A DNA stretch of 64,000 nt, taken from assembly GCA_022750155.1 (NCBI GenBank), contig JAKIWG010000006.1:14339-78338 (forward strand), read 5' to 3'. Source of the DNA: Thermoplasmata archaeon. Its GTDB lineage: Archaea; Thermoplasmatota; Thermoplasmata; Lutacidiplasmatales; UBA184. Within the stretch, counting starts at the first letter, position 1. Each line of letters opens with the position of its first letter. The notes under the pieces were generated by a model. It searched no databases. It saw only the letters and a list, made by a program, of their open reading frames with translations, and was not told where the DNA came from. Made by a program: the position numbers and the translations under genes. Of this stretch, positions 1 through 64,000 are shown in pieces.

Positions 1-2
1 GA

Positions 3-725
3 CGCCCGCTACGGCTCGGCCCGTTTCCCTCCGCGCGCGGCGCGCTCAAGTTCGTCACCTACGCGGCCGTCGGGGGGGTCGTGGCGACCCTGCTCGGGCC
101 GCTCGCATGGGTTCCGTTCGTCGCGGGAGGGTTCGTGTTCGGCTCGTACCAGCCCGAGGGTCGGGCCCTCGACCGAAGGTTCGCCGATTATTGCCGATGG
201 CAGTGGCGCTCCCGGGGCGCAGGGGCTCCGCCGCCGGAGGCTCAGGTCCGCGGCGGGACGATCCGGGTCGCCGGGGGGCGATTCCTGGCGGTCCTCGCCA
301 CGGGGGGCGTCCCGGTCGCGTTTCTTCCCCCGGACGACGCGCGCCGGCGGTTCGAGCACTACCGTGCGATCCTGCGCTCGGTGGACGAGGGGCTCTTCCT
401 CCGCGTGGGGGTCGAACCCCTCTCGCACCACCCGTTCCTGGGTCGGCGGGCCGCAGGATCGACCCCGGCCGAGGGGGCCGCGTTCGCCGGCTACGACGAG
501 CTCGTGCGGCTGCTCTGCCGGCGGCGATCCATCCGACGCGTGGATGTCTACCTGTTCGGCCGGTCCCACGCGCCGACGGCCCTGCCGAAGCTCGAGGCCC
601 AGGTCTCGGCGGTCCGAAAGGGACTGGAGGAGATGGGGGTCGTCGCCCGAAGGCTTCGGGGGCGCGAGCTCTCCCACGCCGTCGCACGGGGCGGATTCCA
701 CCCGGTGCTCGAGGGGCCGAAGTGA
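3..725 (+). CDS. PrgI/VirB3-like membrane protein, 5' truncated by the window edge
   Basis: Frame is open from position 3 (RPLRLGPFPSARGALKFVTYAAVGG...). Two TM segments, then a soluble domain. First gene of an overlapping trio ending in a VirB4-like ATPase. Family call rests mainly on context. Confidence 0.55.
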   Translation, partial: RPLRLGPFPSARGALKFVTYAAVGGVVATLLGPLAWVPFVAGGFVFGSYQPEGRALDRRFADYCRWQWRSRGAGAPPPEAQVRGGTIRVAGGRFLAVLATGGVPVAFLPPDDARRRFEHYRAILRSVDEGLFLRVGVEPLSHHPFLGRRAAGSTPAEGAAFAGYDELVRLLCRRRSIRRVDVYLFGRSHAPTALPKLEAQVSAVRKGLEEMGVVARRLRGRELSHAVARGGFHPVLEGPK

Positions 726-1075
726 CCGCGACCCGCACGTTCTCGGCGGAGGTCGAGCCGCTCACGACGAGCGCGGGGTTTGCCGTGCTCGCCGGGTTCC
801 TCTCGACCGTCGACCCGTACTTCACCGGGCTCGCCCTGGTGCTGGCGGCGTTCACCGCGAGCCTGTGGGTCGCGCGCGTCGTGCCGGCGGGAGGGGGACG
901 CGGTTCCCTCCGCCGGAATCCGACCCTGGCGGCCGGCGTCGGCCTCCTCCTCGTCACCTGGGGGTCGGTCCTGGGCGAGGCCCGGTGGATCGCCGGGTGG
1001 GCGGGCCTCTGCCTCGGCGCATCGAGCGGCCTCCTCTGGTGGGCCGCCCGTCGGCTCCCCCCGGGGTCGCGATGA
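722..1075 (+). CDS. Small multi-pass membrane protein
   Basis: GTG at 722 overlaps the upstream TGA (GTGA); about 4 hydrophobic segments; stop overlaps the next ATG (ATGA at 1072-1075). Confidence 0.75.
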   Translation: MTATRTFSAEVEPLTTSAGFAVLAGFLSTVDPYFTGLALVLAAFTASLWVARVVPAGGGRGSLRRNPTLAAGVGLLLVTWGSVLGEARWIAGWAGLCLGASSGLLWWAARRLPPGSR

Positions 1076-2769
1076 CCACCCGGTCCCGGAAGGGGGAAGT
1101 CGTGGAGGAGGGGGCGGGATGGCTCCGCCGGGGCGCCCGGTTCGACGCCCCGCTGCTGGTCCAGACGCTGCCGAGCGAGGTCCCCTTCGGGTTCCTCGGC
1201 CGGGCTCTCCCCACATCCGCTCCCCTCGAGCTTCGGATGCAACTCCACCGGATCGATGCCCACGCGGCCATCGAGATGCTCCACTCGGCCCACGCCGTCG
1301 CCGAGGCGGAGCTCGCGACCGGCGAGGGAGCGAGCGGTCGAAGGCCCCCGCAACTCGCCCGCGAATCCGAGAGCGCCGAGGAGCTCGGGCGGCGCGTGGC
1401 GGCCCGCGAGCAGGAGCTCTGGCGGGTGGGGATCGGCCTGCATGCCCTCGGGCAGCAGCGCCGCCGGGCGGAAAGATTCCGCTCCGAACTGGCCCGTCGG
1501 CTGTCGGTGCTCGGGTTCCGGACCCGGGTCCCGGAGTACGAGAGCGCCTCGGCGCTCGCCCCTCCCGACCTTACCGGCCAGGAGGCCCGGCCCTCGGGGT
1601 ACTGGCACACGCTCCATACCGATGGGGTCGCCGCGTTCTTCCCGTTCGTCGACGAGACGATCGCCGAACCCGGAGGGGTGCTCGTGGGCCTGCTCCTCGA
1701 GGACGCGTCGCCGGTGTTCCTCGACCGCTGGAGGCACGCGAGCCATTCGTGGGGGATCTTCGGGACGACCGGATCCGGAAAGTCGTTCGCCACCGCGCTC
1801 ACGGTCACCCGCAGCCGATGGCTCCGGCCCGAGCTCGAGGTGTTCATCCTCGACCCCCTGGGGGAGTTCGGGGGGTTCGCGAGGGCGCTCGGAGGGAGCG
1901 TGCTCACGGTCGGAGCCGGGAGCGACGTCCGATGGAACCCGCTCGATCCGGCCAGCACGGGGGGGGACCGGGCCGAGAAGGCCGCCCGGGTCGGGGCGCT
2001 CCTGCGGACGCTCTTCCCGAGCCTCGCCGACGAGGAGGTCGCGGCCCTCGATGGGGCGGTGAGCCGGCTGTTCCGTTCCGGGCCGGAGGTGCCCGTGCTC
2101 TCGGACCTCGCCCGGGCCCTGAAGGAGGGGGGCTCCCCCCCCGACCGGCTTCTCGGCCTGTTCGACATCTTCACCGACGGTTCGCTGAGCTACCTGGACG
2201 GTCCCACCACGGCGAGCTGGGGTCGCTCGCCGGTCAGCATCGACCTCTCCGGGGTCTCCGACGCCCACCGTCCGTTCCACCTGGCGTACCTGTTCGATGC
2301 GGTCTACGGACGCATCCGCGCTACGAACGGACCGAAGCTGCTCGTCGTCGACGAGGCCCACCTGCTGGCCGCCCATCCGGCGACCTCGGCCTACTTCGAC
2401 CGGCTCGTCCGGCACGTTCGTCATTTCGGTGCGGGAGTGGTGGTCCTGAGCCAGAATCCGGACGACTTCCTCTCCCACGAATCCGGTCGCTCCCTGCTGA
2501 GGAACCTCCGGGCGACGGTGCTCCTGAGGCTCCCGCACGTCTCCCCGGAATGCCGCGAGTTCTTCGGGCTGACCGACGCGGAATCCGAGTGGCTCCCCCG
2601 GGCGCGGCTCCCGAGGGAGGCCGGCTACTCCGAAGGGCTGCTCCGGTTCGGGGAGGCCCACCTGCCGATCGCGCTCGTCGCGTCGACGCCCGAGTACGAG
2701 TTCCTCACCCGCGCCCTCGGATCCCCCTCCCCCGTTCCCGCGGCGCCCGTCGACCCCGGGGGCCGATAG
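1072..2769 (+). CDS. VirB4/HerA-like P-loop ATPase
   Basis: Walker A GTTGSGKS, ILDPxGE motif, Walker B LLVVDEAH, RHFGAG..SQNPDDF (conserved R and SQ motifs of VirB4/HerA). Confidence 0.85.
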   Translation: MTTRSRKGEVVEEGAGWLRRGARFDAPLLVQTLPSEVPFGFLGRALPTSAPLELRMQLHRIDAHAAIEMLHSAHAVAEAELATGEGASGRRPPQLARESESAEELGRRVAAREQELWRVGIGLHALGQQRRRAERFRSELARRLSVLGFRTRVPEYESASALAPPDLTGQEARPSGYWHTLHTDGVAAFFPFVDETIAEPGGVLVGLLLEDASPVFLDRWRHASHSWGIFGTTGSGKSFATALTVTRSRWLRPELEVFILDPLGEFGGFARALGGSVLTVGAGSDVRWNPLDPASTGGDRAEKAARVGALLRTLFPSLADEEVAALDGAVSRLFRSGPEVPVLSDLARALKEGGSPPDRLLGLFDIFTDGSLSYLDGPTTASWGRSPVSIDLSGVSDAHRPFHLAYLFDAVYGRIRATNGPKLLVVDEAHLLAAHPATSAYFDRLVRHVRHFGAGVVVLSQNPDDFLSHESGRSLLRNLRATVLLRLPHVSPECREFFGLTDAESEWLPRARLPREAGYSEGLLRFGEAHLPIALVASTPEYEFLTRALGSPSPVPAAPVDPGGR

Positions 2770-2821
2770 GATTTCGCTTCGAGCGTCTCCCTATATACGG
2801 GCCGAGCGCCGACTCGCCCCC

Positions 2822-3391
2822 GTGCCGCAGGACGAGGCGTCGGCCGACCGGCCTCCCCGACGCCGCGAATCCTGGAGCCTGACGACCCTTGTCGAGGAGG
2901 TCGCCGGGCGGCCGATCACCGAATTCCAGGAACCGGGACGCCCGGTCCATCCCTACATCCAGGTGAAGTTCCCCCCGAACGCGCCGGCCCGGTCGGCACG
3001 CCCCGGCTCTTCCCCGGGGTCCGGGTACGACGCCCCGTCCCCGGTGCCGGAGGAGGAAGAGGGAGGCCCGGTCGGCCGCGTATTCCCGCCGCTCACCGGC
3101 GCCACCGGTCGCGCCTTGCACGGCCCCGACCAGGAGCACCATGCGCCCACGTTGCGCTCGGTGACCTCTGGCTCGGGGAACGGTGGTCCGGGCGCCCCCT
3201 CGCACCCCCCGGGCCCCTCCCGACGGCCCGAGCGGATCTACCTTCACTACCTGCTGCTCCACCTCGACCGGTTGAGCGGCCCGGCGCTGAGGTACCTCAA
3301 GCTCGCCGTCGACGAGGAGGTCTCGCATCGGGACGCGCCGCCGGAGGCCACCCCGCCGACCGAGACATCGTCTCCTCCCGAACGCGCCTGA
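2822..3391 (+). CDS. Hypothetical Pro-rich protein with a helical C-terminal motif
   Basis: TATA-like CTATATA at about 2791; low-complexity centre; ordered C-terminus ERIYLHYLLLHLDRLS. Confidence 0.65.
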   Translation: MPQDEASADRPPRRRESWSLTTLVEEVAGRPITEFQEPGRPVHPYIQVKFPPNAPARSARPGSSPGSGYDAPSPVPEEEEGGPVGRVFPPLTGATGRALHGPDQEHHAPTLRSVTSGSGNGGPGAPSHPPGPSRRPERIYLHYLLLHLDRLSGPALRYLKLAVDEEVSHRDAPPEATPPTETSSPPERA

Positions 3392-4121
3392 GCTCGGCGG
3401 CCCGTCCCGGGTCGAGCTCCACCCCGATCGCGTTCCGCCCGAGGCGCGTGGCGGCCCACAGGGTCGTGCCGGAACCCGCGAACGGGTCGAGCACCGTGTC
3501 CCCGGCCACCGAGAACATCCGGATCAATCGCTCGGGGATCTCCGGCGGGAACGCCCCAGAGCGGCCGTCGGCGGAACGCTGGGGGATCCCCCGGATGTCC
3601 CCCCACACCTGCGAGAACCAGCGGTCCCGTTCCGCCTTGGTGAACCGGCTATCGTAGCGTCCCGGATCTCCCCGGGGGAAGCGGCGGTTGCGCCCGCGTC
3701 GGAACAGCAGGATGAACTCGCAGTCGAGGGTCACGTACGCGTTCGGGGGCAGGAAACCCGATCCGAGGAAGGCGTTCGGCCGGTTCGTCGGTTTCTTCCA
3801 GAGAACGTACGGGAGCGCTCGGAACCCCGCCGCCCGGCACGCGAGGGTCGCCTGCGCGTGATTCGGCCAGAGTTGGAACTCTCCGTCGGAGGAGCGAAGG
3901 GCGTCTCCGATGTTCAGGGCGAAGATACCCCCCTCGATCAGGACCCGGTGGCACTCCTTCCATGCCCGGCCCAGGAGCGAATGCATCGCCTCGTAGGAAT
4001 GGGCCCCCTGCTCGGCGAACTGCCGGTCCCATTGGGGAATCATCGGGTACGGGGGAGAGGTGACGACCAGCGCGACGGTGCCGTCGGCGACCGATCCCAG
4101 GTGTTCGGCCGACCCCTCCAC
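3297..4121 (-). CDS. Orphan beta-class N4-cytosine/N6-adenine DNA methyltransferase
   Basis: Catalytic VTSPPY precedes AFPPEIPERLI and SAM-binding VLDPFAGSGTT..GVEL; no adjacent endonuclease; true start may lie slightly upstream. Confidence 0.9.
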   Translation of the reverse strand: MEGSAEHLGSVADGTVALVVTSPPYPMIPQWDRQFAEQGAHSYEAMHSLLGRAWKECHRVLIEGGIFALNIGDALRSSDGEFQLWPNHAQATLACRAAGFRALPYVLWKKPTNRPNAFLGSGFLPPNAYVTLDCEFILLFRRGRNRRFPRGDPGRYDSRFTKAERDRWFSQVWGDIRGIPQRSADGRSGAFPPEIPERLIRMFSVAGDTVLDPFAGSGTTLWAATRLGRNAIGVELDPGRAAELRRVREETMSRSAGWPPAARPDARPPRRRRA

Positions 4122-4210
4122 GATCTCGATGGATGGCCGGGCGAGCGTGGTCGTCGCCTCGGGGTCGCGAAGCGGTCGAGGGTTAATAGTCTGGGCCGCT
4201 CGACCGCCGC

Positions 4211-5515
4211 ATGCGGCTCGACCGGCCGGTCCTGCAGGTCGCGCTCGACTTTGAGAACCTCTCCCGGGCCCTGCCCGCCGCCCGGGAGGCGGTCGAGGGC
4301 GGGGCCGACTGGGTCGAGGCCGGGACCCCGCTCATCAAGAGCGAGGGACTGGACGCGGTCCGACAGCTGAAGAAGGCGTTCCCGGGCCACCGGATCGTCG
4401 CCGACATGAAGGTGATGGACACCGGGGCGTTCGAGGTCGAGATCGCGGCCAAGGCCGGGGCCGATATCGTCACGGTCCTGGGGACGGCGGACGACGACAC
4501 GATCGCCGACGCGGTCCGAGGCGGCGAGAAGTACGGCGCGGAGGTCGTCGTCGACCTGCTGAACGTCGCGGACCCGTTGGCCCGAGCGAAGCGGGTCGCC
4601 GAGCTCGGGGCGGCCGCGGTCTATTGGCACATCGGGATCGACATGCAGATGGCGGGGAAGACCCCGTTCGAGGTCCTCGCCCACCTGGCCCAAGGTTCTC
4701 CCATCCCCATCGGGGTCGCGGGGGGTCTCAACAGCGAGAGCGTCGCGGCCGCGGCCCGGGCGGGCGCGCGGATCCTGATCGTCGGGGGCGCCATCACCAA
4801 GAGCGCCCAGATCACCGAGGCGACGCGACGGATCCGCTCGGCGATCGACTCCGAGAAGGAGGTCGCCACGGAACTGTTCCGGCGCTACTCGGGAGCGGAC
4901 GTCCGGGCCGCTTTCCTCAAGGTCTCCACTCCGAACCTCTCGGACGCGATGCAGCGTCAGGGCGCACTCCACGGCCTCGCCCCCCACCTGAAGGACCCGA
5001 GCGTCCGGATCGCCGGACCGGCCGTGACCGTGGTCACCCGGGACGGGGACTGGGCGAAACCGGTGGAGGCCATCGACCGGGCGGGGCCCGGCGACGTCCT
5101 CGTGGTGGACGCCGGGAGCGGGCAGACCGCGGTCTGGGGCGAGCTCGCCAGCTGGAGCGCCCACGGCCGCAAGCTCTGCGGGGTCGTGATCGACGGGGCC
5201 GCGCGGGATATCGACGCGATCCTGGAGCTGGGTTTCCCGGTGTTCAGCCGCTATGTCTCGCCCAACGCCGGCGAGCCGAAGGGGCTCGGGGAGATCGGGG
5301 TGGATGTGGTCGTGGGAGGCCAGAGGGTCCGACCCGGTGACTGGATCGTCGGGGACCTCAGCGGGCTCGTCGTCGTGCCCCGGGAGCGGGCCTCGGAGAT
5401 CGCGAACCGAGCGCTCGATGTCCTCGAGCACGAGAATCGCGTCCGCGAAGAGATCCAGCGAGGGTCCACCCTGTCGGCCGTTCAGAAGCTCGAGCGGTGG
5501 GAACGGGTCGGCTGA
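4211..5515 (+). CDS. hxlA: 3-hexulose-6-phosphate synthase fused to an RraA/HMG-aldolase-like domain
   Basis: LQVALD, EAGTPLIKSEG, ADMKVMDTG, VAGGL (HPS barrel); C-terminal STPNLSDAM, AVWGELA, DGAARD, GDWIVGD (RraA-like). Confidence 0.93.
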   Translation: MRLDRPVLQVALDFENLSRALPAAREAVEGGADWVEAGTPLIKSEGLDAVRQLKKAFPGHRIVADMKVMDTGAFEVEIAAKAGADIVTVLGTADDDTIADAVRGGEKYGAEVVVDLLNVADPLARAKRVAELGAAAVYWHIGIDMQMAGKTPFEVLAHLAQGSPIPIGVAGGLNSESVAAAARAGARILIVGGAITKSAQITEATRRIRSAIDSEKEVATELFRRYSGADVRAAFLKVSTPNLSDAMQRQGALHGLAPHLKDPSVRIAGPAVTVVTRDGDWAKPVEAIDRAGPGDVLVVDAGSGQTAVWGELASWSAHGRKLCGVVIDGAARDIDAILELGFPVFSRYVSPNAGEPKGLGEIGVDVVVGGQRVRPGDWIVGDLSGLVVVPRERASEIANRALDVLEHENRVREEIQRGSTLSAVQKLERWERVG

Positions 5516-5640
5516 CCGGCTTAGCCCGTCGTCGAGGCCTCGCCCTCGTCGGCGGAGCATCCCGCGCGATCGGAAAGGACCCCCACCTTTCCCCCCCCTC
5601 GGGAAACCCCTATAGGTCCGCGGTCCCAACGGAGACTTGC

Positions 5641-5715
5641 GCTCCCGTAGTCTAGTCCGGTCAAGGATATCGGGCCTTCGACCCGACAACGTGGGTTCGA
5701 ATCCCGCCGGGAGCA
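5641..5715 (+). tRNA. tRNA-Glu (TTC)
   Basis: Acceptor GCTCCCG/CGGGAGC plus discriminator A; anticodon stem TCGGG/CCCGA, loop CC-TTC-GA; T-loop TTCGAAT; no encoded CCA. Confidence 0.92.
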
Positions 5716-6059
5716 CTCCTACTCCCAGGCGACCCGACCAACCCCGAGAAGAGTCCGTGCTCATTGAAGGGATCCTACGGGCGGTCAACGGCGTCGTCTT
5801 GGTAGTCGTCTCAGTGCAGCACTTCCGGGCGACCAAGGAGTAACTGAGCCACCGAACGGTCAAGCCGTAACCGAGGGAGGTCGGGTCCGCGAGTTCTCGG
5901 GGGTAGGTCATCGACCAATATCTCGTCGATGTTCTGGCCTTCCGGAGGGGTTCCTCCAGGCCGTTCGATGACAACGAATAAGCCCCGGGGCTCTCTCGCG
6001 CTCTCCACTCCGGTTGGAAGGTCAGAGACCCAACCGGGGGCGATGACTGGGTAGGTCCC

Positions 6060-7202
6060 GTGGCGTCCTCCCGTACTCGGAATCGTCGCGCATCTCGCTG
6101 GTGGCGGACGCTCGCCTCCTGGCCGGGACGGAACTCCCGACGCCCGAGCAGGGTGCGCGTCGAGGCCGGCCGGCTGGCCCAGGTCCTCCTGGGACTGTTC
6201 TCGATCGGGTTCGCCATCGTCGTCCTCGCTGGCCCGCAGCTCTCCCTGACGGGTCTGCTGTACCTCCTCGGGGAAGCCGTAGCGGTACTCTCCGCCCAAA
6301 CGGTCCTCGCCGGGGGCCGGCTCCTCACGAAGGCCGGGGAACGATCCTGGTGGAGATTGATCCGATCGTGGGGGATTGTGGGAGTGGGGGTGATCGCCGT
6401 CGCGTTGAGCGTCTTTGCGATCCTCGACCCCACGCTCGAAGCCACGGCCGTCGTGTTTGTCCTGGCCCTGGCGGTGATCTCCCAGGGCTTGGGAAGGGCC
6501 ATGCAATCCACGGGTGTGACCCTCCCTCGGTGGCTGCGCGGGTCGACCCTCGCCACCGGGGTCTTCAGTGTCGTGCTCGTCGTCGCCTCGGTCGCGTTCT
6601 ACGGGTTCGCGCTCACGAGCTTCGCAATCCTCGTGGGCGTCATCCTGCTCATCAGCGGGATCGAGACGGTCGTCGCGGGGGTACATCCGACCGACCCGCG
6701 CCAGTTCGTGCTCCTCAAGCTGATCCTCTTCTCCTCGTTCTACGGCCTCGTCCTGATCAACTGGATCGACCTGCCGGACAACAAGGTCGTCCCGGCGTAT
6801 GGGCTCTGGTTGATCCTGACGTACATGGCGCCGTTTGGGGTGTTGATCGTCTTCCAGGGGCTGGAGGCGTGGCCGCTCGCCACCAGTCTCGGCCTGCTGG
6901 TCTCGCTGAACAACGACCTGGGCTACTTCTTCATCGGGAATCTGATCTTCGGGACCCACGTCCCCCTGGCCCCATGGATCGCCGGGCAATTGGGCTTCGA
7001 AGGTTCACAAGTCGTGACGGTCTTCGACGGCGGGTTCTTCACCCTCAACGTGACGTCATGGATGATGGGCCTGTCCATCTACGCCAGGGTCGCCGTAGTC
7101 GCCGCCATCCTCTACCACTGGTGGCGACACCCGGGTGAGATCGTGGCGCGGGCGGCTCTCCCCCTGGAGGGCTCTGTGGCGGTGGTCGGAGAAGAGGGGT
7201 GA
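6060..7202 (+). CDS. Polytopic membrane protein (HdeD/DUF308-like N-half)
   Basis: About 10 hydrophobic segments with LVGVILLISGI-type motifs; start uncertain. Confidence 0.75.
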   Translation: MASSRTRNRRASRWWRTLASWPGRNSRRPSRVRVEAGRLAQVLLGLFSIGFAIVVLAGPQLSLTGLLYLLGEAVAVLSAQTVLAGGRLLTKAGERSWWRLIRSWGIVGVGVIAVALSVFAILDPTLEATAVVFVLALAVISQGLGRAMQSTGVTLPRWLRGSTLATGVFSVVLVVASVAFYGFALTSFAILVGVILLISGIETVVAGVHPTDPRQFVLLKLILFSSFYGLVLINWIDLPDNKVVPAYGLWLILTYMAPFGVLIVFQGLEAWPLATSLGLLVSLNNDLGYFFIGNLIFGTHVPLAPWIAGQLGFEGSQVVTVFDGGFFTLNVTSWMMGLSIYARVAVVAAILYHWWRHPGEIVARAALPLEGSVAVVGEEG

Positions 7203-7260
7203 CGCCATCGGGTACAGACGTCAGGCGGGGAGAGTCCGGGTCGCTTCGAATGGTAGCGAA

Positions 7261-7306
7261 TGGGTTCGCTCCCCTAAGAAATGGGTCTACATCCCGCCGG
7301 GAGCAT
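7261..7306 (+). repeat. Imperfect direct repeat derived from the tRNA-Glu 3' end, copy 1
   Basis: TGGGTTCGctcccctaagaaatgggtctacATCCCGCCGGGAGCAT; both ends match the T-arm and acceptor stem at 5692-5715. Confidence 0.8.
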
Positions 7307-7413
7307 TGACCGAACCCGCAGGAAACTCACGGCGACCGTCCCCGACCGTGCGTCCATCTCCCGCGTCCGGCGGCGTCGATGGGCTCAAATATCCAGTTTA
7401 CGTTTAAACGCAC

Positions 7414-7626
7414 ATGGTCGTTCGGACGATCACCGTGACGGACGAAGCCTATCGCCGACTTCGGGCCCACAAGGGAGACGCCGAGAGCTTCTCGGATGTG
7501 GTCCTCCGACTGACCCGACGGAAGCCCCTTTCCGATTTCGCCGGTGTCCTGAGCCACGAAACGGCTTCCGCGCTGAGAGCTGCCGTGGTCGAGGATCGAG
7601 CGGAACGTCGACGACTGGACCGGTAG
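7414..7626 (+). CDS. vapB: VapB-type antitoxin (archaeal RHH-like)
   Basis: RTITVTDEAYRRL..K...ESFSDVVLRL...LSDFAG; TTTAAA box at about 7403; directly upstream of a PIN gene. Confidence 0.88.
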   Translation: MVVRTITVTDEAYRRLRAHKGDAESFSDVVLRLTRRKPLSDFAGVLSHETASALRAAVVEDRAERRRLDR

Positions 7627-7627
7627 G

Positions 7628-8044
7628 ATGCTGCTCGACGCGAGCTTCCTGATCGATCTGATGGAAGGCCAGCCCGAGGCCGTCGCGCTGGCGGCCGCGA
7701 TCGATTCGGAAGGTGCTCGGCTTCGACTGCCCACCCCGGTACTCTTTGAGCTGTGGGTGGGCGCGTCACGGGTCGGGGGACGGACAAGCGACCGCGAACA
7801 GCTCGAACTTCTCGAGACCTCCTATGAGGCCGTGGAGCTCGCTGCCGCCGATGCCCGGTCGGCCGGGACCCTCCAGGCGACCCTCCGTCGAGCGGGACGC
7901 GCGCTCGGGACGGTGGACGCCCAGCTCGCGGGAATGGCCCTCGCTCGTTCGGAGGAGCTGGTCACCGGCGACGAACTCATCATGGGCATCGGACACGGCG
8001 TTCCCGTCCGCGCATATCGGAGGAAGAAGTCGGGCGGAACCTGA
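7628..8044 (+). CDS. vapC: PIN-domain toxin
   Basis: LLDASFLIDL, PVLFELWVG, DAQLAGMAL, LVTGD PIN motifs. Confidence 0.9.
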   Translation: MLLDASFLIDLMEGQPEAVALAAAIDSEGARLRLPTPVLFELWVGASRVGGRTSDREQLELLETSYEAVELAAADARSAGTLQATLRRAGRALGTVDAQLAGMALARSEELVTGDELIMGIGHGVPVRAYRRKKSGGT

Positions 8045-8130
8045 TCCTTGGCGGGGGGCCCCCCGGGAGCGATCTCCCTCTCCGCGCGCCGCCCGCATAG
8101 GGTCCGAAGTGCCGCCGCCGAGCGGGTCGT

Positions 8131-8176
8131 TGGGTTCGCATCCATCAGAAATGGGTAGGCCTCCCGCCGGGAGCAT
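8131..8176 (+). repeat. Imperfect direct repeat derived from the tRNA-Glu 3' end, copy 2
   Basis: TGGGTTCGcatccatcagaaatgggtaggccTCCCGCCGGGAGCAT; aligns without gaps to copy 1. Confidence 0.8.
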
Positions 8177-8352
8177 CCCCCTCGATTTGTCCTGACGAGA
8201 TCCACTGGTCCGAACGGTGGCCAGAGATCGCGGTTTACGGGGGCGGGGAGCGGCGAGGCTGGGAACCTTCGAATCCGGAATCCGGGAGGGCGATCAATCG
8301 GATGCGGGCTGCCGAGCCCCCACGGGCAGGGACGACGCGCGGGTGGCGCCGA

Positions 8353-8553
8353 CTACTCCTTCCTGAAGACCTCGGCCTCGGCGAGCCGAAACGCGGTGAG
8401 CCGCTGGTTCTCGTCCCGTTCCACGAATGGGTAGAACGACCTGGGGTCCTTACCTCCGGCTTCGAGTCTCTGCTGCAGGACCTTCAACTGGGCCATGTAG
8501 CCGTCGAATGCTTCAACGAATTCGGCAAGCTTCTTCTGTCGATCCATCGGCAT
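8353..8553 (-). CDS. Small hypothetical helical protein
   Basis: MPMDRQKKLAEFVEAFDGYMAQLKVLQQRLE...; protein-like composition unlike the Arg/Pro/Gly shadow ORFs. Confidence 0.55.
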   Translation of the reverse strand: MPMDRQKKLAEFVEAFDGYMAQLKVLQQRLEAGGKDPRSFYPFVERDENQRLTAFRLAEAEVFRKE

Positions 8554-8874
8554 ACGGGCCGCTACGATTCGAGCGGCATGAATCTTTCCTCGCCCTCGTA
8601 ATGGCTGAAGTGGCTGGACCTGGCTCTTCCATCCGAACAGGTCGGGGAGGAGGACGTGCCGGAGGTACCTAGGAAGACCTTTGGCTCGTAAGGGACACGG
8701 TGCGCGACACTTCACCTACGTGCCGTCTCTCCTATGGCGGCACACGGAATCGGTGGTCCCGCGACCCCCGAGTGGGGGAATATGACCTGTTCCAAAGTGC
8801 CCGCCGGAGCGTCTCACCGTCCAAGGGGCGGTGCCAATCGATCGGTTCTTCCGACCCGGACCGGATCCCGCGGA

Positions 8875-10029
8875 TCAGTCGTGGACGCCGACCAACTCGC
8901 CCCCGCGAAGGATCGGAGTGCCATCGATCGCCAGGTCGGCCTTGCGGATCGGGGAGTATGCCACGAATCGGGAGCCGCGGTTGTGACCCCCCATCTCGGA
9001 ATTCCGTCCGATGGTCAGGGAGACCACGCCGCGTTCCTGGTCGAAGAGGAGGGGGATGGAGGTCGTCGATGGATTCAGCCCGATCGAGATCAGCCCCGGG
9101 CGCTCCTTCCCCTGGGCCGCGGCCCGGTACGCCTTACGAAACTCCGCCTCGCCCCGCTCGAACGAGTAGTCGGTAAGCTTTCCGTTCCGGAAACTCCACC
9201 GGCCGCCGCTGAGCGGGATCTGATTCGGGGCCTCCGAAGAGAACGCCACCCCGCCGGGCCCATCGCTGATGAAGGTCCCGTCGGCAAACCGTTCGTCGAC
9301 CGTGACCACCGCGGCGCCGCTAGGGACCACCTGCACCACGTTGCCCGCCCGGACATCGTCGTCATCGAGGACGCCGTCGTCGACCCTCGGGGGTCGGCCC
9401 GCCAGCCTGAGCGTGAGATCAGTACCGTTCTTGTGGGTGATACGGATCGACTTGCCGGTTCGGAGCCACTTCGCCAGGTACCGCCCATCCCGTCGCATCG
9501 GACGGGGGTCGACGGTCGCTCCCTCGATGAGCTCGGAGCGCCAGCTCGAGAGATCCACTCCGTACCGATGGGCCCAGACCTCGCTGGTACGACCGAGGTC
9601 CCAGCGGATCGACCGGATCCCCGAGCGCTGGACCAGGCGGAACCACTCGTGGTCGTTGGCCATGATCCGGCTGCGGACCGAAGCGGGAAGTGCCTCCTCT
9701 CGCGTCGTGTCGTACGGCCCCCAGAGGTAGACGTGAGCGTCGCTTGCCTTCAGCGTCGCCCACTCGTGGGCGCCGACCTGCCCCAGGTGGGCGGCGGGCG
9801 CCTCGGAGACGCTCTTCCAGTAGGTGGCTTCGTCCTCCACCACAAGCAGGGGACGCGCCCCCAGAATGCGCGCCTCCAGTACGAGGCTATCGGCCCAGGC
9901 TTGGGTTCCACTCCAGGTCTCCACCAACAACTTCTCGCCGCGCCGCAGGAGGAGGGAGTTCCGTAGGACGTTTCGGGCGAACGCCCGACGGGTAGACTCC
10001 GGGTAGTCGCCCAGCACGGCACCTCCCAT
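8875..10029 (-). CDS. M29 aminopeptidase-like protein, probably degenerate
   Basis: N-terminal ARNVLRNSL....GEKLLVE, GTDLTL, PSG, ADGTF, SIGLNP, TIGRN..MGG.N; upstream GGAGG. Confidence 0.75.
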   Translation of the reverse strand: MGGAVLGDYPESTRRAFARNVLRNSLLLRRGEKLLVETWSGTQAWADSLVLEARILGARPLLVVEDEATYWKSVSEAPAAHLGQVGAHEWATLKASDAHVYLWGPYDTTREEALPASVRSRIMANDHEWFRLVQRSGIRSIRWDLGRTSEVWAHRYGVDLSSWRSELIEGATVDPRPMRRDGRYLAKWLRTGKSIRITHKNGTDLTLRLAGRPPRVDDGVLDDDDVRAGNVVQVVPSGAAVVTVDERFADGTFISDGPGGVAFSSEAPNQIPLSGGRWSFRNGKLTDYSFERGEAEFRKAYRAAAQGKERPGLISIGLNPSTTSIPLLFDQERGVVSLTIGRNSEMGGHNRGSRFVAYSPIRKADLAIDGTPILRGGELVGVHD

Positions 10030-10060
10030 GGTTCATCAGAGTATTTAACCCGAAGGATAT

Positions 10061-10525
10061 TTAGGACTCTAATCCATCCACCCCACCGAGGACGGCCTTG
10101 CGGGCAAGGAAAGTGGTCAATAGGGTCTACCAAGGCCGGACATATTATCGGTGGCTGCTCTCGATCGCCCCGAAGGACGTCCAGCGGCTCGGCTGGGTGG
10201 ACGGTCAGGCATTGAAGAGCTACGTGCGGGGCTCGACGCTGACCATCGAACCGGGCGTCGCCGGTGGACCGGTCCGAAGGGCCACTCGGTCCTCCGATCT
10301 CGAGGGGAGCGTCCGCCGCCGATCTCTCGGTCCCCGGCAGGACCCGGCCGCTCCCTCCCGGATCCGCGAATAGTAGCGGCCCAACGCTGGAGGACCCGCG
10401 AGCGGCCCCCTGAGCGACGTGGGAGGGTTAGCAGTACGGCGAGGAGAACGCAACCGGCGTGTTCCGTCACCGATGTCGAAGTTAGTACTCTAATTGTTTC
10501 GCATTTGTTATTTTTAGGCACCTAA
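10061..10525. promoter_or_regulatory. Three TTAG-N4-CTAA palindromic operator-like sites
   Basis: TTAGGACTCTAA 10061-10072, TTAGTACTCTAA 10482-10493, TTAGGCACCTAA 10514-10525, all near TATA-like boxes. Confidence 0.65.
10098..10373 (+). CDS. AbrB/MazE-like small DNA-binding protein
   Basis: RVYQGRTYYRWLLSIAPKDVQRLGWVDGQAL....GSTLTIEP fits the swapped-hairpin pattern. Confidence 0.7.
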   Translation: MRARKVVNRVYQGRTYYRWLLSIAPKDVQRLGWVDGQALKSYVRGSTLTIEPGVAGGPVRRATRSSDLEGSVRRRSLGPRQDPAAPSRIRE

Positions 10526-10579
10526 ACATGAGTTCGGTTAAGTAGGGGTCCTCCATTCGTAGGCTCGAAGTGAGCCATC

Positions 10580-11293
10580 ATGCAGCTGGAAGGAAAGAGT
10601 GCGGTCGTCTACGGCGCGAGCAACCCGAACGGCGCCCTCGTCGCCCGTGCGTTCGCGAGGGAGGGGGCAACGGTCTACCTGGGCGGCCGAGCGATCAACC
10701 CGCTTCAGCTGGTCGCCACCGAGATACTGGACGCCGGCGGCTCGGCGGAGGTCGCACGAGTTGATCCGCTCGACCAGGCGTCCGTCTCCGAGCACCTGCA
10801 CCAGATCGTCATCAAGCACGGAACGGTCGACCTCAGCTTCAACCTGGCATACCTGGGGATCGACGGCGCCACTCGTCTGTGCAACCTGACCGACGAGCAA
10901 TTCCTCGCCGCGTCGTTCACTCGGGTGCGGTCGAACTTCGTGACCATGGCGGCCGCGGCCAGCGAGATGGCCTACCAAGGCCGGGGGGTCATCCTGGCCA
11001 GCGCCGCGCCGGAGCGGGGTTCGCTGGAGGGCAAGACGGCCGGGCAGCTCATCGGGAGCGCGGCCGTCGAAGCGCTTTGCCAGCAACTGTCGTTGGACGT
11101 CGGCTCCTACGGGGTCCAAGTCGCCTATCTCGCGAAGGCGCCGGGGTCAGAGGAAGAAGCGCTGGAGCAGATCGCCCGTACTCTCTCGACCTTGCCCGCG
11201 ACCGCTGCCTCAACCTCCGAGATCGCTCTGAGAGGGCGCCTTTCGAACCACGCCTCCGGGGCCAGGGTACCCGCGGGCGTCGCGACCGGCTGA
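10580..11293 (+). CDS. Atypical SDR-family oxidoreductase
   Basis: LEGKSAVVYGA...G..VARAFAREGA, GTVDLSFN; no YxxxK motif. Confidence 0.8.
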   Translation: MQLEGKSAVVYGASNPNGALVARAFAREGATVYLGGRAINPLQLVATEILDAGGSAEVARVDPLDQASVSEHLHQIVIKHGTVDLSFNLAYLGIDGATRLCNLTDEQFLAASFTRVRSNFVTMAAAASEMAYQGRGVILASAAPERGSLEGKTAGQLIGSAAVEALCQQLSLDVGSYGVQVAYLAKAPGSEEEALEQIARTLSTLPATAASTSEIALRGRLSNHASGARVPAGVATG

Positions 11294-11623
11294 TTCCGGC
11301 GCTGCTGGGCGACCTCCAGGGTGCCCAGCCCCCCCATCGGTCGCCTGGGCACCCGAGTCCCACGGGCCGATCCAGATCCCCAACCCGACAGGGACGCCGG
11401 AGGAATCGAGACGACGAGGGTCCCCCTGGCCCGGATCCGAGTCCTCCGGTGGCCACCGTGGACACATTGGAGCGGTCTCCGAGCCGGACGAATCCTCCGG
11501 TCGAGCCCGTCGAACACGCCTGGCCCCGAACCGCGGGGACACGGACTCCACCGAGTAACGGAGTTCTCGCAGAGTATCGCCGCCGGCGGTCTAAATACCG
11601 TATTCCCGTCCCAGCGGTCGTCG

Positions 11624-14230
11624 ATGAGCGCGGCGTTCACCCCAAGCAAGCCCATGCTGATTCCCCGGCGGTTCGGACGATTACGGCCGCTGTTCCTCCC
11701 CGTGGTCTTCGGCCTGATCCTCCTGATGCTATGCCCGTCCGTCCCCGGGCCACTTCACGCCGTCCCGGGCAAGGCTTCGACGGTGGGTAGCGCCTCTCAC
11801 GTCACAGGGTCGGACTTAGTGACCGAGGCCAGAAACTCGCTCCATACCCCACTGGCCCACGCGGGCCCCGCCCGGCCCCCGGGCAATGGGTCGACCGCTC
11901 CCTCCTGGTATCCTGCGGCCGGGTTCGGTTCTTCGACCTCGAACCCGGCCCCTCGACGCGATATGCAGATGACCTACGATGCCGCCGACGGCTACGTCCT
12001 CATGTTCGGCGGTGCCGGCGCGGTCCTCTACAACGAGACCTGGGTGTTCCAGAACGACTCCTGGCGTGAAATCTTCCCTGCCGTCTCCCCCCTACCGACC
12101 GGAGGGGGAGAGATGGTCTACGATGCCCACGACGGATACGTAGTGCTATTCGGCGGTCAGGTGAATGGCGCGGTGGTGTCCAACCAGACCTGGGAGTTCC
12201 TCGGAGGGAACTGGACGCAATTGTTCCCTTCGGTCTCTCCCCCGGCTCGCCAACTCGCCGGGCTCACGTACGACGCGGTGGACGGGTTCGTCCTGCTGTT
12301 CGGCGGGAACGACAACGAGAACATCTCCTACTCCGACACCTGGTCGTTCGCGGGCGGGAGCTGGACCAACCGGACGTCCTCCGTCGGGACCGGACCCTCG
12401 CCGCGGTCCACTTCGATGACCTACGACGCCACGGATGGGTACGTGCTCCTGTTCGGAGGGGCGCCTACGGTGGGTGCCGCGTTCGGCGACACGTGGAAGT
12501 TCGATCGGGGGAACTGGTCGGTGGTAAATCCAACCTCTTCCCCATATGCCCGTTGGCCTGCCCCCATGGCGTATGATGCGGCCGACGGCTACGTCCTGCT
12601 GTTCGGGAGCATCGGCGTCCAGGGGGCCAACGGATACCAGAACGACACCTGGGAGTATCGGGGCGGGGCCTGGAGCGAAGTGTTCGGTGCCTACACGCCG
12701 AGCGGACGCTGGGTGAGCGCGATGACCTATGACCCGGCAATCCGCGCGGTCGTCCTATACGGGGGATATCTTCAACCGAACGACCTGGGGGACACCTGGA
12801 CCTTTTCCGCGGGGAACTGGACCGCATGGGAGCCGGCCGCGGGAGCGACCCCCCCGGCCCGGTCGGATCCTGCCATGGCCTTCGACGCGGCCGACGGATA
12901 CGTCCTGCTGTTCGGGGGGCAGGGCGCCTCCGGCCTCCTCAACGACACCTGGAGCTACGCGGGCGGGACCTGGACCCCTCTCTCCCTGGGCCATTCGCCC
13001 ACGCCCCGCAGTGGCTCGGCCATGGTCTACGACTCGACCGACCACTACCTCCTCCTGTTCGGAGGGTCGGGCGCTTCCGGCCCACTCAACGATAGCTGGC
13101 GCTTCTCGAATGGCAGCTGGCAGGTTATCCCACCGGCGGGGGGGGTCTCCCCGCCGGCGCGGGCGAACGCCTCGATCGCCGACGACGCGCGCGACGGGTA
13201 CGTGGTCCTGTACGGCGGGCTCGCCGGGGGGGACCTACCGGATACCTGGAGCTATGCCGCCGGCGCCTGGCACCGACTCACGCCGAGCTCCGCACCCTCC
13301 GCCCGGAGCGGTGCGGCGATGGCGTACGATCCCGTGACGGGGCGCGTGATCCTCTTCGGGGGGATGATGTCGACCAGCACGAGTCCCCCCAATTTCTCGC
13401 AGTTCTCTGAAACCTGGGCCTTCACCAACGGTCATTGGAGCCTGCTCAACGTCAGCGGAGCGCCGAGCCCGCGCGATGGAGCCGGTCTGGCCTACCTACC
13501 GACCGCGAGGGCGCTGATCCTGTACGGCGGCAATATCGGGCCCCCCGGCAGCCCCGGCACGGACACGTGGGCGTTCAACGGTACCAATTGGACGAACCTG
13601 TTCCCGTCGGTCGACCCCGGCCCGGCCAGCTACTTCGGCTTCGGGTGGGAGGCGACTTCCGGCGCCATCGCCCTCTTCGGCTCGTCGGTCCCGGGGGCCG
13701 GGCTGCCGATCACCTGGCAGTTCAGCTACGGCACGTCGAACAACTCCTCGGGGTACCCCGCGGCGCCGCTCCGGGTCACGACGAGCGTGCTGCGGGCCTC
13801 GGGAGGTCCTCCGGAGTTGGTCGTCCTCACCGCCGTGATCACGGGGGGAACCCTCCCTTACACACTGCAATGGATCTTTGGGGACGGCACCCAAGGTTCT
13901 GCGCGCCCGGATGCGGCGGTCTCCCATACCTACCCCGGAGCCGGCCGCTTCACGGCCGTCTTGATCGTACAGGACGGGTCTGGACAGCGAGCGCAGACCT
14001 CGACACCCATCCAGGTGGCTCCCCCAGCTGGCCCGGGGTCTCCCAACGGTCCCCTGGGCGGAGAGGTCGCCGGGCTCCTCGCAGTGCTGGGGGCAGCGCT
14101 CGTGGGCGGAGCCGTCGCCACCACCTACCTGTACCACCGGTACCGGCTTCGCGAACTCGAGCGTCGGGAAGGGGAAACGCTCGTTCGGGAACTCCGGAAA
14201 TCTCAGGAGGGGGCTCCCGGGCCGCCCTGA
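11624..14230 (+). CDS. Surface Kelch-repeat beta-propeller plus PKD domain, with C-terminal TM and short cytoplasmic tail
   Basis: Signal-like N-terminus; about 12 repeats of MxYDAADGYVLLFGG...DTW; PKD motif WIFGDG..VSHTYPGAG; TM followed by RRE-GETLVREL. Confidence 0.88.
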   Translation: MSAAFTPSKPMLIPRRFGRLRPLFLPVVFGLILLMLCPSVPGPLHAVPGKASTVGSASHVTGSDLVTEARNSLHTPLAHAGPARPPGNGSTAPSWYPAAGFGSSTSNPAPRRDMQMTYDAADGYVLMFGGAGAVLYNETWVFQNDSWREIFPAVSPLPTGGGEMVYDAHDGYVVLFGGQVNGAVVSNQTWEFLGGNWTQLFPSVSPPARQLAGLTYDAVDGFVLLFGGNDNENISYSDTWSFAGGSWTNRTSSVGTGPSPRSTSMTYDATDGYVLLFGGAPTVGAAFGDTWKFDRGNWSVVNPTSSPYARWPAPMAYDAADGYVLLFGSIGVQGANGYQNDTWEYRGGAWSEVFGAYTPSGRWVSAMTYDPAIRAVVLYGGYLQPNDLGDTWTFSAGNWTAWEPAAGATPPARSDPAMAFDAADGYVLLFGGQGASGLLNDTWSYAGGTWTPLSLGHSPTPRSGSAMVYDSTDHYLLLFGGSGASGPLNDSWRFSNGSWQVIPPAGGVSPPARANASIADDARDGYVVLYGGLAGGDLPDTWSYAAGAWHRLTPSSAPSARSGAAMAYDPVTGRVILFGGMMSTSTSPPNFSQFSETWAFTNGHWSLLNVSGAPSPRDGAGLAYLPTARALILYGGNIGPPGSPGTDTWAFNGTNWTNLFPSVDPGPASYFGFGWEATSGAIALFGSSVPGAGLPITWQFSYGTSNNSSGYPAAPLRVTTSVLRASGGPPELVVLTAVITGGTLPYTLQWIFGDGTQGSARPDAAVSHTYPGAGRFTAVLIVQDGSGQRAQTSTPIQVAPPAGPGSPNGPLGGEVAGLLAVLGAALVGGAVATTYLYHRYRLRELERREGETLVRELRKSQEGAPGPP
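11960..13700 (+). repeat. Intragenic Kelch-type repeats (about 50 codons each)
   Basis: Recurring GACGGNTACGTNCTNCTGTTCGG and GACACCTGG motifs. Confidence 0.8.
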
Positions 14231-14237
14231 CCCCCCG

Positions 14238-15602
14238 ATGGCCTGCGCCCCGCCGCTTCGACCTCCCCCCGCCCGCTCGGGCCGTTGGCCCGGAGGGATT
14301 CTACTCGCCGTGATCATCGTCTTCCTCTCCCCGCCCGGCGGACCGACCCCCACCGTGGGGTCTGCCACGCCGGGAGGCAATGGATCGACCGCGACCTCCT
14401 GCGAGACCGGGCTGGTGGTGATCTCCGTACCCACCCAAGGGCCGGCCCCGTTGCTCGTGCAGTTCTCGGCGATCGTGAACTCGCCCGCCCACACCGGGTT
14501 CTCGTGGTCGTTCGGGGATGGGGCGATGGTCGTCGGAACCAACGGGTCCGAACATTCCCTCGTCCACCTCTACCAGTCGGCTGGCAACTACCTGGCGAAC
14601 GTGACGGCCGCCGGCCCCAACGGGACCCTGAGCTGCTCGATCGGCATCGTCGTGACGCGCGGCGGTCTTGAGGCCCACATCTTCGAGTCTCCTCATTCGG
14701 GCACAGTCCCCTTCACGGCTCACTTTGTGGGGTCGGCCTCGAACGGCACCGACACGTACCACGAGTTCCTATGGGATTTCGGCGACGGTGGGCAGGGGTC
14801 CGGGGTCTCCCTCAACTACACGTTCCGGACCTCGGGGAACTACACGGTTTCATTGAGGGTCGACGATAGCTCCGGGGCCTCGGCCATCGCCACGGTCCGC
14901 ATCCTGGCCCTCCCCAATCCCTCCCGGTCGCCCTCGCTGGGCGATCCGAACGCAGGGGGCTTGGGCGGGCTCAACGGCCCGTTACTGTGGGAGGGGGTGA
15001 CGGTCAGTGCCGCGGTGATCGTGGGCGTGGGACTCTTCGCGCTCGCACTCGCACGACGAGGAGCCGCTCGGTCACTCGCCCCCGGGCTCGAGAGGGTGGG
15101 GCCGTCGGCCGATGCCCGCAATCGGGTCGAGACGGCCCCGCTTGCGCCTACCCCGCCCATCGAGATCCCCGGGGCCGCGGAGACTGTGGAAGTAACGGCT
15201 CCCCCGGCTCGCACTGCAGGTTCTGTCCCACCTCGCGCCGCGGTGGGAGGTGGGACCGGTGTATCCGTCGAGTCCGTACGGCTCTCCCAACGGATCATTC
15301 GGCATCTCGGACGGTCCGGGATACTGGCTCAAGAGGGGACGGTGGGCCGTGAGTTCACGCAACGAGGGATGGCCGAGGCCCTCGGGGTCCGGCAGGGACC
15401 TCTGTCGAACGTCCTTCGACGGCTGGTAGCAGCCGGTGTCGTCACCGAAGAGTTGCGCCACGTCCGAGGCGCACCTCGCCGCGTCAAGGCCTACCGACTG
15501 AGTGCCGAGGGCAGGGCCCTCGCCCTCGAGATCCGTGCCGGGGAATCGGAACGATTGGGGCGAACGCTCCAACCGTCTGAACCTACGCGGATCCCCCGCT
15601 GA
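14238..15602 (+). CDS. Membrane-tethered regulator: signal, 2x PKD, TM, Pro-rich linker, winged HTH
   Basis: WSFGDG and WDFGDG PKD motifs; TM WEGVTVSAAVIVGVGLFALALA; C-terminal FTQRGMAEALGVRQGPLSNVLRRL..GVV...KAYRLSAEG. Confidence 0.85.
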   Translation: MACAPPLRPPPARSGRWPGGILLAVIIVFLSPPGGPTPTVGSATPGGNGSTATSCETGLVVISVPTQGPAPLLVQFSAIVNSPAHTGFSWSFGDGAMVVGTNGSEHSLVHLYQSAGNYLANVTAAGPNGTLSCSIGIVVTRGGLEAHIFESPHSGTVPFTAHFVGSASNGTDTYHEFLWDFGDGGQGSGVSLNYTFRTSGNYTVSLRVDDSSGASAIATVRILALPNPSRSPSLGDPNAGGLGGLNGPLLWEGVTVSAAVIVGVGLFALALARRGAARSLAPGLERVGPSADARNRVETAPLAPTPPIEIPGAAETVEVTAPPARTAGSVPPRAAVGGGTGVSVESVRLSQRIIRHLGRSGILAQEGTVGREFTQRGMAEALGVRQGPLSNVLRRLVAAGVVTEELRHVRGAPRRVKAYRLSAEGRALALEIRAGESERLGRTLQPSEPTRIPR

Positions 15603-15897
15603 GAACCATCCCGAGTCCGGCGACGGCCCAGACCATGGGTGACTCCCGATCACCGGGCCGCGGATCCGATCTGGTCTCGATATCTCGAGGCCCGGCGAGG
15701 GGCCGGTTTTTCCCATCCACTATCGGGCGGGGGCGAGAATCGACGAGGCTCGTCGAGGGGAGGATCATCGATAGGATCGAGCTCCACAGGATCCGCCCCA
15801 GCCTGGCCCGGGAGGTCACCGCCCGATGGGCACAGGGCCGGGAATCATCCGCCGACGAGCGCCGCCCTTCGGCGCGAGATCACCAGGGCGGGGCTCC

Positions 15898-16653
15898 TCA
15901 ATTGTCGCTGACCGAAACCGACCCGGTGCCGATGCTCTTGAAGAACGCGTGCGCTCCGTGGTACGTGCCGATGATCTGGAAGTTCCCGACGGTGTTGTCG
16001 AAGGCAGTGAACCGCACCGTGCAGCTCCCCGAGACGAGGGTGCAGACGCCGTGGTTGGAGAACTTCCCGATCGCCCCGGCGCCTGAGTAGGTCGAGAACG
16101 TCACCGTCCCCGTCGGCGCGGTCGAGCGGTTCGCCAGATCCGTGACGTTCGCGGTACAGTGGGTCGAGCCCCCGGCTCCGAACGTCTGCGGGCTGCACGA
16201 GACCGCCACCCGCGTGCCGTCGTAGTTCGTGACGCGGAGCGAGATCGTCCCGGAGACCAGTTTGTAGGTGTATCCGCAACCGGTGCGGCTGCAATGCTGG
16301 GTGGCGTTCACGTACACGTCCGTGGAACCGAGGACCACCTTGCCGGTGTTCGCATCGATCCCGAACGCGGTGCCTTGCACGTGATCGATCGTGCCCGAGC
16401 GGTTGACCACCATCGCCGAGTAGGTCCCGATCGTGGCGTTCGTCTCCCCGGGGAGTCTAAACCCGATCGAGCCGAACACGCTCGTGACGGCGTATCCGCT
16501 ACCCGCCGTTCCGTTGAGCACGAAGTAGCACGACGTGAGCTGGCTGCAGGAGGTCGCTGTCCCGGTGACGGAGGCCGAGCCGGCGGCGGTGGGAACGACC
16601 GCGAGGAGGAGCAGCACGACGGAGGGCACGAGGAGCGTACCGAGGAGCTTCAC
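15898..16653 (-). CDS. Secreted Cys/Thr-rich protein with C-terminal Ig-like domain
   Basis: Signal peptide; Cys pairs; APTGTVTF..CTL..GSC..Y.G Ig-like pattern. Confidence 0.8.
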   Translation of the reverse strand: MKLLGTLLVPSVVLLLLAVVPTAAGSASVTGTATSCSQLTSCYFVLNGTAGSGYAVTSVFGSIGFRLPGETNATIGTYSAMVVNRSGTIDHVQGTAFGIDANTGKVVLGSTDVYVNATQHCSRTGCGYTYKLVSGTISLRVTNYDGTRVAVSCSPQTFGAGGSTHCTANVTDLANRSTAPTGTVTFSTYSGAGAIGKFSNHGVCTLVSGSCTVRFTAFDNTVGNFQIIGTYHGAHAFFKSIGTGSVSVSDN

Positions 16654-16802
16654 GGGACCCCACTGGGGCCCGTTGCCGATAAACCCATCGAGGCGACCAG
16701 GAGGCGGTCTCCCCGGGCGGAGGAACGCTCCTGCATCGGGGTGCGGGTTCCTAGGCGTTCGGTGAGGTATCGCTCGGGCGGGGACCCGCAGTCGTAAGAA
16801 GT

Positions 16803-17162
16803 GTGGGGGGAGAAAGGATTCCCGTTATCCTTCGTGGTGCGGACCTGGTCGATCGGGTCTACAAGGCAGAGATTCCCGCACTGAGAGCGGCCCTTGAGAA
16901 GTTGAGAAAGGAGTTCTCGGGGCTCGGTCCGAAAACGGACTGGACCGAGCTGCGGATCGATCCGGTGCTCGCGCATGCGAGGTCCCTGGAACGGTTGCTG
17001 AACGCGCGCGAGCACGCTCGGGAGGTTGCGCGGCTGAGACGGAGCGTGGTGCTGTTTCACGCCGACCTGGTGTATCTCCGTGAAAACGTGCGGGGCCCGA
17101 AGCGGATCCTCGAACTGGAGAGGAACGCTTCGTCGAGGCGGGAAAGGAAGCGGCCGGACTGA
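16803..17162 (+). CDS. Hypothetical helical protein
   Basis: Charged, coiled-coil-like composition; fills the gap between genes. Confidence 0.6.
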   Translation: MGGERIPVILRGADLVDRVYKAEIPALRAALEKLRKEFSGLGPKTDWTELRIDPVLAHARSLERLLNAREHAREVARLRRSVVLFHADLVYLRENVRGPKRILELERNASSRRERKRPD

Positions 17163-17275
17163 GCCTCCCCCACGAGACATCGGACCGGGGATCGACGGGA
17201 GGCCGCCACGACCGGAGCCGTGGCCCTCTCGTGCGGCGGGGACCCCTACTCCGCCTCGCCAGACTTGCGCCAACC

Positions 17276-18541
17276 TCAGTCGGCGGACCGCCGGTCGGAC
17301 CCGCGCTCGCCGCGCCCTCGGGCCCCCTCCCCGTGCGAGGCCCCGTGGGTTCGGTCCCCATCGTGGCCTCCGAGGCCGCACCCGCCGAAGTAGTCGGCAA
17401 TGAACAGCAACCCCTTCGGGCTGACGAAGTGGTTTCCCAACGGGGTGATGTTCCCGGTGAGAAGGTTCAGCGTCCCGACGAGCGGGTTGCCGTTGTCGCT
17501 GGGCTCGCCGACGAACACCGTCCCCGCGGGCCAGCCTGTCGTGTTGAGGGCCAGGAGGGTGTTGGCCTTCGCGTCGACCACGTAAAGCGTCCCCGCGCTG
17601 CAGGTGGCGACCGCCATGCCGTCGAGCGGAGGGATGTTTCCGGACCGGTTGTCGAGGACCGGGAGGACGTGGAGCAAGGGGTGGTTGCCGAGGTGGGAGG
17701 CGAAGACGATCTGTCCATCGGCCTGACCGATCGTCGCGAGTTCTCCTGCGAACCGGGGGCTGGAGGCGGGCATGATGAAGTTCGTGTCGGGGTCGGTCAA
17801 GGCGAGCGACACCGTCGAGTGGGTGAGGACGTTGAGCGCCGAGCTGTCGTCGAAGAACACCGGCGTCAGCTGCGCGACCAGGGTCGAACGGTGGAGGGTG
17901 ACCAGGTAGTCCGTCGCCTGGGTCGTGTCGTTCGGGTTCGAATGGGCGACATAGATCACCCCGGCGCGGACCGCGATGCTGTCGGTACCGCCGTTGCCGG
18001 AGACGGCTGGGTCGGGACTGTACGTGTAGGTCGCGACCCCCCCGGTCGCCGGGTCGATGAGGAGCAGCCCGGAGTGGTCGTCCTCGTTGACGGTGGCGAT
18101 CAATGTACCCATCCACCGGTCCGCGCTCAGCCCGTCGACCTTTCCCGTAACGTTCAGGGTGCGCACGATCGCCCCGCTGATCCGGTCGTACCCGACCACG
18201 GTGCTGTAGGTCGGACCGCCCGGGGATCCGGGGGTGCCGTTGGGGTTGACCCCGTTCTGGTAGGCGGTATAGATTACGTCTCGGCCGTGGTCGAGCCCCC
18301 GGAGGGCAAGGTGGGTGATGTCGTCCGGTCCCTTGGCCCAAGCGGGGGGTCCCGAGACGAACGTCGACTGCGGAAGCGTCGCGGGAGGTGCCCCGTGCCC
18401 CCCGGCATGTCCCACGAGCTGGCCTAAGGCGTTCGGAGCGGCGGGCGCGGCGGGCGCCGCGAGGAACCCCCCCGTCGAGGCGATTATGGCGATGGATAAC
18501 GCCGTGTACCCGAGGACCCGCGAGACCCGTTTGCCGAGCAT
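17276..18541 (-). CDS. Secreted beta-propeller-like protein
   Basis: Signal MLGKRVSRVLGYTALSIAII; GPDDI, GKVDGL, GGTDSI, DPD, SPKGLLF blade-like motifs. Confidence 0.78.
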   Translation of the reverse strand: MLGKRVSRVLGYTALSIAIIASTGGFLAAPAAPAAPNALGQLVGHAGGHGAPPATLPQSTFVSGPPAWAKGPDDITHLALRGLDHGRDVIYTAYQNGVNPNGTPGSPGGPTYSTVVGYDRISGAIVRTLNVTGKVDGLSADRWMGTLIATVNEDDHSGLLLIDPATGGVATYTYSPDPAVSGNGGTDSIAVRAGVIYVAHSNPNDTTQATDYLVTLHRSTLVAQLTPVFFDDSSALNVLTHSTVSLALTDPDTNFIMPASSPRFAGELATIGQADGQIVFASHLGNHPLLHVLPVLDNRSGNIPPLDGMAVATCSAGTLYVVDAKANTLLALNTTGWPAGTVFVGEPSDNGNPLVGTLNLLTGNITPLGNHFVSPKGLLFIADYFGGCGLGGHDGDRTHGASHGEGARGRGERGSDRRSAD

Positions 18542-18704
18542 GCCTTCGGATTCTCGGGGGTCCCTGAATAGTCTGCCCCGGTAGATTCCGGAGCCCACCG
18601 AAGAGTCCGGGGGCGCACGGGGTTTTCCGAAGGGCCGTTGGCCATCGGCGTCGCGGTCCCGTAGTCCCTGTCACCGGGAGGGGTCGTCGGGGCTGACGCG
18701 ACGG

Positions 18705-18992
18705 CTACCGGGACGCGGTCCAGACCATGGCGCCCAGACCGGTCGCTTCGCACAGCCCGATCCCAAACAGGAACGGGACGAACGAATCCGGAATGATGGG
18801 CATCGCCGAAAGGTCCGAGAACACCGTGAGGGCGCTCTGGGCGATGAACGCCCCGGCGAACACGAGCAAGGCGAGGCCGAACGGGCTCTTCGCCTCGGTG
18901 TAGAGTCGCCGATACAGCGCGAACAGGCCGACGGCGAGCGCGATGCTGACGAGGCCAAGCAGGATGCTGGCCTCCATCAGGAGGCCCGTCAT
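18705..18992 (-). CDS. Small 3-TM membrane protein coupled to a wHTH regulator
   Basis: ATG overlaps the upstream stop (ATGA); Y....KSPFGLALLVFA motif; three hydrophobic helices. Confidence 0.78.
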   Translation of the reverse strand: MTGLLMEASILLGLVSIALAVGLFALYRRLYTEAKSPFGLALLVFAGAFIAQSALTVFSDLSAMPIIPDSFVPFLFGIGLCEATGLGAMVWTASR

Positions 18993-19345
18993 TGGACCCC
19001 TTGGGAACTTCGGCCAAGCGGCGTCCCGGCCCGCGCGGGCCGGTGACGGGGGCGTCCGGAGCAATCGATCGCCTCCCAAACTAGGTCGAAGTGCTCCGCC
19101 AGGTAGGGCGAGAGCTCGTAGGGAGGAGCATACGCACCGGGGACGGTGCGGGCGACCACGTGGTTCTGTTCCAAGAGCCGCAGGTGGTGTCGGACGGTTC
19201 GGTAGTCCAGATCTAGGGTGGAGGAAAGCTGGTGGGCGTTCGCCGGCGATCGTCGCAACTCCTCCAGGAGCCGACGCCGGTTCGGGCCCCCGCGAGTGCC
19301 AGCGAGGAGGTACCACATCAGGGAACGGAAGGCCGGGTTCAGCAT
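18989..19345 (-). CDS. ArsR-like winged-helix regulator
   Basis: WYLLAGTRGGPNR..LL..L...PANAHQL...L.LDYRTVRHHL..L, an archaeal ArsR signature. Confidence 0.88.
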   Translation of the reverse strand: MLNPAFRSLMWYLLAGTRGGPNRRRLLEELRRSPANAHQLSSTLDLDYRTVRHHLRLLEQNHVVARTVPGAYAPPYELSPYLAEHFDLVWEAIDCSGRPRHRPARAGTPLGRSSQGVQ

Positions 19346-19414
19346 CGCCGACGACCGGGGGGTGCGAGGAGGGCGCCGCTTATGACGGGCGCCCTCCCGT
19401 TGGTTGGCCGCTTC

Positions 19415-20602
19415 TTAGAACGCGACCAGGCCCTCCGCCGTGGACGGCAGCCCATAGACACTGGCCGTCTTGACCAGGGCGCCGTGGGCCGCCAGGGCAA
19501 ACTCGTCGATCTCCCCTGCCGCCGAGGCGTAGGCGAGCAGGTAGTTGCCATTGGAAGTGGTCACCGCGAGGTCGGTCGGACCCGACCCCGTGGTCCCGCC
19601 GACCGACGCCTGGAGGATGAGGGTGCCATTCAGGCTCACCTGGTAGGTCGAAATGGACGCGTTGTGCGCATTGGACGTGTAGGCGAACCTCCCTCCCTCG
19701 GCGATGGCGACCCAGCACGCGGCCGACTGGTGGTCCGGGACGGTCCCGCTGATCACCGAGACGCCTGCGGTCCCGGAGACGGCGTATGAGGAGAGGGCGC
19801 CGGGGCCCGCGTCGCTCACCACGAGGTGGCCGTTCGGGGTGAACGCGAACCCGTACGGAGTGCTGCCGTTCGAGGGGGTCGTCGTCGGTCCCGTGGCGTA
19901 GCCCCGCGAACCGACTGCGTACGTGTCGAGGAGGCTCGTCGCTTTCTCGGTCACAACGAGCGCCTGCCCCCCCGGACTGAACGAGACCTGGGCGGCCCCG
20001 GTCGCGTTCGGCGAGCTCAGCGGCCGGTGGGAGCCGGGGAGAGCCGCAAGATGGCCCGACGACGACAGCCAGAAGCCTGCGATATCTCCGGCCACCGTGG
20101 CGTTCCCGACATTGAGGACATAGACCAACGAACCGTGGATGGCCAGACTGACAGGGCGTACCCCGCCCGATGCCGCCCGGTCCATGAACGTGAGCAGGGG
20201 GCCCGAGCTGGTTGGGGCGTGGACTCGGAACACGGAGATCTGATTGCTGCCGTCGTCGACGACCAAGAGCCAGCGGTCATTGGCGGTGAGGGCCAGGGCG
20301 CCCTGATCTGCGAGACTCGAACCCGAACCGGCACCGTGTGTGGCGAACGTCCCGGCCCTGATTAGCGCGCCGGCGTGCCCGATCCGGTATGCAACGACGG
20401 AGTTGCCGCTCGCGTTGTTCGTCATCGTGAACACCGCACTGCCCCAGGCGGTCCCGGAGGAGGCGGGGGCCGGACCCACCAAGGGCGGCGAGCGGGCGAG
20501 CGCGACGGTGGGCACGATCAGCAGGAACAGCGCGGACAAGGTCAACCAGACATGGACACTCGGGGGTTTCATGGCGAGCGAGGCACGCGATGCTCCCGTC
20601 AT
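19415..20602 (-). CDS. Secreted lactonase-family 7-bladed beta-propeller
   Basis: Signal peptide; VFTMTN, GSNQISVF, PVSLAI, PYGFAF, AACWVA, FAYTSN. Start may be 20572. Confidence 0.82.
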   Translation of the reverse strand: MTGASRASLAMKPPSVHVWLTLSALFLLIVPTVALARSPPLVGPAPASSGTAWGSAVFTMTNNASGNSVVAYRIGHAGALIRAGTFATHGAGSGSSLADQGALALTANDRWLLVVDDGSNQISVFRVHAPTSSGPLLTFMDRAASGGVRPVSLAIHGSLVYVLNVGNATVAGDIAGFWLSSSGHLAALPGSHRPLSSPNATGAAQVSFSPGGQALVVTEKATSLLDTYAVGSRGYATGPTTTPSNGSTPYGFAFTPNGHLVVSDAGPGALSSYAVSGTAGVSVISGTVPDHQSAACWVAIAEGGRFAYTSNAHNASISTYQVSLNGTLILQASVGGTTGSGPTDLAVTTSNGNYLLAYASAAGEIDEFALAAHGALVKTASVYGLPSTAEGLVAF

Positions 20603-20972
20603 ACCCCTACGTCAGAACCGCTCCCCAATCGGACCAAACTGCCACCAGTTCCCGGCCAGAGGCCGGCCCCAACTCTACCCTGGAAATGCGCCCCCGAGGT
20701 TCGGGCCGACGATTGGTCGGGCCCGGTAGCAGGGGGCGATTTGAGCGAATCGAATCTTCCGAGGCGGGGGTCGACCAGAATCCCGCGGCCGAAATGGGCA
20801 TCACGCTCCGCGCGACGCCAAGGATTCCATGAGGCAAACAAGGGAGAGGACGGACCGCTCACGGTGCGTCGTATCGGAACGCTTCCCCCGGCCAGCGTTG
20901 TGCCTAACTCCCAGAGCCACGGCGCCGGTTACCAAGATCTCATCGCGAGGCGCGTCGAGTACTGGAGCGGGA

Positions 20973-21710
20973 TTAGTATGCGGCGCCCACGGCCCGGGCC
21001 AGGAACCGGTTCAAGGGGTCGAGGCTCTTGCATTGGGCGACGAACCGGTCCTCGAACCCCGGCGCAATGACTTCGGAGTCCTTCATGGGAAGTCCCGAGG
21101 TGAAACCCTTGCGCTTGAGGTCGCTCACGAATGGGTGATCGGGGTCGAATCCCGGGGGCGGGCGTTTTAGCGATTCCCCCTCGACCTCGGGAACCGACGC
21201 ACGGACTTTACGCCACTCCGGGGTCCGGTCCACGATGGAGTGCCGGATCTGGTCGAGCATCGCCTTCTCGGGCTGCCACATTCCGGCGTATACCCAGGAT
21301 TCCGACGGCGCGAGGTGAAGGAAGAAACCGGGGAGGTGTTCGGCCCCCTCGCGAGTCGCTTCGTGCATGAAATGGATCCCGACCGAAGTCCGATAGGGAC
21401 TCTTGTCCTTCGAAAACCGAGTGTCCCTGTAGATCCGCATGATCGAGCCCCCCACGGGCCGCGGGTCGGCGAGGAGGTGCCGGCTCACCTTGCCGAGCTT
21501 TGGGCCGACGCTCCGGACGAACGCGAGCGATGGCGCTTGGACCTGCTCCAGGTATCGGCTCTTGTTCGCGTTGAACCACCCGCGATCATTGTTCTTCGCA
21601 AGCTCACGCAGGAACCGGAAGAACTCCGACGAAAAGCCGCTCTTCGCTACGGGTTCAACGTCCATGGGAGCACCCCCGGGGTTCACCTGGGAGTGCGAAT
21701 GGACGTTCAT
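20973..21710 (-). CDS. DUF2461 (TIGR02453) family protein
   Basis: FLRELAKNNDRGWFNANK.RY, RIYRDTRFSKDKSPY, LKRPP.GF..DHP...LKRK. Start may be 21666. Confidence 0.88.
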   Translation of the reverse strand: MNVHSHSQVNPGGAPMDVEPVAKSGFSSEFFRFLRELAKNNDRGWFNANKSRYLEQVQAPSLAFVRSVGPKLGKVSRHLLADPRPVGGSIMRIYRDTRFSKDKSPYRTSVGIHFMHEATREGAEHLPGFFLHLAPSESWVYAGMWQPEKAMLDQIRHSIVDRTPEWRKVRASVPEVEGESLKRPPPGFDPDHPFVSDLKRKGFTSGLPMKDSEVIAPGFEDRFVAQCKSLDPLNRFLARAVGAAY

Positions 21711-21725
21711 CGACCGTACTAATCG

Positions 21726-21985
21726 TCAATGTCCGGGGGAGCCGGGCGTGGGAAACATCGGGGCGAACGGCCGGGCATCGAAGAGGACGGTGATCGACTG
21801 GATCTTGTCGTCCTGTACGTGGTGCCACTCCGCGACCAGGGCGGTGCCCGCTGGGGTGCTGGTCACGAGATCGTACCACATGCAGACGTCTTTGCCATCC
21901 ACGAACACGTGGCGGATGTCCACGCGCTCGACCATTCCATGCAGTCGCTTCAGTGACTCGAGGTAGGGCTCTGGACGGTCGAGAG
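21726..21985 (-). pseudogene. 5'-truncated SnoaL/NTF2-like gene
   Basis: LDRPEPYLESLKRL..VDIRHVFVDGKDVCMWYDL..EWHHVQDDKIQSI.VLFDARPF; the N-terminal part is missing. Confidence 0.65.
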
Positions 21986-22135
21986 GTACGATACCATCTC
22001 ACGCCTCGCGGCGAAGACGCGATCTTCATCCTCCTCGCGTTTCTCCGATACGGAACCCTTCACGGCGCGGGGACCCAATCATCGGGAGACCTCCCCGAGG
22101 CGAGCCGACCCGGCCCTCGGGTCCGACGCGGATAA
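21980..22135 (+). pseudogene. 5'-truncated HxlR-like wHTH regulator
   Basis: Only the wing and final helix remain (REVRYHLTPRGEDAIFILLAFLRYG). Confidence 0.62.
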
Positions 22136-22162
22136 GTAGCGACCGTTTCCTCCACGCTGAGA

Positions 22163-22771
22163 ATGGCGACGAAGTTCTGCACGCAGTGTGGAGGGGGAAA
22201 CCTCCCGCAGGCGAGCTTCTGTCAGTACTGCGGAAGCGCCCTCATGGCCGGGCCGGGCGCACCGCTTGCCGGCGCCTTGTCCCCCTCGAACAATCCGCCT
22301 CCTCCTCCGCCTCCCGGGCCCTGGGGCGGGTCCTCGTACCCGGTCGGCGGGTCCGCACCCCCGAAGCGCCGGCGGTGGGGATTGATCGTCGTGGGTGCGG
22401 TAGTAGCCCTGCTTGTGATTGGGGGAATCGCGTTCCTGTTCCTACCCTCGTCGCCGGACGTTGTCGTGACCGGGATCAACTTCAGCTCGCCGGACAACGC
22501 GTGCGGGCTCAATGGGCTCGTCGACAATGGGTTCAACGCGAGCAGCGGCGACTCGATCGAACTCACCTACGATATCTCCGGAAACAATACGACCGGCAAC
22601 GCCACCGCCCCCTGCACGATCCATTCCGTTTCGACCTCCACCCCGGGATTCAGCGTGACGGGGGCAGACGTCCCCTTGATGGTACCGGCAAACGCTATGC
22701 AACTGCTCTCGTTCTCGGTCAATGTGCCGGACTCGGGCTACACCGGAGTGCTCTCGCTCGTCGTCACCTGA
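22163..22771 (+). CDS. Zinc-ribbon, Pro-rich, single-TM protein with external beta domain
   Basis: FCTQCG...FCQYCG; PPPPPPP; KRRR then TM; Asn/Thr-rich C-terminus. Confidence 0.85.
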   Translation: MATKFCTQCGGGNLPQASFCQYCGSALMAGPGAPLAGALSPSNNPPPPPPPGPWGGSSYPVGGSAPPKRRRWGLIVVGAVVALLVIGGIAFLFLPSSPDVVVTGINFSSPDNACGLNGLVDNGFNASSGDSIELTYDISGNNTTGNATAPCTIHSVSTSTPGFSVTGADVPLMVPANAMQLLSFSVNVPDSGYTGVLSLVVT

Positions 22772-22807
22772 TCCCCCGTCGTCGTTCGGCTTCCCCGCGC
22801 CCGCGCT

Positions 22808-25621
22808 TCAAGGAACCTCGATTCGCCCCGAGGGGGTTCCATCGTGGGCCGCCTCTGAACGATCCGAAGCCCCGCCCGGTGCGGATTCGGGACCGGCGTG
22901 ACCGCCGAGGCTCCCCGTGATTGGACGCGCCCATGGGGTGGTCGGCGGGGGGCTCTTCCCCGACCGCTTCCGCCCCAGGGGCCCGAAGACGAACCATGCC
23001 ACCGCCACCCCGACGACCAGGCCGCCGGCCACCAGGAGAATCGACATTGTACTGATCCCTCCAGCCGAGGAGCCGCTCGTCGGGCTCTGTGCGTACACTA
23101 TGGTCACCTGGACGGTCTGGCCCTGGACGTAGATCACTCCGGCCGCAACGACCGCCAGGTAGCCAGCCACTTTTCCCGCGAGGTAATTGTACGACCCATT
23201 CGGGAGGGCGGTGACGACGGAGCTCCCCAACCCTCCGAACACCGTCGAACCGAGGACGATAGACCACTGGGTCCCCACGGCGAGCCCATACTCGGTGAAG
23301 GTGACCGGGAACAGAAACGCCGTGAACAGAACCAGGATTGTGATGTTGGTCCTTTCGTCCAGATACGGGCCCGCCGCGGGCTCGGCGACGGTGTACCCGG
23401 CCACGGTAGGGATCCGGAACTGATAGGTCGCACCCGGGCCGTTCGCTTGGGGAATCACGATGGTCAAAGCGGGCGAGGTGAAGGTCTGGCCGTTGAGTAC
23501 TACGGACCACGGGAAGTTGTGGAGGCCGCTCGCAGTGAACGTGAGGGTGTAGCCGAACCACAGGGTGGTCAGCGGATATCGGTCGATGTTCGAGGCGTTG
23601 ATCTCAAGGGGGCTGTCCACGAGGCCGTCTGGGTTCGGCCAGACCTGGCCCGGACCCGAGTAGAGGTCGGGACCCGTGTGATTCCCCCAGTAATTCCCCC
23701 CTTCGGGGTAGCCGGCGTCCCAATGGACCACTTGCGCCGAAGGAGGATTCGACCATCCCGCATCCCCTACGAAGTTGTTGTGGTACACCCAGACTCCGCT
23801 GTTGCCATCGACCATGAAGCCTACCTGGTCGTCGTAAAACCAGTTGCCAGCCGCGGTCGTGTTGACATCGTCGACGAGCCTCAGTCCCATGGTCGAAAGC
23901 GAGCCGTTGTTGTTCAGTAGCTGGAGGTCCGTGCAGTTCGAAATGGCAAGCGCGTCCCCGACATGGGTGGCATTGTTCTGATCGATGACACTCGCAGACA
24001 CGAAGGTAGCGAGGATCCCGGTCCCGTTCGCCTGCTGGGTGAATCCCCCGGGATTGTACTGAACGGTGAGGCCGGAGGAGTGATTGAGCAGCAACCCCAC
24101 GTTGCCCGCGTGGTCGATGGTGTTGTTCTCGACCACTGCCGAGTTCACCCCAGAGAGGTTGACCGCCGAGTAGCCTGCGCGGGAGTCGAGGTTGAACTCG
24201 AACACCAGGTTCTGCGTTGAATCGGCCTCGATCCCCGCATGGTCCGCACCGGACACGTTGTTGTTTTCGACGGTGGCCTGGCTATCGTCAGATAGCCAGA
24301 CGGCCGCGGGGAGGCCGGCCGAACCAGAGAAATCGTTGTAGGTCACCCTGAGGGTGGAACTGAGGGCGTCCTGGAACGCAACGGAATCCCCTCGCGCCGC
24401 GTTTCCCTCCACGCGGACGTTCCGGTCGCTGCACATCGATAGGGCCGACGAGGAGGTTCGGTTTCCATTCAACAATAGGTTCGACTGCACGGTGACGTTC
24501 GACGAGAACCCAACCCAGGTCGCCACCGAACGGAAAGAAGAGAGGTTGTTCGAGGCCACCACCAGGTTCGTGGTGTTCCCGACCATGACCGCGTGCTGAG
24601 CCCCGGTGAACTGACTGGACGTCAGGCTGACGTTGAGGTCGTGTTCGAGATATGCGCCGGTGGTGAATCCGGAAAAGGTCTCCGAGGTGAACGTCGCCCC
24701 CGTGGTGCCGAGGATGGCTATCCCCTCGATTCCCCCGCTGCCGGTGTTCAGCGATCCGGAGACGGTGTTCCCATTTTCGACGTGTATGGCCATCTGGCTC
24801 AGCGTCAGCGTGTTCGATCGGACGAACGAGAAGGAAACACCCTTCTCAACAATCCCGTGACCAGTCGAGGACAGTTCGTTGGCTATCAGGTTCACATGGT
24901 CTGACCGGAGCACCTCGACCCCCACCGCTGAACCGTTCGCCTGATTCCCCGTGATAGACACCACAGAGGAATCGACTATCCCTATCGCGTTCCCGCTCGA
25001 GTTGGAAAGCACATTGTTGAGGACGCTGACATTGACGTCACCGCCATAGGTGGTCCCGTTCATGCCGGAGCCTGTATTCCCCACCACGCTGAGGTTGACG
25101 GAGTCCTCGGCGTCGACGGACCACCCGGCTCCAGTGAGATGATTTCCGGTTACGACCGCCCCCTGCACCGCCTCGAGTAGGATTCCTGTGGTGGTGGATT
25201 CGACGGAGAGGTTCTCGACGACGAGCCGATCGACGTTGAACCCGATGAAGGCCGCATCCGTGCCATTGACTTGGGTCAGTGTCATTCCATTCCCGTTGAG
25301 CACGCTACCGTTCCGTTCGTCGAGTATGGACCCTGTGAACGACGCGGTCAGAGTGTAGGTATGACCCGCTACCTGAATCGGTGCGGAGGCGTTGCTCACA
25401 TTGCCGTCCGGCAGAATGATCGTCCCGTAGGTCGAAGGATGAATCACGGGCTCGGAGGAAAGCGCACGGGGCCCCGGGGGGTCGGGACCTTGCGGCGATG
25501 TGACGACTCGCAGGGGCTGAAAAGGGGCTGAACCGGACGGGACTTTCGTCCAGGTGTGACCGATCCCTCCCAACGCCAGGGAGGCAAGGATGAGGGCGAC
25601 CACAATCGTCGGGGGTCGCAT
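22808..25621 (-). CDS. NosD/CASH parallel beta-helix surface glycoprotein with C-terminal anchor
   Basis: Signal; many N-x-S/T beta-helix turns; YHNNF, GGNYW, DRYPL; thermopsin-tail-like VTFTEYGL..GT.WS repeats; C-terminal TM. Confidence 0.85.
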   Translation of the reverse strand: MRPPTIVVALILASLALGGIGHTWTKVPSGSAPFQPLRVVTSPQGPDPPGPRALSSEPVIHPSTYGTIILPDGNVSNASAPIQVAGHTYTLTASFTGSILDERNGSVLNGNGMTLTQVNGTDAAFIGFNVDRLVVENLSVESTTTGILLEAVQGAVVTGNHLTGAGWSVDAEDSVNLSVVGNTGSGMNGTTYGGDVNVSVLNNVLSNSSGNAIGIVDSSVVSITGNQANGSAVGVEVLRSDHVNLIANELSSTGHGIVEKGVSFSFVRSNTLTLSQMAIHVENGNTVSGSLNTGSGGIEGIAILGTTGATFTSETFSGFTTGAYLEHDLNVSLTSSQFTGAQHAVMVGNTTNLVVASNNLSSFRSVATWVGFSSNVTVQSNLLLNGNRTSSSALSMCSDRNVRVEGNAARGDSVAFQDALSSTLRVTYNDFSGSAGLPAAVWLSDDSQATVENNNVSGADHAGIEADSTQNLVFEFNLDSRAGYSAVNLSGVNSAVVENNTIDHAGNVGLLLNHSSGLTVQYNPGGFTQQANGTGILATFVSASVIDQNNATHVGDALAISNCTDLQLLNNNGSLSTMGLRLVDDVNTTAAGNWFYDDQVGFMVDGNSGVWVYHNNFVGDAGWSNPPSAQVVHWDAGYPEGGNYWGNHTGPDLYSGPGQVWPNPDGLVDSPLEINASNIDRYPLTTLWFGYTLTFTASGLHNFPWSVVLNGQTFTSPALTIVIPQANGPGATYQFRIPTVAGYTVAEPAAGPYLDERTNITILVLFTAFLFPVTFTEYGLAVGTQWSIVLGSTVFGGLGSSVVTALPNGSYNYLAGKVAGYLAVVAAGVIYVQGQTVQVTIVYAQSPTSGSSAGGISTMSILLVAGGLVVGVAVAWFVFGPLGRKRSGKSPPPTTPWARPITGSLGGHAGPESAPGGASDRSEAAHDGTPSGRIEVP

Positions 25622-25833
25622 CGACCTCGTTCTGCCGAGGCCGTGATAAGGTTAACCGGATTGTAGGAGAGCGACCCACGGAGCGCCAGGTTCCCTGTCC
25701 CGAGGAACCCTCGAACCCTTCAGCCTTCCAACGGCGGCCACCGGCGTGAAAAACGTCGGCCAATACGGCCAAACGAACCTGGGCCTGGGAATACCTGAAA
25801 GCTCGATGGAGTATGGGCGTAACTGGAATAGTA

Positions 25834-25846
25834 CATAGTTTCAGTA
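25834..25846 (+). promoter_or_regulatory. Candidate operator CATAGTyTnnGTA upstream of phoU
   Basis: CATAGTTTCAGTA; similar copies at 28749-28761 and 33922-33934. Confidence 0.45.
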
Positions 25847-25894
25847 TGCATCGTTAAGTCATCGGAGTGGTTGTTCCGGCTCCCGGGGAGCCTC

Positions 25895-26911
25895 GTGGAA
25901 GGACGGAAACTGCAACTGGCCGGCGGCTCGACCTACGTGGTCTCGCTGCCCAAGAGGTGGGTCACGAACGCTGGGCTGAAGGCCGGCGACACGCTCTTCC
26001 TGGAGACCCCCGCCGACGGTGCAGTGGTGGTCCGGCATCACGTCGTAGACAAACCCGCGGTCCGCCGGAAGGTTTTCCACGAGAAGGGGGAGGAGGCACG
26101 GGAACACCTGCTCCGCAAGCTGATTGGTGCGTACGTTTCCGGGTTCGGCCTCATCGAGGTCCGCTTCCCCTCCGAGCGGGGGCCTTTCGTCCGCCGCGTG
26201 GCGAGAGAGTTCTGCCGACTCGTGATCGGCCCGGAAGTGATCGAGGAAAGCCGGGGCAGCCTGGTCATCCAGGACCTCTCCGACGCCACCGAGCTCAGCG
26301 CCGAGAAGTGCCTCCGGCGGATGCACCTCACCGTTCGAGCCATGCTGGAGGACGCCATCCTGGCTCTCAAGACGTCCACCTCGGCCCTCGCCCATGACGT
26401 CGCCCAACGCGACCAGGACGTGGACCGACTGTACTGGATGGTCGCCAAGCAGTACCACCTGACCCAGACCTCTTCCAACGCCGGGGCGGATCGGTCCGCC
26501 TACCTGGCCGGCCACAGCTATCGGTTGGTGGCGAAGCTACTGGAACGGATCGGCGATCATGCCGAGCGAATCGCCGGCACCTTCTCCATACTCACGACCG
26601 GCAAGGCGATCGATCCGAAGCTGACCAAGGACCTCGATGAAGCCACGGCGTCTGCCGTCGCGATTCTCGACAAGGCGTTCACGGCGTTGCTTCAGGGCGA
26701 CGTCGACGGTGCCAACGATGCCATCGACGATCGGGCTGAACACCAACGGCTGATCGATGCCCTCTCCCACCGGGTGGCCACCCGCAAGGGCGAGGAGCTC
26801 CTCGCACTCGGCACCGTGGTGGACAGCCTCGGCCGAACCGCCAGCTATGCGGCCGACATCGCCGAGCAGGCGATCGATCTCGCGGTTCTCATGACCCCGG
26901 AAGCGGGCTGA
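25895..26911 (+). CDS. phoU: AbrB-PhoU phosphate regulator (archaeal type)
   Basis: RKLQLAGGSTYVVSLPKRW (AbrB); RDQDVDRLYW, LERIGDHA, SLGRTASYAADIAE (PhoU repeats). Confidence 0.92.
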   Translation: MEGRKLQLAGGSTYVVSLPKRWVTNAGLKAGDTLFLETPADGAVVVRHHVVDKPAVRRKVFHEKGEEAREHLLRKLIGAYVSGFGLIEVRFPSERGPFVRRVAREFCRLVIGPEVIEESRGSLVIQDLSDATELSAEKCLRRMHLTVRAMLEDAILALKTSTSALAHDVAQRDQDVDRLYWMVAKQYHLTQTSSNAGADRSAYLAGHSYRLVAKLLERIGDHAERIAGTFSILTTGKAIDPKLTKDLDEATASAVAILDKAFTALLQGDVDGANDAIDDRAEHQRLIDALSHRVATRKGEELLALGTVVDSLGRTASYAADIAEQAIDLAVLMTPEAG

Positions 26912-26953
26912 ACGGAATCCTCCGTCCTGTCGAAAGCGCCAGGGACCGGTGGG

Positions 26954-28039
26954 CTATCCATCGGATTCGGCCGTGGTACCGGTTGAGCCTCTGGCGGATG
27001 TCGGGGACTGGGACGTCCGGCGGAGGAAGGAGCGTCGGGCGGGCGGAGGCGTCGAGGCCGGCCCGGGAGCGGTCCCCCCAGAGGTCGGCACCATGTTTTC
27101 CTCGGTCCCCTCGCCCGAGGGACGCTCGGACTTGCGCGCGGCAAGCGCCGACCTGACGATCTCCCCGTCGACGCGATAGGCGCGGTGTTCCACCCCGTAT
27201 TCGATCGACAGGTCCGCGATCTCAAGAATTCGGCGCGGATTCCCTCCCGCGGCCTCGGCGATGATCGCGACCGCTTCTTTGTCGAATGGATAGAGCGGGT
27301 CGATCTCCTCGACCACTCGCTTGCCGAGCAGCTTCTTAGCGAGGAGCAGGGCCGCCTCATCGGCGGTCATTTTCGGCACGAAGAACGTCCGGTTGATCCT
27401 CGAGGCCAGCGCAGGCCGGTTCTTGATGATCCAATCGAGGTACCCCTGATAGCAGCCGAACATCACGAGCACACCGGGCTTGATCGAGTCGAACACCTCT
27501 TGGAGAGTTTTCCCGAATGCATCGAGCTCCGGTGTCTTCGACAGGTTATGGAGGTCGTTGAGCAGGAGAACCGCCGGTGCGTTCTCATTGAGAGCCAGTC
27601 CGATGGTCTTGCCGGCCTGAATCGGGTCGTACTTCTCGTCGGAAACCTTCTGCAGCGCGGTAACCTCTCGAAACCAAGCCGGATAGCTGAACCCCTTGGG
27701 AACCCCCGCGAGCTTGGCAGCCTTCAGTATCTCGCCCGCGAGCCCCCGAAGGATCCAGTTGGTCTGAGAGGTCACGTCGAAGTAGACTGTGAACGTCTTT
27801 CTCTCGCGCGCCTCAGCGGCCGTGAGGAGGAGGCGCTCGGTCTTCCCTGTCCCGTGGGAACCGACGATGGCGACGACCACCCGATTCTCCCGCTCCCAGA
27901 TCTCGTCGCGGATTGCCTGCAGGTTCTGGTCGATGTCCAGATTGACATGATACACGCCGATGTCCTGGAGGCTCTCGCTAGCCAATTCCCGAAACGGGTT
28001 GCTGGTGAGGCCGTATCGTTCGAAGGTCGAGATCGGCAT
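26954..28039 (-). CDS. ExeA/GspA-like AAA+ ATPase
   Basis: YGLTSNPF N-terminus; Walker A GSHGTGKT; Walker B variant LLLNDLH; ALASRI; AGGNPRRI. Confidence 0.72.
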   Translation of the reverse strand: MPISTFERYGLTSNPFRELASESLQDIGVYHVNLDIDQNLQAIRDEIWERENRVVVAIVGSHGTGKTERLLLTAAEARERKTFTVYFDVTSQTNWILRGLAGEILKAAKLAGVPKGFSYPAWFREVTALQKVSDEKYDPIQAGKTIGLALNENAPAVLLLNDLHNLSKTPELDAFGKTLQEVFDSIKPGVLVMFGCYQGYLDWIIKNRPALASRINRTFFVPKMTADEAALLLAKKLLGKRVVEEIDPLYPFDKEAVAIIAEAAGGNPRRILEIADLSIEYGVEHRAYRVDGEIVRSALAARKSERPSGEGTEENMVPTSGGTAPGPASTPPPARRSFLRRTSQSPTSARGSTGTTAESDG

Positions 28040-28053
28040 GGAACGACCGTGGG

Positions 28054-28683
28054 TCAGAGGACCCGCCTCCGGAGGTCGATGGCCAGCCGCTTGCCATCGA
28101 ACTCGTAGTAGATGTTGCGGTCGATGAACTTTCCGTCCATCCACTTCGGGATGCGCAAGTACCTCACAATCCCCTCCGGCCCCTCCTTGCTATGGAACTG
28201 GATAACGCCGTCGGCGAGGTGCATGGCGACGGCCTCGGATTGGGCCTCGAACATGCCCCGGTCCGTGGCCAATACGATCGTAGTTCGCTTCTCGTGGCAG
28301 AGCGCGCGAAGGCGGCGAACGAGGGCCGCGAAGCTAGGCCCGGGCAGTTCAAGGGTGAGGAAGGAGAACGAATCGACGGCCAATAGACCCCCATTCGCCC
28401 CGAACTCTCCCAGATTGTCGAGTGCGTCCCGCTCAAAGATCTCGAGCTTGGGTTCTCCCCACGGGTCGAGCTTCCCCTCCGTCACCAGGAGTTGCTGCAA
28501 CTCCTCCCGGTCCCTGGAGATCACGAATGTAACGGGATGCTCCTGCCGTAGGGCGGCGAGAGCCAACTTGCGCACGAAAAAACTCTTTGCTCCGTCGGCC
28601 CCGGACTCGATGACCACAAGACGCGCGTCGGCAAGCTCAGGAATGATGGTGTCGAGGCCGGGAACCTCGACGGGAATCCCCAT
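28054..28683 (-). CDS. FlaH/KaiC-like RecA-fold protein with degenerate P-loop
   Basis: VPGLDTII; SGADGAKS; LAVDSFS; HLADGVI; RYLRIPK. Confidence 0.78.
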   Translation of the reverse strand: MGIPVEVPGLDTIIPELADARLVVIESGADGAKSFFVRKLALAALRQEHPVTFVISRDREELQQLLVTEGKLDPWGEPKLEIFERDALDNLGEFGANGGLLAVDSFSFLTLELPGPSFAALVRRLRALCHEKRTTIVLATDRGMFEAQSEAVAMHLADGVIQFHSKEGPEGIVRYLRIPKWMDGKFIDRNIYYEFDGKRLAIDLRRRVL

Positions 28684-28748
28684 GCGGCGCGGAAGGGTGC
28701 ATGGCCCATAAGGCTGGCATCGGTAATGTATGAGTCTCCCCGGGTATC

Positions 28749-28762
28749 TACGCAAACTATGG
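28749..28762 (-). promoter_or_regulatory. Candidate operator in the divergent FlaH-like/pilin promoter
   Basis: Reverse strand reads CCATAGTTTGCGTA. Confidence 0.45.
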
Positions 28763-28801
28763 TGGGGAGCTACTTTTACTCACCGAGCCCGTGGTTCGGC
28801 C

Positions 28802-29611
28802 ATGTCCAAGTTTCGTCACGATTCCCGGGCCCTATCAGAAATCGTGGGGTCCCTCATGCTCGTCCTCATCGTGGTCGTTGCCGCCACCGCGTTAGCGGTG
28901 TTCGTTCAGAGCTACCAGAAGAACCTGCAGGCGGAGCAGGCATTGGCCCAAGCGAAGAGTTTGGAGTCGTTGAAGGTCCTCCGAGTGGCCCCAACCGAAA
29001 ACGGGACGAACGGAACGTGGGCGACCCTGAATTTCACCGTCGCGAGCCTGTACGTGAACCCGTCGACGATCACCGGAGTGAGCATCAACAACATGCCCGT
29101 CAGGAACTTCACCGCGCTCCACCTCAACCTGGCCTCTGGGAACTGGACCGCGGAGGTCGTCGCGGCGGGGGGGCAGTTGACGCTCTACCCCAGGGAACAG
29201 GTCTACCTCCAGGTCGACGGGCAGGGCGGGAACCTCTCGTCGTTCTACTCCCAGTCGTTGAGAGTGCCCATCTCGGCGTCGATCAGCGTCCAGATCCTCA
29301 CGGCTTACCAGAATGTCTTCTCGGGGTTGTTCATCCCCCCGACGGCGATCGCTCTCGTCCAGACGCTCCAGACCTGGAACTCGAGCGCCATGAGCTACAA
29401 CCAGACCCCCCTGCTCGATGGAAGCAATTCATTCCAGCCAGGAAATGGGACGATTGTCGCGTGGTCTTGGAACATCACGCCGGGGAATATTCTTCTGTTC
29501 GGTGAGAAACAGGTGGCGCGGATGTTGAATTCGGTGACACACTACACTATCCGGTTGACGGTAACGAACGCCGAGGGGCTACAGGGCATCGACTCGATCA
29601 GGTATGTCTGA
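28802..29611 (+). CDS. Archaeal type IV pilin with C-terminal PKD-like domain
   Basis: Class III signal RA|LSEIVGSLMLVLIVVVAATALAVF; ESL motif; LDGSNS...IVAWSW...YTIRLTVT. Confidence 0.88.
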   Translation: MSKFRHDSRALSEIVGSLMLVLIVVVAATALAVFVQSYQKNLQAEQALAQAKSLESLKVLRVAPTENGTNGTWATLNFTVASLYVNPSTITGVSINNMPVRNFTALHLNLASGNWTAEVVAAGGQLTLYPREQVYLQVDGQGGNLSSFYSQSLRVPISASISVQILTAYQNVFSGLFIPPTAIALVQTLQTWNSSAMSYNQTPLLDGSNSFQPGNGTIVAWSWNITPGNILLFGEKQVARMLNSVTHYTIRLTVTNAEGLQGIDSIRYV

Positions 29612-29695
29612 CGGCAACCTTTCCCGAAGCGGGTTCAGCCATCACTGGGACCGCCGACCTGGCCGGACTGGCGCTTTCACAGGAGCCGCCGGACC

Positions 29696-31132
29696 CTAGC
29701 CGGGGAACACGACCGCGAACGAAATCGCAGTGGCGGCCATCAGGGCGAGGGAGTGCAGAAGGCCGTAGCGCGCCTTACCTTCCGTGAAGGCTCCGATGAT
29801 TACCCCGGTTCCCATCGAATTGATGAGCATCAGGTCGAAGAACCGCTGCTTCAGGGCCGCCGGACTCAGTCGGGGGACACTTGCCGCCGAAACCCCGCCG
29901 GAGCCGGACGCGCCGGCACTATTGAGCGGGTTTCCGTTGAGGAAGCTGATGTTGATCGACCCGAGCGTGGGAGCGATGAACAACAAGGAAAAGAGCACTG
30001 CCATCAGGACGCCGAAGGCGATGTACAACACGGCCACGGGCAATACGAGTTGGTTGTTGCGCTCGATCTCGATCTTGATGAAGTCGTCCATGTCCTTGGC
30101 CGCGCGGTAGACGACGACGGAGGTTTCGCCTCCCACCGCCGAGGCATCCGAAATCAACCCTGCGTATCGGTTGATGAGGGCGCTTCGCATCGGAGTCACC
30201 ATCGTCTGCAGGACCACGTCGAAGGGGCGCCCCATCCGGATCCCATCCGCGGCGATCCGCAGGTCCTTGCGCATGATGTTCCCGCTGGTCTTCGCGAGCT
30301 CTACGATGCACTTCGCCGGGTCGATCCCGCCCCGCATGGCGTCGGCCATCTCGAACAGGAACTGGGCGAATGCACGCTCGTACGTACGTCGTCGACGTTT
30401 TTCCCGACGGGCGTCCATGGCGAACGCCAGAAGCCCGATGAAGAGCCCGATGATGACCACGTACTCAGGGGCGAGCAGCGGCTCGCCGGGTGTTCCGGTG
30501 ACGAAGATCAGACCGATCATGACAAAGACGAACGCCGCCACGGCGGGGATGTAGAGTACGATGTACTCCTTCTGGATCGGGTGCGTCGCGAAATACTTGT
30601 GGAACGTGAACCGGCGGGTTCGCTTCAGGTAGAGCACGTAGCCCCCCGCGGCCGCCGCCACGACGGCCGCTCCCACCCCGATTTCGAGCAGGAGTGCCCG
30701 GCTGTTGAGGACGACGAACGGGTTCGGCGGGGGGACCGTCGTATTGATGGTGAAACCCCAGGAGTACTCCGCGTGGTTTCCGGCGGAGTCGGTCACGTCG
30801 ACGGTGACGGTGTGGTTTCCCGGCTGGAGCTTGAGGACCGCCGGGGGGGTGTAGCTGATCTCGCTCGCGGTGATCACCGTGCCCTCGATGTTCGTCACAT
30901 CGAGCCCATCTACGATCATGGTCACTCCGACGGGAAAGATGCGGCCGGCGCTGTCGGTGTACGTCGCCGAGATGTTGGGGGTCTGGGTGTGCGAAATGGC
31001 TGCCGGCGCCGGGTTCACCGGAGTGATGATGATCGGGCCTGCCGCTGCGCGCGCACCCTGGGCATTTTGTCCGGCGAGGAGCAGGATGATGAGAAGGGCG
31101 AGGAGCAGCCAGGACCTTGCCATGGGATTCAC
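29696..31132 (-). CDS. TadC/FlaJ-like platform protein with N-terminal extracellular Ig-like domain
   Basis: Signal and Ig domain (PNISATYTD..GNHTVTVDVTDSAGN..WGFT); GspF domain FLFEMADAMRGG...GGET; GLLH C-terminus. Confidence 0.85.
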   Translation of the reverse strand: MNPMARSWLLLALLIILLLAGQNAQGARAAAGPIIITPVNPAPAAISHTQTPNISATYTDSAGRIFPVGVTMIVDGLDVTNIEGTVITASEISYTPPAVLKLQPGNHTVTVDVTDSAGNHAEYSWGFTINTTVPPPNPFVVLNSRALLLEIGVGAAVVAAAAGGYVLYLKRTRRFTFHKYFATHPIQKEYIVLYIPAVAAFVFVMIGLIFVTGTPGEPLLAPEYVVIIGLFIGLLAFAMDARREKRRRRTYERAFAQFLFEMADAMRGGIDPAKCIVELAKTSGNIMRKDLRIAADGIRMGRPFDVVLQTMVTPMRSALINRYAGLISDASAVGGETSVVVYRAAKDMDDFIKIEIERNNQLVLPVAVLYIAFGVLMAVLFSLLFIAPTLGSINISFLNGNPLNSAGASGSGGVSAASVPRLSPAALKQRFFDLMLINSMGTGVIIGAFTEGKARYGLLHSLALMAATAISFAVVFPG

Positions 31133-32091
31133 TCCGCGCGGGCGTATGCCATCGAAATCAGGATCGTCGTCATCCCCACCGAAAGTGGGACCAGTCCGAA
31201 GGTCAGCAGCAGAAGGAGGGCATTGGCGTCCAAGCCCCCCACGGTGCTGCCGAAGGCATCGATGAGGAACGCCCCGACCGCGATCATGAGCACGCCGATC
31301 AGGACGAGACTCGAGTACATGTCGACGTACGTCTGAAGGCGCTCGATGAACTCCTTCTGGACCGAACGCTTGAGCTTCAGGACGTCGTCCGACTTGTTCC
31401 GAAGGTACTCGTCCAGGTTGCCCCCCTGGTGGATCATGTTCCCGAGATCCCAGAACGACTCCCGGAGCGATTCGGACGGCGACTCCTTCGCGGTTTCGGC
31501 CAAGGCCGTGATGAGATCCTTCCCCTGAATGTCGGTCTTGTAGACGATCTTCTGGAACTCAGCGGTCATTGCCGGGTCGTGGTCCCTGCGGGCCATCCTG
31601 CGGACCAGCTCGATAGGGGACATGCCCGTGCTGGCCATGACCGAGAGTTCGCTCAACGTGAACGGGAGTTCGCGCTCTAGCTGACCCTTGCGATTCGATA
31701 CCCGCGTCCCCACGAGGCTCTGAAAGCCTCCCACGACGGCGACGGCGGTGAGCCCGGTAATCCCGCCCACATACTCGTACCAGGCCGGTGACGGCACGAG
31801 CAGGAGGAAAAGAGGAACGGTCACCGCCGCCGTGACCGCGACCGCAATGAGCGTGGTGACGAGCAGTACGGAACGATGCATCCCCGGAGTGGCGTGGACG
31901 CCGGCCTGTCGAAGTCGGTCCGCGAGGATCTCCGCATCCTCACCCCGGTCGAATCGTTCGCCGAGATGGCGATAGCAGAAGGCGCGGTACCTCCGCAGGA
32001 ACCGTTCCTGGGCGGTCGAAGGGGCCTCACCACCGAGGCCGACGGCCTTCCCTTCCTTCGCCGATACCGAAGTGCGCCTGAAGATGTTCAT
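31129..32091 (-). CDS. TadC/FlaJ-like (GspF) platform protein
   Basis: LERELPFTLSELSVMASTG; GKDLITAL..A..SPS; GGNLDEYL; ATGA coupling with neighbours. Confidence 0.9.
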   Translation of the reverse strand: MNIFRRTSVSAKEGKAVGLGGEAPSTAQERFLRRYRAFCYRHLGERFDRGEDAEILADRLRQAGVHATPGMHRSVLLVTTLIAVAVTAAVTVPLFLLLVPSPAWYEYVGGITGLTAVAVVGGFQSLVGTRVSNRKGQLERELPFTLSELSVMASTGMSPIELVRRMARRDHDPAMTAEFQKIVYKTDIQGKDLITALAETAKESPSESLRESFWDLGNMIHQGGNLDEYLRNKSDDVLKLKRSVQKEFIERLQTYVDMYSSLVLIGVLMIAVGAFLIDAFGSTVGGLDANALLLLLTFGLVPLSVGMTTILISMAYARAE

Positions 32092-33872
32092 CGACCGAGC
32101 GCCTGATTCTCCAGCTGGCGAAGGGCACCACTCGGATCGACGTAGTACTGAGCGATCGCGCGGCTGACGTCCTTGTAGTAGGTCATGTTGAGGCGGCTCA
32201 TCAACTCCAGATAGGTCGCTTTGCGGCGAACCTCTGCATCGAGGGAATCGAGGTCCTTTCCTGTCAACTGGGCGATCTTCTCCAGGACGAAGCTTCGCCC
32301 CAGGTAGGTCATCGTGTCTTCGGAGGGGGCCCAACGGAACACCTCGTTCGTGAGCAGCTCGTTGGTCACCGCATCCACTTCCAGAACCTCGGTGATGCTC
32401 ATCAGTCGGCGAACGCGAGCATTCTTGACCGCCACCTGGGCAGGGAACGCCACGGTGTCAAGGGCCTGGAAGAGGACCCGAGGGATGTTCATCGGCTCGT
32501 TCTCGATCCGGTGGAGGAGCTCCGCGATGGAACCGGCGTGGATCGTAGACATCGAGGCGTGACCCACCGAGATCGCCTGGAAGAGCGTGAACGACTCCGC
32601 CCCCCGGACCTCCCCGACGATCACATACTCCGGTCTCTGCCTCAGCGCGGCGACTAGCAAGTCGAAGAGTGTGACGCTCCCCATCGCCTTGGCCCCGCCG
32701 CCGGAGATTCCTGACGCTCCGCCGGAGATTCCCGAGGCCGCACCGCTCGACATCCCGTAACCGGTCCGCGCAACCGACTGGATCCAGTTCTGATGGTCGA
32801 TGTGGATTTCCGGTGTGTCTTCGATGGAGACTATCTTGTCCTCGGGCCGGATGAACATGCTGATGGCGTTGAGCAATGTCGTCTTGCCGCTTGCCGTTCC
32901 CCCGGAGATGAGGATCGACCGGTGGTGCTCGACCAAGGTCCAGAAGTAGGCGAGCTCGAGAGCGGAAGCCGAGCCAAAACGCAGGAGATCGATGGGAGAG
33001 ACCGGGTCGTAGGAGAACTTACGAATGCTGAACGTCGAGCCTTTTCGCGTCACCTCCGTTCCGAGGGTCAGGTTGATCCTGCTGCCATCGCGGAGCGTGG
33101 CATCGAGGATCGGCTGGTAGATCGAGATGTGCTTCCCCGAAATCTGTGCCAGTCGGAAGATGTACTTGTTCAGCTCCAGATCGCCGGTGAAGTTCACGTT
33201 GGTCTTTACGGAGCCAAAGACGCGGTGGAACACGTAGAGGGGCGTGGCTGGACCGAGGCAGCTGATGTCCTCCAAGAACGGATCGCGTAACACCGCGTCC
33301 GTCCTCCCCAGGCCGACGAACTCCCGCTGGAGGTAGTACAATAGCACGGGCCGGCGCTTTTCCGAAACGTCGATATCATAGAGATCCAGTGCTGCGAGGA
33401 ACCGCCCCCTGAGGTAGGCCCGCAACTCCGGGGATTGCTCTAGGCTCTGCCCCTCGGTCACCGGAAGCTCCTCCTGGGCCATCAGCGCCTCCATCTTGTC
33501 GCGGATCCGGCCGATCGTCTCGAACTCTTGCCCCTTCAACGTCGGCTCGAGGACGCTGTATTGGAACTCGCCGTCCCGCTCATTGAAGACGATATGGACG
33601 AACGCGTAGGGGGGGTTCACCGGGTAGGTGATGTCGACCGCCCGGCGGTCGGTGACCAGCTGTTTTCGCATGTATCCCAACTCCGCCTGGACGAGCATCT
33701 TGTCGGCGACCACGTTTTTCTTGACGAAGAGGGAGTCCAATGCGGCCGATTCCCGGCGGCGGGTCGCCAAGTCCTTCGGCTTGAACTTCGAGAGGTCTAC
33801 GCGCGGACGTGGGGGAAGGTTTCGGTCCCGCGTATCCGCGCTGGACGTGGAGGGTGCCCCTACCGAATTCAT
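32088..33872 (-). CDS. Type IV pilus assembly ATPase (FlaI/TadA/VirB11 family)
   Basis: DPFLEDISC; GSTFSIRKF; GGTASGKTT; SIEDTPE; ALRQRPEYVIVGEVRG; GH...STIHA. Confidence 0.95.
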   Translation of the reverse strand: MNSVGAPSTSSADTRDRNLPPRPRVDLSKFKPKDLATRRRESAALDSLFVKKNVVADKMLVQAELGYMRKQLVTDRRAVDITYPVNPPYAFVHIVFNERDGEFQYSVLEPTLKGQEFETIGRIRDKMEALMAQEELPVTEGQSLEQSPELRAYLRGRFLAALDLYDIDVSEKRRPVLLYYLQREFVGLGRTDAVLRDPFLEDISCLGPATPLYVFHRVFGSVKTNVNFTGDLELNKYIFRLAQISGKHISIYQPILDATLRDGSRINLTLGTEVTRKGSTFSIRKFSYDPVSPIDLLRFGSASALELAYFWTLVEHHRSILISGGTASGKTTLLNAISMFIRPEDKIVSIEDTPEIHIDHQNWIQSVARTGYGMSSGAASGISGGASGISGGGAKAMGSVTLFDLLVAALRQRPEYVIVGEVRGAESFTLFQAISVGHASMSTIHAGSIAELLHRIENEPMNIPRVLFQALDTVAFPAQVAVKNARVRRLMSITEVLEVDAVTNELLTNEVFRWAPSEDTMTYLGRSFVLEKIAQLTGKDLDSLDAEVRRKATYLELMSRLNMTYYKDVSRAIAQYYVDPSGALRQLENQALGR

Positions 33873-33920
33873 CGGCAACACCACTCTGCTCCCCAAGATT
33901 AAGCGATGGCCACGGGAACT

Positions 33921-33934
33921 CCATAGTCTACGTA
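33921..33934 (+). promoter_or_regulatory. Candidate operator in the divergent ATPase/pstS promoter
   Basis: CCATAGTCTACGTA. Confidence 0.45.
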
Positions 33935-34106
33935 ATTCACGATTCTACCGGAACCTCGTACCAGACATACGGTAACGTCCCGAATTTACCTCGAGGACCG
34001 GGTTCTACTTCGGCGACGGCTATGAGGCAATATTCGGTTCGATCGACCGCAGAGAGGCGCACGACTAGGTCGCGAGTCCCCCTGCGGAAAAAAAGGGAAG
34101 GAACGA

Positions 34107-35324
34107 ATGAAGGCGAGAGAGATTAGCCGACAGACAAAGCGCCGGAACTTCCGGAAGCTTCACCAGAAGACGGAAGCTGTTTCCCCGGTGGTCGCAACGT
34201 TGATCCTGATCCTCGTTGCGGTCGCCGCGGCAGCGGCCCTGTATCTCTGGTTGAGCGGGTGGCAGGCCGGCATCACCAAGGGAATCGGTTCGCCGAACGC
34301 GCAGTACAGCATTACGATTGGCGGCAGCACGACGGTCTACCCCTTTGACCAGACCATCGTGCCTTGGTTCGAGCAGAACAACTCGAACGTCGTCGTTTCG
34401 GACAACCCCGGGGGCTCGGGCGCGGGCATCCTCGCGGTCTGCGCTGGCCAGGTTGACATCGGAGCGGCGTCCCGAGCGATCACCGCGACCGACATTGCTG
34501 CGTGCCCGGCACTGCAGAACGCAGTCCAGACGCGCATTGGCATCGCTGCCATCGTCTCGATTGTGTCGAAGACCAACACTGTGGGCTTCACGGCCGCTTC
34601 CGCCATGGCGCAGAGGGAACTCGCATCCATCTGGCAGACCAACGGTGGCGGGAACCTCAACCTCGCCGGAATCCCGGTCGCTGGCGGCAGCTACGGACTG
34701 AAGGCGGGGGCCCCCTCGGGAACCGCCACGTGCCCGAACGGCGTCGGACCCTGCTACCTCTGGTCGGACGTTGCCACGAACTACGGAGCCGTCAACTGCG
34801 AGGGCCTCGTTGTCACGGCCTGCACGTTCTCGGCCTCGGCAAGCCCGATCCACCTGTGGGACCGCGCTGACAACAGCGGAACCGAAGCGAACTTCGCGGG
34901 CAAGCTGCTCGGCCAGGGCAAGTGCGGATCGGATCAGCAGGTCCAGAGCTGCGGTATCATCACCAGCAACTCCGGCGGCGGATCTGCCACCGGCAACCCG
35001 GCGGTCACGGCGGCGGTCGCGGCGGACCCCGTCGGACTCGGGTTCACCGACATCGGTCAGATCGGAACCAGCACCTTCGCGCTCGGCTTCGAGAACAACA
35101 GCCAGGCGGCTCCGGTCTTCGCGACCACCACGACTATCAAGCTGGCAGCGAACGGCCCGATCGCCGCGCCCTATGCGGGCGCGTACGGCGGCTGGACCCC
35201 CCTGGAGTACATCACGATTGGACCAGCGACCGGAGAAATCCAGCGCTTCATCCAGTTCGCGATGGACCCCAATGTGAACCAGCTCGCGACCGCCTCTAAC
35301 GGGTACATCAGCGTCTACGCGTAG
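34107..35324 (+). CDS. pstS: PstS-family phosphate-binding protein with class III (pilin-like) signal peptide
   Basis: EA|VSPVVATLILILVAVAAAAALYLW; GGSTTVYP, GSGAGI, DIGAASR, RADNSGT PstS motifs. Confidence 0.9.
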   Translation: MKAREISRQTKRRNFRKLHQKTEAVSPVVATLILILVAVAAAAALYLWLSGWQAGITKGIGSPNAQYSITIGGSTTVYPFDQTIVPWFEQNNSNVVVSDNPGGSGAGILAVCAGQVDIGAASRAITATDIAACPALQNAVQTRIGIAAIVSIVSKTNTVGFTAASAMAQRELASIWQTNGGGNLNLAGIPVAGGSYGLKAGAPSGTATCPNGVGPCYLWSDVATNYGAVNCEGLVVTACTFSASASPIHLWDRADNSGTEANFAGKLLGQGKCGSDQQVQSCGIITSNSGGGSATGNPAVTAAVAADPVGLGFTDIGQIGTSTFALGFENNSQAAPVFATTTTIKLAANGPIAAPYAGAYGGWTPLEYITIGPATGEIQRFIQFAMDPNVNQLATASNGYISVYA

Positions 35325-35383
35325 GGTCGAAACGGAGCGCGGACGACCGGACCCCCGAGCCCCACCTCGGGGGTCAACCCATT

Positions 35384-35400
35384 CCAGCCTCCTTTTTCTC
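35384..35400 (+). terminator. Probable oligo-pyrimidine terminator after pstS
   Basis: CCTCCTTTTTCTC about 65 nt after the stop codon. Confidence 0.4.
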
Positions 35401-35460
35401 CATTCAGATGCAAGCCGTCGTTGGCCCGGATTCAAAAGCCCCTGAGGTCTTAGGCCCGGG

Positions 35461-35754
35461 ATGGCTTCCGGCCCGTTCCAGACCACCTGGATCACCCCAT
35501 CCGGCCCGATGCACTGTGGTGGTTGTGACATGGCGGAGATTCAGCCCGGGCGCAGGGCGTTGCGTTTCTTGGGGGGCCCGGGACGGCTCAAGCGTCTCGC
35601 CGGGACGTGGTATCACGGGTGGGGATGCTTGGCTCAACACGCGGAGCGACTGATGGTCGACGAGGAGCGGTACGGCCCGGCGGTCGCGGAAACGTACAGG
35701 GAGCTTGAGATCTGGGCTCGCCAGCAGGATCGGGCCGCTCACCGCATGGTGTAG
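35461..35754 (+). CDS. Small hypothetical protein (CxxC...H..C)
   Basis: HCGGC and YHGWGC, possibly zinc-binding. Confidence 0.55.
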   Translation: MASGPFQTTWITPSGPMHCGGCDMAEIQPGRRALRFLGGPGRLKRLAGTWYHGWGCLAQHAERLMVDEERYGPAVAETYRELEIWARQQDRAAHRMV

Positions 35755-35861
35755 GCGCTCTCGGTCCACCTCAGTCTTCTTTATACCGGGAACCGGTCCG
35801 GCTCTGCGCAGACCCCGGCCCGGATTCTCCGGCCGTCGTCGTCGGCGAGCAGGAACAAGAT

Positions 35862-36713
35862 ATGCAGCGAACTTACCCCAGAGAACCGCGAGCGGGTCGA
35901 GACGCCGTCAAGCCCGGGCGTTGGGTCTCGGCCACGAGCACCACCGCCTTCGCCGTGACGCTCCTTCTGCTGGTCGCGCCCGCGACGCTGGGCGCCCACG
36001 CCGTGGTCCTGACCGCCCCGTATTCCGGGGCGAAGACCACCTCCTCCGAATCCTTGTCGGTTTCCGGCTGCGCGCACGCCGGGGTCCCCACGAGGGGCTA
36101 CTTCCACGGGAGCACCGGGATCGGGGGTCTGCGGGTCTGGAGCACGTCGCAGAGTTGCTCGGCGGGCTACGGGTACGGGTCGACCTCCTCGACCTCGTTC
36201 ATCTCCACGGTCCCCGTCACGCTGGCCCACTCGAAGGCCACCGTGGTCGCCGTCGTCCTGCTGCGGGCATGGGTGGCCGCCCACCTGACGCCCGGGACGT
36301 GCACGACGGGAAGCGGGAACTATTCGTCCTGCTCCGAGAGCGCGTATGCGAGCCTCTACGGGTACGTCTACCTGGCTGACATGACGAGCGGGGCGACGTG
36401 GTACCCCGCCAACTACCTCCTCGGCACCGCGCAGAGCATTTACCAGGGCTACTACTGCTACCTCGGAAACTGTTCGAGCTACACGAGCAACTACACCGTG
36501 CCGTTCCAGACGAGCTCCTCGACCTCCCTGACGATCAACGTCACGGGAGCCACGACGACCGACAGTTTCGCCCTCGTCGTCGACTTCAGCAGCTACGCGG
36601 ACTCGTACGTGAGCGCGTACGGCGCCACGCTCTCCGGTGCCAAGGCGTCGGCCACCGTCAACGCGGCATCCTCCGGAGAGCACATCGACCTCGCGTCGAT
36701 CACAATATCCTGA
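35862..36713 (+). CDS. Secreted Ser/Thr/Tyr-rich beta protein
   Basis: Signal; LTAPYSG; Cys pairs; TTTATA box at about 35780. Confidence 0.8.
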   Translation: MQRTYPREPRAGRDAVKPGRWVSATSTTAFAVTLLLLVAPATLGAHAVVLTAPYSGAKTTSSESLSVSGCAHAGVPTRGYFHGSTGIGGLRVWSTSQSCSAGYGYGSTSSTSFISTVPVTLAHSKATVVAVVLLRAWVAAHLTPGTCTTGSGNYSSCSESAYASLYGYVYLADMTSGATWYPANYLLGTAQSIYQGYYCYLGNCSSYTSNYTVPFQTSSSTSLTINVTGATTTDSFALVVDFSSYADSYVSAYGATLSGAKASATVNAASSGEHIDLASITIS

Positions 36714-36790
36714 GCCCGCGCGGATCGCGCTCCCAGGGTCCACCGCGGGCCGGACTTCGGGGGGGACTCCGGGCGACCCCGCGATCCTGC

Positions 36791-37543
36791 TCAGACGACC
36801 TTGATGTAGACCAGGGTCGTCGGACCGGCCGCTGAGCCGACGGGCGAACCGATCAACGCGCTGGCGGACGAAGCGCAGCCGGACTTTGACGCGGCGAGCG
36901 TGGTGGCCTGAACGAACGTCGTCACGGCGTAGGAGTGACCCGCCGTGAGCCCCGCGATGAAGACCACGAGGTAGAGCCCTGTCGTCCCGGCGACGACGAG
37001 GCCCTTGTTCTGGAGGACGTGTTGGTAGATCTGGTGCGTTCCGTGGCCCACCGTGACCTGAGGTGAGACCGAGACATCGGTGACGTACCCGTAGAGGGCG
37101 ATCCGCGCCCCCGCGAACGTGCTCAGGTGGGTCGGGCTGGCGACGCAGGTGGTGTTGAGCACGACCGCCCATGTGACGTTCCAAAGGATGATGACCGAAT
37201 GGTTCCCGCTCGTGCACGTCGCCGGACACGAGAACGAGACGTTCTGGACGCCAGACCAAGCCTGGATCTTGTGGGCTCCGCCGCCGGAGGAGGTCGACTG
37301 CTGGCTCTGGTGGGCGACCCCGGTCGTGGGGTTGAAGCTCGGAGAGATCGCGAGGACGTTCGAACCGCTGCCGGACGCGGCCAGGACCAGCGAACCGGTG
37401 AAGGCGAAGCCGCCGTACGTGGTGTACGGTGCGACCGCTTTGAACAGCGGGGGTCCCGCCGAGGCGACGGGGGCGATGAGTACGAGGGCGAGGACCAGGC
37501 CGAAAGCGGGGAATGCCCAGGTGGATCGGCGTATTCGCGTCAT
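36791..37543 (-). CDS. Secreted beta protein, probable distant paralog of 35862..36713
   Basis: Signal MTRIRRSTWAFPAFGLVLALVLIAPVASA; APY, F..TTG and LYGYV.D motifs shared with the neighbour. Confidence 0.78.
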   Translation of the reverse strand: MTRIRRSTWAFPAFGLVLALVLIAPVASAGPPLFKAVAPYTTYGGFAFTGSLVLAASGSGSNVLAISPSFNPTTGVAHQSQQSTSSGGGAHKIQAWSGVQNVSFSCPATCTSGNHSVIILWNVTWAVVLNTTCVASPTHLSTFAGARIALYGYVTDVSVSPQVTVGHGTHQIYQHVLQNKGLVVAGTTGLYLVVFIAGLTAGHSYAVTTFVQATTLAASKSGCASSASALIGSPVGSAAGPTTLVYIKVV

Positions 37544-37638
37544 CGGACCCCGGAACCCGCGGCCGCTAGTTGAACGTTCGCACGGGAGCGGACGGTACCC
37601 GATCCCCGCCCAGCGTCCGACGAGCTGAGCCGTGCCCG

Positions 37639-38955
37639 CTACGGGGATCTCATCGAGCGGGTCGGGCGAAGGGCCGCGGCTCGGGCCCGTCTCCGAAGGT
37701 CTTGTCCGAGCCTTTCCCCGAGCGGTGTCAACCGGTAGACCTTCATCCTTCTCGGCTTTCCGCTCACATGGCGGACGTCTTCCGTGATCGCCCCCGCGTC
37801 CCGCAAACGTCGGAGGACGTTGCTGAGGCGATTCTGGGGGACCCCGAGCGCGTCCGCCATCCCTCCCTGCGTGAAGGCGTCGGTAGCCACCGCGTCGTTC
37901 GCGAGGGCCCCTTGCATCGAGAGGTGGACGACCACCCGTTGGGAGAGACGCAGGGTCTCGACCGGGAGATCGGGTTCGCGGGCCAGTGGGACGGGGTCGG
38001 GCACGCCGCCGGGGAACGGGCGTGGGCTCGCGGGCTCGGGCGCGACCGGAGCTACCCTCGCGAGCGGGGTCGGATCGGATGGAGTGGGGCGGTCGAACGC
38101 GGCACCCGCAGGAGCGCCCTGCGGAGAGCCCCGCGCGCTGCCCCGAAGTGGACCCGAGCGGTTTCTCGAGGTCATGAAGAGGGCGGCGACCACGACCCCG
38201 AGCGCTGAACCTCCCAATGCGAACACCCACCCGGGCTCGCCGAGGATCGTGAACGGGGGCGCGGCCGTCGGTCGGCCGGGCCCGGGGGAATCCGCGGATA
38301 CGTTCACCCAGACCGAGACCGTCGACCGGGTGCCTGCGCTGTCGGTCACGTTCAAGAGTATGCGATAGTGCCCCGGGGTCTGGAACGTATAGGTCACCTG
38401 CAGACCGCTCCCTTCGTCCCCGTCGTCGAACCACCACACGGCACTGAGGTAGGTCCCGGTTCCGCCCTGCACGGTGGCGGTGAACGTGACGTTCAGGGGG
38501 GCTTGGCCGACCGGCGGCGAAGCCATCGCGGTGGCCGTCAGCGTCGGGCGGAGCACCGTCACGGAGGTGGTGCAGACGGACCGGCCCTGGCTCGAATCGA
38601 CGACGACGGAAACGTTGTACACGCCGGGGGAGGCGAATCGATGCAGGGGAGAGGCATACAGCGGGCCGCTCCCGTTGTAGTAAGCCCCGTCCCCGAAACT
38701 CCAGGAGAACATCGGAGGGGTCTGCGAGGAGATCTGGACCGAGAAATTGGTCAGGAGCGGGGCGAATCCGCGGGACGGGCTCGCGGTCAGCGTCGCGGGG
38801 GCGCAGGTCGCCCCCGCATGCTCGGCCGGCCCGGTCGCCCCGAGGGGTGGAACGCCAAGCAGGAGCAACCCGGCGCCGAGACAGACCCACGCGGCGGCGC
38901 GGCGCGCGACACCGGCGGGATTCCGATCTCGGGGTGGACGATCCGTAGTGCTCAC
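37639..38955 (-). CDS. Membrane-tethered regulator: signal, 2x PKD, TM, Pro-rich linker, winged HTH (paralog of 14238..15602)
   Basis: GTG overlaps the upstream TGA; WSFGDG and WWFDDG; TM; LRLSQRVVVHL..FTQGGMADALGVPQNRLSNVLRRL..RRMKVYRLTPLG. Confidence 0.85.
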   Translation of the reverse strand: MSTTDRPPRDRNPAGVARRAAAWVCLGAGLLLLGVPPLGATGPAEHAGATCAPATLTASPSRGFAPLLTNFSVQISSQTPPMFSWSFGDGAYYNGSGPLYASPLHRFASPGVYNVSVVVDSSQGRSVCTTSVTVLRPTLTATAMASPPVGQAPLNVTFTATVQGGTGTYLSAVWWFDDGDEGSGLQVTYTFQTPGHYRILLNVTDSAGTRSTVSVWVNVSADSPGPGRPTAAPPFTILGEPGWVFALGGSALGVVVAALFMTSRNRSGPLRGSARGSPQGAPAGAAFDRPTPSDPTPLARVAPVAPEPASPRPFPGGVPDPVPLAREPDLPVETLRLSQRVVVHLSMQGALANDAVATDAFTQGGMADALGVPQNRLSNVLRRLRDAGAITEDVRHVSGKPRRMKVYRLTPLGERLGQDLRRRARAAALRPTRSMRSP

Positions 38956-40304
38956 CGCGCCCGGGCAATCAGCTCCGGGTCGATGTCGTCCTGAGTCAAG
39001 TGGTACACGAGTCGGTACCCCGCCTCGGTCCGGGCGCGAGACCACCGGCGCTCGGCGACTAGAGCCGTCCCCGCGAGGGCGACCAGCCCGAGCACGAGAA
39101 GGACCGGAGAGGCCCAGCCGCCGGTCCCCACGGCGGGAAGCAAGCCCCCGCCGGGCGTGCCGCCGGACGCGGACGCCCCGACCGAGACCGGAGGCAACGT
39201 CTCGGACCAAACGTGGCCGACGCCGTCCCGCACGGTCAGCCGCGGGGTGAAACTCCCCGCGCTCGCATAGGTGTGGGTGGAGAGGCCGCCATTCACCCCG
39301 GAGCCGGAGGTGCCGTCCCCGAAGAACCACTCGAGGGAGTACGGCGGAGATCCGCCGGAGATCTGGGTCTGGAAGGCGACGGTGAGCGGACCGCCTCCGG
39401 GGGGCGACGCTTGGTGAGTATGGACCATCAGCGGAGGCGAGGCCGTTACGTCGACCGCCGCGGTGGCACCGGCCAGGGCCCCGTCCGCATCGGTCATCAA
39501 CGCCGAGGCAGAGTAGTTCCCCGTGCGATTGTACACCCATGAAAGGGTCCAGATGCCGGTCCAGTTGACCGAGGCGTTGGTCACACACTTTCCGGGCTCG
39601 GGGCAGATCGTCATCCGATATGGCGAGGCCCCGCCGAGGACTTCCCCGGTGAGATTGTAGGTCGAGGGAGCGCCCCCCGGGCTGACCACGAGCTCGAAGA
39701 TGGGGGCGACCACCTGGACGAGGAGCCAGTAGGTGGAGAACGCACCGGACGCATTCGATAGTGTTCCGGTGAGGTTGTAGGTGCCTCCCGCCGTGTACGT
39801 GTAGTAGAAGGAGTAGGCGCCGAGACCGGACCAGTTGCGGGTCACCGTGCACGACCCGGAGACCGGACAGACCGTGAGCGTGAACGGTCCCGAGCCGTTC
39901 GGCACCGGTCCGAGACACCCTGAGGTGTAGAACCCGCCGCTCCAGTTCCCGCCGCAGGCCGTTGCCTGCAGATACGTCTTCAGCGGAGCGAAGCCGTAGG
40001 TGGGCGTCGCGAGGATTTCCAAGGCGAACGGGTTCGTTGAACTGCTGGGGGATCCCCCCGAGGTCGGGCCCCCCGAAGAGGAGTTCCCCGAGCCGTTGGC
40101 GATGCTGTTGGCGGACCCGCCGGAGGAGTGGTTGAACGGGCCGTCGAACGCCCCCCGGACGTCCACGGCCGGGGGGGCGAGGGGGCGAGTCGGAAAGGCC
40201 GTGCCCGCGAGCACCAGGGAAAGGAGGGGGAGGATGGCAAGGGCGACCCATGGTGCCGGGTGCGGAGCCCACCTAGGGCGACGGGGCCGGCACATCGCGG
40301 TCAT
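38952..40304 (-). CDS. Surface PKD-repeat protein with C-terminal TM and short tail
   Basis: Signal; GFAPL; GGASPY and GGSPPY; WFFGDG..HTYASAG; TM then TEA-GYRLVYHL. Confidence 0.83.
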   Translation of the reverse strand: MTAMCRPRRPRWAPHPAPWVALAILPLLSLVLAGTAFPTRPLAPPAVDVRGAFDGPFNHSSGGSANSIANGSGNSSSGGPTSGGSPSSSTNPFALEILATPTYGFAPLKTYLQATACGGNWSGGFYTSGCLGPVPNGSGPFTLTVCPVSGSCTVTRNWSGLGAYSFYYTYTAGGTYNLTGTLSNASGAFSTYWLLVQVVAPIFELVVSPGGAPSTYNLTGEVLGGASPYRMTICPEPGKCVTNASVNWTGIWTLSWVYNRTGNYSASALMTDADGALAGATAAVDVTASPPLMVHTHQASPPGGGPLTVAFQTQISGGSPPYSLEWFFGDGTSGSGVNGGLSTHTYASAGSFTPRLTVRDGVGHVWSETLPPVSVGASASGGTPGGGLLPAVGTGGWASPVLLVLGLVALAGTALVAERRWSRARTEAGYRLVYHLTQDDIDPELIARAR

Positions 40305-40385
40305 CGGACTCCTTGGGGGCGGCCGCGGTTAAGAACCCCCGCCCGAGATACGACGTGGGTACACCGCGAGGCGGCCGGGCGAGGT

Positions 40386-41240
40386 CTACTTCGACCCCGT
40401 TCGGGGGGCACCGTGGGACGCGGTCGCCGCATCGGCCAGCCCTGCCAGGATCGGCCCCCGTGCCCGCCAGGCGCGCCGCTCGGCCGTCCAGTACCGGGTC
40501 TGGTGGCGGGTGAAACGGGCGCACCGGTGGGTCCATGGGAACGGATACTGGACGTCCCAGAGGACGAGGGGCTCCGGTTCGGCCAGCGGGAGGGCGAGGC
40601 GCCGGTGCCCCTCCAGTGCCCGGGAGAGCTCCGCCGCGGTCAGCCGTCCCGCCTCCAGCGCCCGCAGTGCCGAGACCATCTTTCGCACCATCCCCCAGAC
40701 GAAGGAGGGTGCGCGGATCTCGATCTCGATCACCTCCGGGTCCCGCCCGATCGTCACTCCGGTGACCTCCCGCCACAGGGGGACCGACCCGGGTACCTTT
40801 CGGCCGAAGGAGCGGACGTCGATCCGCCCCACCAGGCGCTGCGCCCACTCCCGGTACCGATCGCCGACCGTCGGCGGGCCGACCTCGAAGAATCGGTACA
40901 CCCGCGATTCGGCCGCGCGGACGTTCCAGTTGGAGGGGGCCGGGGCGGCGTGGGTGAAGAACATCTCCGGCGCGACCCCGTTGAGCGCTCTCAGCAAATC
41001 CCCCGGCGGGAGCGGGGAGGTGAGGAGCAGGGCGTTGCCGACGGCGCTGACCCCGCGGTCGGTCCGGCTCGCCACGGGGACCCCGCGGGGATCCTGGGGC
41101 GTCGCGATCCCCAATCGGCCGAGGCCCTCCTGGAGCACCCCCTCGACGGTCCGGTGACCGGGCTGTCGGGCCCAGCCGGCGAATGGGCGGCCGTCGTACC
41201 CGAAGCGGACCAGCCACCTCGTAGGGGCCGTCGTGGTGAT
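40386..41240 (-). CDS. truA: tRNA pseudouridine synthase A
   Basis: RFGYDGRPFAGWARQP..RTVEG; ASRTDRGVSA.GN; SFVWGMVRKMV; EPLVL. Start codon non-canonical or uncertain. Confidence 0.9.
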   Translation of the reverse strand: MTTTAPTRWLVRFGYDGRPFAGWARQPGHRTVEGVLQEGLGRLGIATPQDPRGVPVASRTDRGVSAVGNALLLTSPLPPGDLLRALNGVAPEMFFTHAAPAPSNWNVRAAESRVYRFFEVGPPTVGDRYREWAQRLVGRIDVRSFGRKVPGSVPLWREVTGVTIGRDPEVIEIEIRAPSFVWGMVRKMVSALRALEAGRLTAAELSRALEGHRRLALPLAEPEPLVLWDVQYPFPWTHRCARFTRHQTRYWTAERRAWRARGPILAGLADAATASHGAPRTGSK

Positions 41241-41247
41241 CCCCCGA

Positions 41248-41877
41248 TCAGGACCGAGGGCGCTTCGCCTTGACCGGGAGGGCCGCGGCCGGCGGGGCGT
41301 CGGGGACGACCACCGGGGCCACGGCTTCGCTCGGCCCCGTCGGGCGCTCCAGAAGCCGTCGGAACGTGTCGAAGTGCCGGATGAACGGGTCGGCGCGACG
41401 GCGCTCCTCGAGCTCGCCCAACGCGATCTCGTAGAGCGCCTTGGACTTCGCGTCCCCTTCGCGAGCGCGGACCGCGTACACGCAGAGCAACTGGTACTGG
41501 GCGAGGACGATCGCGTCGGTGCGCGGCGTGCTCATGTCCCCCTTCCGGGGTCGGTAGACCTTGTCGATCGGGATCTTCGCCGCGATCGCCTTGCGGTGGG
41601 AGAACCCGAGGTACCTCCCCTGCCCAACCACGCGCGTCACCTCCCCGACCTTGCCCTGGAAGCTGTTTGTGAGCCGGTCGACCTCGCGCCAGCACCACAG
41701 TCCGAACCCGTAGTCCCCTTCGAGGTACGCCTCCCACGCCTGGCCGTACAGGTTCGCCTCCTGCTCCTCGGCGGAGAGCTCCGGGAGCAGGGCGGCCCTC
41801 CAATCGGCGATGAGCACGTCCACGCGCATCGTCGGGGAGAGCTCCCGGAACGTCGGCACCGGCGCGGGTTCCGTCAC
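41248..41877 (-). CDS. Hypothetical protein
   Basis: Globular composition; co-oriented between the amidohydrolase and truA. Confidence 0.72.
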   Translation of the reverse strand: MTEPAPVPTFRELSPTMRVDVLIADWRAALLPELSAEEQEANLYGQAWEAYLEGDYGFGLWCWREVDRLTNSFQGKVGEVTRVVGQGRYLGFSHRKAIAAKIPIDKVYRPRKGDMSTPRTDAIVLAQYQLLCVYAVRAREGDAKSKALYEIALGELEERRRADPFIRHFDTFRRLLERPTGPSEAVAPVVVPDAPPAAALPVKAKRPRS

Positions 41878-41928
41878 GGCCCCCGCGACCGCACCCGGAA
41901 GATAGCGTCTTCCGGGTCGGAGACCGGT

Positions 41929-43485
41929 TCACGCGGGCTCGGCGTTCTGTTGGACCCGGACCCCGCCACGCCACGTCTCGGCGACGGCTCCGCGTCCGGC
42001 TTCGACGGCCCGCTCCAGGGAATCGGTCCGAAGGAGGAGGAGGTCGCCGGGAGCCCCGACCTCCAGCGACCCCAAGCCAGGCTCCTCCAGCGCGGCCCCC
42101 CCGCCGACGGTGTACAGTTGGATCGCGGCCTCGGCGGTCAACTGCTCGGAGGCCGCCGGCACCCATCGGCCGATGCTCCGGTCCCCCCGGTGGACCGCAG
42201 CGGCGATCCCGGTCCACGGGTCGAGCGGCTCCACGGGCGCGTCGCTCGACCCGGCGAGCCGGTACCCCCGCTCCGAGAGCGATCGGAACGCGTAGGCGAA
42301 TCGGGCCCTCACGGCGCCGAGCCGCTCCGGGAGCCACGAGTCGCTCACGACGAACCGGGGCTGGACGACTAGGTGTGGTCGCACGCGGTCGAGAAGGGGG
42401 TAGAGGTTCGGGGGGAGCAGGGAGGCGTGCTCGATGCGGGGGGTGGGGCCCCCGTAGCCGAGTTGCAGGAGCCGAAGCGCCCGGTAGACCGCCCGGTCGC
42501 CGATGGCGTGGATGGCGACCTGCAGACCGAGCTCTCCGGCGATCGCGATCTCGTCGGCGAGCTCGTCGGAGGATCCGACCGGGAACCCGACCTCGTCCGG
42601 CCGGTCGGTGTACGGCTCCGAGAGCCACGCCGTATGGGCGCCGAACGACCCGTCGCTGATCGCCTTCACCCCGCTCAACCGGACCAGGCCCCCGGCCCAT
42701 TCCCTCGGCCCGCTCGAGACCTCTCTTCGTGCAGACACGTCGACGTAGAATCGGACCCGCACCGGGGGAGGGGCGGAGGTCGCCCTCTCGGCGAAGGAGC
42801 GGAGCTCGACCGCCCCCACGGACATCGAGGCGACCGTCGTCAGGCCGAACGACGAGGCCTCGAGGAGGATCCGGTCCGCCTCCTCCGGGCGCGCCGAAAG
42901 GGCCCGCTGGCGGATCGGGCCGAGGCCGGTCATCGCCTCGTCGAGGAGGACGCCGGTCGTGCCACCCTGGGGATCGTGGACGATGCGTCCCCCGGCCGGA
43001 TCGTCGGTGGAAGGAGCGACCCGAAGGGCAGAGAGCACTGGAGCGTTCACGAGAGCGGCGTGGCCGCATACCCGGTAGAGCACGACTTCGCGTTCCGGGA
43101 AGGCCCGGTCGAGTGCTTCGCGGGTCGGGTACGTTCCCCCCTCCATCCGCTCCTGGTCCCAGCCCCGCCCGATCACGGGACCGGCGGGATGGTCGACCGC
43201 CCAGGCCGTACATCGCTCGACGATCTCCCGTTCGCTTCGGACCCCGGCGAGTCGGACGCCGACCCGCTCGAGGGCGATCCCGCTCAGGTGCAGATGGGCG
43301 TCGATGAGGCCGGGGATCACGAAGTGGCCGTGGAGGTCGACCCGGTCGGCGGCGTTCGGAGCGGCCCGGCGGACCTCCGCGTCCGTCCCGGCCGCCACCA
43401 CGCGGCTCCCGTCGAGGACGACCGCTTCCACGAAGCGGTGGCCCGTGAAGACCCGGCCCCCGTGAAACAGCGTGCCGCCCCCCAT
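41929..43485 (-). CDS. YtcJ-like amidohydrolase (Amidohydro_3)
   Basis: PGLIDAHLH; GRGWDQ; VKAISDGSFG; HAIGDRA; RIEHAS; SSDAPV. Confidence 0.92.
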   Translation of the reverse strand: MGGGTLFHGGRVFTGHRFVEAVVLDGSRVVAAGTDAEVRRAAPNAADRVDLHGHFVIPGLIDAHLHLSGIALERVGVRLAGVRSEREIVERCTAWAVDHPAGPVIGRGWDQERMEGGTYPTREALDRAFPEREVVLYRVCGHAALVNAPVLSALRVAPSTDDPAGGRIVHDPQGGTTGVLLDEAMTGLGPIRQRALSARPEEADRILLEASSFGLTTVASMSVGAVELRSFAERATSAPPPVRVRFYVDVSARREVSSGPREWAGGLVRLSGVKAISDGSFGAHTAWLSEPYTDRPDEVGFPVGSSDELADEIAIAGELGLQVAIHAIGDRAVYRALRLLQLGYGGPTPRIEHASLLPPNLYPLLDRVRPHLVVQPRFVVSDSWLPERLGAVRARFAYAFRSLSERGYRLAGSSDAPVEPLDPWTGIAAAVHRGDRSIGRWVPAASEQLTAEAAIQLYTVGGGAALEEPGLGSLEVGAPGDLLLLRTDSLERAVEAGRGAVAETWRGGVRVQQNAEPA

Positions 43486-43577
43486 CGGTCGTTCCCCACC
43501 CAACCGACTGGCCTTTACCCTGTGGGGGGAGCGGGGGCTCCCTCGTGGGCTGCGGGCCGGCCGCGGGCGCCCTCGGC

Positions 43578-45062
43578 CTACACGTCGAGGTAGCGGTAGA
43601 ACTCGTACGGGTGCGGCCGCAGGTTGAGCTGGAGCTGCTCCTCCCGCTTCATCTCGTGCCAGATGTCGAGGACCGAGCTCCCGAAGACGGGTCGCAGGAA
43701 CGCGTCGTCCGACGAGAGGCACTCGAGCGCCTCCCCGAGCGACCCGGGGAGCTCCCGGATCCCCAACTCCTTGCGGCGCGCCGGGGCGAGCTTGTAGATG
43801 TCCATGTCGACTGGCGCCGGTGGCTCGAGCTTCCGCCGGATCCCGTCGAGACCGGCGAGGGCCAGGGCGGCCTCGGTCAGGTAGATGTTCGCCGCGGAGT
43901 CCGGCGTCCGATACTCGACCCGCTTGGCGGCCGGTCTCCCGCGGTGGTAGAACGGGATGCGGACGTTCGCCGACCGGTTCGACCGGCTCCAGGCAATGAA
44001 CACGGGGGCCTCGTAGCCCGGGACCAGACGTCGGTAGGAGTTCGTCGTCGGGTTGGTGATCGCGCAGAGCGCCCGCGAGTGCTCGAGCAGCCCGCCGACG
44101 TAGTATCGGCACGTCTGGCTGACCTCGGCGTACGGGTCCTGCGCGTCGAAGAACGTGTTCTGGCCGGCGCTCCAGAGCGACTGGTTCATGTGCATGCCGA
44201 TCCCGTTGTCGCCGAAGATCGGCTTCGGCATGAACGAGGCGACCTTGCCGTGCTGGTGGGCCACGTTCTTGATCACGTAATGGACGTCTTGGACGTGGTC
44301 GGCGGCCGGCAGCATGTCGTCGAACCGGATGTTGATCTCGCCCTGCCCCGCCGTCGCCACCTCGTGGTGGTGGGCATCCATCGTGATGTGGAAGCTGTCG
44401 GCGAGGATGTTGCAGATCTCGCTCCGCATCCCCTCGAGCGCGTCGTGGGGCGCGGCCCGATGGTATCCCTCTTTGAAACGGATCGACCCGTGGCCGTCGG
44501 CCGTCTGCCACGGCGCTTCCGAGCTGTCGATGGCGTAGCCGGCGCCCCCCCAGGCGTCGCGGACCGCGTGGGCTGAGGGGAGCAGCCGGACCGAATCGAA
44601 TACGAAGAACTCGACCTCCGGCCCCCAGTACGACCGGTCGTAGCCGTGCTGGGCCAGCACTTCTCCCGCGCGGCGGGCGATCCCCCGCGGGTCGTGGGAG
44701 TATGCCTCCTTGCTCGCGCCCACCAGGATGTCGCAAATGAAGCGGGCCGTACCCCCGTGCTCCGACTGCCACGGTACCACTCCGAACGTCGAGGAGTCCG
44801 GCACGAGGATCATGTCGGACTCGAAGATCTCCCGGAATCCGCGGACCGAGGAGCCATCCAGCTTGGGGACTCCGGAGACGAACGACTCGGGCTCGAGGGT
44901 ATCGGACGGGATGTGGATGTGGTTGAACCCGCCCAGGAGGTCGGTGTAGAACAGCTCGGTCCATCGGAGCTTTTGGGCCCGGACCTGATCGAGCACCTCC
45001 GCACCGCGTGCGAGCCGGTCGTCCTGCTCCATGGTCCCACTGCGTCCGGTTGCCTGTGCCAT
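43578..45062 (-). CDS. glnA: Glutamine synthetase type I
   Basis: DGSSVRGF; ESDM; GPEVEFF; HHHEVATAGQGEI; FMPKP..GDNG.GMH; NSYRRLVPGYEAP; NRSANVRIP; VEYRTPD. Confidence 0.97.
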   Translation of the reverse strand: MAQATGRSGTMEQDDRLARGAEVLDQVRAQKLRWTELFYTDLLGGFNHIHIPSDTLEPESFVSGVPKLDGSSVRGFREIFESDMILVPDSSTFGVVPWQSEHGGTARFICDILVGASKEAYSHDPRGIARRAGEVLAQHGYDRSYWGPEVEFFVFDSVRLLPSAHAVRDAWGGAGYAIDSSEAPWQTADGHGSIRFKEGYHRAAPHDALEGMRSEICNILADSFHITMDAHHHEVATAGQGEINIRFDDMLPAADHVQDVHYVIKNVAHQHGKVASFMPKPIFGDNGIGMHMNQSLWSAGQNTFFDAQDPYAEVSQTCRYYVGGLLEHSRALCAITNPTTNSYRRLVPGYEAPVFIAWSRSNRSANVRIPFYHRGRPAAKRVEYRTPDSAANIYLTEAALALAGLDGIRRKLEPPAPVDMDIYKLAPARRKELGIRELPGSLGEALECLSSDDAFLRPVFGSSVLDIWHEMKREEQLQLNLRPHPYEFYRYLDV

Positions 45063-45177
45063 GACGTCCCCGGCCTCCCGACGAGGTCCCTCTACTTCAA
45101 TGCGACCCCGGCGAGATTGGACACACGTCCATCTATTGGGTAGAAAACGTTAATTTCATCCGACATGTTATTCCGCT

Positions 45178-45672
45178 GTGAGACGAACGTCCATCCTCGA
45201 CGGGCTCGACCGGGCGATCCTGACGGAACTGAACATCGATGCCCGGCGCAGCCACCGTGAGATCGCCCATCGTCTGAAGGTCTCCCCCACGACCATCAGC
45301 AATCGCGTCGGGCGGCTCGAGCACGACGGGGTGATCAAGGGCTACATTCCGGTCCTCGACGACGAGCTCGTCGGATGGGACCTTTCCGCCACGATCGGGA
45401 TCCGCATCTCCAAGGGCAAGCTGCGGGAAGTGGAGGAGCGATTGGCGAAGGACCCGAGGGCCTACGCGATCTACGACGTCACCGGCGACTTCGACGCGCT
45501 CCTCATCGGCCGATTCCGGGACCGACGCGACCTCGACCGGTTCGTCAAGCACGCCCTGCAGGACCCCCAGGTCGAACGCACGAACACCCAGGTCGTGCTC
45601 AATCGGGTGAAGGAGGACCGGCGCGTTCCGGTCTCGACCCGCCCGGACGAGCGTCCCCCCGGAAACGCCTAA
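45178..45672 (+). CDS. Lrp/AsnC-family regulator
   Basis: LDRAIL.EL..DARRS..EIA.RL.VSPTT...RV.RLE..GVIKGY; YDVTGDFD. Confidence 0.93.
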   Translation: MRRTSILDGLDRAILTELNIDARRSHREIAHRLKVSPTTISNRVGRLEHDGVIKGYIPVLDDELVGWDLSATIGIRISKGKLREVEERLAKDPRAYAIYDVTGDFDALLIGRFRDRRDLDRFVKHALQDPQVERTNTQVVLNRVKEDRRVPVSTRPDERPPGNA

Positions 45673-45709
45673 GAGCTCCGGGCCTCGTGTCCGGAGTGGG
45701 GGGAGGGCG

Positions 45710-46525
45710 ATGAGCTGGGGATTGCAGAACCGCCTGTCCCGGATGTTTCCGACCCGTTCGGGTCACACCGTGATGCTGGCGGTCGACCACGGCTATTTCA
45801 TGGGACCGACCCGCCGGCTCGAGAATGCGCGCGCCACGATCACCCCCCTCGCGCCGTACGCCGACGCCCTCGCGCTCACGCGCGGGATCCTCCGGACGAG
45901 CGTGCCGAGCGATTGCCCCACTCCGATCGTCCTTCGGGTGAGCGGCGGGGCGACGATCCTCCAGGAGGACCTCTCCGATGAGACGATCACGACGCCGATC
46001 GCTGAGGCCGTCCGCCTGAACTCGAGCGCCGTCGCGCTCTCGGTGTTCGTCGGGTCCCCTCACGAGCACCAGACCCTCGCCTCCCTCGCGGACCTCGTCT
46101 CCGACGGGGAGGAGGCGGGCATGCCGGTGATGGCCATCACGGCCGTAGGCAAGGAGCTCGACAAGCGGGACGCCCGCTACCTCTCCCTCGCCTGCCGAGT
46201 GTCGGCCGAGCTCGGTGCCCATCTGGTCAAGACGTACTACTGCGACGGGTTCGAGAAGGTGGTCGAATCCTGTCCTGTGCCGCTGGTCGTCGCGGGGGGC
46301 CCGAAGATGGAGAACGACCGGCAGGCGCTGGAGCTCGCGCACAGCGCGATTTCGCTCGGCGCGAAGGGGATCGACATGGGCCGAAACATCTGGCAATCGG
46401 ACCATCCCGTCGCGATGCTCAAGGCGCTCCGCGCCGTCGTCCACGACCAGGCCACCGTGGACGAGGCGCTCGACGTCCTGAACGGCGAGAAAGACCGCCA
46501 CGTGCCCCATCCGCTGGCGACCTGA
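45710..46525 (+). CDS. lsrF: LsrF-like class I aldolase/thiolase (DhnA family)
   Basis: WGLQNRLSRMF...GHTVMLAVDHGYFMGPT; ELGAHLVKTYYC; VAGGPK; DMGRNIWQ. Confidence 0.85.
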   Translation: MSWGLQNRLSRMFPTRSGHTVMLAVDHGYFMGPTRRLENARATITPLAPYADALALTRGILRTSVPSDCPTPIVLRVSGGATILQEDLSDETITTPIAEAVRLNSSAVALSVFVGSPHEHQTLASLADLVSDGEEAGMPVMAITAVGKELDKRDARYLSLACRVSAELGAHLVKTYYCDGFEKVVESCPVPLVVAGGPKMENDRQALELAHSAISLGAKGIDMGRNIWQSDHPVAMLKALRAVVHDQATVDEALDVLNGEKDRHVPHPLAT

Positions 46526-46588
46526 GCCGTCGAGGGGATCGGCCGATTCGCAGACCTTATCCCCGCCGTCCGATACGAAGGCGGGCCT

Positions 46589-46673
46589 GCGGGGATTGCC
46601 AAGCTTGGTCAAAGGCGCCAGATTCAGGGTCTGGTCTCGTAGGAGTTCGTGGGTTCGAATCCCTCTCCCCGCA
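46589..46673 (+). tRNA. tRNA-Leu (CAG)
   Basis: Acceptor GCGGGGA/TCCCCGC plus A; anticodon stem CCAGA/TCTGG, loop TT-CAG-GG; long variable arm; TTCGAAT T-loop. Confidence 0.95.
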
Positions 46674-47038
46674 CCCGAACTTCTTGGGATTGCGCCCTCG
46701 ACACCTACGGCCGAGAGTCCCAATCCCGTCCTAGACGAACCCGGGGGGCGCCTCCGAATTCTCCGTACCCGACCCTGGTGGGAATGGTGGACGCATCGAA
46801 TCGCAACGGGTTTCGACCCCGTGGAAACGCCGGGTCGGAGGGGCGGAGGATCCCGGCCCCCCTTCGGGCTCGTCCTCCGCTCCGCCCCCTGGAAGAGGAG
46901 TCCCGGGCGCGCGCTGACTTCAAGGATTCTCACCGCGATGCGCACTCGCGCATCGGCGTGCGCACTCGGCCCTCGGACGACTCCTCGCTCCGGGGGGGAC
47001 CGAGCGATATATATCGGGAATCCGACGATTTCCCTACC

Positions 47039-48112
47039 ATGCCCGCGCGAGGCCGCTCGGCCCCCCGACCGGCCGCCGCCGTCCCCGGCGCATGGCCGAT
47101 CTCAAGCATCGTGATCGTCTTCCAGGAGAATCACACCTACGACAACTACTTCGGGACCTACCCGAGGGGCGACGGGACCTCCGGAAAGCCGATCGCCCTT
47201 CCCGCGGTCCCCGGGGGTCCTCCCAGCGTCACGCCGTTCCACGCGTCCAACCCTCCGTCGAGCGACCTCAACCACAGCTGGCCGACGGCCCACGCCGACT
47301 ACGACGGCGGCAAGATGGACGGGTTCGTCTACGCGGAGCGGACCTCGGAGACGATGGGAGTCTACTACGGGAGCGACATCCCGCGGTACTTCGCCGCCGC
47401 CGACGAGTACGTGCTCTGCGACCGGTACTTCTCCTCCGTCATGAGCCAGAGCGCGCCCAACCACCTCCACCTCCTGGCCGGGACCGCGGGTGGACTCCTC
47501 GACAACCACGTTCCGGCGACGTTGCCGTTTCCGCCCATCTTCGAGCAGCTGGACGCGAAGAATGTCTCCTGGGGACTCTACAGCGACTACACGAACTGGT
47601 ACACGAGCTTCGACTACGTCCAGCGGAACGCCCCGGCGCGGGCGCGAATTCGGTCGGCCGCGCAGTTCGAGAAGGACCTGGCGGGGGGAAGCCTCCCCCA
47701 GGTATCTTGGATCATGGGGGCCGGCCACAATGCCACGGAGCACCCCACCGAGGACATCACGGTCGGCGAAACGTTGGTCGCCGACCAGATCGTCAACCCG
47801 ATCGGACGGAGCGGTTACTGGAAGGGCGTGGCGATCTTCATCACATGGGACGACTACGGCGGACGCTACGACCACGTCGCCCCACCCGTCGTCGACCAGT
47901 GGGGCTACGGGTTCCGGGTCCCCTGCCTGGTCGTTTCCCCTTACGCCCGGCCCGCCTTCATCGACTCGACGGTCCACGACCACACGTCGATCCTCCGGTT
48001 CGTGGAGAACCAGTACGGATTGACCCCACTGAGCACGCGGGACCGGAACGCGGACGACATGACCTCGGCGTTCGATTTCACCGTCCCGGGACGGCCGTTC
48101 GTGCCGATCTGA
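47039..48112 (+). CDS. Phosphoesterase (acid phosphatase/phospholipase C, AcpA-like)
   Basis: [14 protein letters not shown]; DLNH; GKMDGF; SAPNH; TEHP; [11 protein letters not shown]; GFRVP..VSPY; DHTS; TATA box GATATATATC upstream. Confidence 0.92.
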
Positions 48113-48249
48113 CCGTTAGGCAGGGCCCCCAGCGCCTGACCCGCGCCGTCCGTGCCCTCGCGACCCTTGTGCGGGGCTCGAGGTTTCCACGTGGGAGCAT
48201 GCCCTCGAGTGAGGGGTCGAGCAATCCACCGATCCGCGGCCCGTACTCC

Positions 48250-49080
48250 CTAGGCCGGCGGCGCGTAGACACACGCCGCGGCCGATGCCGGATGTGCCAG
48301 CGCCTCGGCCGGCTGGACGATCCCGTTCATGAAGTAGGCATATTGCACGGTGGTCGGGAACTGCGCGTCGCCGCCGATCCACGCATCGTTCGCGTCGAAG
48401 TAGTCCCGGTAGACCACGCCGAAGTTGGAGCACGGGTCGCCGACCTCCGGGTTCGAAGAATCCGCACGGGGGTCGACCACGAGTTCGGCGATCTCATGGG
48501 AGAGCGCGAGGGCGTAGACGTCCGCGGCGTCGTCCAACGTGAACCCGGACCCGCCCGCATTCACGGTGAGGTACGGTAGACTGGCGAGGCTGTGGTACCC
48601 GAGTATCCCGAGCGTCCCTCGGGCGTCGGTGTTCAGCACACCGGTCGGGGGATTGAAGACGGCGAGCGCGTCGGTCGAAGGGACGGCGTTCCCCCTCGCG
48701 TACTGGTTCAGCCACCCTTGGAGGTCGGCGTCCCCATAGGTGTAGAATCCACTGGCGGCGTCCTTCGATCCCCCAAGCGGGGCCGAGAGGATCCCGAGAT
48801 TCGGGTCGACGGCGACCTGGTTCGGACCGTACAGTCGGGCGTACGCGGAGGTGTGCGGCACGATTCGGCGGGCGTACTCGACCGCCCGCGTGTAGTCTCC
48901 CGCGTTGACCGCGAAGGTCGACCCGTTTGGCGCCTGAAAGGTCAGCTGGACGAAATGGATCGTGCCCATGAACAGGGAGCCCACGGGGCTGGAGCGGACG
49001 CCGGCCATCGGCGCGCCGGCCCCGAGGCGTGCCCTGGCGGTCGACGTCTTGAGCGCGCGGGTGCCGCATCTTCGCTCCAT
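48250..49080 (-). CDS. Hypothetical protein with zincin-like motif
   Basis: GYHS...SHEIAELVVDP...EVGDPC; start either 49080 or 49008. Confidence 0.7.
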   Translation of the reverse strand: MERRCGTRALKTSTARARLGAGAPMAGVRSSPVGSLFMGTIHFVQLTFQAPNGSTFAVNAGDYTRAVEYARRIVPHTSAYARLYGPNQVAVDPNLGILSAPLGGSKDAASGFYTYGDADLQGWLNQYARGNAVPSTDALAVFNPPTGVLNTDARGTLGILGYHSLASLPYLTVNAGGSGFTLDDAADVYALALSHEIAELVVDPRADSSNPEVGDPCSNFGVVYRDYFDANDAWIGGDAQFPTTVQYAYFMNGIVQPAEALAHPASAAACVYAPPA

Positions 49081-49507
49081 ACTCCCCGAATCCGAACGCG
49101 GGATTTGAATCCTCTCCGTGGAGATCCCGGATCCGTGGGCCCGGGGTCGGGACGTGCGATGCTCCGACGCCCCGCCACGACGTTTTCGGCTCGAGGAGGC
49201 CGGCCCCACGGTCGGCCGCGTCTCGGCTCCCAAACCCCATCCACTTCCCAGCGTGGCCATTGACCGGGGGCACAGCTCGGATCAGGGCGCCGCACGCCCG
49301 CCCATGTCGAGTGGGTCCGGGGCTGGTCGGACCGGGGCGGCGCGGCGCGCCCTCCTCCTCACCACGACGTGTCCCGAGCCCCATCGACCCACAGATCGAG
49401 CGGGGCGAAGTCGCCGAACGACGCGGCCACCAGACGGCGCCCGCGAGGGTCCCCGGTGACGGCGCGGTCTGCGTCAACCCCAAGAGGTCGGCCACGGTGC
49501 CCCACCG

Positions 49508-50299
49508 ATGCCCGTCGGGTTCGAGATCGAGGGGCACGTGGCGTGGATCACCCTTAACCGGCCCGAAGCGCTGAACGCGATCGACCCGGAGTCCCACGCC
49601 GACCTTGTGGCCGCGTGGAAGCGATTCCGTCACGATGAGGCGCTCCGGGTCGCGGTCTTGACGGGAGCCGGGGACAAGGCGTTCTGTGCCGGCGTCGACC
49701 TCAAGCGGATGGGCGAGTTCTACGCGGGGGCCGCTGGCGGCCAACGCCTCGAGGTATGGAACCGCGAACCGGGGATCGGAGGGATCACCCGGAACCTGGA
49801 GGTCGGCAAGCCGGTCATCGCCGCCGTCAATGGGATCTGCCTGGGGGGCGGGCTCGAGCTCGCGCTGGCCTGCGACATCCGAGTCGCGAGCGAGAACGCC
49901 ACGTTCGGCCTCCCCGAGGTCCGCTGGGCCATCATTCCCGGGCAGGGCGGGACCCAGCGGCTTCCGCGGGCGATTCCCGAGTCCGTCGCCCTCGAGATGA
50001 TCCTTTCGGGGCAGCCGATCGACGCCAAGCGTGCCGCATCGGTCGGCCTCGTCAGCCAGGTGTACCCTCTCGCCCGCCTGCGGGCCGAGGCCGGGGCGAT
50101 CGCGAGCACCATTGCCGGACATCCGCCCCGGGTGGTCCGAGCCGCCCTCGACGCCGTCCGACGGGGAAAGGCGCTCCCCCTCGCCGAAGGGCTGCGGCTC
50201 GAGCAGGAGCTGGCCGATCCACTAAGGGACAGCCCGGACAACCGCGAGGCGCGGGCCGCGTTCCGCGAGAAACGACCCCCCCGATGGGCCGACGGTTGA
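49508..50299 (+). CDS. Enoyl-CoA hydratase/isomerase
   Basis: LNRPEALNA; FCAGVDL; KPVIAAVNG..GGGLELALACD; FGLPE; PGQGGTQRL. Confidence 0.95.
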   Translation: MPVGFEIEGHVAWITLNRPEALNAIDPESHADLVAAWKRFRHDEALRVAVLTGAGDKAFCAGVDLKRMGEFYAGAAGGQRLEVWNREPGIGGITRNLEVGKPVIAAVNGICLGGGLELALACDIRVASENATFGLPEVRWAIIPGQGGTQRLPRAIPESVALEMILSGQPIDAKRAASVGLVSQVYPLARLRAEAGAIASTIAGHPPRVVRAALDAVRRGKALPLAEGLRLEQELADPLRDSPDNREARAAFREKRPPRWADG

Positions 50300-50319
50300 G
50301 GCCGTCGGCCTGAACGGAG

Positions 50320-50826
50320 TCAGTCGCCGGACTCGAGCTCGGCGCACGTGGCGCGGGTGAATCGTTCGAGCAGCTGCGCCCCGACCTCGGAGCGGGCGTG
50401 GGCCAGGAGGGTGGCGGGGGGGGACGTTCCGCACTCCATCCGGAACTCAGTGCCTCCCTGGGTCACGCTCGCCACCGACGCGGAGGCGTCCGCGTGGGAG
50501 AGGCGAGGCAGTATCAACAGATGCAACCAGGCATCGGGCTCGCCGACCGGCGCTCCGCCGACCGGTTTCGGGGACCAGTCGATCCGTCGACGCCAGCCGA
50601 TCGTGCCCGGTGACGCGAACCCGGAGGGAATGTCCAACACCGGACCGATCCGGAAGCCCGTGAACTCCCGGCGCTCGGCCACGTGGAGCCCGGCCTCGTC
50701 GAAATCCTCCCTCAGCCCTTCGATGCGCTCCCGCTCGACGGCGACCGGGGGCGGGGACCCGGTGGGAGGGCTCGGGGTACCTTTCGAATTCGGGCCGCGG
50801 TGGGCTCGGTATGGGGGTACCGCCAT
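50320..50826 (-). CDS. Hypothetical protein
   Basis: Plausible globular C-half; start uncertain. Confidence 0.5.
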   Translation of the reverse strand: MAVPPYRAHRGPNSKGTPSPPTGSPPPVAVERERIEGLREDFDEAGLHVAERREFTGFRIGPVLDIPSGFASPGTIGWRRRIDWSPKPVGGAPVGEPDAWLHLLILPRLSHADASASVASVTQGGTEFRMECGTSPPATLLAHARSEVGAQLLERFTRATCAELESGD

Positions 50827-50936
50827 GGAACGAACCCGGACCGGGCACCGACTACAAGAATCCCGCGCTCCGCCCACGGGAGCTTCGCGCGGGGCCCGGA
50901 CGATTTCCCGCTACGCGGCGGGGCCGCCCGAGGAAC

Positions 50937-53477
50937 CTAGCGGGCGCGTGGGGAGGCGAGCCGTTGGGGCCAGGCCCTGCGGGCCAGGAGGCCGAAGATG
51001 GCCGCACTGAGCAGCGCTCCTGGGGAGAGCACGAGGAGCTCCAGCGGCCAGCCCGAGCCGGGCAACAGATGGAACGCCAACGGGGGCGTCCCGTTCGCCC
51101 TCAGCGCGCACACCCCCGGGATGGAGCACGGCGGAGTGCGGTTGAGCAGGAGAAACACCGGGGGCAGGGTTCCGGAGGAAGTGAGTATCACGAGCGTCGT
51201 GGCGCTCTCGTAGCCGGGGGCCGAACCGACCACCACCGCGGGACCAGGCGGTCGGAGGTCGGTGAACACGGCCGCTCCGGTGGGGCCGGTGGTCGCCGAC
51301 GCGTTCGGCGCGACGGTGACCGTCCCGCCCGCGATCGGATTACGGCTCTGTCGGTCGTCAAGCCACACCGTGAGGTTGGCGCCTCCCGGGGGTCCCAGGG
51401 AGAGTTTCCAGGTCGTGGTCTGGATCCACGGGTGGTAGGCGGGGCCGTAGGTGAGGTTTGCGAATCCGGGGGCCGATACGGTGACGCTGAAGTTCTCGGC
51501 GCCGACGGTCAGGTTGAACCACCCTCCGCGGCCGGTCTCGAACGACAGGGGAGCGAACGAGCCCGGGTCGAGGGGGCTCAGGAGTCCGCGAGCGCCGACC
51601 ACCGGGGTTCCGTCTGAGTTCCGTACGACCTCAATCCGGAGCGGGCCGCTCGCCCGCAGGGTGAGGTTCACCGACACATTCGCGTTCGGAGGAGTGAGTA
51701 CCGAACTGTTGGCGCCCGAGAACCCCGGGAGGGAGCCACCGAAGGTCAACCACCCGCCCGCGAACGGCAGCTGGAGGGGGCCCAGCTGGCCGGCGGCGTC
51801 GCAGGTCCCGAGGATCACGCTGGCGTCGAGCGTGACCGTCACGTCGGCAAGGGGGAACCGGTTCGACGCCGCGTCCGAACCCCAGCAGTGCACGGTGGCC
51901 GTGGGGAGATCCGTGAGGAGGACGGTCAAGCGCGCGGAGGGGAGATGAGGCGCAGTGAACGGGACCGTCCGGGAGTAGTAGCCCGCGTGGGACACCGTCA
52001 CGTTCCACCCGATGCCCGGGGAGACGTCCAGGGAAAGACTCCCCGTCGGGCCGGTCGACTGGGGGGCCGGGCTGCACGGGCCGTTGAACAGGACCGAGGC
52101 GCCGTCGATGGCCGCCGAGGTGGCGCGGTCCAGGACCGTGACGTTGAGCGCCGTCGATGGGCTCGGACAGGTGGGCGGCGGCGGGTTGGTGCCGTTGCCG
52201 AGCTTCGGGATGTAGCAGTTGGGCCATGGGGAGCCGGGGGATTGGAGCAGCCAGGTGAACGCCGGCAACCCCGCGAGGGAGGGGCTCGCCGACCAAATCC
52301 ACATCCCCGCACAGTTGCTCTCCTCCGGCTCGGCGACCGTCGGGTCGTAGAGGGGTGGGGGTGCGCCGTCCACGCCCAGCCGCGTCCACCGACCGGCGGC
52401 GGGGTCGAAGGTATACGTATCTCCGAACGCGATCGGTCCGAGGGGTCCCGGATGGAATCCCCCGAACAGCGTCGCGTCGTTCACCGTCGGGTCCCACATG
52501 AACGCCGGCGACGCCCGCGGGGCGATGACCGCACCGGTCGTGTTCACGACGCGCCACGCGCTCGCCCCCAGCTGGTAGGACCATACCGAGGACGAACAGA
52601 CCTCGCCACACCCCCCGAACAAGTAGAAGGTGTCGTCGACCGGGTCGAAGACCATCTCGGAACCGAACATCGGGGCCGGGGCGCCCGCGAGCGCCAGCCG
52701 GCTCCAGGCCAACGTCGACAGGTTGAGGAGCCACGTGTCGTTCCAGAGGGCCGCCCCCGTGGAACCTCCGAATCGGAATGACGGGTCGACCCCTCCTTCC
52801 AGGAGGGCGACCCCTCGGGCCGGGTCGATGGCCATCGCGGCGTTCTCGCGCGCCGACGGGGCCGGTCCTCCGGTCACGTTCCTCCAGCTCTGGGTAGGGA
52901 AGTCGAACACCCAGGTGTCGTTGGCCACCGCCTGGGTCGCGATGTCCGTGATCCCGCCGAAGATCGTCCCGATCCCGAGCGCGGCGTCCGAGACGTAGGA
53001 CATGTTCGCCCGCGCCGATGGGGAGACGCTCGGAGGCAGTTCCCACTCCGACCAGTTGAATTCGGTGGCGTTGTACTCGATCGTGACGTTGCCGAGCGTC
53101 CCGCTTCCGAACCCCCCGAAGATCGTCAGGTTGTTGGTGCGATCGTCCGTCAGGAACGCGCCGCCCTCCCCCTGGGTGTTGTTGTTGTTCCCTGCGCCGT
53201 AGATCCACCACCCCGTCAGCCAGTTGTACGCTCCGGAGGCCGACGCGGGGGCGAGCGCGCGGGCCGCCACTCGGTGCACTCCGGGGGGTTCGGGGCCGTG
53301 GGAGGATGCGATATGGAGGTGGACCCCGGGGGGAGTGAACGAGGGGCTGGCCCGAACTCCGGCGGCCCGCGGCAGCGGGAACGCGGAGGAGATCGCGAAG
53401 CAGACGACGAGGACGACCAGCCCCCATCGTGCCGGGAGGCCCCGGTGGCCCGGCCGCCGAAGAGGCGTCGCGCTCAT
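50937..53477 (-). CDS. Surface Kelch beta-propeller with carboxypeptidase-regulatory-like domains and C-terminal TM
   Basis: Signal; PSAR..M....IFGG..NDTW repeats; VTVSHAGY, VSAPGF, SAPGY repeats; TM anchor. Confidence 0.85.
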   Translation of the reverse strand: MSATPLRRPGHRGLPARWGLVVLVVCFAISSAFPLPRAAGVRASPSFTPPGVHLHIASSHGPEPPGVHRVAARALAPASASGAYNWLTGWWIYGAGNNNNTQGEGGAFLTDDRTNNLTIFGGFGSGTLGNVTIEYNATEFNWSEWELPPSVSPSARANMSYVSDAALGIGTIFGGITDIATQAVANDTWVFDFPTQSWRNVTGGPAPSARENAAMAIDPARGVALLEGGVDPSFRFGGSTGAALWNDTWLLNLSTLAWSRLALAGAPAPMFGSEMVFDPVDDTFYLFGGCGEVCSSSVWSYQLGASAWRVVNTTGAVIAPRASPAFMWDPTVNDATLFGGFHPGPLGPIAFGDTYTFDPAAGRWTRLGVDGAPPPLYDPTVAEPEESNCAGMWIWSASPSLAGLPAFTWLLQSPGSPWPNCYIPKLGNGTNPPPPTCPSPSTALNVTVLDRATSAAIDGASVLFNGPCSPAPQSTGPTGSLSLDVSPGIGWNVTVSHAGYYSRTVPFTAPHLPSARLTVLLTDLPTATVHCWGSDAASNRFPLADVTVTLDASVILGTCDAAGQLGPLQLPFAGGWLTFGGSLPGFSGANSSVLTPPNANVSVNLTLRASGPLRIEVVRNSDGTPVVGARGLLSPLDPGSFAPLSFETGRGGWFNLTVGAENFSVTVSAPGFANLTYGPAYHPWIQTTTWKLSLGPPGGANLTVWLDDRQSRNPIAGGTVTVAPNASATTGPTGAAVFTDLRPPGPAVVVGSAPGYESATTLVILTSSGTLPPVFLLLNRTPPCSIPGVCALRANGTPPLAFHLLPGSGWPLELLVLSPGALLSAAIFGLLARRAWPQRLASPRAR

Positions 53478-53827
53478 CGGTGGACGCCCTCCTGGGCGAT
53501 CCGCCGGGGATCCCCCGTCAGCAGCTTCGTCCACGAGGCGCGGGTGGAAGCGAGGGACCCCGGGGTACCGGTCAGGAGATGCTGGATGCGTCCGTTGCTC
53601 CACTCGAGGAACACTTGGGGGATCAGGTAGTCCTCGGTCCAGTCGCCGTGCGCCTCCACGAGATGGTCGGCGAGCCGCTCCTGCTCCCGGACGTCGATGT
53701 CGAGCAGTCGTAGCGGGACCTCGAGCTTCTTCGCGAGGAGCGGAGCCCGCTCGGTCGACATCGGGGTGGAGTGCGGACACCAGTCCGCGTAGACGAGGTC
53801 GAGCCGTACCGGCTTCGGTTCGGTCAT
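53474..53827 (-). CDS. Thioredoxin-fold protein with CxxS motif
   Basis: LVYADWCPHS; YLIPQVF cis-Pro loop; GGAGG RBS; stop overlaps the next ATG. Confidence 0.78.
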   Translation of the reverse strand: MTEPKPVRLDLVYADWCPHSTPMSTERAPLLAKKLEVPLRLLDIDVREQERLADHLVEAHGDWTEDYLIPQVFLEWSNGRIQHLLTGTPGSLASTRASWTKLLTGDPRRIAQEGVHR

Positions 53828-53931
53828 CCCCGACCTCCTACCCCCCTAGGCTCCCGAGAAGCCTTGAGGATGCCTTCTCAGGTCGCAGCGCGGCCGCCCG
53901 CTCAAATACCGGCGCCGCGGTCGGCCGCCCG

Positions 53932-54255
53932 ATGGTCCGTCGGGGAGCGGCCCGCACACGCAAGCCCACGCGGACCTCGCCCGCTCGACGGAGCGCGAGC
54001 CCGCCCAGACCTTCGCCCTCGGTGCCCGGTAGCATCCCCCCCGCGGTCCACGCGCCGGACGTCCTTCGCGAAGAGCCTCACGCCCACATGGTGTGCCGCA
54101 ACTGTGGGCGGATCGCGAGCGTGACGCTGACCCAGCTCGACCTCTTTGAACTCGAACGGCTCGCCGGGCGCCGACCGCCGCGGTGGTCCGTCGATGGGGT
54201 CACCTTCTCCCTGACTGGCCTCTGCCCGAATTGCCGCACCCTCCGCCTCCGCTGA
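53932..54255 (+). CDS. Stand-alone Fur-type metal-binding/dimerisation domain
   Basis: HAHMVCRNCGRI...FSLTGLCPNC; basic disordered N-terminus in place of the wHTH. Confidence 0.72.
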   Translation: MVRRGAARTRKPTRTSPARRSASPPRPSPSVPGSIPPAVHAPDVLREEPHAHMVCRNCGRIASVTLTQLDLFELERLAGRRPPRWSVDGVTFSLTGLCPNCRTLRLR

Positions 54256-54293
54256 ACCGGAGCGGAATCGTTCCCCGGGGCGGAGCCGACGCG

Positions 54294-55448
54294 ATGATGG
54301 GCTTCCTGACGGTTCCGCGACTGGCGTTCGGGGCGGGAGCGCTCGAGCAGTTGAGCGCGCTGGGGGCACGCCGAGCCCTCGTCATCGTCGACCCGAACGT
54401 GGCCCGGCTCGGAAAGGAGCGGCGGGCGATCGAGGAACTCCAGAAGACCGATACGACGCTCGAGCTCTGGGCCGGCCCCCCTGTCGACCCCTCGACGGAG
54501 GACCTGGCGCCGGGCGTCGCCCTGGCGACGAGCCTGCAACCGGACTGGATCTTGGCGGTCGGCGGCGGGAGCACGATCGACGCCGCGAAGGGCGTCTGGG
54601 TGCGCTACGAGCGGCTCGAGCTCTCCCTCGACGGTCTGACCCCTCTGATAGAACTGGGGCTCCGTCGAAAGGCGCGCTTCGTGGCGGTCCCGACGACGAG
54701 CGGGAGCGGTGCCGAGGCCTCGTGGACCGCGACGTTCCGAAGGGAGGGCGGCCTCCCCGTCGAGGTCGCTTCCCGGGAACTCGTGCCCGATTGGGCGCTC
54801 CTCGACCCGTCGCTCGCGTGGACGATGCCCCCGGAAGTCACGGCGGATTCCGGCGCCCAGGTACTCGCCCACGCCTTCGAGGCGATCGCTTCGGAGTGGT
54901 CCCATCCGTTCTCCGACGCCCTCGCCCGCGAGGCCCTCGTCGCCGCGCTCACCCACCTCCCCCGGGTGGCGAAACATCCCGACGACGAGGAAGCTCGGAG
55001 CGCGGTCCATTACGCCGCGACCATGGCGGGGGTGGCGATCTCCAACTCCCAGGTGGGCGTGGCGCATGCGCTCGCCACGGCGCTGGCCTCCGAGTTCCGG
55101 ATCCCCCGCGGGCGCCTGCTCGGTGTACTCCTTCCATTTGTCCTCGAGTACAATTTTCCCGCCGCCCGAGACCGATACGGGACCCTCGCCCCGCTCCTGG
55201 GGTCGGGCGCCGTCCAGCATCGCGCCGCCCTCCCGGACCGCATCCGCCCGGTGCTCCAGCAGCTCGGAATCCCTCCCACCCTCGAAGCGGCGGGGATCTC
55301 CGCCTCCCACCTCGTTCCTCTCCTGCCGCTCCTGGCCGAGCGGGCCTCCAAGAGCCCCGGGGCGGTGTCGAACCCTCGGGTCCCGTCGCTCGAGGAGTTG
55401 ACCGGTCTCCTCGAGCTCGCCCTCCGGGGTGGGCACGTCCACTTCTGA
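54294..55448 (+). CDS. Iron-containing alcohol dehydrogenase family protein with altered metal ligands
   Basis: FGAGAL; AVGGGSTIDAAK; VPTTSGSGAE; ALLDP; NPR. Confidence 0.88.
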   Translation: MMGFLTVPRLAFGAGALEQLSALGARRALVIVDPNVARLGKERRAIEELQKTDTTLELWAGPPVDPSTEDLAPGVALATSLQPDWILAVGGGSTIDAAKGVWVRYERLELSLDGLTPLIELGLRRKARFVAVPTTSGSGAEASWTATFRREGGLPVEVASRELVPDWALLDPSLAWTMPPEVTADSGAQVLAHAFEAIASEWSHPFSDALAREALVAALTHLPRVAKHPDDEEARSAVHYAATMAGVAISNSQVGVAHALATALASEFRIPRGRLLGVLLPFVLEYNFPAARDRYGTLAPLLGSGAVQHRAALPDRIRPVLQQLGIPPTLEAAGISASHLVPLLPLLAERASKSPGAVSNPRVPSLEELTGLLELALRGGHVHF

Positions 55449-55495
55449 ACGTGGAGCGCGGGAGGGGAGGCGAGCTCGGGGCCCCCCCCACTCGG

Positions 55496-56365
55496 CTATC
55501 GGGGCGGCATGCGATTCCGACGACCTCGGGCCATGCGAGCCCTAACCATCGTATTGGCGAACGAAGGGAGTCCGGCGAGCGGACCGGACGGCGTGCGCGC
55601 GGGGGGTGCGCGACGCCCGCGCGCGCTCCAGGCACCGAGCGCCCCCGTCGTCGCGCCGGCCCCGATCCCGGCCAGCAGGATCGGCCAGGGCGTCGCGGGG
55701 GCGGTGGCGACCGCGGCCGGAGGCGGAGAGAGGAACAGGTAGAGGGTGACGGGAGCGCCGTCCACCACGACCGACGTCGTCGAGCTCTGGTAGCCCGGCC
55801 CGGATACGGTCACGGAATAAGTCCCGTTCTCGAGATTCAACCGGTAGGTGCCCGTCGTGCTGGAGGTCGTGACCACGTCTCCCGGGTTCGCCACCACCAC
55901 GAACCCGGCGAGCCCGACCGAGTCGCCGCGGTCCACCACCGCGCCGTGGAGCGCGAAGACGAACGGTTGGAGCGTGACGTTCACCGGGGGTGCTCCCGCG
56001 TGGTAGACGATGGTCAGGGTCGCGGAGTGGTACCCCGGGGCGCTCACGGCGAGCGTCACCGACCCGTTCGGCACGGCGAGGGAGAATCCCCCGTTGGCCG
56101 TCGTGAGGGTCGAGGGGCCGGTGCTCGCCGCCACCGTCGCACCCGCGACGGGCCTCGCGGTGAGGCCGTCGACCACGGAACCGAGGAGCGGAGAGCCGGC
56201 GGAGGCCGCCGAGGGGGAGCCGAGGCTCTCAGGGGTCAGGACGGCCGCCGCCGTCGTCGCGGCCGCGCCACCCAATGCCCCGAGGCAGACCATGAACAGG
56301 AGAAATCGGCGCACACACTCCAAGACGCCCCGGGGGGGGTTTTGGACCTTTGGGTGAGTTCTCAA
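55496..56365 (-). CDS. Surface protein with two carboxypeptidase-regulatory-like domains and TM anchor
   Basis: G.VVD....PVAGATV; VSAPGY; NGTYSVTVSGPGY; C-terminal TM; start uncertain. Confidence 0.78.
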   Translation of the reverse strand: MRTHPKVQNPPRGVLECVRRFLLFMVCLGALGGAAATTAAAVLTPESLGSPSAASAGSPLLGSVVDGLTARPVAGATVAASTGPSTLTTANGGFSLAVPNGSVTLAVSAPGYHSATLTIVYHAGAPPVNVTLQPFVFALHGAVVDRGDSVGLAGFVVVANPGDVVTTSSTTGTYRLNLENGTYSVTVSGPGYQSSTTSVVVDGAPVTLYLFLSPPPAAVATAPATPWPILLAGIGAGATTGALGAWSARGRRAPPARTPSGPLAGLPSFANTMVRARMARGRRNRMPPR

Positions 56366-56408
56366 TCGGACGGAACGGTCCCGGTCGACGGATCAGCGGG
56401 ACGGACGT

Positions 56409-57497
56409 CTATGCGACGGAAGCAGGCGCCGCGAGCGCCCTGCCCTCCCCCTTGCGGGGGGCCGTCGCCGGGACCTCCCGGTTCTCGACGGCGTGGTTGA
56501 TGGCGATCTCGGCGAGGTCGCTCGCGTACGACGCGCTCCGCTCCAGGCTCTCGAGGACGTAGGCGAGGCTGACCGCGAGCCGCCCCCGCTTCGTGGAGAG
56601 CTCGCGAAGGATCTTCTCCCGCTCGCGGGTCACGCGGTGGGCGTGGTCGACGACCGCATTGGCGCGGGCGATGTCCTTCGTTTCGAGGGCATCGAGCGCT
56701 TCCGAGAGCGTCGACGAGGCCTCCGCGGAAAGGGCGTCGAGCTCCCCGACGAGCGAGGGAGGCGGCTTTTCCTTCCCGAGCATGGCGACGGTATCCGCGA
56801 TCCGCACCGCGTGGTCGGCGATGCGTTCCAACACGCGGGAAGCGAGCAGGTAGGTCGAGCACTCCGGAAGGGTGAGGCCGAGGCTCGTGAGCATCCGTGC
56901 GTCGCGGAGGGCCGTCGTGACCTGCTTCTGTACGAACCAGTGCAGTCGGTCGACCTCCCAGTCCCTCTCGACGACGTCGCGGGCGATCGATTCATCCTGG
57001 GCACGGAACGCGGCCATCGCGTCGGACTGCATGGCGCGGACCATCTGGTGCATCCGCCGGATCACCGAGGGGATCGGGAGCGGGTTGGTGCCGATCACGT
57101 CCTGGAGCACCACCGCGTCCGCCGTCTCCTCGAGGATCTCCGGACCGATCATCCGCTGGGCGAAGGACCGCACGACGTCGCGCGTGTGCGGGCTCATCCG
57201 GGCCGGGGTCCGCACCTCGAGGAGGGGCGCGCCCGCGATGTACTCGGCGATGAGGATCCGGAATAGGTGGTCCTCGTTCATGTCGTTGGTCACGTGGACG
57301 ACCCGCCGGGTCGATTCGGCCCTCGGACCCTCCTCGGCGTAGACCGCGAGCGACCCGTCCGAGCGAGGGGTGAACAGCAGCACGTCGCCTGCGTGCAGGC
57401 CGCGGCTCACGACCCAGGTCTTCGGGAGGGAGACGATGAACGTGGAGCCTCCCGTCTTCTGGATCCGGCGCCCGTGGAATCCCCCCGTCGTTCGCAT
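56409..57497 (-). CDS. phoU: AbrB-PhoU regulator, second paralog
   Basis: RRIQKTGGSTFIVSLPKTW; RDWEVDRLHW; LERIADHA; ESLERSASYASDLAE. Confidence 0.92.
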   Translation of the reverse strand: MRTTGGFHGRRIQKTGGSTFIVSLPKTWVVSRGLHAGDVLLFTPRSDGSLAVYAEEGPRAESTRRVVHVTNDMNEDHLFRILIAEYIAGAPLLEVRTPARMSPHTRDVVRSFAQRMIGPEILEETADAVVLQDVIGTNPLPIPSVIRRMHQMVRAMQSDAMAAFRAQDESIARDVVERDWEVDRLHWFVQKQVTTALRDARMLTSLGLTLPECSTYLLASRVLERIADHAVRIADTVAMLGKEKPPPSLVGELDALSAEASSTLSEALDALETKDIARANAVVDHAHRVTREREKILRELSTKRGRLAVSLAYVLESLERSASYASDLAEIAINHAVENREVPATAPRKGEGRALAAPASVA

Positions 57498-57637
57498 GCG
57501 GCTCGGATTGCACTTCTCCCTATACTATATAGATTGTCCAAGTCGCCCCCACACGGCTCGCCCGGGCTCTCGCGGAACCACCCCGTAGCTCCGGCGCGCC
57601 GCTCTAATACCGGTGCGCCCGGTCCGCTCTGTTCTCC

Positions 57638-59305
57638 ATGGCCTCCCCGCGGGGTACGACGTTCCGGTTCGGTTCGCGGCGGGTGTCGGTTCCCCCCTCA
57701 CGCTCCCTGCTCTCGGCGCTGATGGGCTCGCACCTGCCGATCCTGCAGCGGTCGATCCGCTACCATCGCCCGAGGGCCCCGTTCTGCGGGGTGGGGCAGT
57801 GCACGAACTGCCTGATCCGGGTCAACGGGATCCCCAACGTCCGGGCCTGCCGGTACGTTCCGAGCGACGGGGATTTCGTCGAGACCGAGAACTCGTGGCC
57901 GTCTCCCGCGGTCGACCTGCTCTCAGCGCTCGACGTCCTGCTCCCCGGGGGGATCGACACCCTTCGGGGATTCCGAAGGCCCGCGTGGGCCACCCCGCTC
58001 TACCACCGGGTCGTCCGGAGGCTCTCCGGGTACGGGCGCCTGGCCGATCCGGGCCAGGGGTCCCCGCCACCCGTGGGCTCACGCCACGACACCGACGTGG
58101 CGGTGATCGGTCTCGGGGTCGCCGGAGCCGCCGCGCTCCGGACCCTTCAGGAGCATGGGGCGAACGCCCTCGGGATCGAGCGGGGGTCGGTCGAGCCACT
58201 GCCTGGGACCCCCGTGCTGCCGGGGACGGCCGCGGCATTCCTTCCGCCGCCGGTGCCGGGACCGGCCCACCCCTGGCGAATCGTCTGCGTGGAGCGAGGG
58301 TCCCGAGGCGTGCAGGTTCGGGCCCGTGCGGTGGTCGTCGCGACCGGTGGCTACGATGCCGGGCTCTGGTTCTCCGGAAGCGACCGACCCGGGGTGATGA
58401 CCGCGGAGGGGGCCTTGTCGATGACCGGGAACGGGGGTCGGGGGGCGTTCCGCAAGGCGGTCGTGTTCGGCGGCGGCCCGCGCGCCGCCGACCTCCTCGA
58501 CCGGTGGGGCGCCCTCATCGAAGCCGTCGTCGCACCGGGGGCGGTCTCCCCCGAGGTGAGCGAGAAGGCCTCGGCGCTCGAGGTCCCGCTCTATCCTCGC
58601 ACCCTGTTGCTCGCCGCCCGAGGGCGCCGCCGCGTTCGCGCGGCCCTGCTGCGGTCCCGGGCCGAGGGGACCGAGTTCGCCGTCGAGGCCGACGCGATCA
58701 TCCTCGCCCACCGACGACTTCCGCACCCGCAGCTCTACTTCCAGGCCGGGGCGAAGATGGAGTGGCGCCACTCCGCGGCGGCGTATTTTCCGACCCTTCG
58801 CGAAGGTACCGAGACCAGCCTGCCGGGATTGTTCGCCTCGGGGGAGGGCGCGGGGTTCCTCGGGCCGACGGCGGTCGAGGCGAGCGGCGTGGCGGCGGCC
58901 CGGCAGGCGATGGGCATGCCGGCTCCCGCGATGGACGAAGGCTCCCGCGTGGACGCGACGGCGCCGAATGAGATCGAAGGGTACTATCGCGAGCTCCTCA
59001 CCGGACGTCGCGTCGGCGGCAAATGGGTCATCTGCCCGTGCGAGGACGTCCTCCTTTCGGAAGTGGAGGAGGCGCACGCGTTGGGGTACCGCGGGATCGA
59101 GGTCCTGAAGCGGTACACCGGGGTGGGGAGCGGCCTCTGCCAGGGTCGCTACTGCCTACCCGACACCCTCCTCCTGCTCGCCCGTCTGGAGCAGCGCCCG
59201 GCCCCGGAGGTCGGCTACATCACCCAGCGCCCGCCGGTCACGCCGTGGTCATTGTCGGCGTTCGCGACGCTCCCCGAGGACGGGGAACCCGAGGGTCCCG
59301 GATGA
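57638..59305 (+). CDS. Dye-linked L-proline dehydrogenase/sarcosine oxidase alpha-like subunit
   Basis: RSIRYHRPRAPFCGVGQCTNC...NVRAC (2Fe-2S); VIGLGVAG; VATGG; ICPCEDV...LKRYTGVGSGLCQGRYC; TQRPP. Confidence 0.88.
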   Translation: MASPRGTTFRFGSRRVSVPPSRSLLSALMGSHLPILQRSIRYHRPRAPFCGVGQCTNCLIRVNGIPNVRACRYVPSDGDFVETENSWPSPAVDLLSALDVLLPGGIDTLRGFRRPAWATPLYHRVVRRLSGYGRLADPGQGSPPPVGSRHDTDVAVIGLGVAGAAALRTLQEHGANALGIERGSVEPLPGTPVLPGTAAAFLPPPVPGPAHPWRIVCVERGSRGVQVRARAVVVATGGYDAGLWFSGSDRPGVMTAEGALSMTGNGGRGAFRKAVVFGGGPRAADLLDRWGALIEAVVAPGAVSPEVSEKASALEVPLYPRTLLLAARGRRRVRAALLRSRAEGTEFAVEADAIILAHRRLPHPQLYFQAGAKMEWRHSAAAYFPTLREGTETSLPGLFASGEGAGFLGPTAVEASGVAAARQAMGMPAPAMDEGSRVDATAPNEIEGYYRELLTGRRVGGKWVICPCEDVLLSEVEEAHALGYRGIEVLKRYTGVGSGLCQGRYCLPDTLLLLARLEQRPAPEVGYITQRPPVTPWSLSAFATLPEDGEPEGPG

Positions 59306-60468
59306 TGCCGCCCTCCCGGGAGCGGTACCACACCGTCGTCGTCGGGGCCGGCATCGTCGGCCTGTTCACCGCATACCATCTCGCCCGTGCGGGCGTTGGG
59401 CCTGTGCTCGTCGTCGACCGGGGATTCCTTTCCGGCGGCGCCTCGGGTCGAAACGGGGGGGGCGTCCGACAGCAGTGGGAGACCGCCGCCACGGTCCGCC
59501 TGGCCCGGGAATCCGTCGACGCGTACCGTCGCTTCGGCGGTGAGTTCGGCTACAACATCTGGTTCCGCCAGGGCGGATACCTGTTCCTCGCCGAGAGTCC
59601 GAACGAGCTCGAGCGGTTGCGCAGGGTGCGGACGGTGGTCGAGCGGGAGGGCCTCCGATCCCGGGAGCTGACCCGGTCGGAGATCCCTCGGTACGCGAAC
59701 GGGCTCGAGCTGGACGGGGTCGTCGGGGGGACCTTTCTCCAGAGCGACGGGACCCTCTACCCGTTCCCCGCGATCTGGGGGCTCTACGAGACGGTCCGGT
59801 CGCTCGGAGTCGAGGTCCTGCTCGGGGCCGAGGCCACCGGGGTCTCCGCGTCGCAGGGCAAGGTGCGGGGGCTCCACCTCGCCACGGGCCCGGTGGCGAC
59901 CGATGCGGTCGTCAACGCGGCCGGAGGCTGGTCCTCGGAGTTCTCCCGCCGCTGCGGCCTCGCCCCATCGAACACGCCGACCCGGCACGAGATCCTGGCC
60001 ACGGAGCCGCTCAAACCGTTCCTCGACCCGATGGTCGTGCGGCTTTCCGACGGGCTCTACTTCTCCCAGACGATGCGCGGGGAGATCGTGGGTGGGCTCA
60101 CTCTGTCCCACCCCCCCGGTACCGCCCCGGGAATGCCGAGCTCGGCGAGGTTCCTTCGGGCGATGTCCCGCGCGCTCACCCAGCTCGTCCCCCGCCTCGC
60201 CACCCTGGGGATCCTTCGGGCCTGGTCCGGCTTCTACGACGATACGCCGGACGGGTTGCCCCTGATCGGCGAAGACCCTCGGCTCATCGGGTTCTTCCAG
60301 GCGAACGGCTTCGGCGGACACGGGTTCATGCTCGCCCCCGCCTCGACCCGGCGCGTCGCCCAGGCGGTCCTCGGCCAACCGAGCGACCTGGACCCCGCGC
60401 TCTTCGGCCCCGGGAGATTCCTCGGCCCGCCCCGGGAGCGTCCCGTAGAGGGCGCGCAGCTCGGCTGA
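59302..60468 (+). CDS. FAD-dependent proline dehydrogenase/sarcosine oxidase beta-like subunit
   Basis: VVGAGIVG; GASGRNGGG; VNAAGGWS; RAWSGFYD.TPDG.P; GFGGHGFMLAP; ATGA coupling. Confidence 0.92.
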   Translation: MMPPSRERYHTVVVGAGIVGLFTAYHLARAGVGPVLVVDRGFLSGGASGRNGGGVRQQWETAATVRLARESVDAYRRFGGEFGYNIWFRQGGYLFLAESPNELERLRRVRTVVEREGLRSRELTRSEIPRYANGLELDGVVGGTFLQSDGTLYPFPAIWGLYETVRSLGVEVLLGAEATGVSASQGKVRGLHLATGPVATDAVVNAAGGWSSEFSRRCGLAPSNTPTRHEILATEPLKPFLDPMVVRLSDGLYFSQTMRGEIVGGLTLSHPPGTAPGMPSSARFLRAMSRALTQLVPRLATLGILRAWSGFYDDTPDGLPLIGEDPRLIGFFQANGFGGHGFMLAPASTRRVAQAVLGQPSDLDPALFGPGRFLGPPRERPVEGAQLG

Positions 60469-60517
60469 CCCACGCGCCCCCCAAGGGGTTTTCCGATGCC
60501 CCCGGCTCCCCGACCCG

Positions 60518-61852
60518 ATGGACCGTTCCCCGACCGAGCCGTTCTACGAGCCATTCCCCCGCTCGAGCGGTCCGCCGGCGAAGGGCCCCGACCCGGTCCA
60601 CCTGCTGGCGTACCGGGGTGCGGTCACGGGAGCTGACGCCTATCGCGCCGTCCGCTCCGCCGTCCGCGTCGAGGAGGGCGTCCTGCGGACCGGGAACCGG
60701 TTCGTCCCGGCGGACCGGTACCGGGAGATCGCGTTCGTCGCCGTGGGCCATGCGGCGCTCTCCTTCGCCCTCGGACTGTGCGACGCGTTGGGAGAGCGGT
60801 TGACCCAGGGGCTGGTGATCGGCCCCGACCCAATCCCGCCGGAGGTCCCCTTCCGTTCGATCCGCGTGGGGGACGGTTGGCCCGGATCGGTCGACGCCCA
60901 GGCGACATCGGAGTCGGTCCTTGAACTCGCGAGCGGTCTCGGGGAACGGGACCTCCTCCTCGTCGCCCTGTCCCCGGGCGCACTATGCCACCTCGCCCAG
61001 CCCCCGAACGGATGGACCGGGACGGCCTGGGCCGAGTGGCTGCGTCGTGCGAGCGAGAGCGGCGCGACCGGCGCCGAGGTGGCGAGCCTGGCCCGGCTCA
61101 GCGGCCGAGGGGCCGTCGCGGGCCGGGTCGCCCTCGCGGCCCGTGACGCGAGCGTGGTGACCCTCCTCCTCGAACGGGGCGACGGGGCCGCCGACGTCGG
61201 GGGGGGGCCGACCCTCCTTCCGACCTCTGTCGAGCGGGCGAGCGTCCGCGCGATGCTCGAACGGACCGGCCTATGGGCGAGGATGACCGCGGCGGAAACC
61301 GCCCCCTTTCTCGGCCCGGCCGCCCTGTCGCCGAAGCTCGGCGGTCAGGTCCGGCGCCCGGTCGTCGTCGCCACTCCGGCGGACGCGCTGCGCGGCGCGG
61401 CGGACTCGGTCGGCGAGAGGAAGTACATGCCGAGGCTCGCCGCGCTCAGCATCGCCGACCCCCCCGAGGCCGCGGCCGAACGGTTCCTGGCCCGCGTCGA
61501 ATCCGTGGTGGAGGAGAACCGTCCGGAGATGATCGACGCCGGTCGCAAGGGGATCGTGGCGTTCGCCGCGCTGACCCTCGGGCTCCCCGAAGGGGTCGAC
61601 GAGCAGCCGGCGTTCGAACGGTTCCTCGCCGCTGTCACCTCGAACCTCCGGCGCCGTGAGATGACCGTCTCGTTGCTTCGGACCGCGGGGTCGCCGTCAG
61701 GCCACCCGTCGCCCCCCGGCGCCGTCGTGGGGGGCACGGGCCCACGATCGGGGGAGCGCGCCGGCTCCGCCCGGCCGCTCCGTATGCGCTCGGGGATCAC
61801 CGACGTGGGACTGATCGCGGTGGCGCTCTCGCCCGCCTCGCCCGGCGGTTAG
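60518..61852 (+). CDS. Glycerate-2-kinase (DUF4147/MOFRL)-like protein, divergent
   Basis: AFVAVGHAA..FA; DLLLVALS; SGATGAEV; C-terminal SGITDVGL; canonical motifs altered. Confidence 0.65.
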   Translation: MDRSPTEPFYEPFPRSSGPPAKGPDPVHLLAYRGAVTGADAYRAVRSAVRVEEGVLRTGNRFVPADRYREIAFVAVGHAALSFALGLCDALGERLTQGLVIGPDPIPPEVPFRSIRVGDGWPGSVDAQATSESVLELASGLGERDLLLVALSPGALCHLAQPPNGWTGTAWAEWLRRASESGATGAEVASLARLSGRGAVAGRVALAARDASVVTLLLERGDGAADVGGGPTLLPTSVERASVRAMLERTGLWARMTAAETAPFLGPAALSPKLGGQVRRPVVVATPADALRGAADSVGERKYMPRLAALSIADPPEAAAERFLARVESVVEENRPEMIDAGRKGIVAFAALTLGLPEGVDEQPAFERFLAAVTSNLRRREMTVSLLRTAGSPSGHPSPPGAVVGGTGPRSGERAGSARPLRMRSGITDVGLIAVALSPASPGG

Positions 61853-61862
61853 GGAGGGTGGC

Positions 61863-63107
61863 GTGGCCCCGACCCCGGCCTCTCCGTCCCCGGGCGATGG
61901 ATACTGGTCGCTCCTACGCAACCGCAACTTCCGCTTCGTGTTCCTCTCGGGATCGGCCGGGGACACCGGCTACGCGGCCTACTCGATCGCGATCCTGTGG
62001 ATCGCCTACCGGGTCTCCGGAAGCCTCGCCGTCGCCGGACTCGTGCTCTTCGTGGAGTTCGGGGTCTACTCCATGTCCTTCCTGGTCGGGCCCGTGGTCG
62101 ACCGGGTGCGCGACCTCCGCAGCGTGCTTCTCGTCGGCTACCCGACCCAGGCGCTGCTCGCGTTCGTCGTCGGCCTCCTCCAGAGCGAGGGCCGGCTGAC
62201 GACGCCGACCCTGCTGCTGCTCGTGATCGCCCTCTCCGTCGTGTGGGATTTCACCTGGACCGCGACCCAGGCGATCCTCCCGAGGGTCGTTTCGGGAGAC
62301 GCCCTCTTTCGGGCCAACGGACTCTCCGGGGCGGTCAGCGGTGGAAACCAGATCGCCGGATTCGCGGCGGGCGCCGGGCTTCTCCTGATCGTCGGCCCGG
62401 CGGGCGCCACGTTCCTCTACGCCGCGCTCAACGTGGTCGCCGCGCTCCTGGCGATACCCATCCGCGCGGTCTCCGACTCGACCCCTTCGGCGGGCTACCT
62501 CGAGGAGATGGCCCAGGGGTGGCGATACCTCGCCGCGGGGGAAGGACGCCCGAGGTTGCAGCTCGTCACCTACGCTACCGCCCAGGGTTTCTTCAGCGCC
62601 GCCCCGGCGCTCCTCATCGCGCTGCTCGCCTCCCGGGAGTTCGCCGACCCGGTGTCGAGCTACGGGATCCTGTTCACCGCCTTCGGGATCGGTGGCGTCG
62701 TCGGGAGCCTCGGGCTCGGGCAGGTCAATCCTCGCCGACACCTCACCGCGCTACTGGTCGGGGTGGGAGTGGGAGAGGGTGTGCTCGTGCTCGCGGCGGT
62801 CGAGGTGGCGCCCGCGCTCCTGGCGAGCATTGCGGCGTGGTTTTGGGTCGGGGTGTTCGACGTCGGCTTCTACACCGCGTACGTGGTCTACTTCCAGGCG
62901 ACGGCCCCCGCGCCGATGGTGGCGCGCGCGCTGACGAACGCCTACTTCCCGAGGGGCGGCGCGCGGGCGGTGGGCGGACTGGTCGTCGGCGTGCTGGCCG
63001 TGACCCTCTCCCCGGTGGCCCTGGGCTCGCTCGTCGGCGGCGTGTTCGTCGCCATCGCGGTCCTCGGTCCGGCGCTGCTACCGGCCGTCCGTCGGCTCGG
63101 GTTCTGA
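61863..63107 (+). CDS. MFS transporter
   Basis: LLRNRNFR; GPVVDR; ILPRVV....LFRANG; about 12 TM segments. Confidence 0.92.
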   Translation: MAPTPASPSPGDGYWSLLRNRNFRFVFLSGSAGDTGYAAYSIAILWIAYRVSGSLAVAGLVLFVEFGVYSMSFLVGPVVDRVRDLRSVLLVGYPTQALLAFVVGLLQSEGRLTTPTLLLLVIALSVVWDFTWTATQAILPRVVSGDALFRANGLSGAVSGGNQIAGFAAGAGLLLIVGPAGATFLYAALNVVAALLAIPIRAVSDSTPSAGYLEEMAQGWRYLAAGEGRPRLQLVTYATAQGFFSAAPALLIALLASREFADPVSSYGILFTAFGIGGVVGSLGLGQVNPRRHLTALLVGVGVGEGVLVLAAVEVAPALLASIAAWFWVGVFDVGFYTAYVVYFQATAPAPMVARALTNAYFPRGGARAVGGLVVGVLAVTLSPVALGSLVGGVFVAIAVLGPALLPAVRRLGF

Positions 63108-63728
63108 ACCGGCCGGCGGGATGGGCGGGTCGCTGACCTGGAAGTGTCGCTTGAGGGACATGTACTCCTCGTAGGAGATCTGGCGACGGGCCCGGACGGC
63201 CCCGGCCTGCTTCACCGACTCGATCCGGTACAGGTGGACGAGCTCGGAGACCGGGCGAGGGGTCGTCGGGGTCCGGTCCTGGGCGAGCGGGGCGGCGGCC
63301 AGGGGCCGCTCGGTCACCGGCACCTCGCCCGCTCCGGAGGAGAACGCGCTTGAGCCCGGGGGGGAAGAGAGGGCCGGCCGTTCCAGGTAGTGCCGGAGGG
63401 TTTCGAACTCGGCGGGCGAAATCTCCCCCTCGTCCCTCAGCAGTTCGATGAGCTCGGGCTGACGAGGGCGATAGGTCTCCACCAGTTCGGAGAGGGGCCG
63501 GTCGCCGCCCCCCGACGTGGCGGGAGCGTTCCCGAGGGAACCCTCGAGCGCGTCGAGCTCCTCCTGGAGCCGACGGAGCAGGGCGGCCGATTCCTCCGCG
63601 GAATCGCCCCCCGAGGGAGTCGGGGTGGAACGCTTCGCCGATACTCGGAGGCGACGGGGTCCGCGACCCCTCGACCCCGCGATGTCGACCTCGAGCGAGA
63701 CCTCGATCTCGACGGGGTCGGGCGCCAT
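63078..63728 (-). CDS. Hypothetical protein with two internal helical (SHOCT-like) repeats
   Basis: RPLSELVETYR...GEISPAEFETLRHY and RPVSELVHLYR...RQISYEEYMSLKRHF. Confidence 0.72.
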   Translation of the reverse strand: MAPDPVEIEVSLEVDIAGSRGRGPRRLRVSAKRSTPTPSGGDSAEESAALLRRLQEELDALEGSLGNAPATSGGGDRPLSELVETYRPRQPELIELLRDEGEISPAEFETLRHYLERPALSSPPGSSAFSSGAGEVPVTERPLAAAPLAQDRTPTTPRPVSELVHLYRIESVKQAGAVRARRQISYEEYMSLKRHFQVSDPPIPPAGSEPEPTDGR

Positions 63729-64000
63729 GCCCCCCTCAGCCCCTTTTCGGGAAAACGTACGAGGGCCAAGGGGGGCCGTGTGGACGATGCCGGCCCCCGG
63801 ACCTCGGTGCTTGCTTACCTTGGGGAACCAACTCCACTAGGGGGAGTAAGTGTAGCCGAGTAACTATATATGGCCCGGGCGACTTGCACCCCCCGAGGAA
63901 GCCGATGCAGCATCCTGTTGCCCGTCACGTCCCGGCCGCCGGGCCGAACGATACCTGCGAAACCCAACTCTCGGGCCCGTGCCCCGTCCTCGCGGCCGTG

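Follow-up and report, generated by a model that had tools for sequence, protein, structure and literature searches.

Tandem small gene units bounded by repeats of a tRNA-Glu 3' end in a soil Thermoplasmata genome

The DNA analysed here, called the window below, is a single stretch of 64 kb. It contains an intact, intron-less tRNA-Glu(UUC) gene on the plus strand (5641-5715/6), on which ARAGORN and Rfam RF00005 agree (60.3 bits), and which at 5641-5715 forms the attB/attL side of the locus. The 14 nucleotides TCCCGCCGGGAGCA at 5702-5715 correspond to tRNA nt 60-73, that is, the 3' strand of the T-stem, the 3' strand of the acceptor stem and the discriminator, and are referred to as the core. 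The first-pass annotation of this DNA had reported that two halves of the tRNA 3' end recur at 7261 and 8131, and this is indeed the case. The gapped pattern TGGGTTCG-N(0-30)-TCCCGCCGGGAGCA has three matches in the window, all on the plus strand, at 5692-5715 (the tRNA itself), 7261-7305 and 8131-8175, while none of 100 dinucleotide shuffles contained any match. Chance does not account for these repeats. The exact 14-mer core has three copies in the window, at the same three sites, and when the whole 2.13-Mb genome was searched for the gapped pattern, it was found at these places and at no others. Repeat R1 (7261-7305, plus strand) consists of a T-arm mimic TGGGTTCGCTCCC, a spacer and the core at 7292-7305, and R2 (8131-8175, plus strand) consists of a T-arm mimic TGGGTTCGCATCC, a spacer and the core at 8162-8175; they form the right ends of units 1 and 2. 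A decayed third repeat, R3 (8774-8811, plus strand), has a T-arm mimic of the inverted type followed by a core with a 1-nt deletion, GCCCGCCGGAGCG. It aligns with both type-2 repeats of a related genome (G126), closes a third unit, and is the probable right end of the array. The host is an uncultured archaeon from acid soil, a member of a soil Thermoplasmata genus.

The order of features behind the tRNA (membrane gene, repeat, vapBC, repeat) is as the first-pass annotation described it, judging from open reading frames and Pfam. In the body of unit 1 (5716-7260, plus strand), a multi-pass membrane protein of 380 aa is encoded by an ORF at 6060-7202; it matched no Pfam, PADLOC or PHROG family. 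Homologues of this ORF occur in seven congeners, at other genome sites, and in one of them (G008) the homologue begins 35 nt behind a tRNA-Lys repeat. As a lead from a protein atlas, the ORF falls into a Thermoplasmatota cluster with DUF308 in 16% of its members. The body of unit 2 (7306-8130, plus strand) consists of vapB at 7414-7626 (PF02697, 9.7e-16) and a PIN-domain vapC at 7628-8044 (PF01850, 4e-14), with a TATA-like TTTAAAC immediately upstream of vapB. In the body of unit 3 (8176-8773), the minus strand encodes a 120-aa ORF at 8353-8715, for which neither Pfam nor PADLOC has a match; the segment of unit 3 recurs at 84% identity on a soil metagenome contig, where another type-1 repeat precedes it by about 330 nt. 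PADLOC also has no family for five other cargo proteins. Cargo genes in the arrays occur in either orientation, and the units between att-like sites contain no recombination or transfer genes. On the left, the array is flanked by a conserved gene on the plus strand (4211-5515) that encodes a fusion of an HPS (OMP-decarboxylase-fold) and an RraA-like domain (PF00215, PF03737); in the loci of six relatives the same gene lies directly upstream of tRNA-Glu, at 81-88% amino acid identity. The conserved right flank is a minus-strand gene for an M29-like aminopeptidase (8875-10029; weak match to PF02073), which is syntenic with a related genome, G119, in which it follows the second repeat at a distance of 3.4 kb. 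Homology of G119 with the outer right flank begins near 8867. Contigs from a public soil run, possibly the source sample, bridge both the junction of the tRNA with unit 1 and that of R1 with vapB, so these two junctions are not artefacts of the assembly of this MAG alone.

The first-pass annotation placed a 22-nt insert in the T-loop position of the repeat, related between copies and capable of forming a hairpin. The relatedness holds, as both 22-nt inserts contain AGAAATGGGT, but the hairpin ATCCAT-CAGAA-ATGGGT is present in copy 2 only. The left half of the repeat is in fact longer than 8 nt. In copy 2 it reads GGTTCGCATCC, matching the tRNA T-arm at 10 of 11 positions, and for this reason the insert can be placed equally well anywhere from nt 57 to nt 63. 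What was called an insert is the spacer that separates the core from a T-arm mimic. In each of the seven repeats that came from core-only searches and have a forward GGGTT, this motif lies 30 nt from the core; metagenome matches to a fixed-spacing pattern do not enter this count, as the pattern itself dictated their spacing. A T-arm mimic lies at most 40 nt before the core at all five att-like sites in the genome (tRNA-Glu twice, tRNA-Gly, tRNA-Cys and tRNA-Lys, with per-site chance values of 0.098, 0.0014, 0.0006, 0.0016 and 0.015), and a T-arm mimic with a spacer is thus a general trait of the att arms in this genome. The proposed role of the insert, a spacer of fixed length, as a crossover feature is not supported; the crossover would have to fall within the 14-nt core, and the T-arm mimic would be a candidate binding site. 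Further out, the arm of R1 contains the motif GGAGAGTCC at 7229-7237 (plus strand), 54 nt before the core. The same motif precedes the repeat of one congener (G095) at the same distance and lies closer to the core in another (G076), and its reverse complement is found 15 nt behind the core (12 nt if taken as GGAGGACYCTC) at 6 of the 28 junctions listed. Units with different cargo have conserved ends in common. A conserved fold of the repeat, either attC-like or at the RNA level, was considered and rejected: none of 10 predicted pairs covaries in seven aligned repeat copies, and folding of the repeats as single-stranded DNA was no better than that of shuffled sequences (z = -0.7, +1.4, -1.7 and +1.3).

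Units bounded by the core were found in 7 of 150 genomes of the genus, behind tRNA-Glu or, in one case (G061), on a contig with no tRNA-Glu within 10 kb; among 30 tRNA-linked loci, 3 have arrays. Such arrays are therefore rare. In these seven genomes (the one under study, G000, together with G095, G119, G076, G126, G062 and G061) 11 units lie between recognisable cores, and they measure 741-1576 bp. In the six other species, the 14-nt core separates different units. The number, order and cargo of the units vary between genomes, and homologous blocks start and stop at cores. The fixed gene content among relatives that would have spoken against the reading of the first-pass annotation was thus not observed. 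At six loci the left flank is kept and the content downstream is different. As an example, G119 has the same left flank (methylase, HPS-RraA, tRNA-Glu) and the same right flank (M29 peptidase, 91-aa ORF) as the genome under study, with quite different units between them. The vapBC block is shared with G095 at 80% nucleotide identity, over a stretch that opens with the first base of a core and closes with the last base of the following one. Shared units occupy different array positions in different species. The same vapBC unit stands first behind the tRNA in G165, G126, G062 and G100, and in G165 it starts directly at the tRNA core; the unit in G076 is the third unit of G119, and a metagenome contig carries that same unit with an intact repeat; in G023, a unit of G119 is present at another place. 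In G119, the genes lie on the opposite strand and the repeats are still in the orientation of the tRNA, which means that repeat orientation follows the tRNA and not the cargo. It is worth noting that the vapBC units of G000 and G095 may have been inherited vertically, given that their divergence (83-85% nucleotide identity in the genes, 69-75% in the arms) is about that of the flanking host gene (80%). A metagenome scan with the fixed-spacing pattern gave 30 loci. Four of these are new type-1 repeats and four repeat known arrays (two G095-like, two G119-like), while 13 represent one unrelated coding sequence and nine are other unrelated sequences, which were rejected. Pattern matches in G053 and G091 lie within coding sequence and were rejected as chance matches.

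That no integrase is visible near the repeats was confirmed for the whole contig of the window by a PF00589 search; matches to this family in the genome are on three other contigs (C43, C11 and C16). An integrase family that is associated with tRNA-Glu is found in 86 of 150 genomes of the genus. Its members are named site-specific integrase by NCBI and JGI and match PHROG_1 (1.3e-8), and PF00589 is present on 9 of the 120 listed homologues. These matches identify the family as one of tyrosine recombinases. When its sequence was compared with solved structures, no match was obtained. The family was not found in the present genome as assembled (best E-value 0.008), nor in the array-bearing genome G119, and a search for integrase remnants in nine array regions gave none (best tblastn E-value 0.09). 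As there is no integrase or remnant in any array, a recombinase acting in trans naturally suggests itself. The core itself is used by integrase-bearing elements. In G084, a 15.8-kb element that carries an integrase is bounded by a 19-nt direct repeat, TCCCGCCGGGAGCACCTCA, which contains the core, and a tyrosine integrase is the only recombinase found in this element. Integrases of the tRNA-Glu family lie directly behind tRNA-Glu in G058, G118 and G061, and the elements of G058 and G118 are larger than 18 kb. The sequence behind the core is GGAGGACYCTC in the units and GGTTTAATACC or TTAGGGTAATACC in the integrase-bearing tRNA-Glu elements. The arms of the units are thus unlike those of the large elements, whose integrases are at most candidates for the recombinase that served the units. 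No excision joint, circular junction or joint across a unit was found in the assembled contigs of four soil runs, where parts that the contigs left uncovered were not counted as evidence. In viral contigs, three scans for free elements with arm-plus-core patterns returned 0, 0 and 1 matches, the last of these unrelated.

We consider it rather likely that three small units without an integrase were inserted serially at the 3' end of tRNA-Glu(UUC), and that R1, R2 and R3 are their distal junctions. In each insertion, a tyrosine integrase would have carried out a site-specific exchange within the 14-nt core. The tRNA would be restored by the core copy that the unit itself brings, and the displaced copy would come to lie behind the unit, preceded by the unit's own arm with its T-arm mimic and spacer. 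New units would enter next to the tRNA, pushing older units farther out. The units, which are mostly toxin-antitoxin pairs, would bring no recombinase and would rely on an integrase from another element. The locus, where related species hold other units at the same cores, is a gene-swapping hotspot that is probably served by a recombinase encoded elsewhere. Because no integrase of the core-using family was found in the assembled genome, the array is probably static at present. The integron-like cassette capture in trans that was proposed in the first-pass annotation agrees with this in part, as the units are variable and bounded by cores, the core occurs in an integrase-bearing element, and the arrays contain no integrase. 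The term "integron-like" holds for the logic of the array only, since there is no adjacent integrase and no attC-like folding.

The same arrangement could have been reached by loss. In this alternative, which we regard as rather doubtful, the units are eroded stumps of large integrase-bearing elements that accreted in tandem and suffered internal deletions; they never moved as small units, and the addictive toxin-antitoxin genes persisted. Large elements with the integrase family and the core do exist, as the examples of 15.8 kb (G084) and >18 kb (G058, G118) show, and at tRNA-Gly the present genome holds an element of 49.5 kb. Loss of the integrase following integration is described for archaea in PMC8371274, host and vapBC show equal divergence, and the third repeat is decayed. 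Erosion is harder to reconcile with the sizes: each of the 11 units measured falls within 0.74-1.6 kb, and neither intermediate sizes nor integrase fragments were seen. It also does not sit well with conserved ends that are common to units with different cargo, with arms that are unlike those of the large elements, or with the recurrence of one unit, both its ends unchanged, at array positions that differ between species.

Other alternatives do without a tyrosine integrase altogether. Casposons insert at tRNA 3' ends, produce 14-15-bp duplications and can stand in tandem, all of which fits the locus, and the units might be non-autonomous casposon-like or other target-duplicating transposons, with the 14-nt repeat as a target-site duplication instead of an att core. 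Tandem casposons are mentioned in PMC6563490, and a single Cas1 gene is present in the genome under study, on contig C10 and not on that of the window. We nevertheless judge this very unlikely. Cas1 was not found in three of five array genomes (G095, G119, G076) and never inside an array (several copies were found in G126), and the core also bounds an element in which a tyrosine integrase is the only recombinase found. Terminal inverted repeats specific to each unit, suspected by eye, were rejected, as the inverted-repeat score of a unit's own ends is 5.8 vs 5.6 +/- 0.95 for the ends of other units (11 units). The first-pass annotation itself had named a fossil T-loop intron as an alternative. 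Here, the repeats would be pseudogene 3' halves of tRNA-Glu copies with a T-loop intron and not recombination sites. The insert position, nt 59/60, does coincide with that of the T-loop intron in the paralogous tRNA-Glu(CUC), whose 3' exon in the same genome is identical to the 14-nt core, and PMC3293823 contains a model with intron-carrying attP sites. Nearly every sampled genome of the genus has the tRNA-Glu(CUC) intron, which folds into a clean bulge-helix-bulge (UUCA/UGAA, bulges AAG and AAU). In the repeats, inspection of T-loop nt 54-57 against the 4 nt before the 3' bulge showed no bulge-helix-bulge in any of the seven aligned copies and at most two or three weak pairs. No tRNA-like body lies upstream of R1 or R2, even at E <= 10, none of the tRNA-Glu(UUC) genes listed has a T-loop insert, and the repeats edge blocks that differ among species, unlike pseudogenes, which makes a fossil origin highly improbable. 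Longer tRNA-Glu matches in relatives, considered as possible cases of a T-loop intron in tRNA-Glu(UUC), have canonical 37/38 introns (5 of 20 loci shown). We give the least credence to RNA-level tRNA-like minihelices, made of an acceptor stem and T-arm, that guide RNase P or tRNase Z in the processing of cassette transcripts. GCTCCCC in copy 1 and GCTTCCG in G095, each after GGGTTC, can pair with CGGGAGC, and ATGGG-N7-CCCGC resembles a T-arm by eye. Copy 2, however, forms only five of the seven such pairs, the lack of covariation and of folding beyond shuffles described above applies here as well, and the cargo of G119 is on the other strand, so that the repeat would be absent from the cargo transcripts.

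Serial insertion of small units, as preferred here, has partial counterparts in several known systems. In archaea, elements with a tyrosine integrase can stack in tandem at a tRNA whose attB is rebuilt and used again, and their att sites are short in Thaumarchaeota (median 17 bp), according to Krupovic et al. 2019 (PMC6563490) and the review by Badel et al. 2021 (PMC8371274). The arrays described there and the present ones are alike in tRNA 3' insertion, direct repeats, stacking, integrase-less members and short att sites. Unlike in those elements, the units here are 0.6-1.6 kb in size, all without integrase and with one or two cargo genes; their arms are common to different cargo, the same units are shuffled among species, and the arm contains a T-arm mimic at a fixed 30 nt from the core. 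Cis-mobilizable elements (CIMEs) are flanked by att sites, have no recombination or transfer genes, occur as tandems at tRNA-type sites and presumably move with help from the integrase of a related element. CIMEs and site-specific accretion in Firmicutes are the subject of the review PMC5704250. The present units are likewise att-flanked, free of such genes and in tandem at a tRNA, but the host is an archaeon, the units are far smaller and there is no helper element in the tandem; the core is the same as in integrase-bearing tRNA-Glu elements, and the arms are different. Integron cassette arrays, including those of chromosomal integrons, contain toxin-antitoxin cassettes, and Ghaly et al. are said to have reported archaeal integrons in 2022. 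Both systems have a one-sided variable array of small units that each end in a recombination site, insertion at the anchor end and frequent toxin-antitoxin cargo. In the present case, by contrast, there is no IntI-type integrase next to the anchor, which is a tRNA gene, the core is a fixed 14 nt, the sites do not fold like attC, and promoter-like elements of their own accompany the units, which occur in both orientations. In bacteria, the ssrA-specific genomic islands of Dehalococcoides stand in tandem behind a small stable-RNA gene and are bounded by repeats of its 3' end (PMC3146451). The present units are alike in standing in tandem, each edged by a repeat of the 3' end of an RNA gene. The Dehalococcoides islands are bacterial, however, and span many kilobases with associated integrase genes, unlike the units here.

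Should the units indeed move in trans, archaea would possess a simple means of exchanging single genes at tRNA anchors that needs no integrase in the units themselves, and the arrays would be an analogue of integron cassettes made from ordinary tRNA-targeting integrases, with cargo mostly of the toxin-antitoxin or conflict type. In practical terms, the arrays point to variable regions of soil-derived genome assemblies and explain the clustering of small toxin-antitoxin genes behind tRNA genes. The locus is also of interest for the long-standing question of how tRNA introns at odd positions arose and how they are linked to mobile elements, as it provides natural att arms with extra sequence at a real intron position. 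In the intron-bearing attP model of tRNA intron gain, set out in Sugahara et al. 2012 (PMC3293823), the situation is similar in that the att arm found here is a tRNA fragment interrupted at the intron position 59/60. It is different in that the spacer here forms no bulge-helix-bulge, and that no tRNA-Glu(UUC) gene with the spacer was found. A more far-reaching possibility, which we offer tentatively, is that soil Thermoplasmata (Lutacidiplasmatales) have a tRNA-anchored counterpart of integrons, in which units of at most 1.6 kb, mostly toxin-antitoxin and with conserved arms made of a T-arm mimic, a fixed spacer and the 14-nt core, would be taken up, stacked and rearranged at tRNA-Glu and also at tRNA-Cys and tRNA-Lys, through the action in trans of tRNA-end integrases of a genus-wide family; as the arm has its extra sequence exactly at position 59/60, recombination between T-arm and mimic would plant the spacer in the T-loop, a route to T-loop introns such as that in tRNA-Glu(CUC). 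Introns have been proposed to shield tRNA genes from integration, an idea of Randau and Soll as cited in PMC3293823. In this genus, integrase elements sit in the intron-bearing tRNA-Glu(CUC) gene and use its 3' exon as their core, and the T-loop intron therefore does not shield that gene.

The tRNA-Glu(UUC) gene at 5641-5715 is intact and without an intron, according to ARAGORN and Rfam. A search for TGGGTTCG-N(0-30)-TCCCGCCGGGAGCA gives three matches in the window, which are the tRNA itself (gap 0) and two repeats behind it at 7261-7305 and 8131-8175, each with a 22-nt gap. None of 100 shuffled windows contains a match, and in the whole genome (G000; 2.13 Mb in 51 contigs, 93.7% complete) the pattern occurs at the identical three places and at none besides. 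A 380-aa multi-pass membrane ORF without any family lies between the tRNA and the first repeat, and a vapB/PIN-vapC pair between the two repeats. A third copy at 8774-8811 is decayed, with a 1-nt deletion in the 14-nt core (tRNA nucleotides 60-73); it aligns with the repeats of a related genome, G126, and closes a third unit holding a 120-aa ORF. Upstream of these units an N6/N4 DNA methylase gene (3297-4121, minus strand) is kept with the HPS-RraA/tRNA-Glu flank in relatives, and a 969-aa Kelch-propeller/PKD protein is encoded a few kb downstream of the hotspot (11321-14230, plus strand).

The genus is represented by 150 species genomes in the searched collection (G numbers), and genus-wide counts take in the unpublished genomes G019, G088 and G110. 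Arrays were found by core-only searches followed by inspection of the loci. Besides G000, five genomes have a tRNA-Glu(UUC) with core-bounded units downstream: G095 (a parDE-like pair, then vapBC, then more), G119 (an inverted PIN-containing pair, then two unknown ORFs, then a third unit with a decayed repeat), G076 (one unit), G126 (vapBC, then one more, with decayed cores) and G062 (vapBC). Contig C177 of G061 (loci L102, L114 10510-11330) carries an array of two tRNA-Glu cores with a vapBC unit. The 10 kb upstream of it contain no tRNA-Glu, and the tRNA-Glu genes of that genome are found on different contigs; the array may have been translocated, may belong to a larger element, or may result from an assembly join. 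In total, arrays are present in 7 of the 150 genomes, G000 included, and units measure 741-1576 bp between recognisable cores (n=11).

The outer flanks of the G119 array are those of the window: the methylase, HPS-RraA and tRNA-Glu to the left, a 91-aa ORF and the M29 peptidase to the right. Not one unit between these flanks is common to both. When all loci are compared against each other by blastn, homology begins and stops at the cores. As an example, homology between the vapBC blocks of G000 and G095 starts with the opening base of one core and ends with the closing base of the following core, and the vapBC unit of G165 begins at the tRNA's own core. This unit comes first in G165, G126, G062 and G100, and second in G000 and G095. 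By blastn, the single unit of G076 is the third unit of G119. The two sequencing runs that contain parts of the window are soil metagenomes. On one soil contig the third unit of G119 has its repeat intact, and a left end of the vapBC type comes after it; on another, a G119-type unit adjoins the segment known from the window as its third unit. The cargo genes of G119 are on the opposite strand while its repeats keep the tRNA orientation, which shows that the repeats belong to the site and not to expression of the cargo. The first-pass annotation had described repeats with a 22-nt gap behind the tRNA, enclosing a membrane gene and vapBC, and had taken them as bounds of gene cassettes. The former description stands as written, given the pattern search and the shuffled windows, and so does the latter, with content and order differing among relatives and edges at the cores.

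Small units are also found at other tRNAs of G000. At tRNA-Cys (C16:40483-41359, locus L074) there is a unit of about 0.8 kb, and at tRNA-Lys (C43:160315-161129, locus L075) one of about 0.7 kb, and both terminate in a 13-nt repeat of the tRNA end accompanied by a mimic of the tRNA T-arm. The former encodes a DUF7557-like antitoxin and a ParE toxin, 35-42% identical in amino acids to the pair in the tRNA-Glu array of G095, and the latter a 127-aa ORF of no family. In G008 (contig C11, locus L006, reverse strand 410-2652) a homologue of the window's membrane protein (about 62% at the amino acid level) forms the second unit of a tRNA-Lys array. It starts 35 nt downstream of a repeat of the tRNA-Lys type, which consists of an inverted T-arm, 14 nt and the core. 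One cargo family is therefore found at arrays of different tRNAs.

The 14-nt core serves integrase-bearing elements as an att core. G084 has a 15.8-kb element that carries an integrase and is flanked by copies of TCCCGCCGGGAGCACCTCA, one of which ends tRNA-Glu(CUC). Members of this integrase family also sit immediately downstream of tRNA-Glu(UUC) in G058 and G118 and of tRNA-Glu(CUC) in G061, and others are located behind tRNA-Ala (G095, G101, G164), tRNA-Lys (G041) and tRNA-Met (G096). Pfam gave no match for the family in the two members scanned; PHROG_1 (integrase) matches its N-terminal domain at 1.3e-8, members bear the name site-specific integrase at NCBI and JGI, and PF00589 is carried by 9 of the 120 homologues listed. 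The family is present in 86 of the 150 genomes, often in several copies. The query for this count came from the unpublished G019, and the conclusions were re-checked on the public genomes G095, G084, G058 and G118. The family was not found in G000 (best E 0.008) or G119, and no integrase or remnant was detected across nine array regions (best E 0.09), in agreement with the earlier remark that none is visible in the window. The small units and the integrase-bearing elements at tRNA-Glu have different arms.

The left half of the repeat imitates the tRNA T-arm, which the second copy matches at 10 of 11 positions. The mimic is found at every att-like site detected in G000 (tRNA-Glu, tRNA-Gly(CCC), tRNA-Cys and tRNA-Lys), so that att arms in this genome are generally built of a T-arm mimic, a spacer and the core, in that order; at the distal site of a 49.5-kb element at tRNA-Gly(CCC) the mimic matches at 11 of 11 positions and is inverted. 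At tRNA-Glu, the repeat is contiguous in G062. In G000 (twice), G095, G119 (twice), G076 and G061 the mimic is in forward orientation and its GGGTT is 30 nt away from the core, a spacing that holds in all seven copies, found without imposing it in the search. One decayed copy in G070 has a spacing of 25 nt instead of 30. An inverted mimic 21-25 nt from the core is present in G095, G126, G118, G008 and the third copy of the window. About half of the spacer is conserved in sequence, with invariant columns GGGTT, CC, A, G and C and without indels. None of 10 predicted pairs in the repeat shows covariation, and its single-strand folding is no better than that of shuffles. The insert is therefore taken to be a spacer within the arm of the element, with a constraint on its length, and the T-arm mimic is likely an integrase-binding site. 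The crossover is placed in the core, since only there is identity with the tRNA continuous and the tRNA retains its own T-loop. Of the proposal that the insert is a binding or crossover feature, a crossover within the insert is not upheld, and the predicted binding role falls to the adjoining mimic. GGAGAGTCC precedes the core by 54 nt in the first repeat of G000 (7261-7305) and in R2 of G095, and by 36 nt in G076. At 6 of 28 listed junctions, a GGAGGACYCTC that contains the reverse complement of this motif follows the core at a distance of 12 nt; possibly the two motifs are paired flanking sites.

The spacer is at the same tRNA position as an intron. The second tRNA-Glu gene (CUC) has a 26-32-nt intron between T-loop nucleotides 59 and 60 in nearly all genus genomes sampled; 97 of 101 genomes have at least one match to the T-loop-intron pattern, typically two. 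In G000 (C49:46599-46705, minus strand; locus L068:2598-2708) this intron folds into a textbook bulge-helix-bulge, with UUCA/UGAA and with AAG and AAU as the bulges, and the 3' exon is exactly the 14-nt core. The first-pass annotation had offered a fossil T-loop intron as an alternative, to be checked by bulge-helix-bulge folding. The spacer lacks the pairing needed for the splicing motif, and there is no tRNA body upstream of it, so the insert is not a fossil intron. Even so, the arrangement matches an attP postulated by Sugahara et al. (PMC3293823), with a tRNA fragment and extra sequence at an intron position. Integrase elements sit in the intron-bearing tRNA-Glu(CUC) of G084 and G061, and of G066 by overlapping co-ordinates; the T-loop intron thus gives this gene no protection. 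The tRNA-Glu(UUC) gene is polymorphic in the genus for a canonical 37/38 intron, which in 5 of 20 loci inspected (L031-L035, in G018, G021, G019, G003 and G004) is present with a length of about 25-28 nt, and ARAGORN miscalls such genes as tRNA-Arg or misses them. On the G000 genome it reports only 40 tRNA genes with short introns allowed, several of them doubtful calls. As the T-loop intron was found by hand, further tRNA genes with introns at odd positions are probably being missed there.

Assembled soil contigs confirm two junctions of the window's array, and no excision joint was found in the assembled contigs of the soil runs. The divergence of the vapBC unit between G000 and G095 is about that of the neighbouring host gene. 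This fits inheritance from a common ancestor and later insertions next to the tRNA, of the membrane gene in G000 and of the parDE-like pair in G095. We infer that the small units move as such, by serial insertion through a tyrosine integrase acting in trans. The main rival is that they are eroded stumps of larger elements, but the units are uniformly small and have common ends, whole units recur at different positions, and the arrays hold no integrase debris. A casposon-type origin, in place of insertion by a tyrosine integrase, is unlikely. Cas1 has a sole match found in G000, a 399-aa frame at C10:6522-7373 (minus strand).

Parts of this behaviour are known from elsewhere. In archaea, elements that stack up by using a rebuilt tRNA site again, short att sites and the loss of integrases have been described (PMC6563490, PMC8371274), and bacterial counterparts are integrase-less att-flanked elements, or CIMEs (PMC5704250), and tandem islands at ssrA (PMC3146451). 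A literature search found no description of such arrays in Lutacidiplasmatales, and in the main text of the order's founding paper (PMC9287336) the words 'integrase', 'toxin', 'mobile' and 'intron' are absent. What is distinctive is the cassette-like size and shuffling, the conserved arm with its displaced T-arm mimic, and the coincidence with the T-loop intron site.

The element at tRNA-Gly(CCC) in G000 (C43:27420-77057, about 49.5 kb; loci L070 and L076) encodes a 495-aa PF00589 integrase with a zinc ribbon, starting 43 nt behind the tRNA. Its distal repeat, TCCCGACAACCGCA, has an exact inverted copy of the tRNA T-arm ahead of it. An integrase in G119 is 79% identical to that of this element.

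What the first reader, a model, noticed from the sequence alone, without database searches (positions are those of the whole stretch)
11624..15602. Candidate archaeal ToxRS-like transmembrane signalling pair, copy 1 (Kelch-PKD-TM partner plus PKD-PKD-TM-wHTH)
Seen: two adjacent genes with a 7-nt gap. The first is a surface double Kelch propeller with a PKD domain, one TM and a short tail containing GxxLVxxL. The second has a signal peptide, two PKD domains, one TM, a Pro-rich linker and a cytoplasmic C-terminal winged helix. Known: bacterial ToxR/ToxS and TcpP/TcpH are membrane-anchored transcription factor and partner pairs, but their wHTH is N-terminal; PKD domains are Ig-like surface interaction modules. 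Inference: a swappable sensor ectodomain docks on a conserved membrane-tethered factor that acts in place or after proteolytic release. I do not know of a characterised archaeal example.
Basis: partly seen in the sequence, partly recalled or inferred. Interest (0 to 1): 0.88.

Follow-up and report, generated by a model that had tools for sequence, protein, structure and literature searches.

The report
Archaeal surface sensor plus membrane-tethered regulator
Two adjacent genes in an uncultured Thermoplasmata archaeon encode a variable cell-surface protein and a membrane-anchored DNA-binding-type protein, a pairing repeated many times in its relatives that looks like an undescribed way for archaea to pass outside signals to genes.

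Summary
Gene 1 (11624-14230, 868 aa) is signal anchor, Kelch propellers, PKD, one TM and a 35-aa basic tail holding EGETLVREL. Gene 2 (14238-15602, 454 aa) starts 7 nt later: signal anchor, two PKD domains, TM, disordered Pro-rich linker and a C-terminal PadR/MarR-like winged helix.

The pair is one of five in this genome (two in the window). In 40 of 43 loci examined, the winged-helix gene follows a same-strand gene for a variable ectodomain, a C-terminal TM and a short tail. The tail motif is conserved while the ectodomains vary. The winged-helix protein occurs with PKD domains, with only a TM, or soluble.

Partner promoters carry a GTATC-type direct repeat just upstream of BRE/TATA that other promoters of the genome lack.

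Best reading: a co-transcribed co-component transmembrane signalling cassette, like ToxRS in logic but not homologous to it. DNA binding, partner contact and signalling are all inferred. The complex prediction gave no verdict and no RNA data were found. I rate it a new variant of a known kind (transmembrane transcription regulators), of moderate to high interest.

The parts
11560..11582 (+). Operator-like element of copy 1: two GTATC-type half-sites about 11 bp apart (ggagttctcgcagagtatcgccg), directly upstream of BRE/TATA
   Evidence: Sequence read. A weight matrix trained only on 21 sites from other genomes ranks it 29th of 4,253,610 positions in the genome. It is one of 4 composite operator+TATA+ORF sites in the genome.
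11588..11597 (+). TATA-like box (ggtctaaata), 36 nt before the ATG of gene 1; suggests a leaderless or short-leader transcript
   Evidence: An AT-rich heptamer lies at -42..-19 in 23 of 37 partner promoters, against 1 of 37 in a control window.
11624..14230 (+). Gene 1, partner or co-component (868 aa): signal anchor, Kelch propellers, PKD, TM, tail
13802..14005 (+). Membrane-proximal PKD domain of gene 1 (residues 727-794)
   Evidence: Pfam PF18911 and PF00801
14066..14122 (+). TM helix of gene 1 (residues 815-833)
   Evidence: Kyte-Doolittle mean 2.13 over 19 residues; basic residues follow
14123..14227 (+). Cytoplasmic tail of gene 1 (35 aa, pI 9.5) with the conserved motif RREGETLVREL
   Evidence: Alignment A3. 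Strict motif in 24 of 40 partners, loose in 33 of 40. In this genome, a slightly different regex that also requires a preceding R/K/Q matches 2 of 206 frames with a C-terminal TM, and both are partners.
14238..15602 (+). Gene 2, membrane-tethered winged-helix protein (454 aa)
   Evidence: There is a 7-nt gap after gene 1 and no promoter-like gap.
14412..14912 (+). Two PKD domains of gene 2 (residues 59-140 and 145-225), extracellular
   Evidence: Pfam; AF2 pLDDT above 90; 7 N-x-S/T sequons in the ectodomain against 0 in the cytoplasmic part
14997..15056 (+). TM helix of gene 2 (residues 254-273), followed by RRGAARS
15057..15254 (+). Pro-rich disordered linker (residues 274-339)
   Evidence: pLDDT below 50; 16% Pro; variable length and sequence in alignment A4
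15255..15566 (+). C-terminal PadR/MarR-like winged helix (H1-H2-H3-wing-H4), pI 11.7
   Evidence: AF2 pLDDT 89. Profile against PDB: PadR-family Rv3488, E 1e-6. Foldseek finds MepR, MarR and PadR regulators, 13 matches at E<=0.001.
38952..40304 (-). Copy 2 partner (450 aa): signal anchor, Ig-like region, PKD, TM, and a tail with a divergent motif
37639..38955 (-). Copy 2 winged-helix protein (signal anchor, 2 PKD, TM, linker, wHTH). The GTG at 38955 overlaps the partner's TGA by 4 nt (GTGA); an alternative GTG lies at 38910.
40343..40365 (-). Operator-like direct repeat of copy 2 (ggtgtacccacgtcgtatctcgg)
   Evidence: Ranks 1st of 4,253,610 positions with the matrix trained on other genomes; sequence read
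40328..40337 (-). TATA-like box of copy 2 (ggttcttaac), 33 nt before the partner's ATG at 40304

Best explanation
The two genes form one co-transcribed signalling cassette of a lineage-specific family in one order of Thermoplasmata.

Gene 1 is the input. It is a type I surface protein whose large, exchangeable ectodomain (beta-propeller plus a PKD or Ig stalk) meets an external ligand or surface. A single TM leads to a short conserved basic and amphipathic cytoplasmic tail (RR..REGExLVREL).

Gene 2 is the output. It is a PadR/MarR-like winged-helix transcription factor held at the membrane by a TM and a long flexible linker. In this copy it also carries two extracellular PKD domains.

The proposed coupling has two contacts:
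- The partner's tail and/or TM, which occurs in nearly all cassettes.
- A PKD-PKD contact outside the cell, where the factor itself has PKD domains.

The coupled signal changes the factor's ability to bind a GTATC-N6-GTATC-type direct repeat just upstream of BRE/TATA of its own operon, and perhaps of a few other surface-protein genes. That position suggests activation.

What is shown: the domain make-up, the topology indicators, the conserved pairing, the tail motif and the promoter element.

What is inferred: DNA binding, which protein binds the element, partner contact, the direction of regulation, and the ligand.
For: Domains and topology:
- Kelch, PKD and TM in gene 1; two PKD, TM, disordered linker and wHTH in gene 2.
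- Basic residues follow both TMs.
- Gene 2 has 7 sequons in its ectodomain and 0 in its cytoplasmic part. The ectodomain has pI 5.1 and the cytoplasmic part pI 11.7.

The wHTH is of the DNA-binding type:
- The profile matches the PadR-family regulator Rv3488 at E 1e-6.
- The AF2 model has pLDDT 89.
- All listed Foldseek matches at E<=0.001 are MarR or PadR-type regulators.
- R70 and R71 at the wing tip are invariant.
- In 11 of 12 loci from other Thermoplasmata families the same wHTH subfamily sits at the N-terminus of STAND-type ATPase-TPR proteins, a usual regulator architecture.

The pairing is conserved:
- 5 of 5 paralogs in this genome.
- 40 of 43 loci from 17 genomes.
- Partners are diverse: PKD in 33 of 40, Kelch in 18 of 40, mean column identity 13%.
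- They nevertheless keep the tail motif. In this genome the motif is specific to partners.

Operon structure:
- 7-nt gap in copy 1 and a 4-nt GTGA overlap in copy 2.
- A TATA box lies about 30 nt before the partner start in 23 of 37 loci, against 1 of 37 in a control window.

Promoter element:
- TAT sits at a fixed place 13 nt upstream of the TATA window in 14 of 25 aligned module promoters. Among 206 promoter-like sites in the genome it does so in 4, and 3 of those 4 are module promoters.
- A matrix trained only on other genomes ranks the copy 2, C28, copy 1 and C11 promoters 1st, 16th, 29th and 86th of 4.25 million positions.
- Of the 4 composite sites in the genome, 3 are modules.

Extracellular coupling: a PKD-bearing factor goes with a membrane-proximal PKD in the partner (22/1/3/14 in the two-by-two table).
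Against: - There is no experimental or expression evidence of any kind.
- The wHTH does not reach any Pfam curated cut-off.
- The association between factor PKD and partner PKD rests on at most 3 independent changes on the tree, so it carries no statistical weight once kinship is considered.
- The operator matrix is low in information. 29 of the 35 hits at its threshold lie neither at a module promoter nor upstream of a surface- or secreted-protein gene, and only 4 of the 35 pass the composite test. The aligned sites were chosen by a sampler that maximises the motif. Paralogous promoters may share sequence by descent. Nothing shows which protein binds the element.
- 3 of 43 factors have no partner: L050 and L070 are orphans and L049 is a fused form.
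- 7 of 40 partner tails lack even the loose motif, and the tail of copy 2 is among them.
- The 43 loci come from related genomes and are not independent.
Confidence: 0.6

Rival explanations
1. Sequestration, in the manner of an anti-sigma factor. The partner's cytoplasmic tail binds the winged-helix protein and keeps it inactive at the membrane. A signal at the ectodomain releases it or exposes its DNA-binding surface. The factor's own TM and PKD domains would be accessory.
For: - 6 of 43 winged-helix proteins have no TM at all yet still follow a partner that carries a tail motif.
- 11 more have only a TM with a few extracellular residues.
- The tail is the element shared by most partners.
Against: - No contact has been shown.
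- The long forms have their own TM and would stay at the membrane anyway.
- Some of the TM-less forms could be start-codon or assembly artefacts.
Confidence: 0.2
2. Regulated proteolysis. The signal leads to cleavage of the factor in or near its TM or its disordered linker, and the freed winged helix acts in the cytoplasm. The partner would protect it from cleavage or expose it, as TcpH does for TcpP.
For: - A 67-aa disordered Pro-rich linker lies between the TM and the wHTH.
- The genome holds three Peptidase_M50 (site-2 protease) matches.
Against: - M50 proteases are near universal: they appeared in all 14 control genomes. None lies beside the cassette.
- No rhomboid was found (the genome is 93.7% complete).
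- The linkers carry no conserved cleavage motif.
Confidence: 0.1
3. Not a regulator. The pair is a structural surface complex, such as an adhesin or S-layer-associated stalk. Its cytoplasmic winged helix would serve protein-protein contact or tether the nucleoid to the envelope, with no role in gene control.
For: - Winged helices also mediate protein contacts.
- The ectodomains are typical adhesin or surface modules.
- The wHTH is below Pfam thresholds.
Against: - The closest sequence and fold relatives are all DNA-binding regulators.
- Basic wing residues are conserved and the domain has pI 11.7.
- The same domain heads STAND ATPase regulators.
- The module promoters carry a specific conserved element.
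Confidence: 0.08

Closest known systems
Co-component transmembrane transcription regulators of enteric bacteria: ToxR/ToxS, TcpP/TcpH, VtrA/VtrC, PsaE/PsaF (PMC9214523, passages read)
   Same: - A membrane-tethered winged-helix transcription factor and a single-pass membrane partner.
- The two are encoded by adjacent or overlapping co-oriented genes.
- The extracytoplasmic parts evolve fast.
- The presumed logic is a signal outside acting on DNA binding at the membrane without phosphorylation.
   Different: - Here the DNA-binding domain is PadR/MarR-like and C-terminal, giving a type I topology with a signal anchor. There it is OmpR-type and N-terminal, giving type II.
- The partner gene comes first here, not second.
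- The partner here is a large Kelch or PKD surface protein with a conserved cytoplasmic tail. There it is a small lipocalin-like periplasmic protein.
- The host is an archaeon. That paper's main text has 0 occurrences of 'archaea'.
- No sequence or fold homology was found.
Transmembrane transcription regulators (TTRs) as a class (PMC10269533, passages read)
   Same: - It fits the definition used there: a predicted TM region plus a predicted DNA-binding domain.
- That survey reports 1,384 archaeal TTRs in 367 of 404 species, most of them single-pass.
   Different: - The survey mined genomes for proteins with a DNA-binding domain and at least one TM. This wHTH is below every Pfam cut-off and public names are 'PKD domain-containing protein', so such a screen would probably miss it if it relied on Pfam-type domain models. 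That is my inference.
- The main text has 0 occurrences of PKD, PadR, MarR or Thermoplasm.
- Its supplementary lists could not be seen.
ArnR and ArnR1 of Sulfolobus acidocaldarius (PMC6396743, passages read)
   Same: They are characterised archaeal membrane-bound one-component transcription factors that control surface structures.
   Different: - They have an N-terminal HTH, a HAMP-like and sensing domain in the cytoplasm, and two C-terminal TMs.
- They have no large ectodomain and no co-transcribed surface partner.
PadR-family regulators with a single C-terminal helix, for example Rv3488 (PDB 5zhc)
   Same: - It is the best sequence match to the C-terminal domain: E 1e-6 over profile positions 7-95.
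- The order of elements is the same: H1-H2-H3-wing-H4.
   Different: - Those are small soluble dimers.
- Here the unit hangs on a TM, linker and PKD chain.
- The Pfam PadR score is 16.1 bits against a cut-off of 27.
LytTR regulatory systems (PMC6193735, seen only as a search listing with the start of its abstract)
   Same: A transcription factor paired with a membrane protein in a two-gene unit, as in the soluble-factor variants seen here. That the membrane protein inhibits the factor is my recollection, not from any call.
   Different: The DNA-binding fold differs (LytTR), and as far as I recall the membrane protein there has no large ectodomain. I did not read the paper beyond the listing.

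Membership tests
ToxR/ToxS-type (VtrA/VtrC) co-component systems | N-terminal cytoplasmic OmpR-type winged helix on the membrane-tethered factor | tested here: not met
   The wHTH is C-terminal (residues 340-443). Its best matches are PadR, MarR and Crp-type families, and no OmpR-type (Trans_reg_C) family appears among the hits.
ToxR/ToxS-type (VtrA/VtrC) co-component systems | Partner with a lipocalin-like periplasmic domain | tested here: not met
   Partners carry Kelch, NHL or other propellers and PKD or Ig domains.
ToxR/ToxS-type (VtrA/VtrC) co-component systems | Adjacent, co-oriented, often overlapping genes (operon) | tested here: met
   7-nt gap in copy 1 and a GTGA overlap in copy 2. 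40 of 43 loci are paired. The gene order is reversed relative to ToxRS.
ToxR/ToxS-type (VtrA/VtrC) co-component systems | Obligate contact between the extracytoplasmic domains of the two proteins | tested here: inconclusive
   There is only a co-occurrence of factor PKD with partner proximal PKD (22/1/3/14), resting on at most 3 independent changes on the tree.
Transmembrane transcription regulators (TTR, sensu PMC10269533) | At least one predicted TM region | tested here: met
   TM at 254-273 by hydropathy and in the AF2 model
Transmembrane transcription regulators (TTR, sensu PMC10269533) | A predicted DNA-binding domain | tested here: met
   Met by profile and fold. It is sub-threshold in Pfam, and DNA binding itself is untested.
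PadR family (PF03551) | Match to the family model above the curated cut-off | tested here: not met
   16.1 bits against a cut-off of 27. NCBIfam padR_acidobact gives 20 bits against 101.8.
PadR family (PF03551) | wHTH followed by a C-terminal helix, with similarity to solved PadR proteins | tested here: met
   Rv3488 at E 1e-6. H4 spans 79-99 of the domain model. PadR chains 5h20 and 5zi8 are among the Foldseek matches.
MarR family | Match to Pfam MarR or MarR_2 above the cut-off, with the flanking dimerisation helices | tested here: not met
   MarR_2 gives 16.5 bits against 27. Foldseek aligns to MepR and MarR with TM 0.5-0.68, but the targets are 30-40 residues longer.
PKD domain (PF18911/PF00801) | Match above the cut-off | tested here: met
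   Gene 2: 84.4 bits, two stretches. Gene 1: 37.5 bits.
Kelch beta-propeller | Repeated Kelch motifs above the cut-off | tested here: met
   PF24681 at 174 bits with 5 stretches; Kelch_4 at 124 bits
ArnR-type archaeal membrane-bound regulators | N-terminal HTH, HAMP or sensor domain, and two C-terminal TMs | tested here: not met
   The architecture is the reverse and has no HAMP domain. The ArnR layout is taken from PMC6396743.

The most novel reading that the evidence does not exclude
This order of Thermoplasmata uses a phosphorylation-independent transmembrane signalling system of its own. Interchangeable surface receptors (Kelch, NHL or PKD) would each be wired, through a conserved cytoplasmic tail helix (REGExLVREL), to a dedicated PadR-like factor. 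That factor ranges from soluble through TM-tethered to PKD-bearing. The factors would activate their own operons and parts of the surface proteome through a GTATC-N6-GTATC site next to BRE/TATA. In effect this would be an archaeal counterpart of the ECF sigma and anti-sigma or co-component systems, evolved independently.
Probability: 0.3. Interest if true: 0.8.

Novelty: new variant of a known kind. Interest (0 to 1): 0.62.

Why it matters
Little is known about how archaea carry signals across the membrane to transcription. The characterised membrane-bound regulators I found (ArnR and ArnR1) sense on the cytoplasmic side.

This cassette would be a modular outside-in route with a clear evolutionary series: soluble, TM-only, PKD-bearing and fused forms. 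It has up to six copies per genome among those sampled and roughly 700 clusters in public data at E<=1e-10. Public annotation names them only as 'PKD domain-containing protein'.

It also gives concrete, testable parts: a 100-aa domain, a 23-bp candidate site and an 11-residue tail motif. All three can be tested in vitro, although the organisms are uncultured.

Tried and rejected
- **Complex prediction.** I sent the partner TM plus tail (alignment A3, 62 aa) against the factor from its TM to the C-terminus (alignment A4, 207 aa). The score was 0.07 against a mark of 0.32, so there is no verdict. It counts neither for nor against binding.
- **Expression.** No RNA holder was listed. One soil-metagenome DNA run holds 0.20 of the sampled words.
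- **Downstream genes as a third member.** The genes after the five cassettes of this genome share no similarity (all-against-all blastp at E<=0.01 gave self hits only). Most have no Pfam family. I rejected the idea.
- **Proteolysis machinery.** M50 is present, but it is universal and not linked to the cassette. No rhomboid was found. This is not informative.
- **PKD-PKD co-occurrence as proof of docking.** The naive Fisher p is 4e-7, but there are only 1-3 independent pairs on the tree, so I do not use it as statistical support.
- **The operator matrix on its own.** It is too weak: only 4 of 35 hits pass the composite test, and 29 lie neither at a module promoter nor upstream of a surface-protein gene. 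It becomes specific only together with the TATA spacing.
- **A wider regulon of surface-protein genes.** The C10, C34, C11:1019 and C51 genes are a lead only.
- **Literature.** Six searches found no description of a PKD-TM-wHTH protein or of this pairing. Supplements are closed, so the TTR lists of PMC10269533 may contain related proteins that I could not see.
- **Not assessed.** How far the TM-tethered form extends beyond the 14 extra loci examined.

Full report
**Observation**

The window has 61-74% G+C. The closest named database relatives of gene 2 are from 'Thermoplasmata archaeon' records.

Gene 1 (11624-14230, +, 868 aa):
- Pfam finds Kelch repeats (PF24681, E 3.7e-51, five stretches) and one PKD domain at residues 727-794.
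- Hydropathy gives an N-terminal hydrophobic segment (22-40) after a basic n-region, and one TM (815-833).
- The TM is followed by TYLYHRYRLRELERREGETLVRELRKSQEGAPGPP.

Gene 2 (14238-15602, +, 454 aa):
- It starts 7 nt after the TGA of gene 1.
- Pfam finds two PKD domains (E 5.7e-24). The winged-helix families match only weakly, E 0.0025-0.011, all below their curated cut-offs.
- An AF2 model built on 40 homologs shows two beta-sandwiches (59-140, 145-225; pLDDT above 90), a TM helix (255-273), a disordered stretch (276-339; pLDDT below 50) and a compact C-terminal domain (344-443; pLDDT above 90).

**The C-terminal domain**

I aligned 16 C-terminal domains (A1).
- As a profile against PDB sequences, the best match is the PadR-family regulator Rv3488 (5zhc, E 1e-6), followed by DNR, AdcR, MntR, MarR and SlyA.
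- The AF2 model of the domain alone (pLDDT 89) has the order H1, H2, H3, beta-hairpin wing, H4.
- Foldseek against the PDB gives 13 matches at E<=0.001. All listed are MepR/MarR-type regulators, and PadR chains follow closely.
- Invariant columns include Q31, G33, Q42, R51, R70, R71 and Y75. R70 and R71 sit at the wing tip.
- The domain has pI 11.7.

**Topology**

- Basic residues follow both TMs (RRGAARS in gene 2; YHRYRLR in gene 1).
- Gene 2 has 7 N-x-S/T sequons in its 222-aa ectodomain and none in its 182-aa C-terminal part. Gene 1 has 20 outside and 0 in the tail.
- The ectodomains are acidic (pI 4.7 and 5.1) and the C-terminal parts basic (pI 9.5 and 11.7).

These are indicators, not proof, that the winged helix is cytoplasmic.

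**The pair recurs**

tblastn inside the window finds a second pair on the minus strand. The partner is at 38952-40304 and the factor at 37639-38955. A GTG overlaps the partner's TGA by 4 nt.

The whole genome (2.13 Mb, 51 contigs, 93.7% complete) has five such factor genes. Each lies directly after a same-strand gene for a surface protein with a C-terminal TM and a short tail. One of the five factors (contig C28) has no ectodomain at all: six residues, then a TM, a linker and the wHTH.

**Relatives**

A profile search of 301 genomes of the class found the wHTH in 220 at E<=1e-8. I fetched the 38 best non-own hits. They come from 16 genomes, all of the same family except one of the same order.

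Of 43 factor loci, the 5 own included:
- 39 have an upstream same-strand, GC3-rich frame with an N-terminal hydrophobic segment, a C-terminal TM and a tail. The tail is 26-50 aa in 38 of them. In L053 the hydropathy threshold missed the last TM, but the tail and motif are there.
- One more, in a low-GC genome (L061), has such a gene that my GC3 filter missed.
- The three without a partner are L049 (one 1304-aa frame of beta-propeller ectodomain, TM and wHTH) and the orthologous orphans L050 and L070.

Pfam families across the 40 partners: PKD in 33, Kelch in 18, NHL in 3, and other propellers, SprB or Ig domains. Mean column identity is 13%.

**The tail**

Aligned tails read: TM, a basic stretch, then (R/Q)-x-E-G-x-x-(L/W)-(V/I/L)-x-x-(L/M) (A3).
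- The strict pattern EG..[LWI][LIVA]..[LMI] occurs in 24 of 40 partners and a loose form in 33 of 40. The tail of copy 2 matches neither.
- In this genome 206 coding-like frames have a C-terminal TM and a 12-50 aa tail. A slightly different regex that also requires a preceding R/K/Q matches 2 of them, and both are partners.

**Forms of the factor**

Among the 43:
- 25 have PKD domains. 23 of these have a partner and 2 are orphans.
- 1 is fused to another ectodomain.
- 11 have only a TM.
- 6 have no TM that I could find.

Among 157 proteins from the public searches:
- 100 are PKD plus TM plus C-terminal wHTH.
- 25 are short TM plus wHTH.
- 30 have no TM; some may be fragments.
- 2 have the domain away from the C-terminus.

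The family has 2,021 representatives at E<=0.001 and 738 at E<=1e-10 in 1.84 billion cluster representatives.

I also examined 14 further loci.
- The one from the same order has the PKD-TM-wHTH form.
- One from the same family has FN3-TM-wHTH.
- Of the 12 from other families, 11 carry the wHTH at the N-terminus of AAA_16/NACHT-like ATPase, often with TPR.
- The remaining one carries it before nine TMs.

**PKD with PKD**

A PKD-bearing factor goes with a W-x-F-G-D-G signature near the partner's TM in 22 of 23 cases. A PKD-less factor goes with it in 3 of 17. On a tree of the wHTH domains the factor trait changes only 3 times and there are 1-3 independent pairs. The association therefore fits an extracellular PKD-PKD contact but carries no statistical weight.

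**Promoters**

I took 37 partner upstream regions.
- 23 have an AT-rich heptamer at -42..-19 from the predicted start, against 1 of 37 in a control window. This suggests TATA boxes and short or absent leaders.
- No such space exists before gene 2, so the pair is probably one transcript.
- A sampler aligned 25 of the 37 regions on TATC-(10 nt)-GGTTTAT. A second, weaker GTATC-like half-site lies 11 bp further upstream. The consensus is GGAGTATCTGCGGCGTATCTCCGCCGGAGGTTTATAAA.

Controls:
- This genome has 206 TATA-like sites that stand 22-41 nt before a coding-like ORF. Their upstream positions carry no information. Only 4 have TAT at the module position, against 14 of 25 in the module set. Three of those 4 are the copy 1, copy 2 and C11 module promoters.
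- A 23-nt matrix trained only on the 21 sites from other genomes ranks the copy 2, C28, copy 1 and C11 promoters 1st, 16th, 29th and 86th of 4,253,610 positions.
- Of 35 hits at or above 9.2, 4 also have a TATA at the module spacing and a coding-like ORF. Three are modules. The fourth is a Kelch-Ig-TM gene cut by the end of contig C10.

Weaknesses: the sampler favours the motif, the matrix alone is weak, kin are not independent, and the binding protein is unknown.

**Reading**

The shown facts fit a co-transcribed input-output cassette: an exchangeable surface receptor with a conserved cytoplasmic tail, and a PadR/MarR-like factor held at or near the membrane.
- The tail is the most widely shared feature and some factors lack any TM, so I think the tail (or the TM) is the general coupling point.
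- PKD-PKD contact would be an addition in the long forms such as this copy.
- The promoter element lies just upstream of BRE/TATA. From general knowledge of archaeal regulators, that position would suit an activator.

The rivals are sequestration and release, regulated proteolysis, and a non-regulatory structural role.

**Comparison with what is known**

The logic is that of the bacterial co-component regulators (ToxRS, TcpPH, VtrAC; PMC9214523) and of TTRs in general (PMC10269533). Every family-defining feature of ToxRS that I could test, except gene adjacency, is not met. Characterised archaeal membrane-bound factors (ArnR and ArnR1; PMC6396743) have the opposite layout and no partner. Six literature searches found no description of this cassette. 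Supplements could not be read.

**Verdict**

I rate it a new variant of a known kind, with interest 0.62. All function is inferred, and the tests listed under decisive next steps can be done in vitro.

Noticed in passing
window 50937-53780 (-), Kelch matches at 52332-53168: A third Kelch-repeat ORF (947 aa) lies in the window. No winged-helix gene was detected next to it.
   Followed up: no
G000:C1:1744-4161 (-), and loci L022-L031 and L033: The same winged-helix subfamily sits at the N-terminus of AAA_16/NACHT-like STAND ATPase proteins, often with TPR. This holds in this genome and in 11 of 12 loci from other Thermoplasmata families.
   Followed up: partly
G000:C10:53056-55805 (+): A Kelch-Ig-TM gene has the same composite operator+TATA as the cassettes. 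The contig ends inside its TM or tail, so a sixth cassette may be cut off there.
   Followed up: partly
G000:C34:70459-74281 (-), G000:C11:942-4372 (+), G000:C51:28125-29017 (+): Operator-like sites lie upstream of three other secreted or surface-protein genes that have no winged-helix gene beside them. These are a 1262-aa Kelch-Ig-TM protein, an 1118-aa secreted protein and a 275-aa secreted protein. They may belong to a regulon or may reflect shared promoter ancestry.
   Followed up: partly
L049:3385-7296 (+) and L021:1-1785 (+): These are single-gene forms. L049 has a beta-propeller ectodomain, TM and wHTH in one 1304-aa frame with no partner. L021 has FN3 repeats, a TM, a second degenerate winged helix and then the wHTH.
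   Followed up: partly
L050:1452-2939 (-) and L070:264-1703 (-): These are orphan PKD-TM-wHTH genes without an upstream partner. They share gene context and a conserved linker segment that the paired forms lack. A wHTH-ATPase gene lies nearby in both.
   Followed up: partly
window 15901-16653 (-), 17279-18598 (-), 35862-36710 (+), 36794-37600 (-): Four genes for secreted proteins with no Pfam family flank the two cassettes. They are not similar to each other.
   Followed up: partly
window 18992-19345 (-): A small ArsR-type HTH protein (PF01022, E 1.2e-6) overlaps a frame that looks like a membrane protein.
   Followed up: no
L003 (G000:C28), upstream of the partner gene: A masked run of N lies just upstream of the C28 partner's promoter region and limits what can be read there.
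   Followed up: no

Follow-up and report, generated by a model that had tools for sequence, protein, structure and literature searches.

A conserved archaeal pilus gene cluster with a pilin-fronted PstS-family protein suggests a bindosome-like system for phosphate capture

The closest described system is the bindosome of Sulfolobales, which is presented as a set of pilins (BasABC), an ATPase (BasE) and a platform protein (BasF), together with sugar-binding proteins that carry class III signals (PMC13705601, PMC4858521, PMC3047682). Widespread substrate-binding proteins that bear class III signals have also been proposed to 'functionalize' archaeal type IV filaments (PLoS Genet 2026, PMC13705601); the main text of that paper is without the word 'phosphate', and its S9 Fig and tables may list PBP_like_2 proteins. 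On the phosphate side, the relevant systems are the canonical PstS of PstSCAB, represented by structures from E. coli (2abh/1ixh), C. perfringens (4gd5) and M. tuberculosis (PstS-1, 7dm1), and the archaeal AbrB/SpoVT-PhoU regulators, of which TK2245 of Thermococcus is listed as chromosome-associated (PMC7325993).

This study concerned a window of 64,000 nt, namely the whole stretch of Thermoplasmata archaeon DNA that was analysed. A first-pass annotation had reported eight genes of a pilus/PstS locus in it, and this content was borne out at 25871-35324 by open reading frames and by Pfam and NCBIfam profile matches, as follows.

25871-26911, plus strand: AbrB(SpoVT)-PhoU fusion, a putative phosphate-responsive transcription regulator (likely true start 25895)
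26954-28144, minus strand: AAA_22-type P-loop NTPase (likely start near 28039)
28054-28755, minus strand: KaiC/RecA-superfamily, loosely FlaH-like ATP-binding protein (likely start near 28683)
28730-29611, plus strand: type IV pilin, with class III signal and helix at the N-terminus and two domains of beta-sandwich (PKD/Ig-like) type (likely start 28802)
29696-31132, minus strand: TadC/FlaJ-type platform protein 1 (T2SSF, 40.6 bits)
31129-32334, minus strand: TadC/FlaJ-type platform protein 2 (likely start near 32091, overlapping the ATPase stop codon)
32088-33896, minus strand: FlaI/TadA-type secretion (assembly) ATPase (T2SSE, 117.5 bits)
33897-34106, no strand: intergenic (promoter) region from which the ATPase operon and the pilin-PstS gene diverge (MAFFT alignment)
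34107-35324, plus strand: PstS-family protein with a fused pilin helix and class III signal of the archaeal type (PBP_like_2, TIGR02136, TIGR02537)

As in the published accounts of Bas, the locus has an ABC-transporter-type binding protein that bears a class III signal and a pilin-like helix, and in both cases its functional display on the surface is proposed to need a dedicated machine of the FlaI/TadC type. In the proposal of PMC13705601, too, binding proteins that have canonical class III cleavage sites scavenge substrates through a type IV filament machine; the general idea has therefore been put forward already, and the present locus adds a specific ligand family, a regulator and a transporter linkage. 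In contrast to the sugar-binding Bas proteins, the ligand here would be phosphate, and the gene for the binding protein forms part of the pilus locus, whereas that of Bas is described in a transporter operon. One large Ig-domain pilin takes the place of the three small PilA-type pilins described for Bas, KaiC-like, AAA_22 and AbrB-PhoU genes belong to the present locus, and the hosts are Thermoplasmata and Nitrososphaerales instead of Sulfolobales. Since the ATPase and platform proteins scored far under the NCBIfam cut-offs of BasE (179.7 bits, cut-off 1000) and BasF (17.8 bits, cut-off 1300), they are not Bas orthologs, and the analogy with the Sulfolobus system drawn in the first-pass annotation holds for function and not for orthology.

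The assembly ATPase reached 391.9 bits with the NCBIfam FlaI model, under its cut-off of 550, and has two paralogs of 39-41% identity in the window's own genome. Platform protein 2 (T2SSF, 49.2 bits) also fell far under the ArlJ (53 bits) and UpsF (40.8 bits) cut-offs, and its matches to orthologs start at about residue 100. Platform protein 1, which is 51-62% identical to its orthologs in Thermoplasmata loci, starts with a signal peptide and carries an extracellular Ig-like domain resembling Big_13 (25.2 bits, under the Pfam cut-off of 27). The pilin matched Pilin_N (26.1 bits) and arch_flag_Nterm, TIGR02537 (27.3 bits), each above cut-off, and PKD weakly; its AF2 model (pLDDT 84) has a helix at 8-54 and beta domains, and, besides generic Ig-like structures, Foldseek matched it to 8fk7, an archaeal type IV pilus (TMt 0.60), and to 9eq7, an archaellum (TMt 0.54). 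Its orthologs keep the N-terminus R[GA]/[LI][SA]E[IV]VGTLMLV (the slash marking the cleavage site), and this Ig-domain pilin is a candidate filament subunit. A candidate class III peptidase is encoded in the same genome, 6 kb from two other pilin genes (Arc_PepC_II 32.3 bits, above the cut-off of 29.9; A24 peptidase domain 17-23 bits, under the cut-off of 26.5).

Concerning the two cytoplasmic NTPases, the earlier label of an ExeA-like ATPase stands at the level of the broad AAA_22 family (24.1 bits, under the Pfam cut-off of 27; Walker A GSHGTGKT read in the sequence; Atlas neighbours in archaeal AAA_22 clusters) and not for any closer ExeA likeness. The label FlaH-like applies loosely to the other, through the KaiC family (PF06745, 28 bits, above the cut-off of 26.6), but the NCBIfam FlaH and ArlH models gave merely 17.5 and 16.1 bits. 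Neither protein had a sequence match in the PDB, and the positions of both genes are kept across related loci.

The PstS-family protein begins with ...KTEA/VSPVVATLILILVAVAAAAALYLWL, as the first-pass annotation had read it, and its class III signal was corroborated by arch_flag_Nterm TIGR02537 (33.2 bits, above the NCBIfam cut-off of 20). A leader (1-24) with predicted cleavage after A24 is followed by a helix (25-54), a flexible linker (about 55-68) and a type II periplasmic-binding-protein (PBP) domain (about 69-405); the N-terminus matches the archaeal pilins Iho670 (5kyh), 3j1r and other archaeal pilus cores. The AF2 model (pLDDT 88.3) likewise has a helix at 27-54 and then the PBP domain, and the best 49 Foldseek matches listed from the PDB were all PstS, phosphate-binding or DING proteins, such as 4jwo (E 6e-16), 1twy (TMt 0.80) and 4gd5 with phosphate bound. 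In the alignment of the family profile with 4gd5 and 4q8r, the phosphate-site motifs GGST.., GGSGAG, DIGaaS and R-x-D-x-SGT correspond to ISGSTS, IGSSAG, EIGMASR and REDGSGT. Among 49 homologs, G72, G73, S74, G102, G103, G107 and R253 are invariant, and T75, S122, D255, G258 and T259 are conserved in at least 90%. Judged by its predicted structure and these residues, the PstS part truly has the fold of a phosphate-binding protein, with the binding-site motifs kept.

This fold and the phosphate-site motifs are common to canonical PstS, whereas the pilin-type N-terminus stands where canonical proteins have a Sec/lipoprotein signal or a plain transmembrane anchor, and the protein differs further in a large variable insert (approximately columns 200-400 of alignment A1), conserved cysteine pairs and scores under the NCBIfam cut-offs. 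While PBP_like_2 gave 80.7 bits with Pfam, TIGR02136 gave 81 bits against a cut-off of 206.6; this score, the insert, the long leader of 24 residues and the Glu at position -2 of the window copy count against the filament reading, as does the globular head of about 36 kDa, which is bulky for a filament subunit. Residues 25-49 are invariant at 24 of 25 positions in eight orthologs, although the overall identity is just 37-46%. In a tree computed with the helix removed, the pilin-PstS of both phyla (Thermoplasmata and Nitrososphaerales) clustered together (89/81), as sister to the transmembrane-anchored operon PstS of other Thermoplasmata families. The tree thus supports a single origin of pilin-PstS in both phyla.

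The complete eight-gene order was also found in the relatives' loci L029-L033 (Thermoplasmata MAGs). Where a named MAG locus had 1.6 kb or more of upstream flank, a FlaI-like ATPase ortholog lay divergently upstream of pilin-signal PstS in 38 of 41 cases; where the upstream flank reached 9.9 kb or more, 27 of 30 loci had a PhoU ortholog. Linkage of the pilus genes with pstS and phoU was therefore upheld in relatives. These counts are not independent: the genomes are closely related, part of the loci had been retrieved by N-terminal peptide patterns, and several of these lie on contigs already in the synteny set. Among the 36 same-genus genomes, pilin-PstS was detected in 11 at E<1e-30, with one additional contig-end fragment (G029), and the locus ATPase ortholog (about 70-77% identity) in 12; the two occurred together in 11 of the 13 genomes having either one, and the mismatches (G020, G024) are fragments at contig ends. 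Except for the G024 fragment, locus ATPase orthologs occur solely in genomes with pilin-PstS, and 24 genomes outside the genus had neither pilin-PstS nor an ATPase ortholog at that level. These data show that the locus travels as a unit, and the arrangement of pilus genes with pstS and phoU is far beyond chance because it is kept across dozens of related loci. A relative's locus, L037, has a nested PstS copy that lacks the pilin N-terminus, which counts against the filament reading.

In many relatives, the pst transporter genes were located beside the locus. Canonical pstS-pstC-pstA lies directly downstream of pilin-PstS in L044, L045 and L046, and canonical pstS in L058, L071, L086 and L093, with other pst genes next where the stretch allows; pstB lies just upstream of PhoU in G003 (L038), L047, L056, L059, L072, L075, L081 and L087, and on the same contig as the locus in G017 and G029. 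The relatives examined have, besides pilin-PstS as an additional paralog, a separate operon-encoded canonical PstS that is differently anchored, by an N-terminal helix. On the Nitrososphaerales contig L089, pilin-PstS, FlaI, two TadC genes, a CdvA-like gene, a 205-aa ORF and a Pilin_N pilin are followed by canonical pstS-pstC; in L088, pstA-pstB precede pilin-PstS and then FlaI. The first-pass annotation had seen no pstCAB in the window, and tblastn with a relative's proteins (E<=1e-3) likewise detected no pstS, pstC, pstA or pstB there. In the window's own assembly (93.7% complete), no pstC, pstA, pstB, canonical pstS, Pit/PHO4, Na/Pi or phosphonate-binding gene was found, so that no transporter is visible in this genome to receive phosphate, an observation that counts against the filament reading. 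An assembly gap is the likeliest cause, since PstB is found in 33 of 36 congeners and the three exceptions are 67-73% complete.

Synteny, co-occurrence, the PBP fold and motifs, and adjoining pst operons speak for a connection of the pilus machinery with PstS and phosphate uptake. These findings suggest a conserved pilus cluster with a pilin-fronted phosphate-binding partner, forming a surface filament or pseudopilus that captures scarce phosphate. We consider it probable, with appreciable doubt, that the locus encodes an accessory, dedicated, bindosome-like type IV filament system of acid-soil Thermoplasmata serving phosphate acquisition; signal cleavage, filament assembly and PhoU control are steps that we infer. 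A PibD/FlaK-type peptidase would cut the PstS precursor after Ala24, and the ATPase and platform would pull its hydrophobic helix out of the membrane, to be built, probably with the Ig-domain pilin as a partner, into a pilus or a short pseudopilus. Tethered outside the envelope by a flexible linker about 14 residues long, the phosphate-binding domain would then capture phosphate, which may be passed to the membrane-anchored canonical PstS and PstCAB.

An unlikely alternative is an ordinary adhesion pilus, for example one attaching the cell to phosphate-bearing particles while phosphate is taken up, with PstS as the binding protein of the Pst transporter, its pilin-like N-terminus as just a membrane anchor and the genes as neighbours through a common phosphate-starvation regulon. 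Anchoring by an N-terminal helix is common in archaeal binding proteins, including the relatives' canonical PstS, and the Ig-domain pilin of the locus could make a filament alone. Three of the 41 loci (L062, L070, L080) have pilin-signal PstS with no pilus genes upstream, in L070 directly after AbrB-PhoU, which also counts against the filament reading. However, the relatives examined already possess the separate, differently anchored PstS, and a plain anchor needs neither the nearly invariant helix in an otherwise divergent protein nor the A/VSP class III motif common to the Thermoplasmata and Nitrososphaerales copies. Moreover, pilin-PstS and the locus ATPase follow one and the same patchy pattern, whereas the other two FlaI paralogs occur in most genomes searched.

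It is improbable that a type II-secretion-like pseudopilus pushes PstS, and perhaps other proteins, out and releases them with no standing filament. Pseudopili run on the same minimal set of components, the cytoplasmic AAA_22 and KaiC-like NTPases suggest regulated assembly, and the bulky PstS head speaks against dense packing in a long filament; nevertheless, the locus has no conserved secreted cargo gene besides PstS, and a membrane transporter would gain little from PstS that had been released. This explanation overlaps with the short-pseudopilus form of the phosphate-capturing filament system.

We regard as more doubtful still a role of the PstS domain as a sensor, in which the pilin signals the phosphate outside to the KaiC-like, AAA_22 and PhoU proteins, so that pilus assembly or expression is controlled. 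In bacteria, PstS occupancy is sensed via PstSCAB and PhoU, and the locus strictly retains both NTPases and the PhoU-domain regulator, but it has no transmembrane signalling protein, the pilin helix has no cytoplasmic domain, and the repeated linkage to complete pst transporter operons suits uptake better. Finally, although the compared genomes are close kin and the kept order could partly reflect recent common descent, an adjacency by chance or hitch-hiking with no functional meaning is very improbable, and the tests of synteny and co-occurrence already speak against it: the order persists at locus protein identities of 35-75%, the same components lie in a rearranged form beside pst genes in another phylum, and the presence and absence of ATPase and pilin-PstS coincide.

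Under the preferred reading of a phosphate-capturing filament system, AbrB-PhoU, as an ortholog of regulators beside pst operons in other Thermoplasmata, would tie expression to phosphate status, and it is its adjacency and orthology that point to such coupling. The protein matched PhoU PF01895 over two stretches (76 bits) and, at its N-terminus, SpoVT/MazE/AbrB-type PF04014 (31.3 bits); TIGR02135 gave 77.5 bits, under the cut-off of 130. The start of the first-pass annotation, 25895, agrees with the alignment to a relative's PhoU, which begins at residue 9. Orthologs in related loci are 58-93% identical, and the AbrB-PhoU of another Thermoplasmata family, whose gene is divergent from and adjoins pstS-pstC, has the same domain architecture and 37% full-length identity (E 9e-76), whereas the regulator gene here flanks a pilus locus. 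A search for an operator motif common to the promoters found none, and a palindrome reading of the conserved boxes in the divergent region 33897-34106 is weak (8 of 24 loci). The boxes themselves, at about 33919-33935 and 33996-34030, have the 80% consensus CCGTA...T.CGT and T.CGG..TCT..TTCG.....G..TAT.A in the MAFFT alignment of the window with 24 related loci.

The present analysis confirmed what the first-pass annotation had observed, a type IV pilus locus with phoU and a PstS that bears a pilin-type signal, and its interpretation, that PstS is polymerised or displayed on a pilus-like filament under PhoU control, survived the linkage test in relatives. With moderate confidence, we read the locus as most likely a type IV filament or pseudopilus system that resembles a bindosome and scavenges phosphate. 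The DNA (G000:C38:14339-78338, in an assembly of 2.13 Mb in 51 contigs that is 93.7% complete) is high in GC and archaeal, and homologs in public records are filed under Thermoplasmata, with Candidatus Lutacidiplasmatales among them. Every gene that had been named was recovered by ORF listing and family scans, as follows.

25871-26911, forward strand: AbrB-PhoU
26954-28144, reverse strand: AAA_22-type NTPase
28054-28755, reverse strand: KaiC/FlaH-like protein
28730-29611, forward strand: pilin
29696-31132 and 31129-32334, reverse strand: two TadC platform proteins
32088-33896, reverse strand: FlaI-type ATPase
34107-35324, forward strand: PstS-family protein that begins with an archaeal class III signal plus pilin helix (pilin-PstS)

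Two of the earlier labels, ExeA-like and FlaH-like, hold at the broad-family level only (AAA_22 at 24.1 bits, below the cut-off; FlaH and ArlH models at 16-18 bits), and sequence searches with the AAA_22 and KaiC-like proteins returned no PDB match at E ≤ 1. The PhoU protein contains two PF01895 stretches (76 bits, over the Pfam cut-off) and scored 77.5 bits with TIGR02135, below the cut-off of 130; its extra AbrB-type DNA-binding domain marks the predicted product as the archaeal regulator type. A second AbrB-PhoU paralog, 39% identical to the locus copy, lies at 56409-57497 (reverse strand), with no adjacent pst or pilus genes. It was considered as the mark of a decayed pst locus, and this was dropped because its neighbours, a CarboxypepD_reg-domain protein and FAD/2Fe-2S oxidoreductases, are unrelated. 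Just upstream of PhoU (22808-25621, reverse strand) is the gene for a surface protein of 937 aa, of the NosD/right-handed beta-helix type, which has a TM segment at its C-terminus. There are paralogs of it elsewhere in the genome, and in one related locus (L031) the pilin-PstS is followed by a copy of this protein at 37% identity. Downstream of the pilin-PstS, at 35862-36713 (forward strand), lies the gene for a protein of 283 aa that looks secreted and is rich in Ser/Thr; it matched no Pfam family, and other contigs carry at least five paralogs (26-34% identity).

The pilin-PstS exceeded the Pfam cut-off for PBP_like_2 (80.7 bits vs. 27) and fell below the NCBIfam cut-offs of the PstS models TIGR02136 (81 vs. 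206.6 bits) and TIGR00975 (43.9 vs. 205 bits), while its N-terminal half matched solved phosphate-binding proteins in a sequence search. An AlphaFold2 model built with 49 homologs (mean pLDDT 88.3) places a helix at 27-54, followed by a low-confidence linker and a two-lobed binding-protein domain. When the model was searched against the PDB with Foldseek, the best 49 matches listed were all PstS, PBP or DING, with E values as low as 6e-16; as modelled, the domain is a type II periplasmic-binding-protein fold of the phosphate-binding class. The conserved phosphate-site motifs of the PstS family (GS(T/S), an SG.G loop, D.G..S and R-x-D-x-SGT) are present as GGST, GGSGAG, DIG..S and R-x-D-x-SGT; they align with 4gd5 and 4q8r in a profile alignment, and their residues are either invariant or kept in at least 90% of the 49 homologs. 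The pilin-PstS is predicted to bind orthophosphate. We take the motif residues to be the phosphate contacts known from the E. coli PBP literature, and the position of E. coli Asp56 is Ser in the pilin-PstS, as in 4gd5-type proteins. The title of PDB record 4gd5 states that phosphate is bound. Across the family, the conserved blocks of the two lobes are separated by a highly variable insert, rich in Gly/Ala/Thr and from 0 to about 200 residues long (A1 columns ~200-400), and four cysteines (C112, C133, C273 and C282) are invariant, which suggests disulfides.

Archaeal class III signals follow the FlaFind rule, with a charged leader, a small residue at -1 and a hydrophobic helix of ~20-25 residues. 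All three features can be read in the pilin-PstS, and TIGR02537 matched at 33.2 bits (cut-off 20), upholding the class III signal originally claimed for this protein. Over its first 35-40 mature residues, the protein matches Iho670 (5kyh) and 3j1r, both pilus proteins. Within the helix, 24 of the 25 residues at 25-49 are invariant among eight orthologs that are only 37-46% identical overall; therefore, this near-invariant segment points to a constraint beyond plain anchoring. A candidate class III signal peptidase is encoded in the genome, 6 kb from two further pilin genes; it scored over the cut-off with Arc_PepC_II (32.3 vs. 29.9 bits), and its Peptidase_A24 domain is below its own cut-off. 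The pilin-PstS may be cleaved by a PibD/FlaK/EppA-type peptidase and assembled into a filament. The model of the Ig-domain pilin (pLDDT 84) shows an N-terminal helix of 47 residues together with two domains of the beta-sandwich type, and Foldseek returned the archaeal type IV pilus 8fk7 and the archaellum filament 9eq7 amid generic Ig-like matches; its N-terminus is conserved and is unlike that of the pilin-PstS.

The proposal would have been undermined if pstS and phoU were unlinked to the pilus genes in relatives, and the contrary was found. In nine same-genus stretches, the order PhoU (forward), AAA (reverse), KaiC (reverse), pilin (forward), two TadC (reverse), FlaI (reverse) and PstS (forward) is repeated wherever the contig allows. 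A wider scan, with one genome per species, yielded 53 loci, several of which are on the same contigs as these stretches; as the loci were retrieved by N-terminal peptide patterns, the class III motif is present in them by construction. Upstream sequence of at least 1.6 kb was available for 41 Thermoplasmata-type loci, and in 38 of these the ATPase ortholog is divergently upstream of the pilin-PstS; in 30 loci it reached at least 9.9 kb, and 27 of them have a PhoU ortholog. The exceptions to the upstream arrangement are L062, L070 and L080, and in L070 an AbrB-PhoU gene is directly upstream of the pilin-PstS.

The distribution of the two genes was compared in 36 same-genus genomes. At E < 1e-30, the pilin-PstS occurs in 11 of them and, as a fragment at a contig end, in one more; the ATPase ortholog, at about 70-77% identity, occurs in 12. 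Both genes are present in 11 genomes, and each of the two mismatches is a fragment at the end of a contig. Neither gene was detected at that level in 24 genomes of other genera. The unpublished genome G019 was counted here solely among the genomes that lack the locus. The locus ATPase is about 70% identical to its orthologs, 51% to the Nitrososphaerales protein and 39-41% to in-genome paralogs. Two other tandem FlaI paralogs are present in most of the 61 genomes searched; in the assembly of the window, this tandem FlaI-like pair (G000:C43:20459-25617, 39-41% identical to the locus ATPase) appears to be the core type IV filament system of the lineage.

The window contains no pst genes, in agreement with the initial statement that pstCAB was absent from it, and neither in the window nor in the whole assembly is the pilin-PstS encoded together with pstC, pstA and pstB. 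Profile searches of the assembly gave at best 142 bits for PstB (cut-off 343) and only 23 bits for PstC, the only PBP_like_2 gene is that of the window itself, and tblastn with the PstS, PstC and PstA of a congener returned no matches. For alternative phosphate uptake, no PHO4/Pit, Na/Pi (Na_Pi_cotrans) or Phosphonate-bd gene was found in the assembly. The pst genes are missing either through a gap in the assembly or through an unusual loss of the phosphate uptake system; the gap is the likeliest, since PstB is present in 33 of 36 congeners and the three genomes without it are only 67-73% complete.

In relatives, canonical pst genes, namely those of pstSCAB transporter operons, lie within the fetched stretch of 17 of the 53 loci. 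The pilin-PstS is directly upstream of canonical pstS-pstC-pstA in L044, L045 and L046, canonical pstS is directly downstream of it in L058, L071, L086 and L093, and pstB is just upstream of PhoU in L038 (genome G003) and seven other loci. Where the stretch shows it, these pst genes come with their own separate PstS, which has a plain TM anchor and E. coli-type motifs. In these relatives, the pilin-PstS is an additional paralog beside the canonical PstS.

Two conserved boxes were recognized in the intergenic region between the ATPase and PstS genes. A candidate palindromic operator (CGTAG-N-CTACG) in this region was rejected, with one site at one mismatch in the window versus 1.21 by chance and occurrence in only 8 of 24 related loci within 300 bp upstream. 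The second box, CGGNNTCTNNTTCG, was not enriched in the window (8 matches vs. 8.43 expected) and was missing from the other promoters of the locus. No shared PhoU operator was found. Since neither the palindrome nor a motif shared between promoters was established, it is adjacency and orthology that suggest a possible control by PhoU. Among the sequencing runs listed as matching, none was of RNA; the only one was a soil DNA run (share 0.07 of words).

Concerning known systems, orthology with the Bas system was rejected on NCBIfam scores (BasE 179.7 bits vs. a cut-off of 1000; BasF 17.8 vs. 1300), although the pilin-PstS resembles the Sulfolobales bindosome in being an ABC-transporter binding protein that bears a signal of class III. 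An archaellum was rejected likewise (FlaI 391.9 vs. 550, ArlH 16.1 vs. 215 and ArlJ 53 vs. 550 bits); the filament protein matches Pilin_N, and the Pfam scan of the locus gave no other filament-protein family. To our knowledge, only the Sulfolobus bindosome ties binding proteins to type IV filament machinery by experiment. There, the binding-protein genes are apart from the machinery, whereas here the binding protein is encoded within the pilus locus.

In the accessible text of PMC13705601 (PLoS Genet 2026), it is proposed that type IV filaments are functionalized by binding proteins that have class III signals. According to the paper, most such proteins are found together with ABC transporters, and links to particular loci require validation. 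The words "phosphate" and "PhoU" are absent from its main text, and the main text of Makarova et al. 2016 (PMC4858521) likewise mentions neither phosphate nor PhoU; the supplementary tables of either paper could list such a protein or locus. The Lutacidiplasmatales paper (PMC9287336), in its accessible part, reports no archaellum genes in this group and mentions neither pili nor pst. Supplements aside, neither a PstS with a pilin signal nor a locus of this kind was found described in the literature searched.

The locus extends to a second phylum. In the Nitrososphaerales locus L089, the genes are in another order, with the pilin-PstS, FlaI (51% identity), two TadC, a CdvA-like gene, a 205-aa ORF and a Pilin_N pilin, and canonical pstS-pstC follows the pilus genes; in L088 the order is pstA-pstB, pilin-PstS and FlaI. 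In other Thermoplasmata families, AbrB-PhoU is divergent beside TM-anchored pstS-pstC in three of the six pstS-pstC loci examined (L021, L024 and L027), and the PhoU of the window is 37% identical over its full length to the PhoU beside one such pair. In a tree built from the binding domains alone, after the helices had been cut off, the pilin-PstS proteins of Thermoplasmata and Nitrososphaerales group together (89/81), and the group is sister to the operon PstS proteins of other families (98/97; midpoint rooting, E. coli-type PstS outgroup); the L037 copy, which is without the pilin N-terminus, is nested inside it. This grouping of both phyla beside the operon PstS proteins, together with the AbrB-PhoU genes next to pstS-pstC elsewhere, fits a single origin in which the pilus gene set would have come between phoU and pstS.

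A more extensive scenario is offered only tentatively, and we consider it rather doubtful as a whole: two acid-soil phyla, Thermoplasmata and Nitrososphaerales, would build a phosphate-harvesting type IV filament whose subunits are high-affinity PstS receptors polymerised via the invariant pilin helix, widening the capture radius and feeding PstSCAB, and the module would have arisen once, by insertion of the pilus gene set between AbrB-phoU and pstS, and then spread by gene transfer. Apart from this scenario, the locus is notable in that a binding protein for a defined class of nutrient is encoded within a dedicated pilus locus that strictly co-occurs with it, to which a phosphate-type regulator and repeated adjacency to the matching ABC transporter are added in two archaeal phyla of phosphate-poor acidic soils. 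The recent idea of filaments functionalized for nutrient scavenging therefore becomes directly testable in a concrete system, of which the ligand family and the partner transporter are known and the cleavage site and the regulator are predicted. If the idea is true here, it would represent a new soil phosphate-acquisition strategy and a new function for type IV filaments.

Several further features of the loci were observed. The TadC protein at 29696-31132 (reverse strand) has an N-terminal signal peptide and an Ig-like (Big_13-like) extracellular domain, and in its Nitrososphaerales counterpart (L089:6642-8009) the Ig-like domain is apparently C-terminal, judging from the translation. The CdvA-like coiled-coil protein inside the same Nitrososphaerales pilus locus (L089:8006-8755, reverse strand; PF18822, 52 bits) is encoded at about the place of AAA_22 in the Thermoplasmata loci. 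One genome carries a second, decayed-looking copy of the whole locus (L034, G025:C9:2500-20019), in which the ATPase, second TadC, AAA protein and PstS matches are fragmented, the ATPase has an in-frame TGA, and the PstS frame ends early with an Arg-rich tail. Two short contigs of 2.7-3.0 kb (L069 and L085), filed under Acidimicrobiales bacterium and Acidobacteriaceae bacterium, encode an archaeal pilin-signal PstS and are probably mis-binned archaeal contigs.
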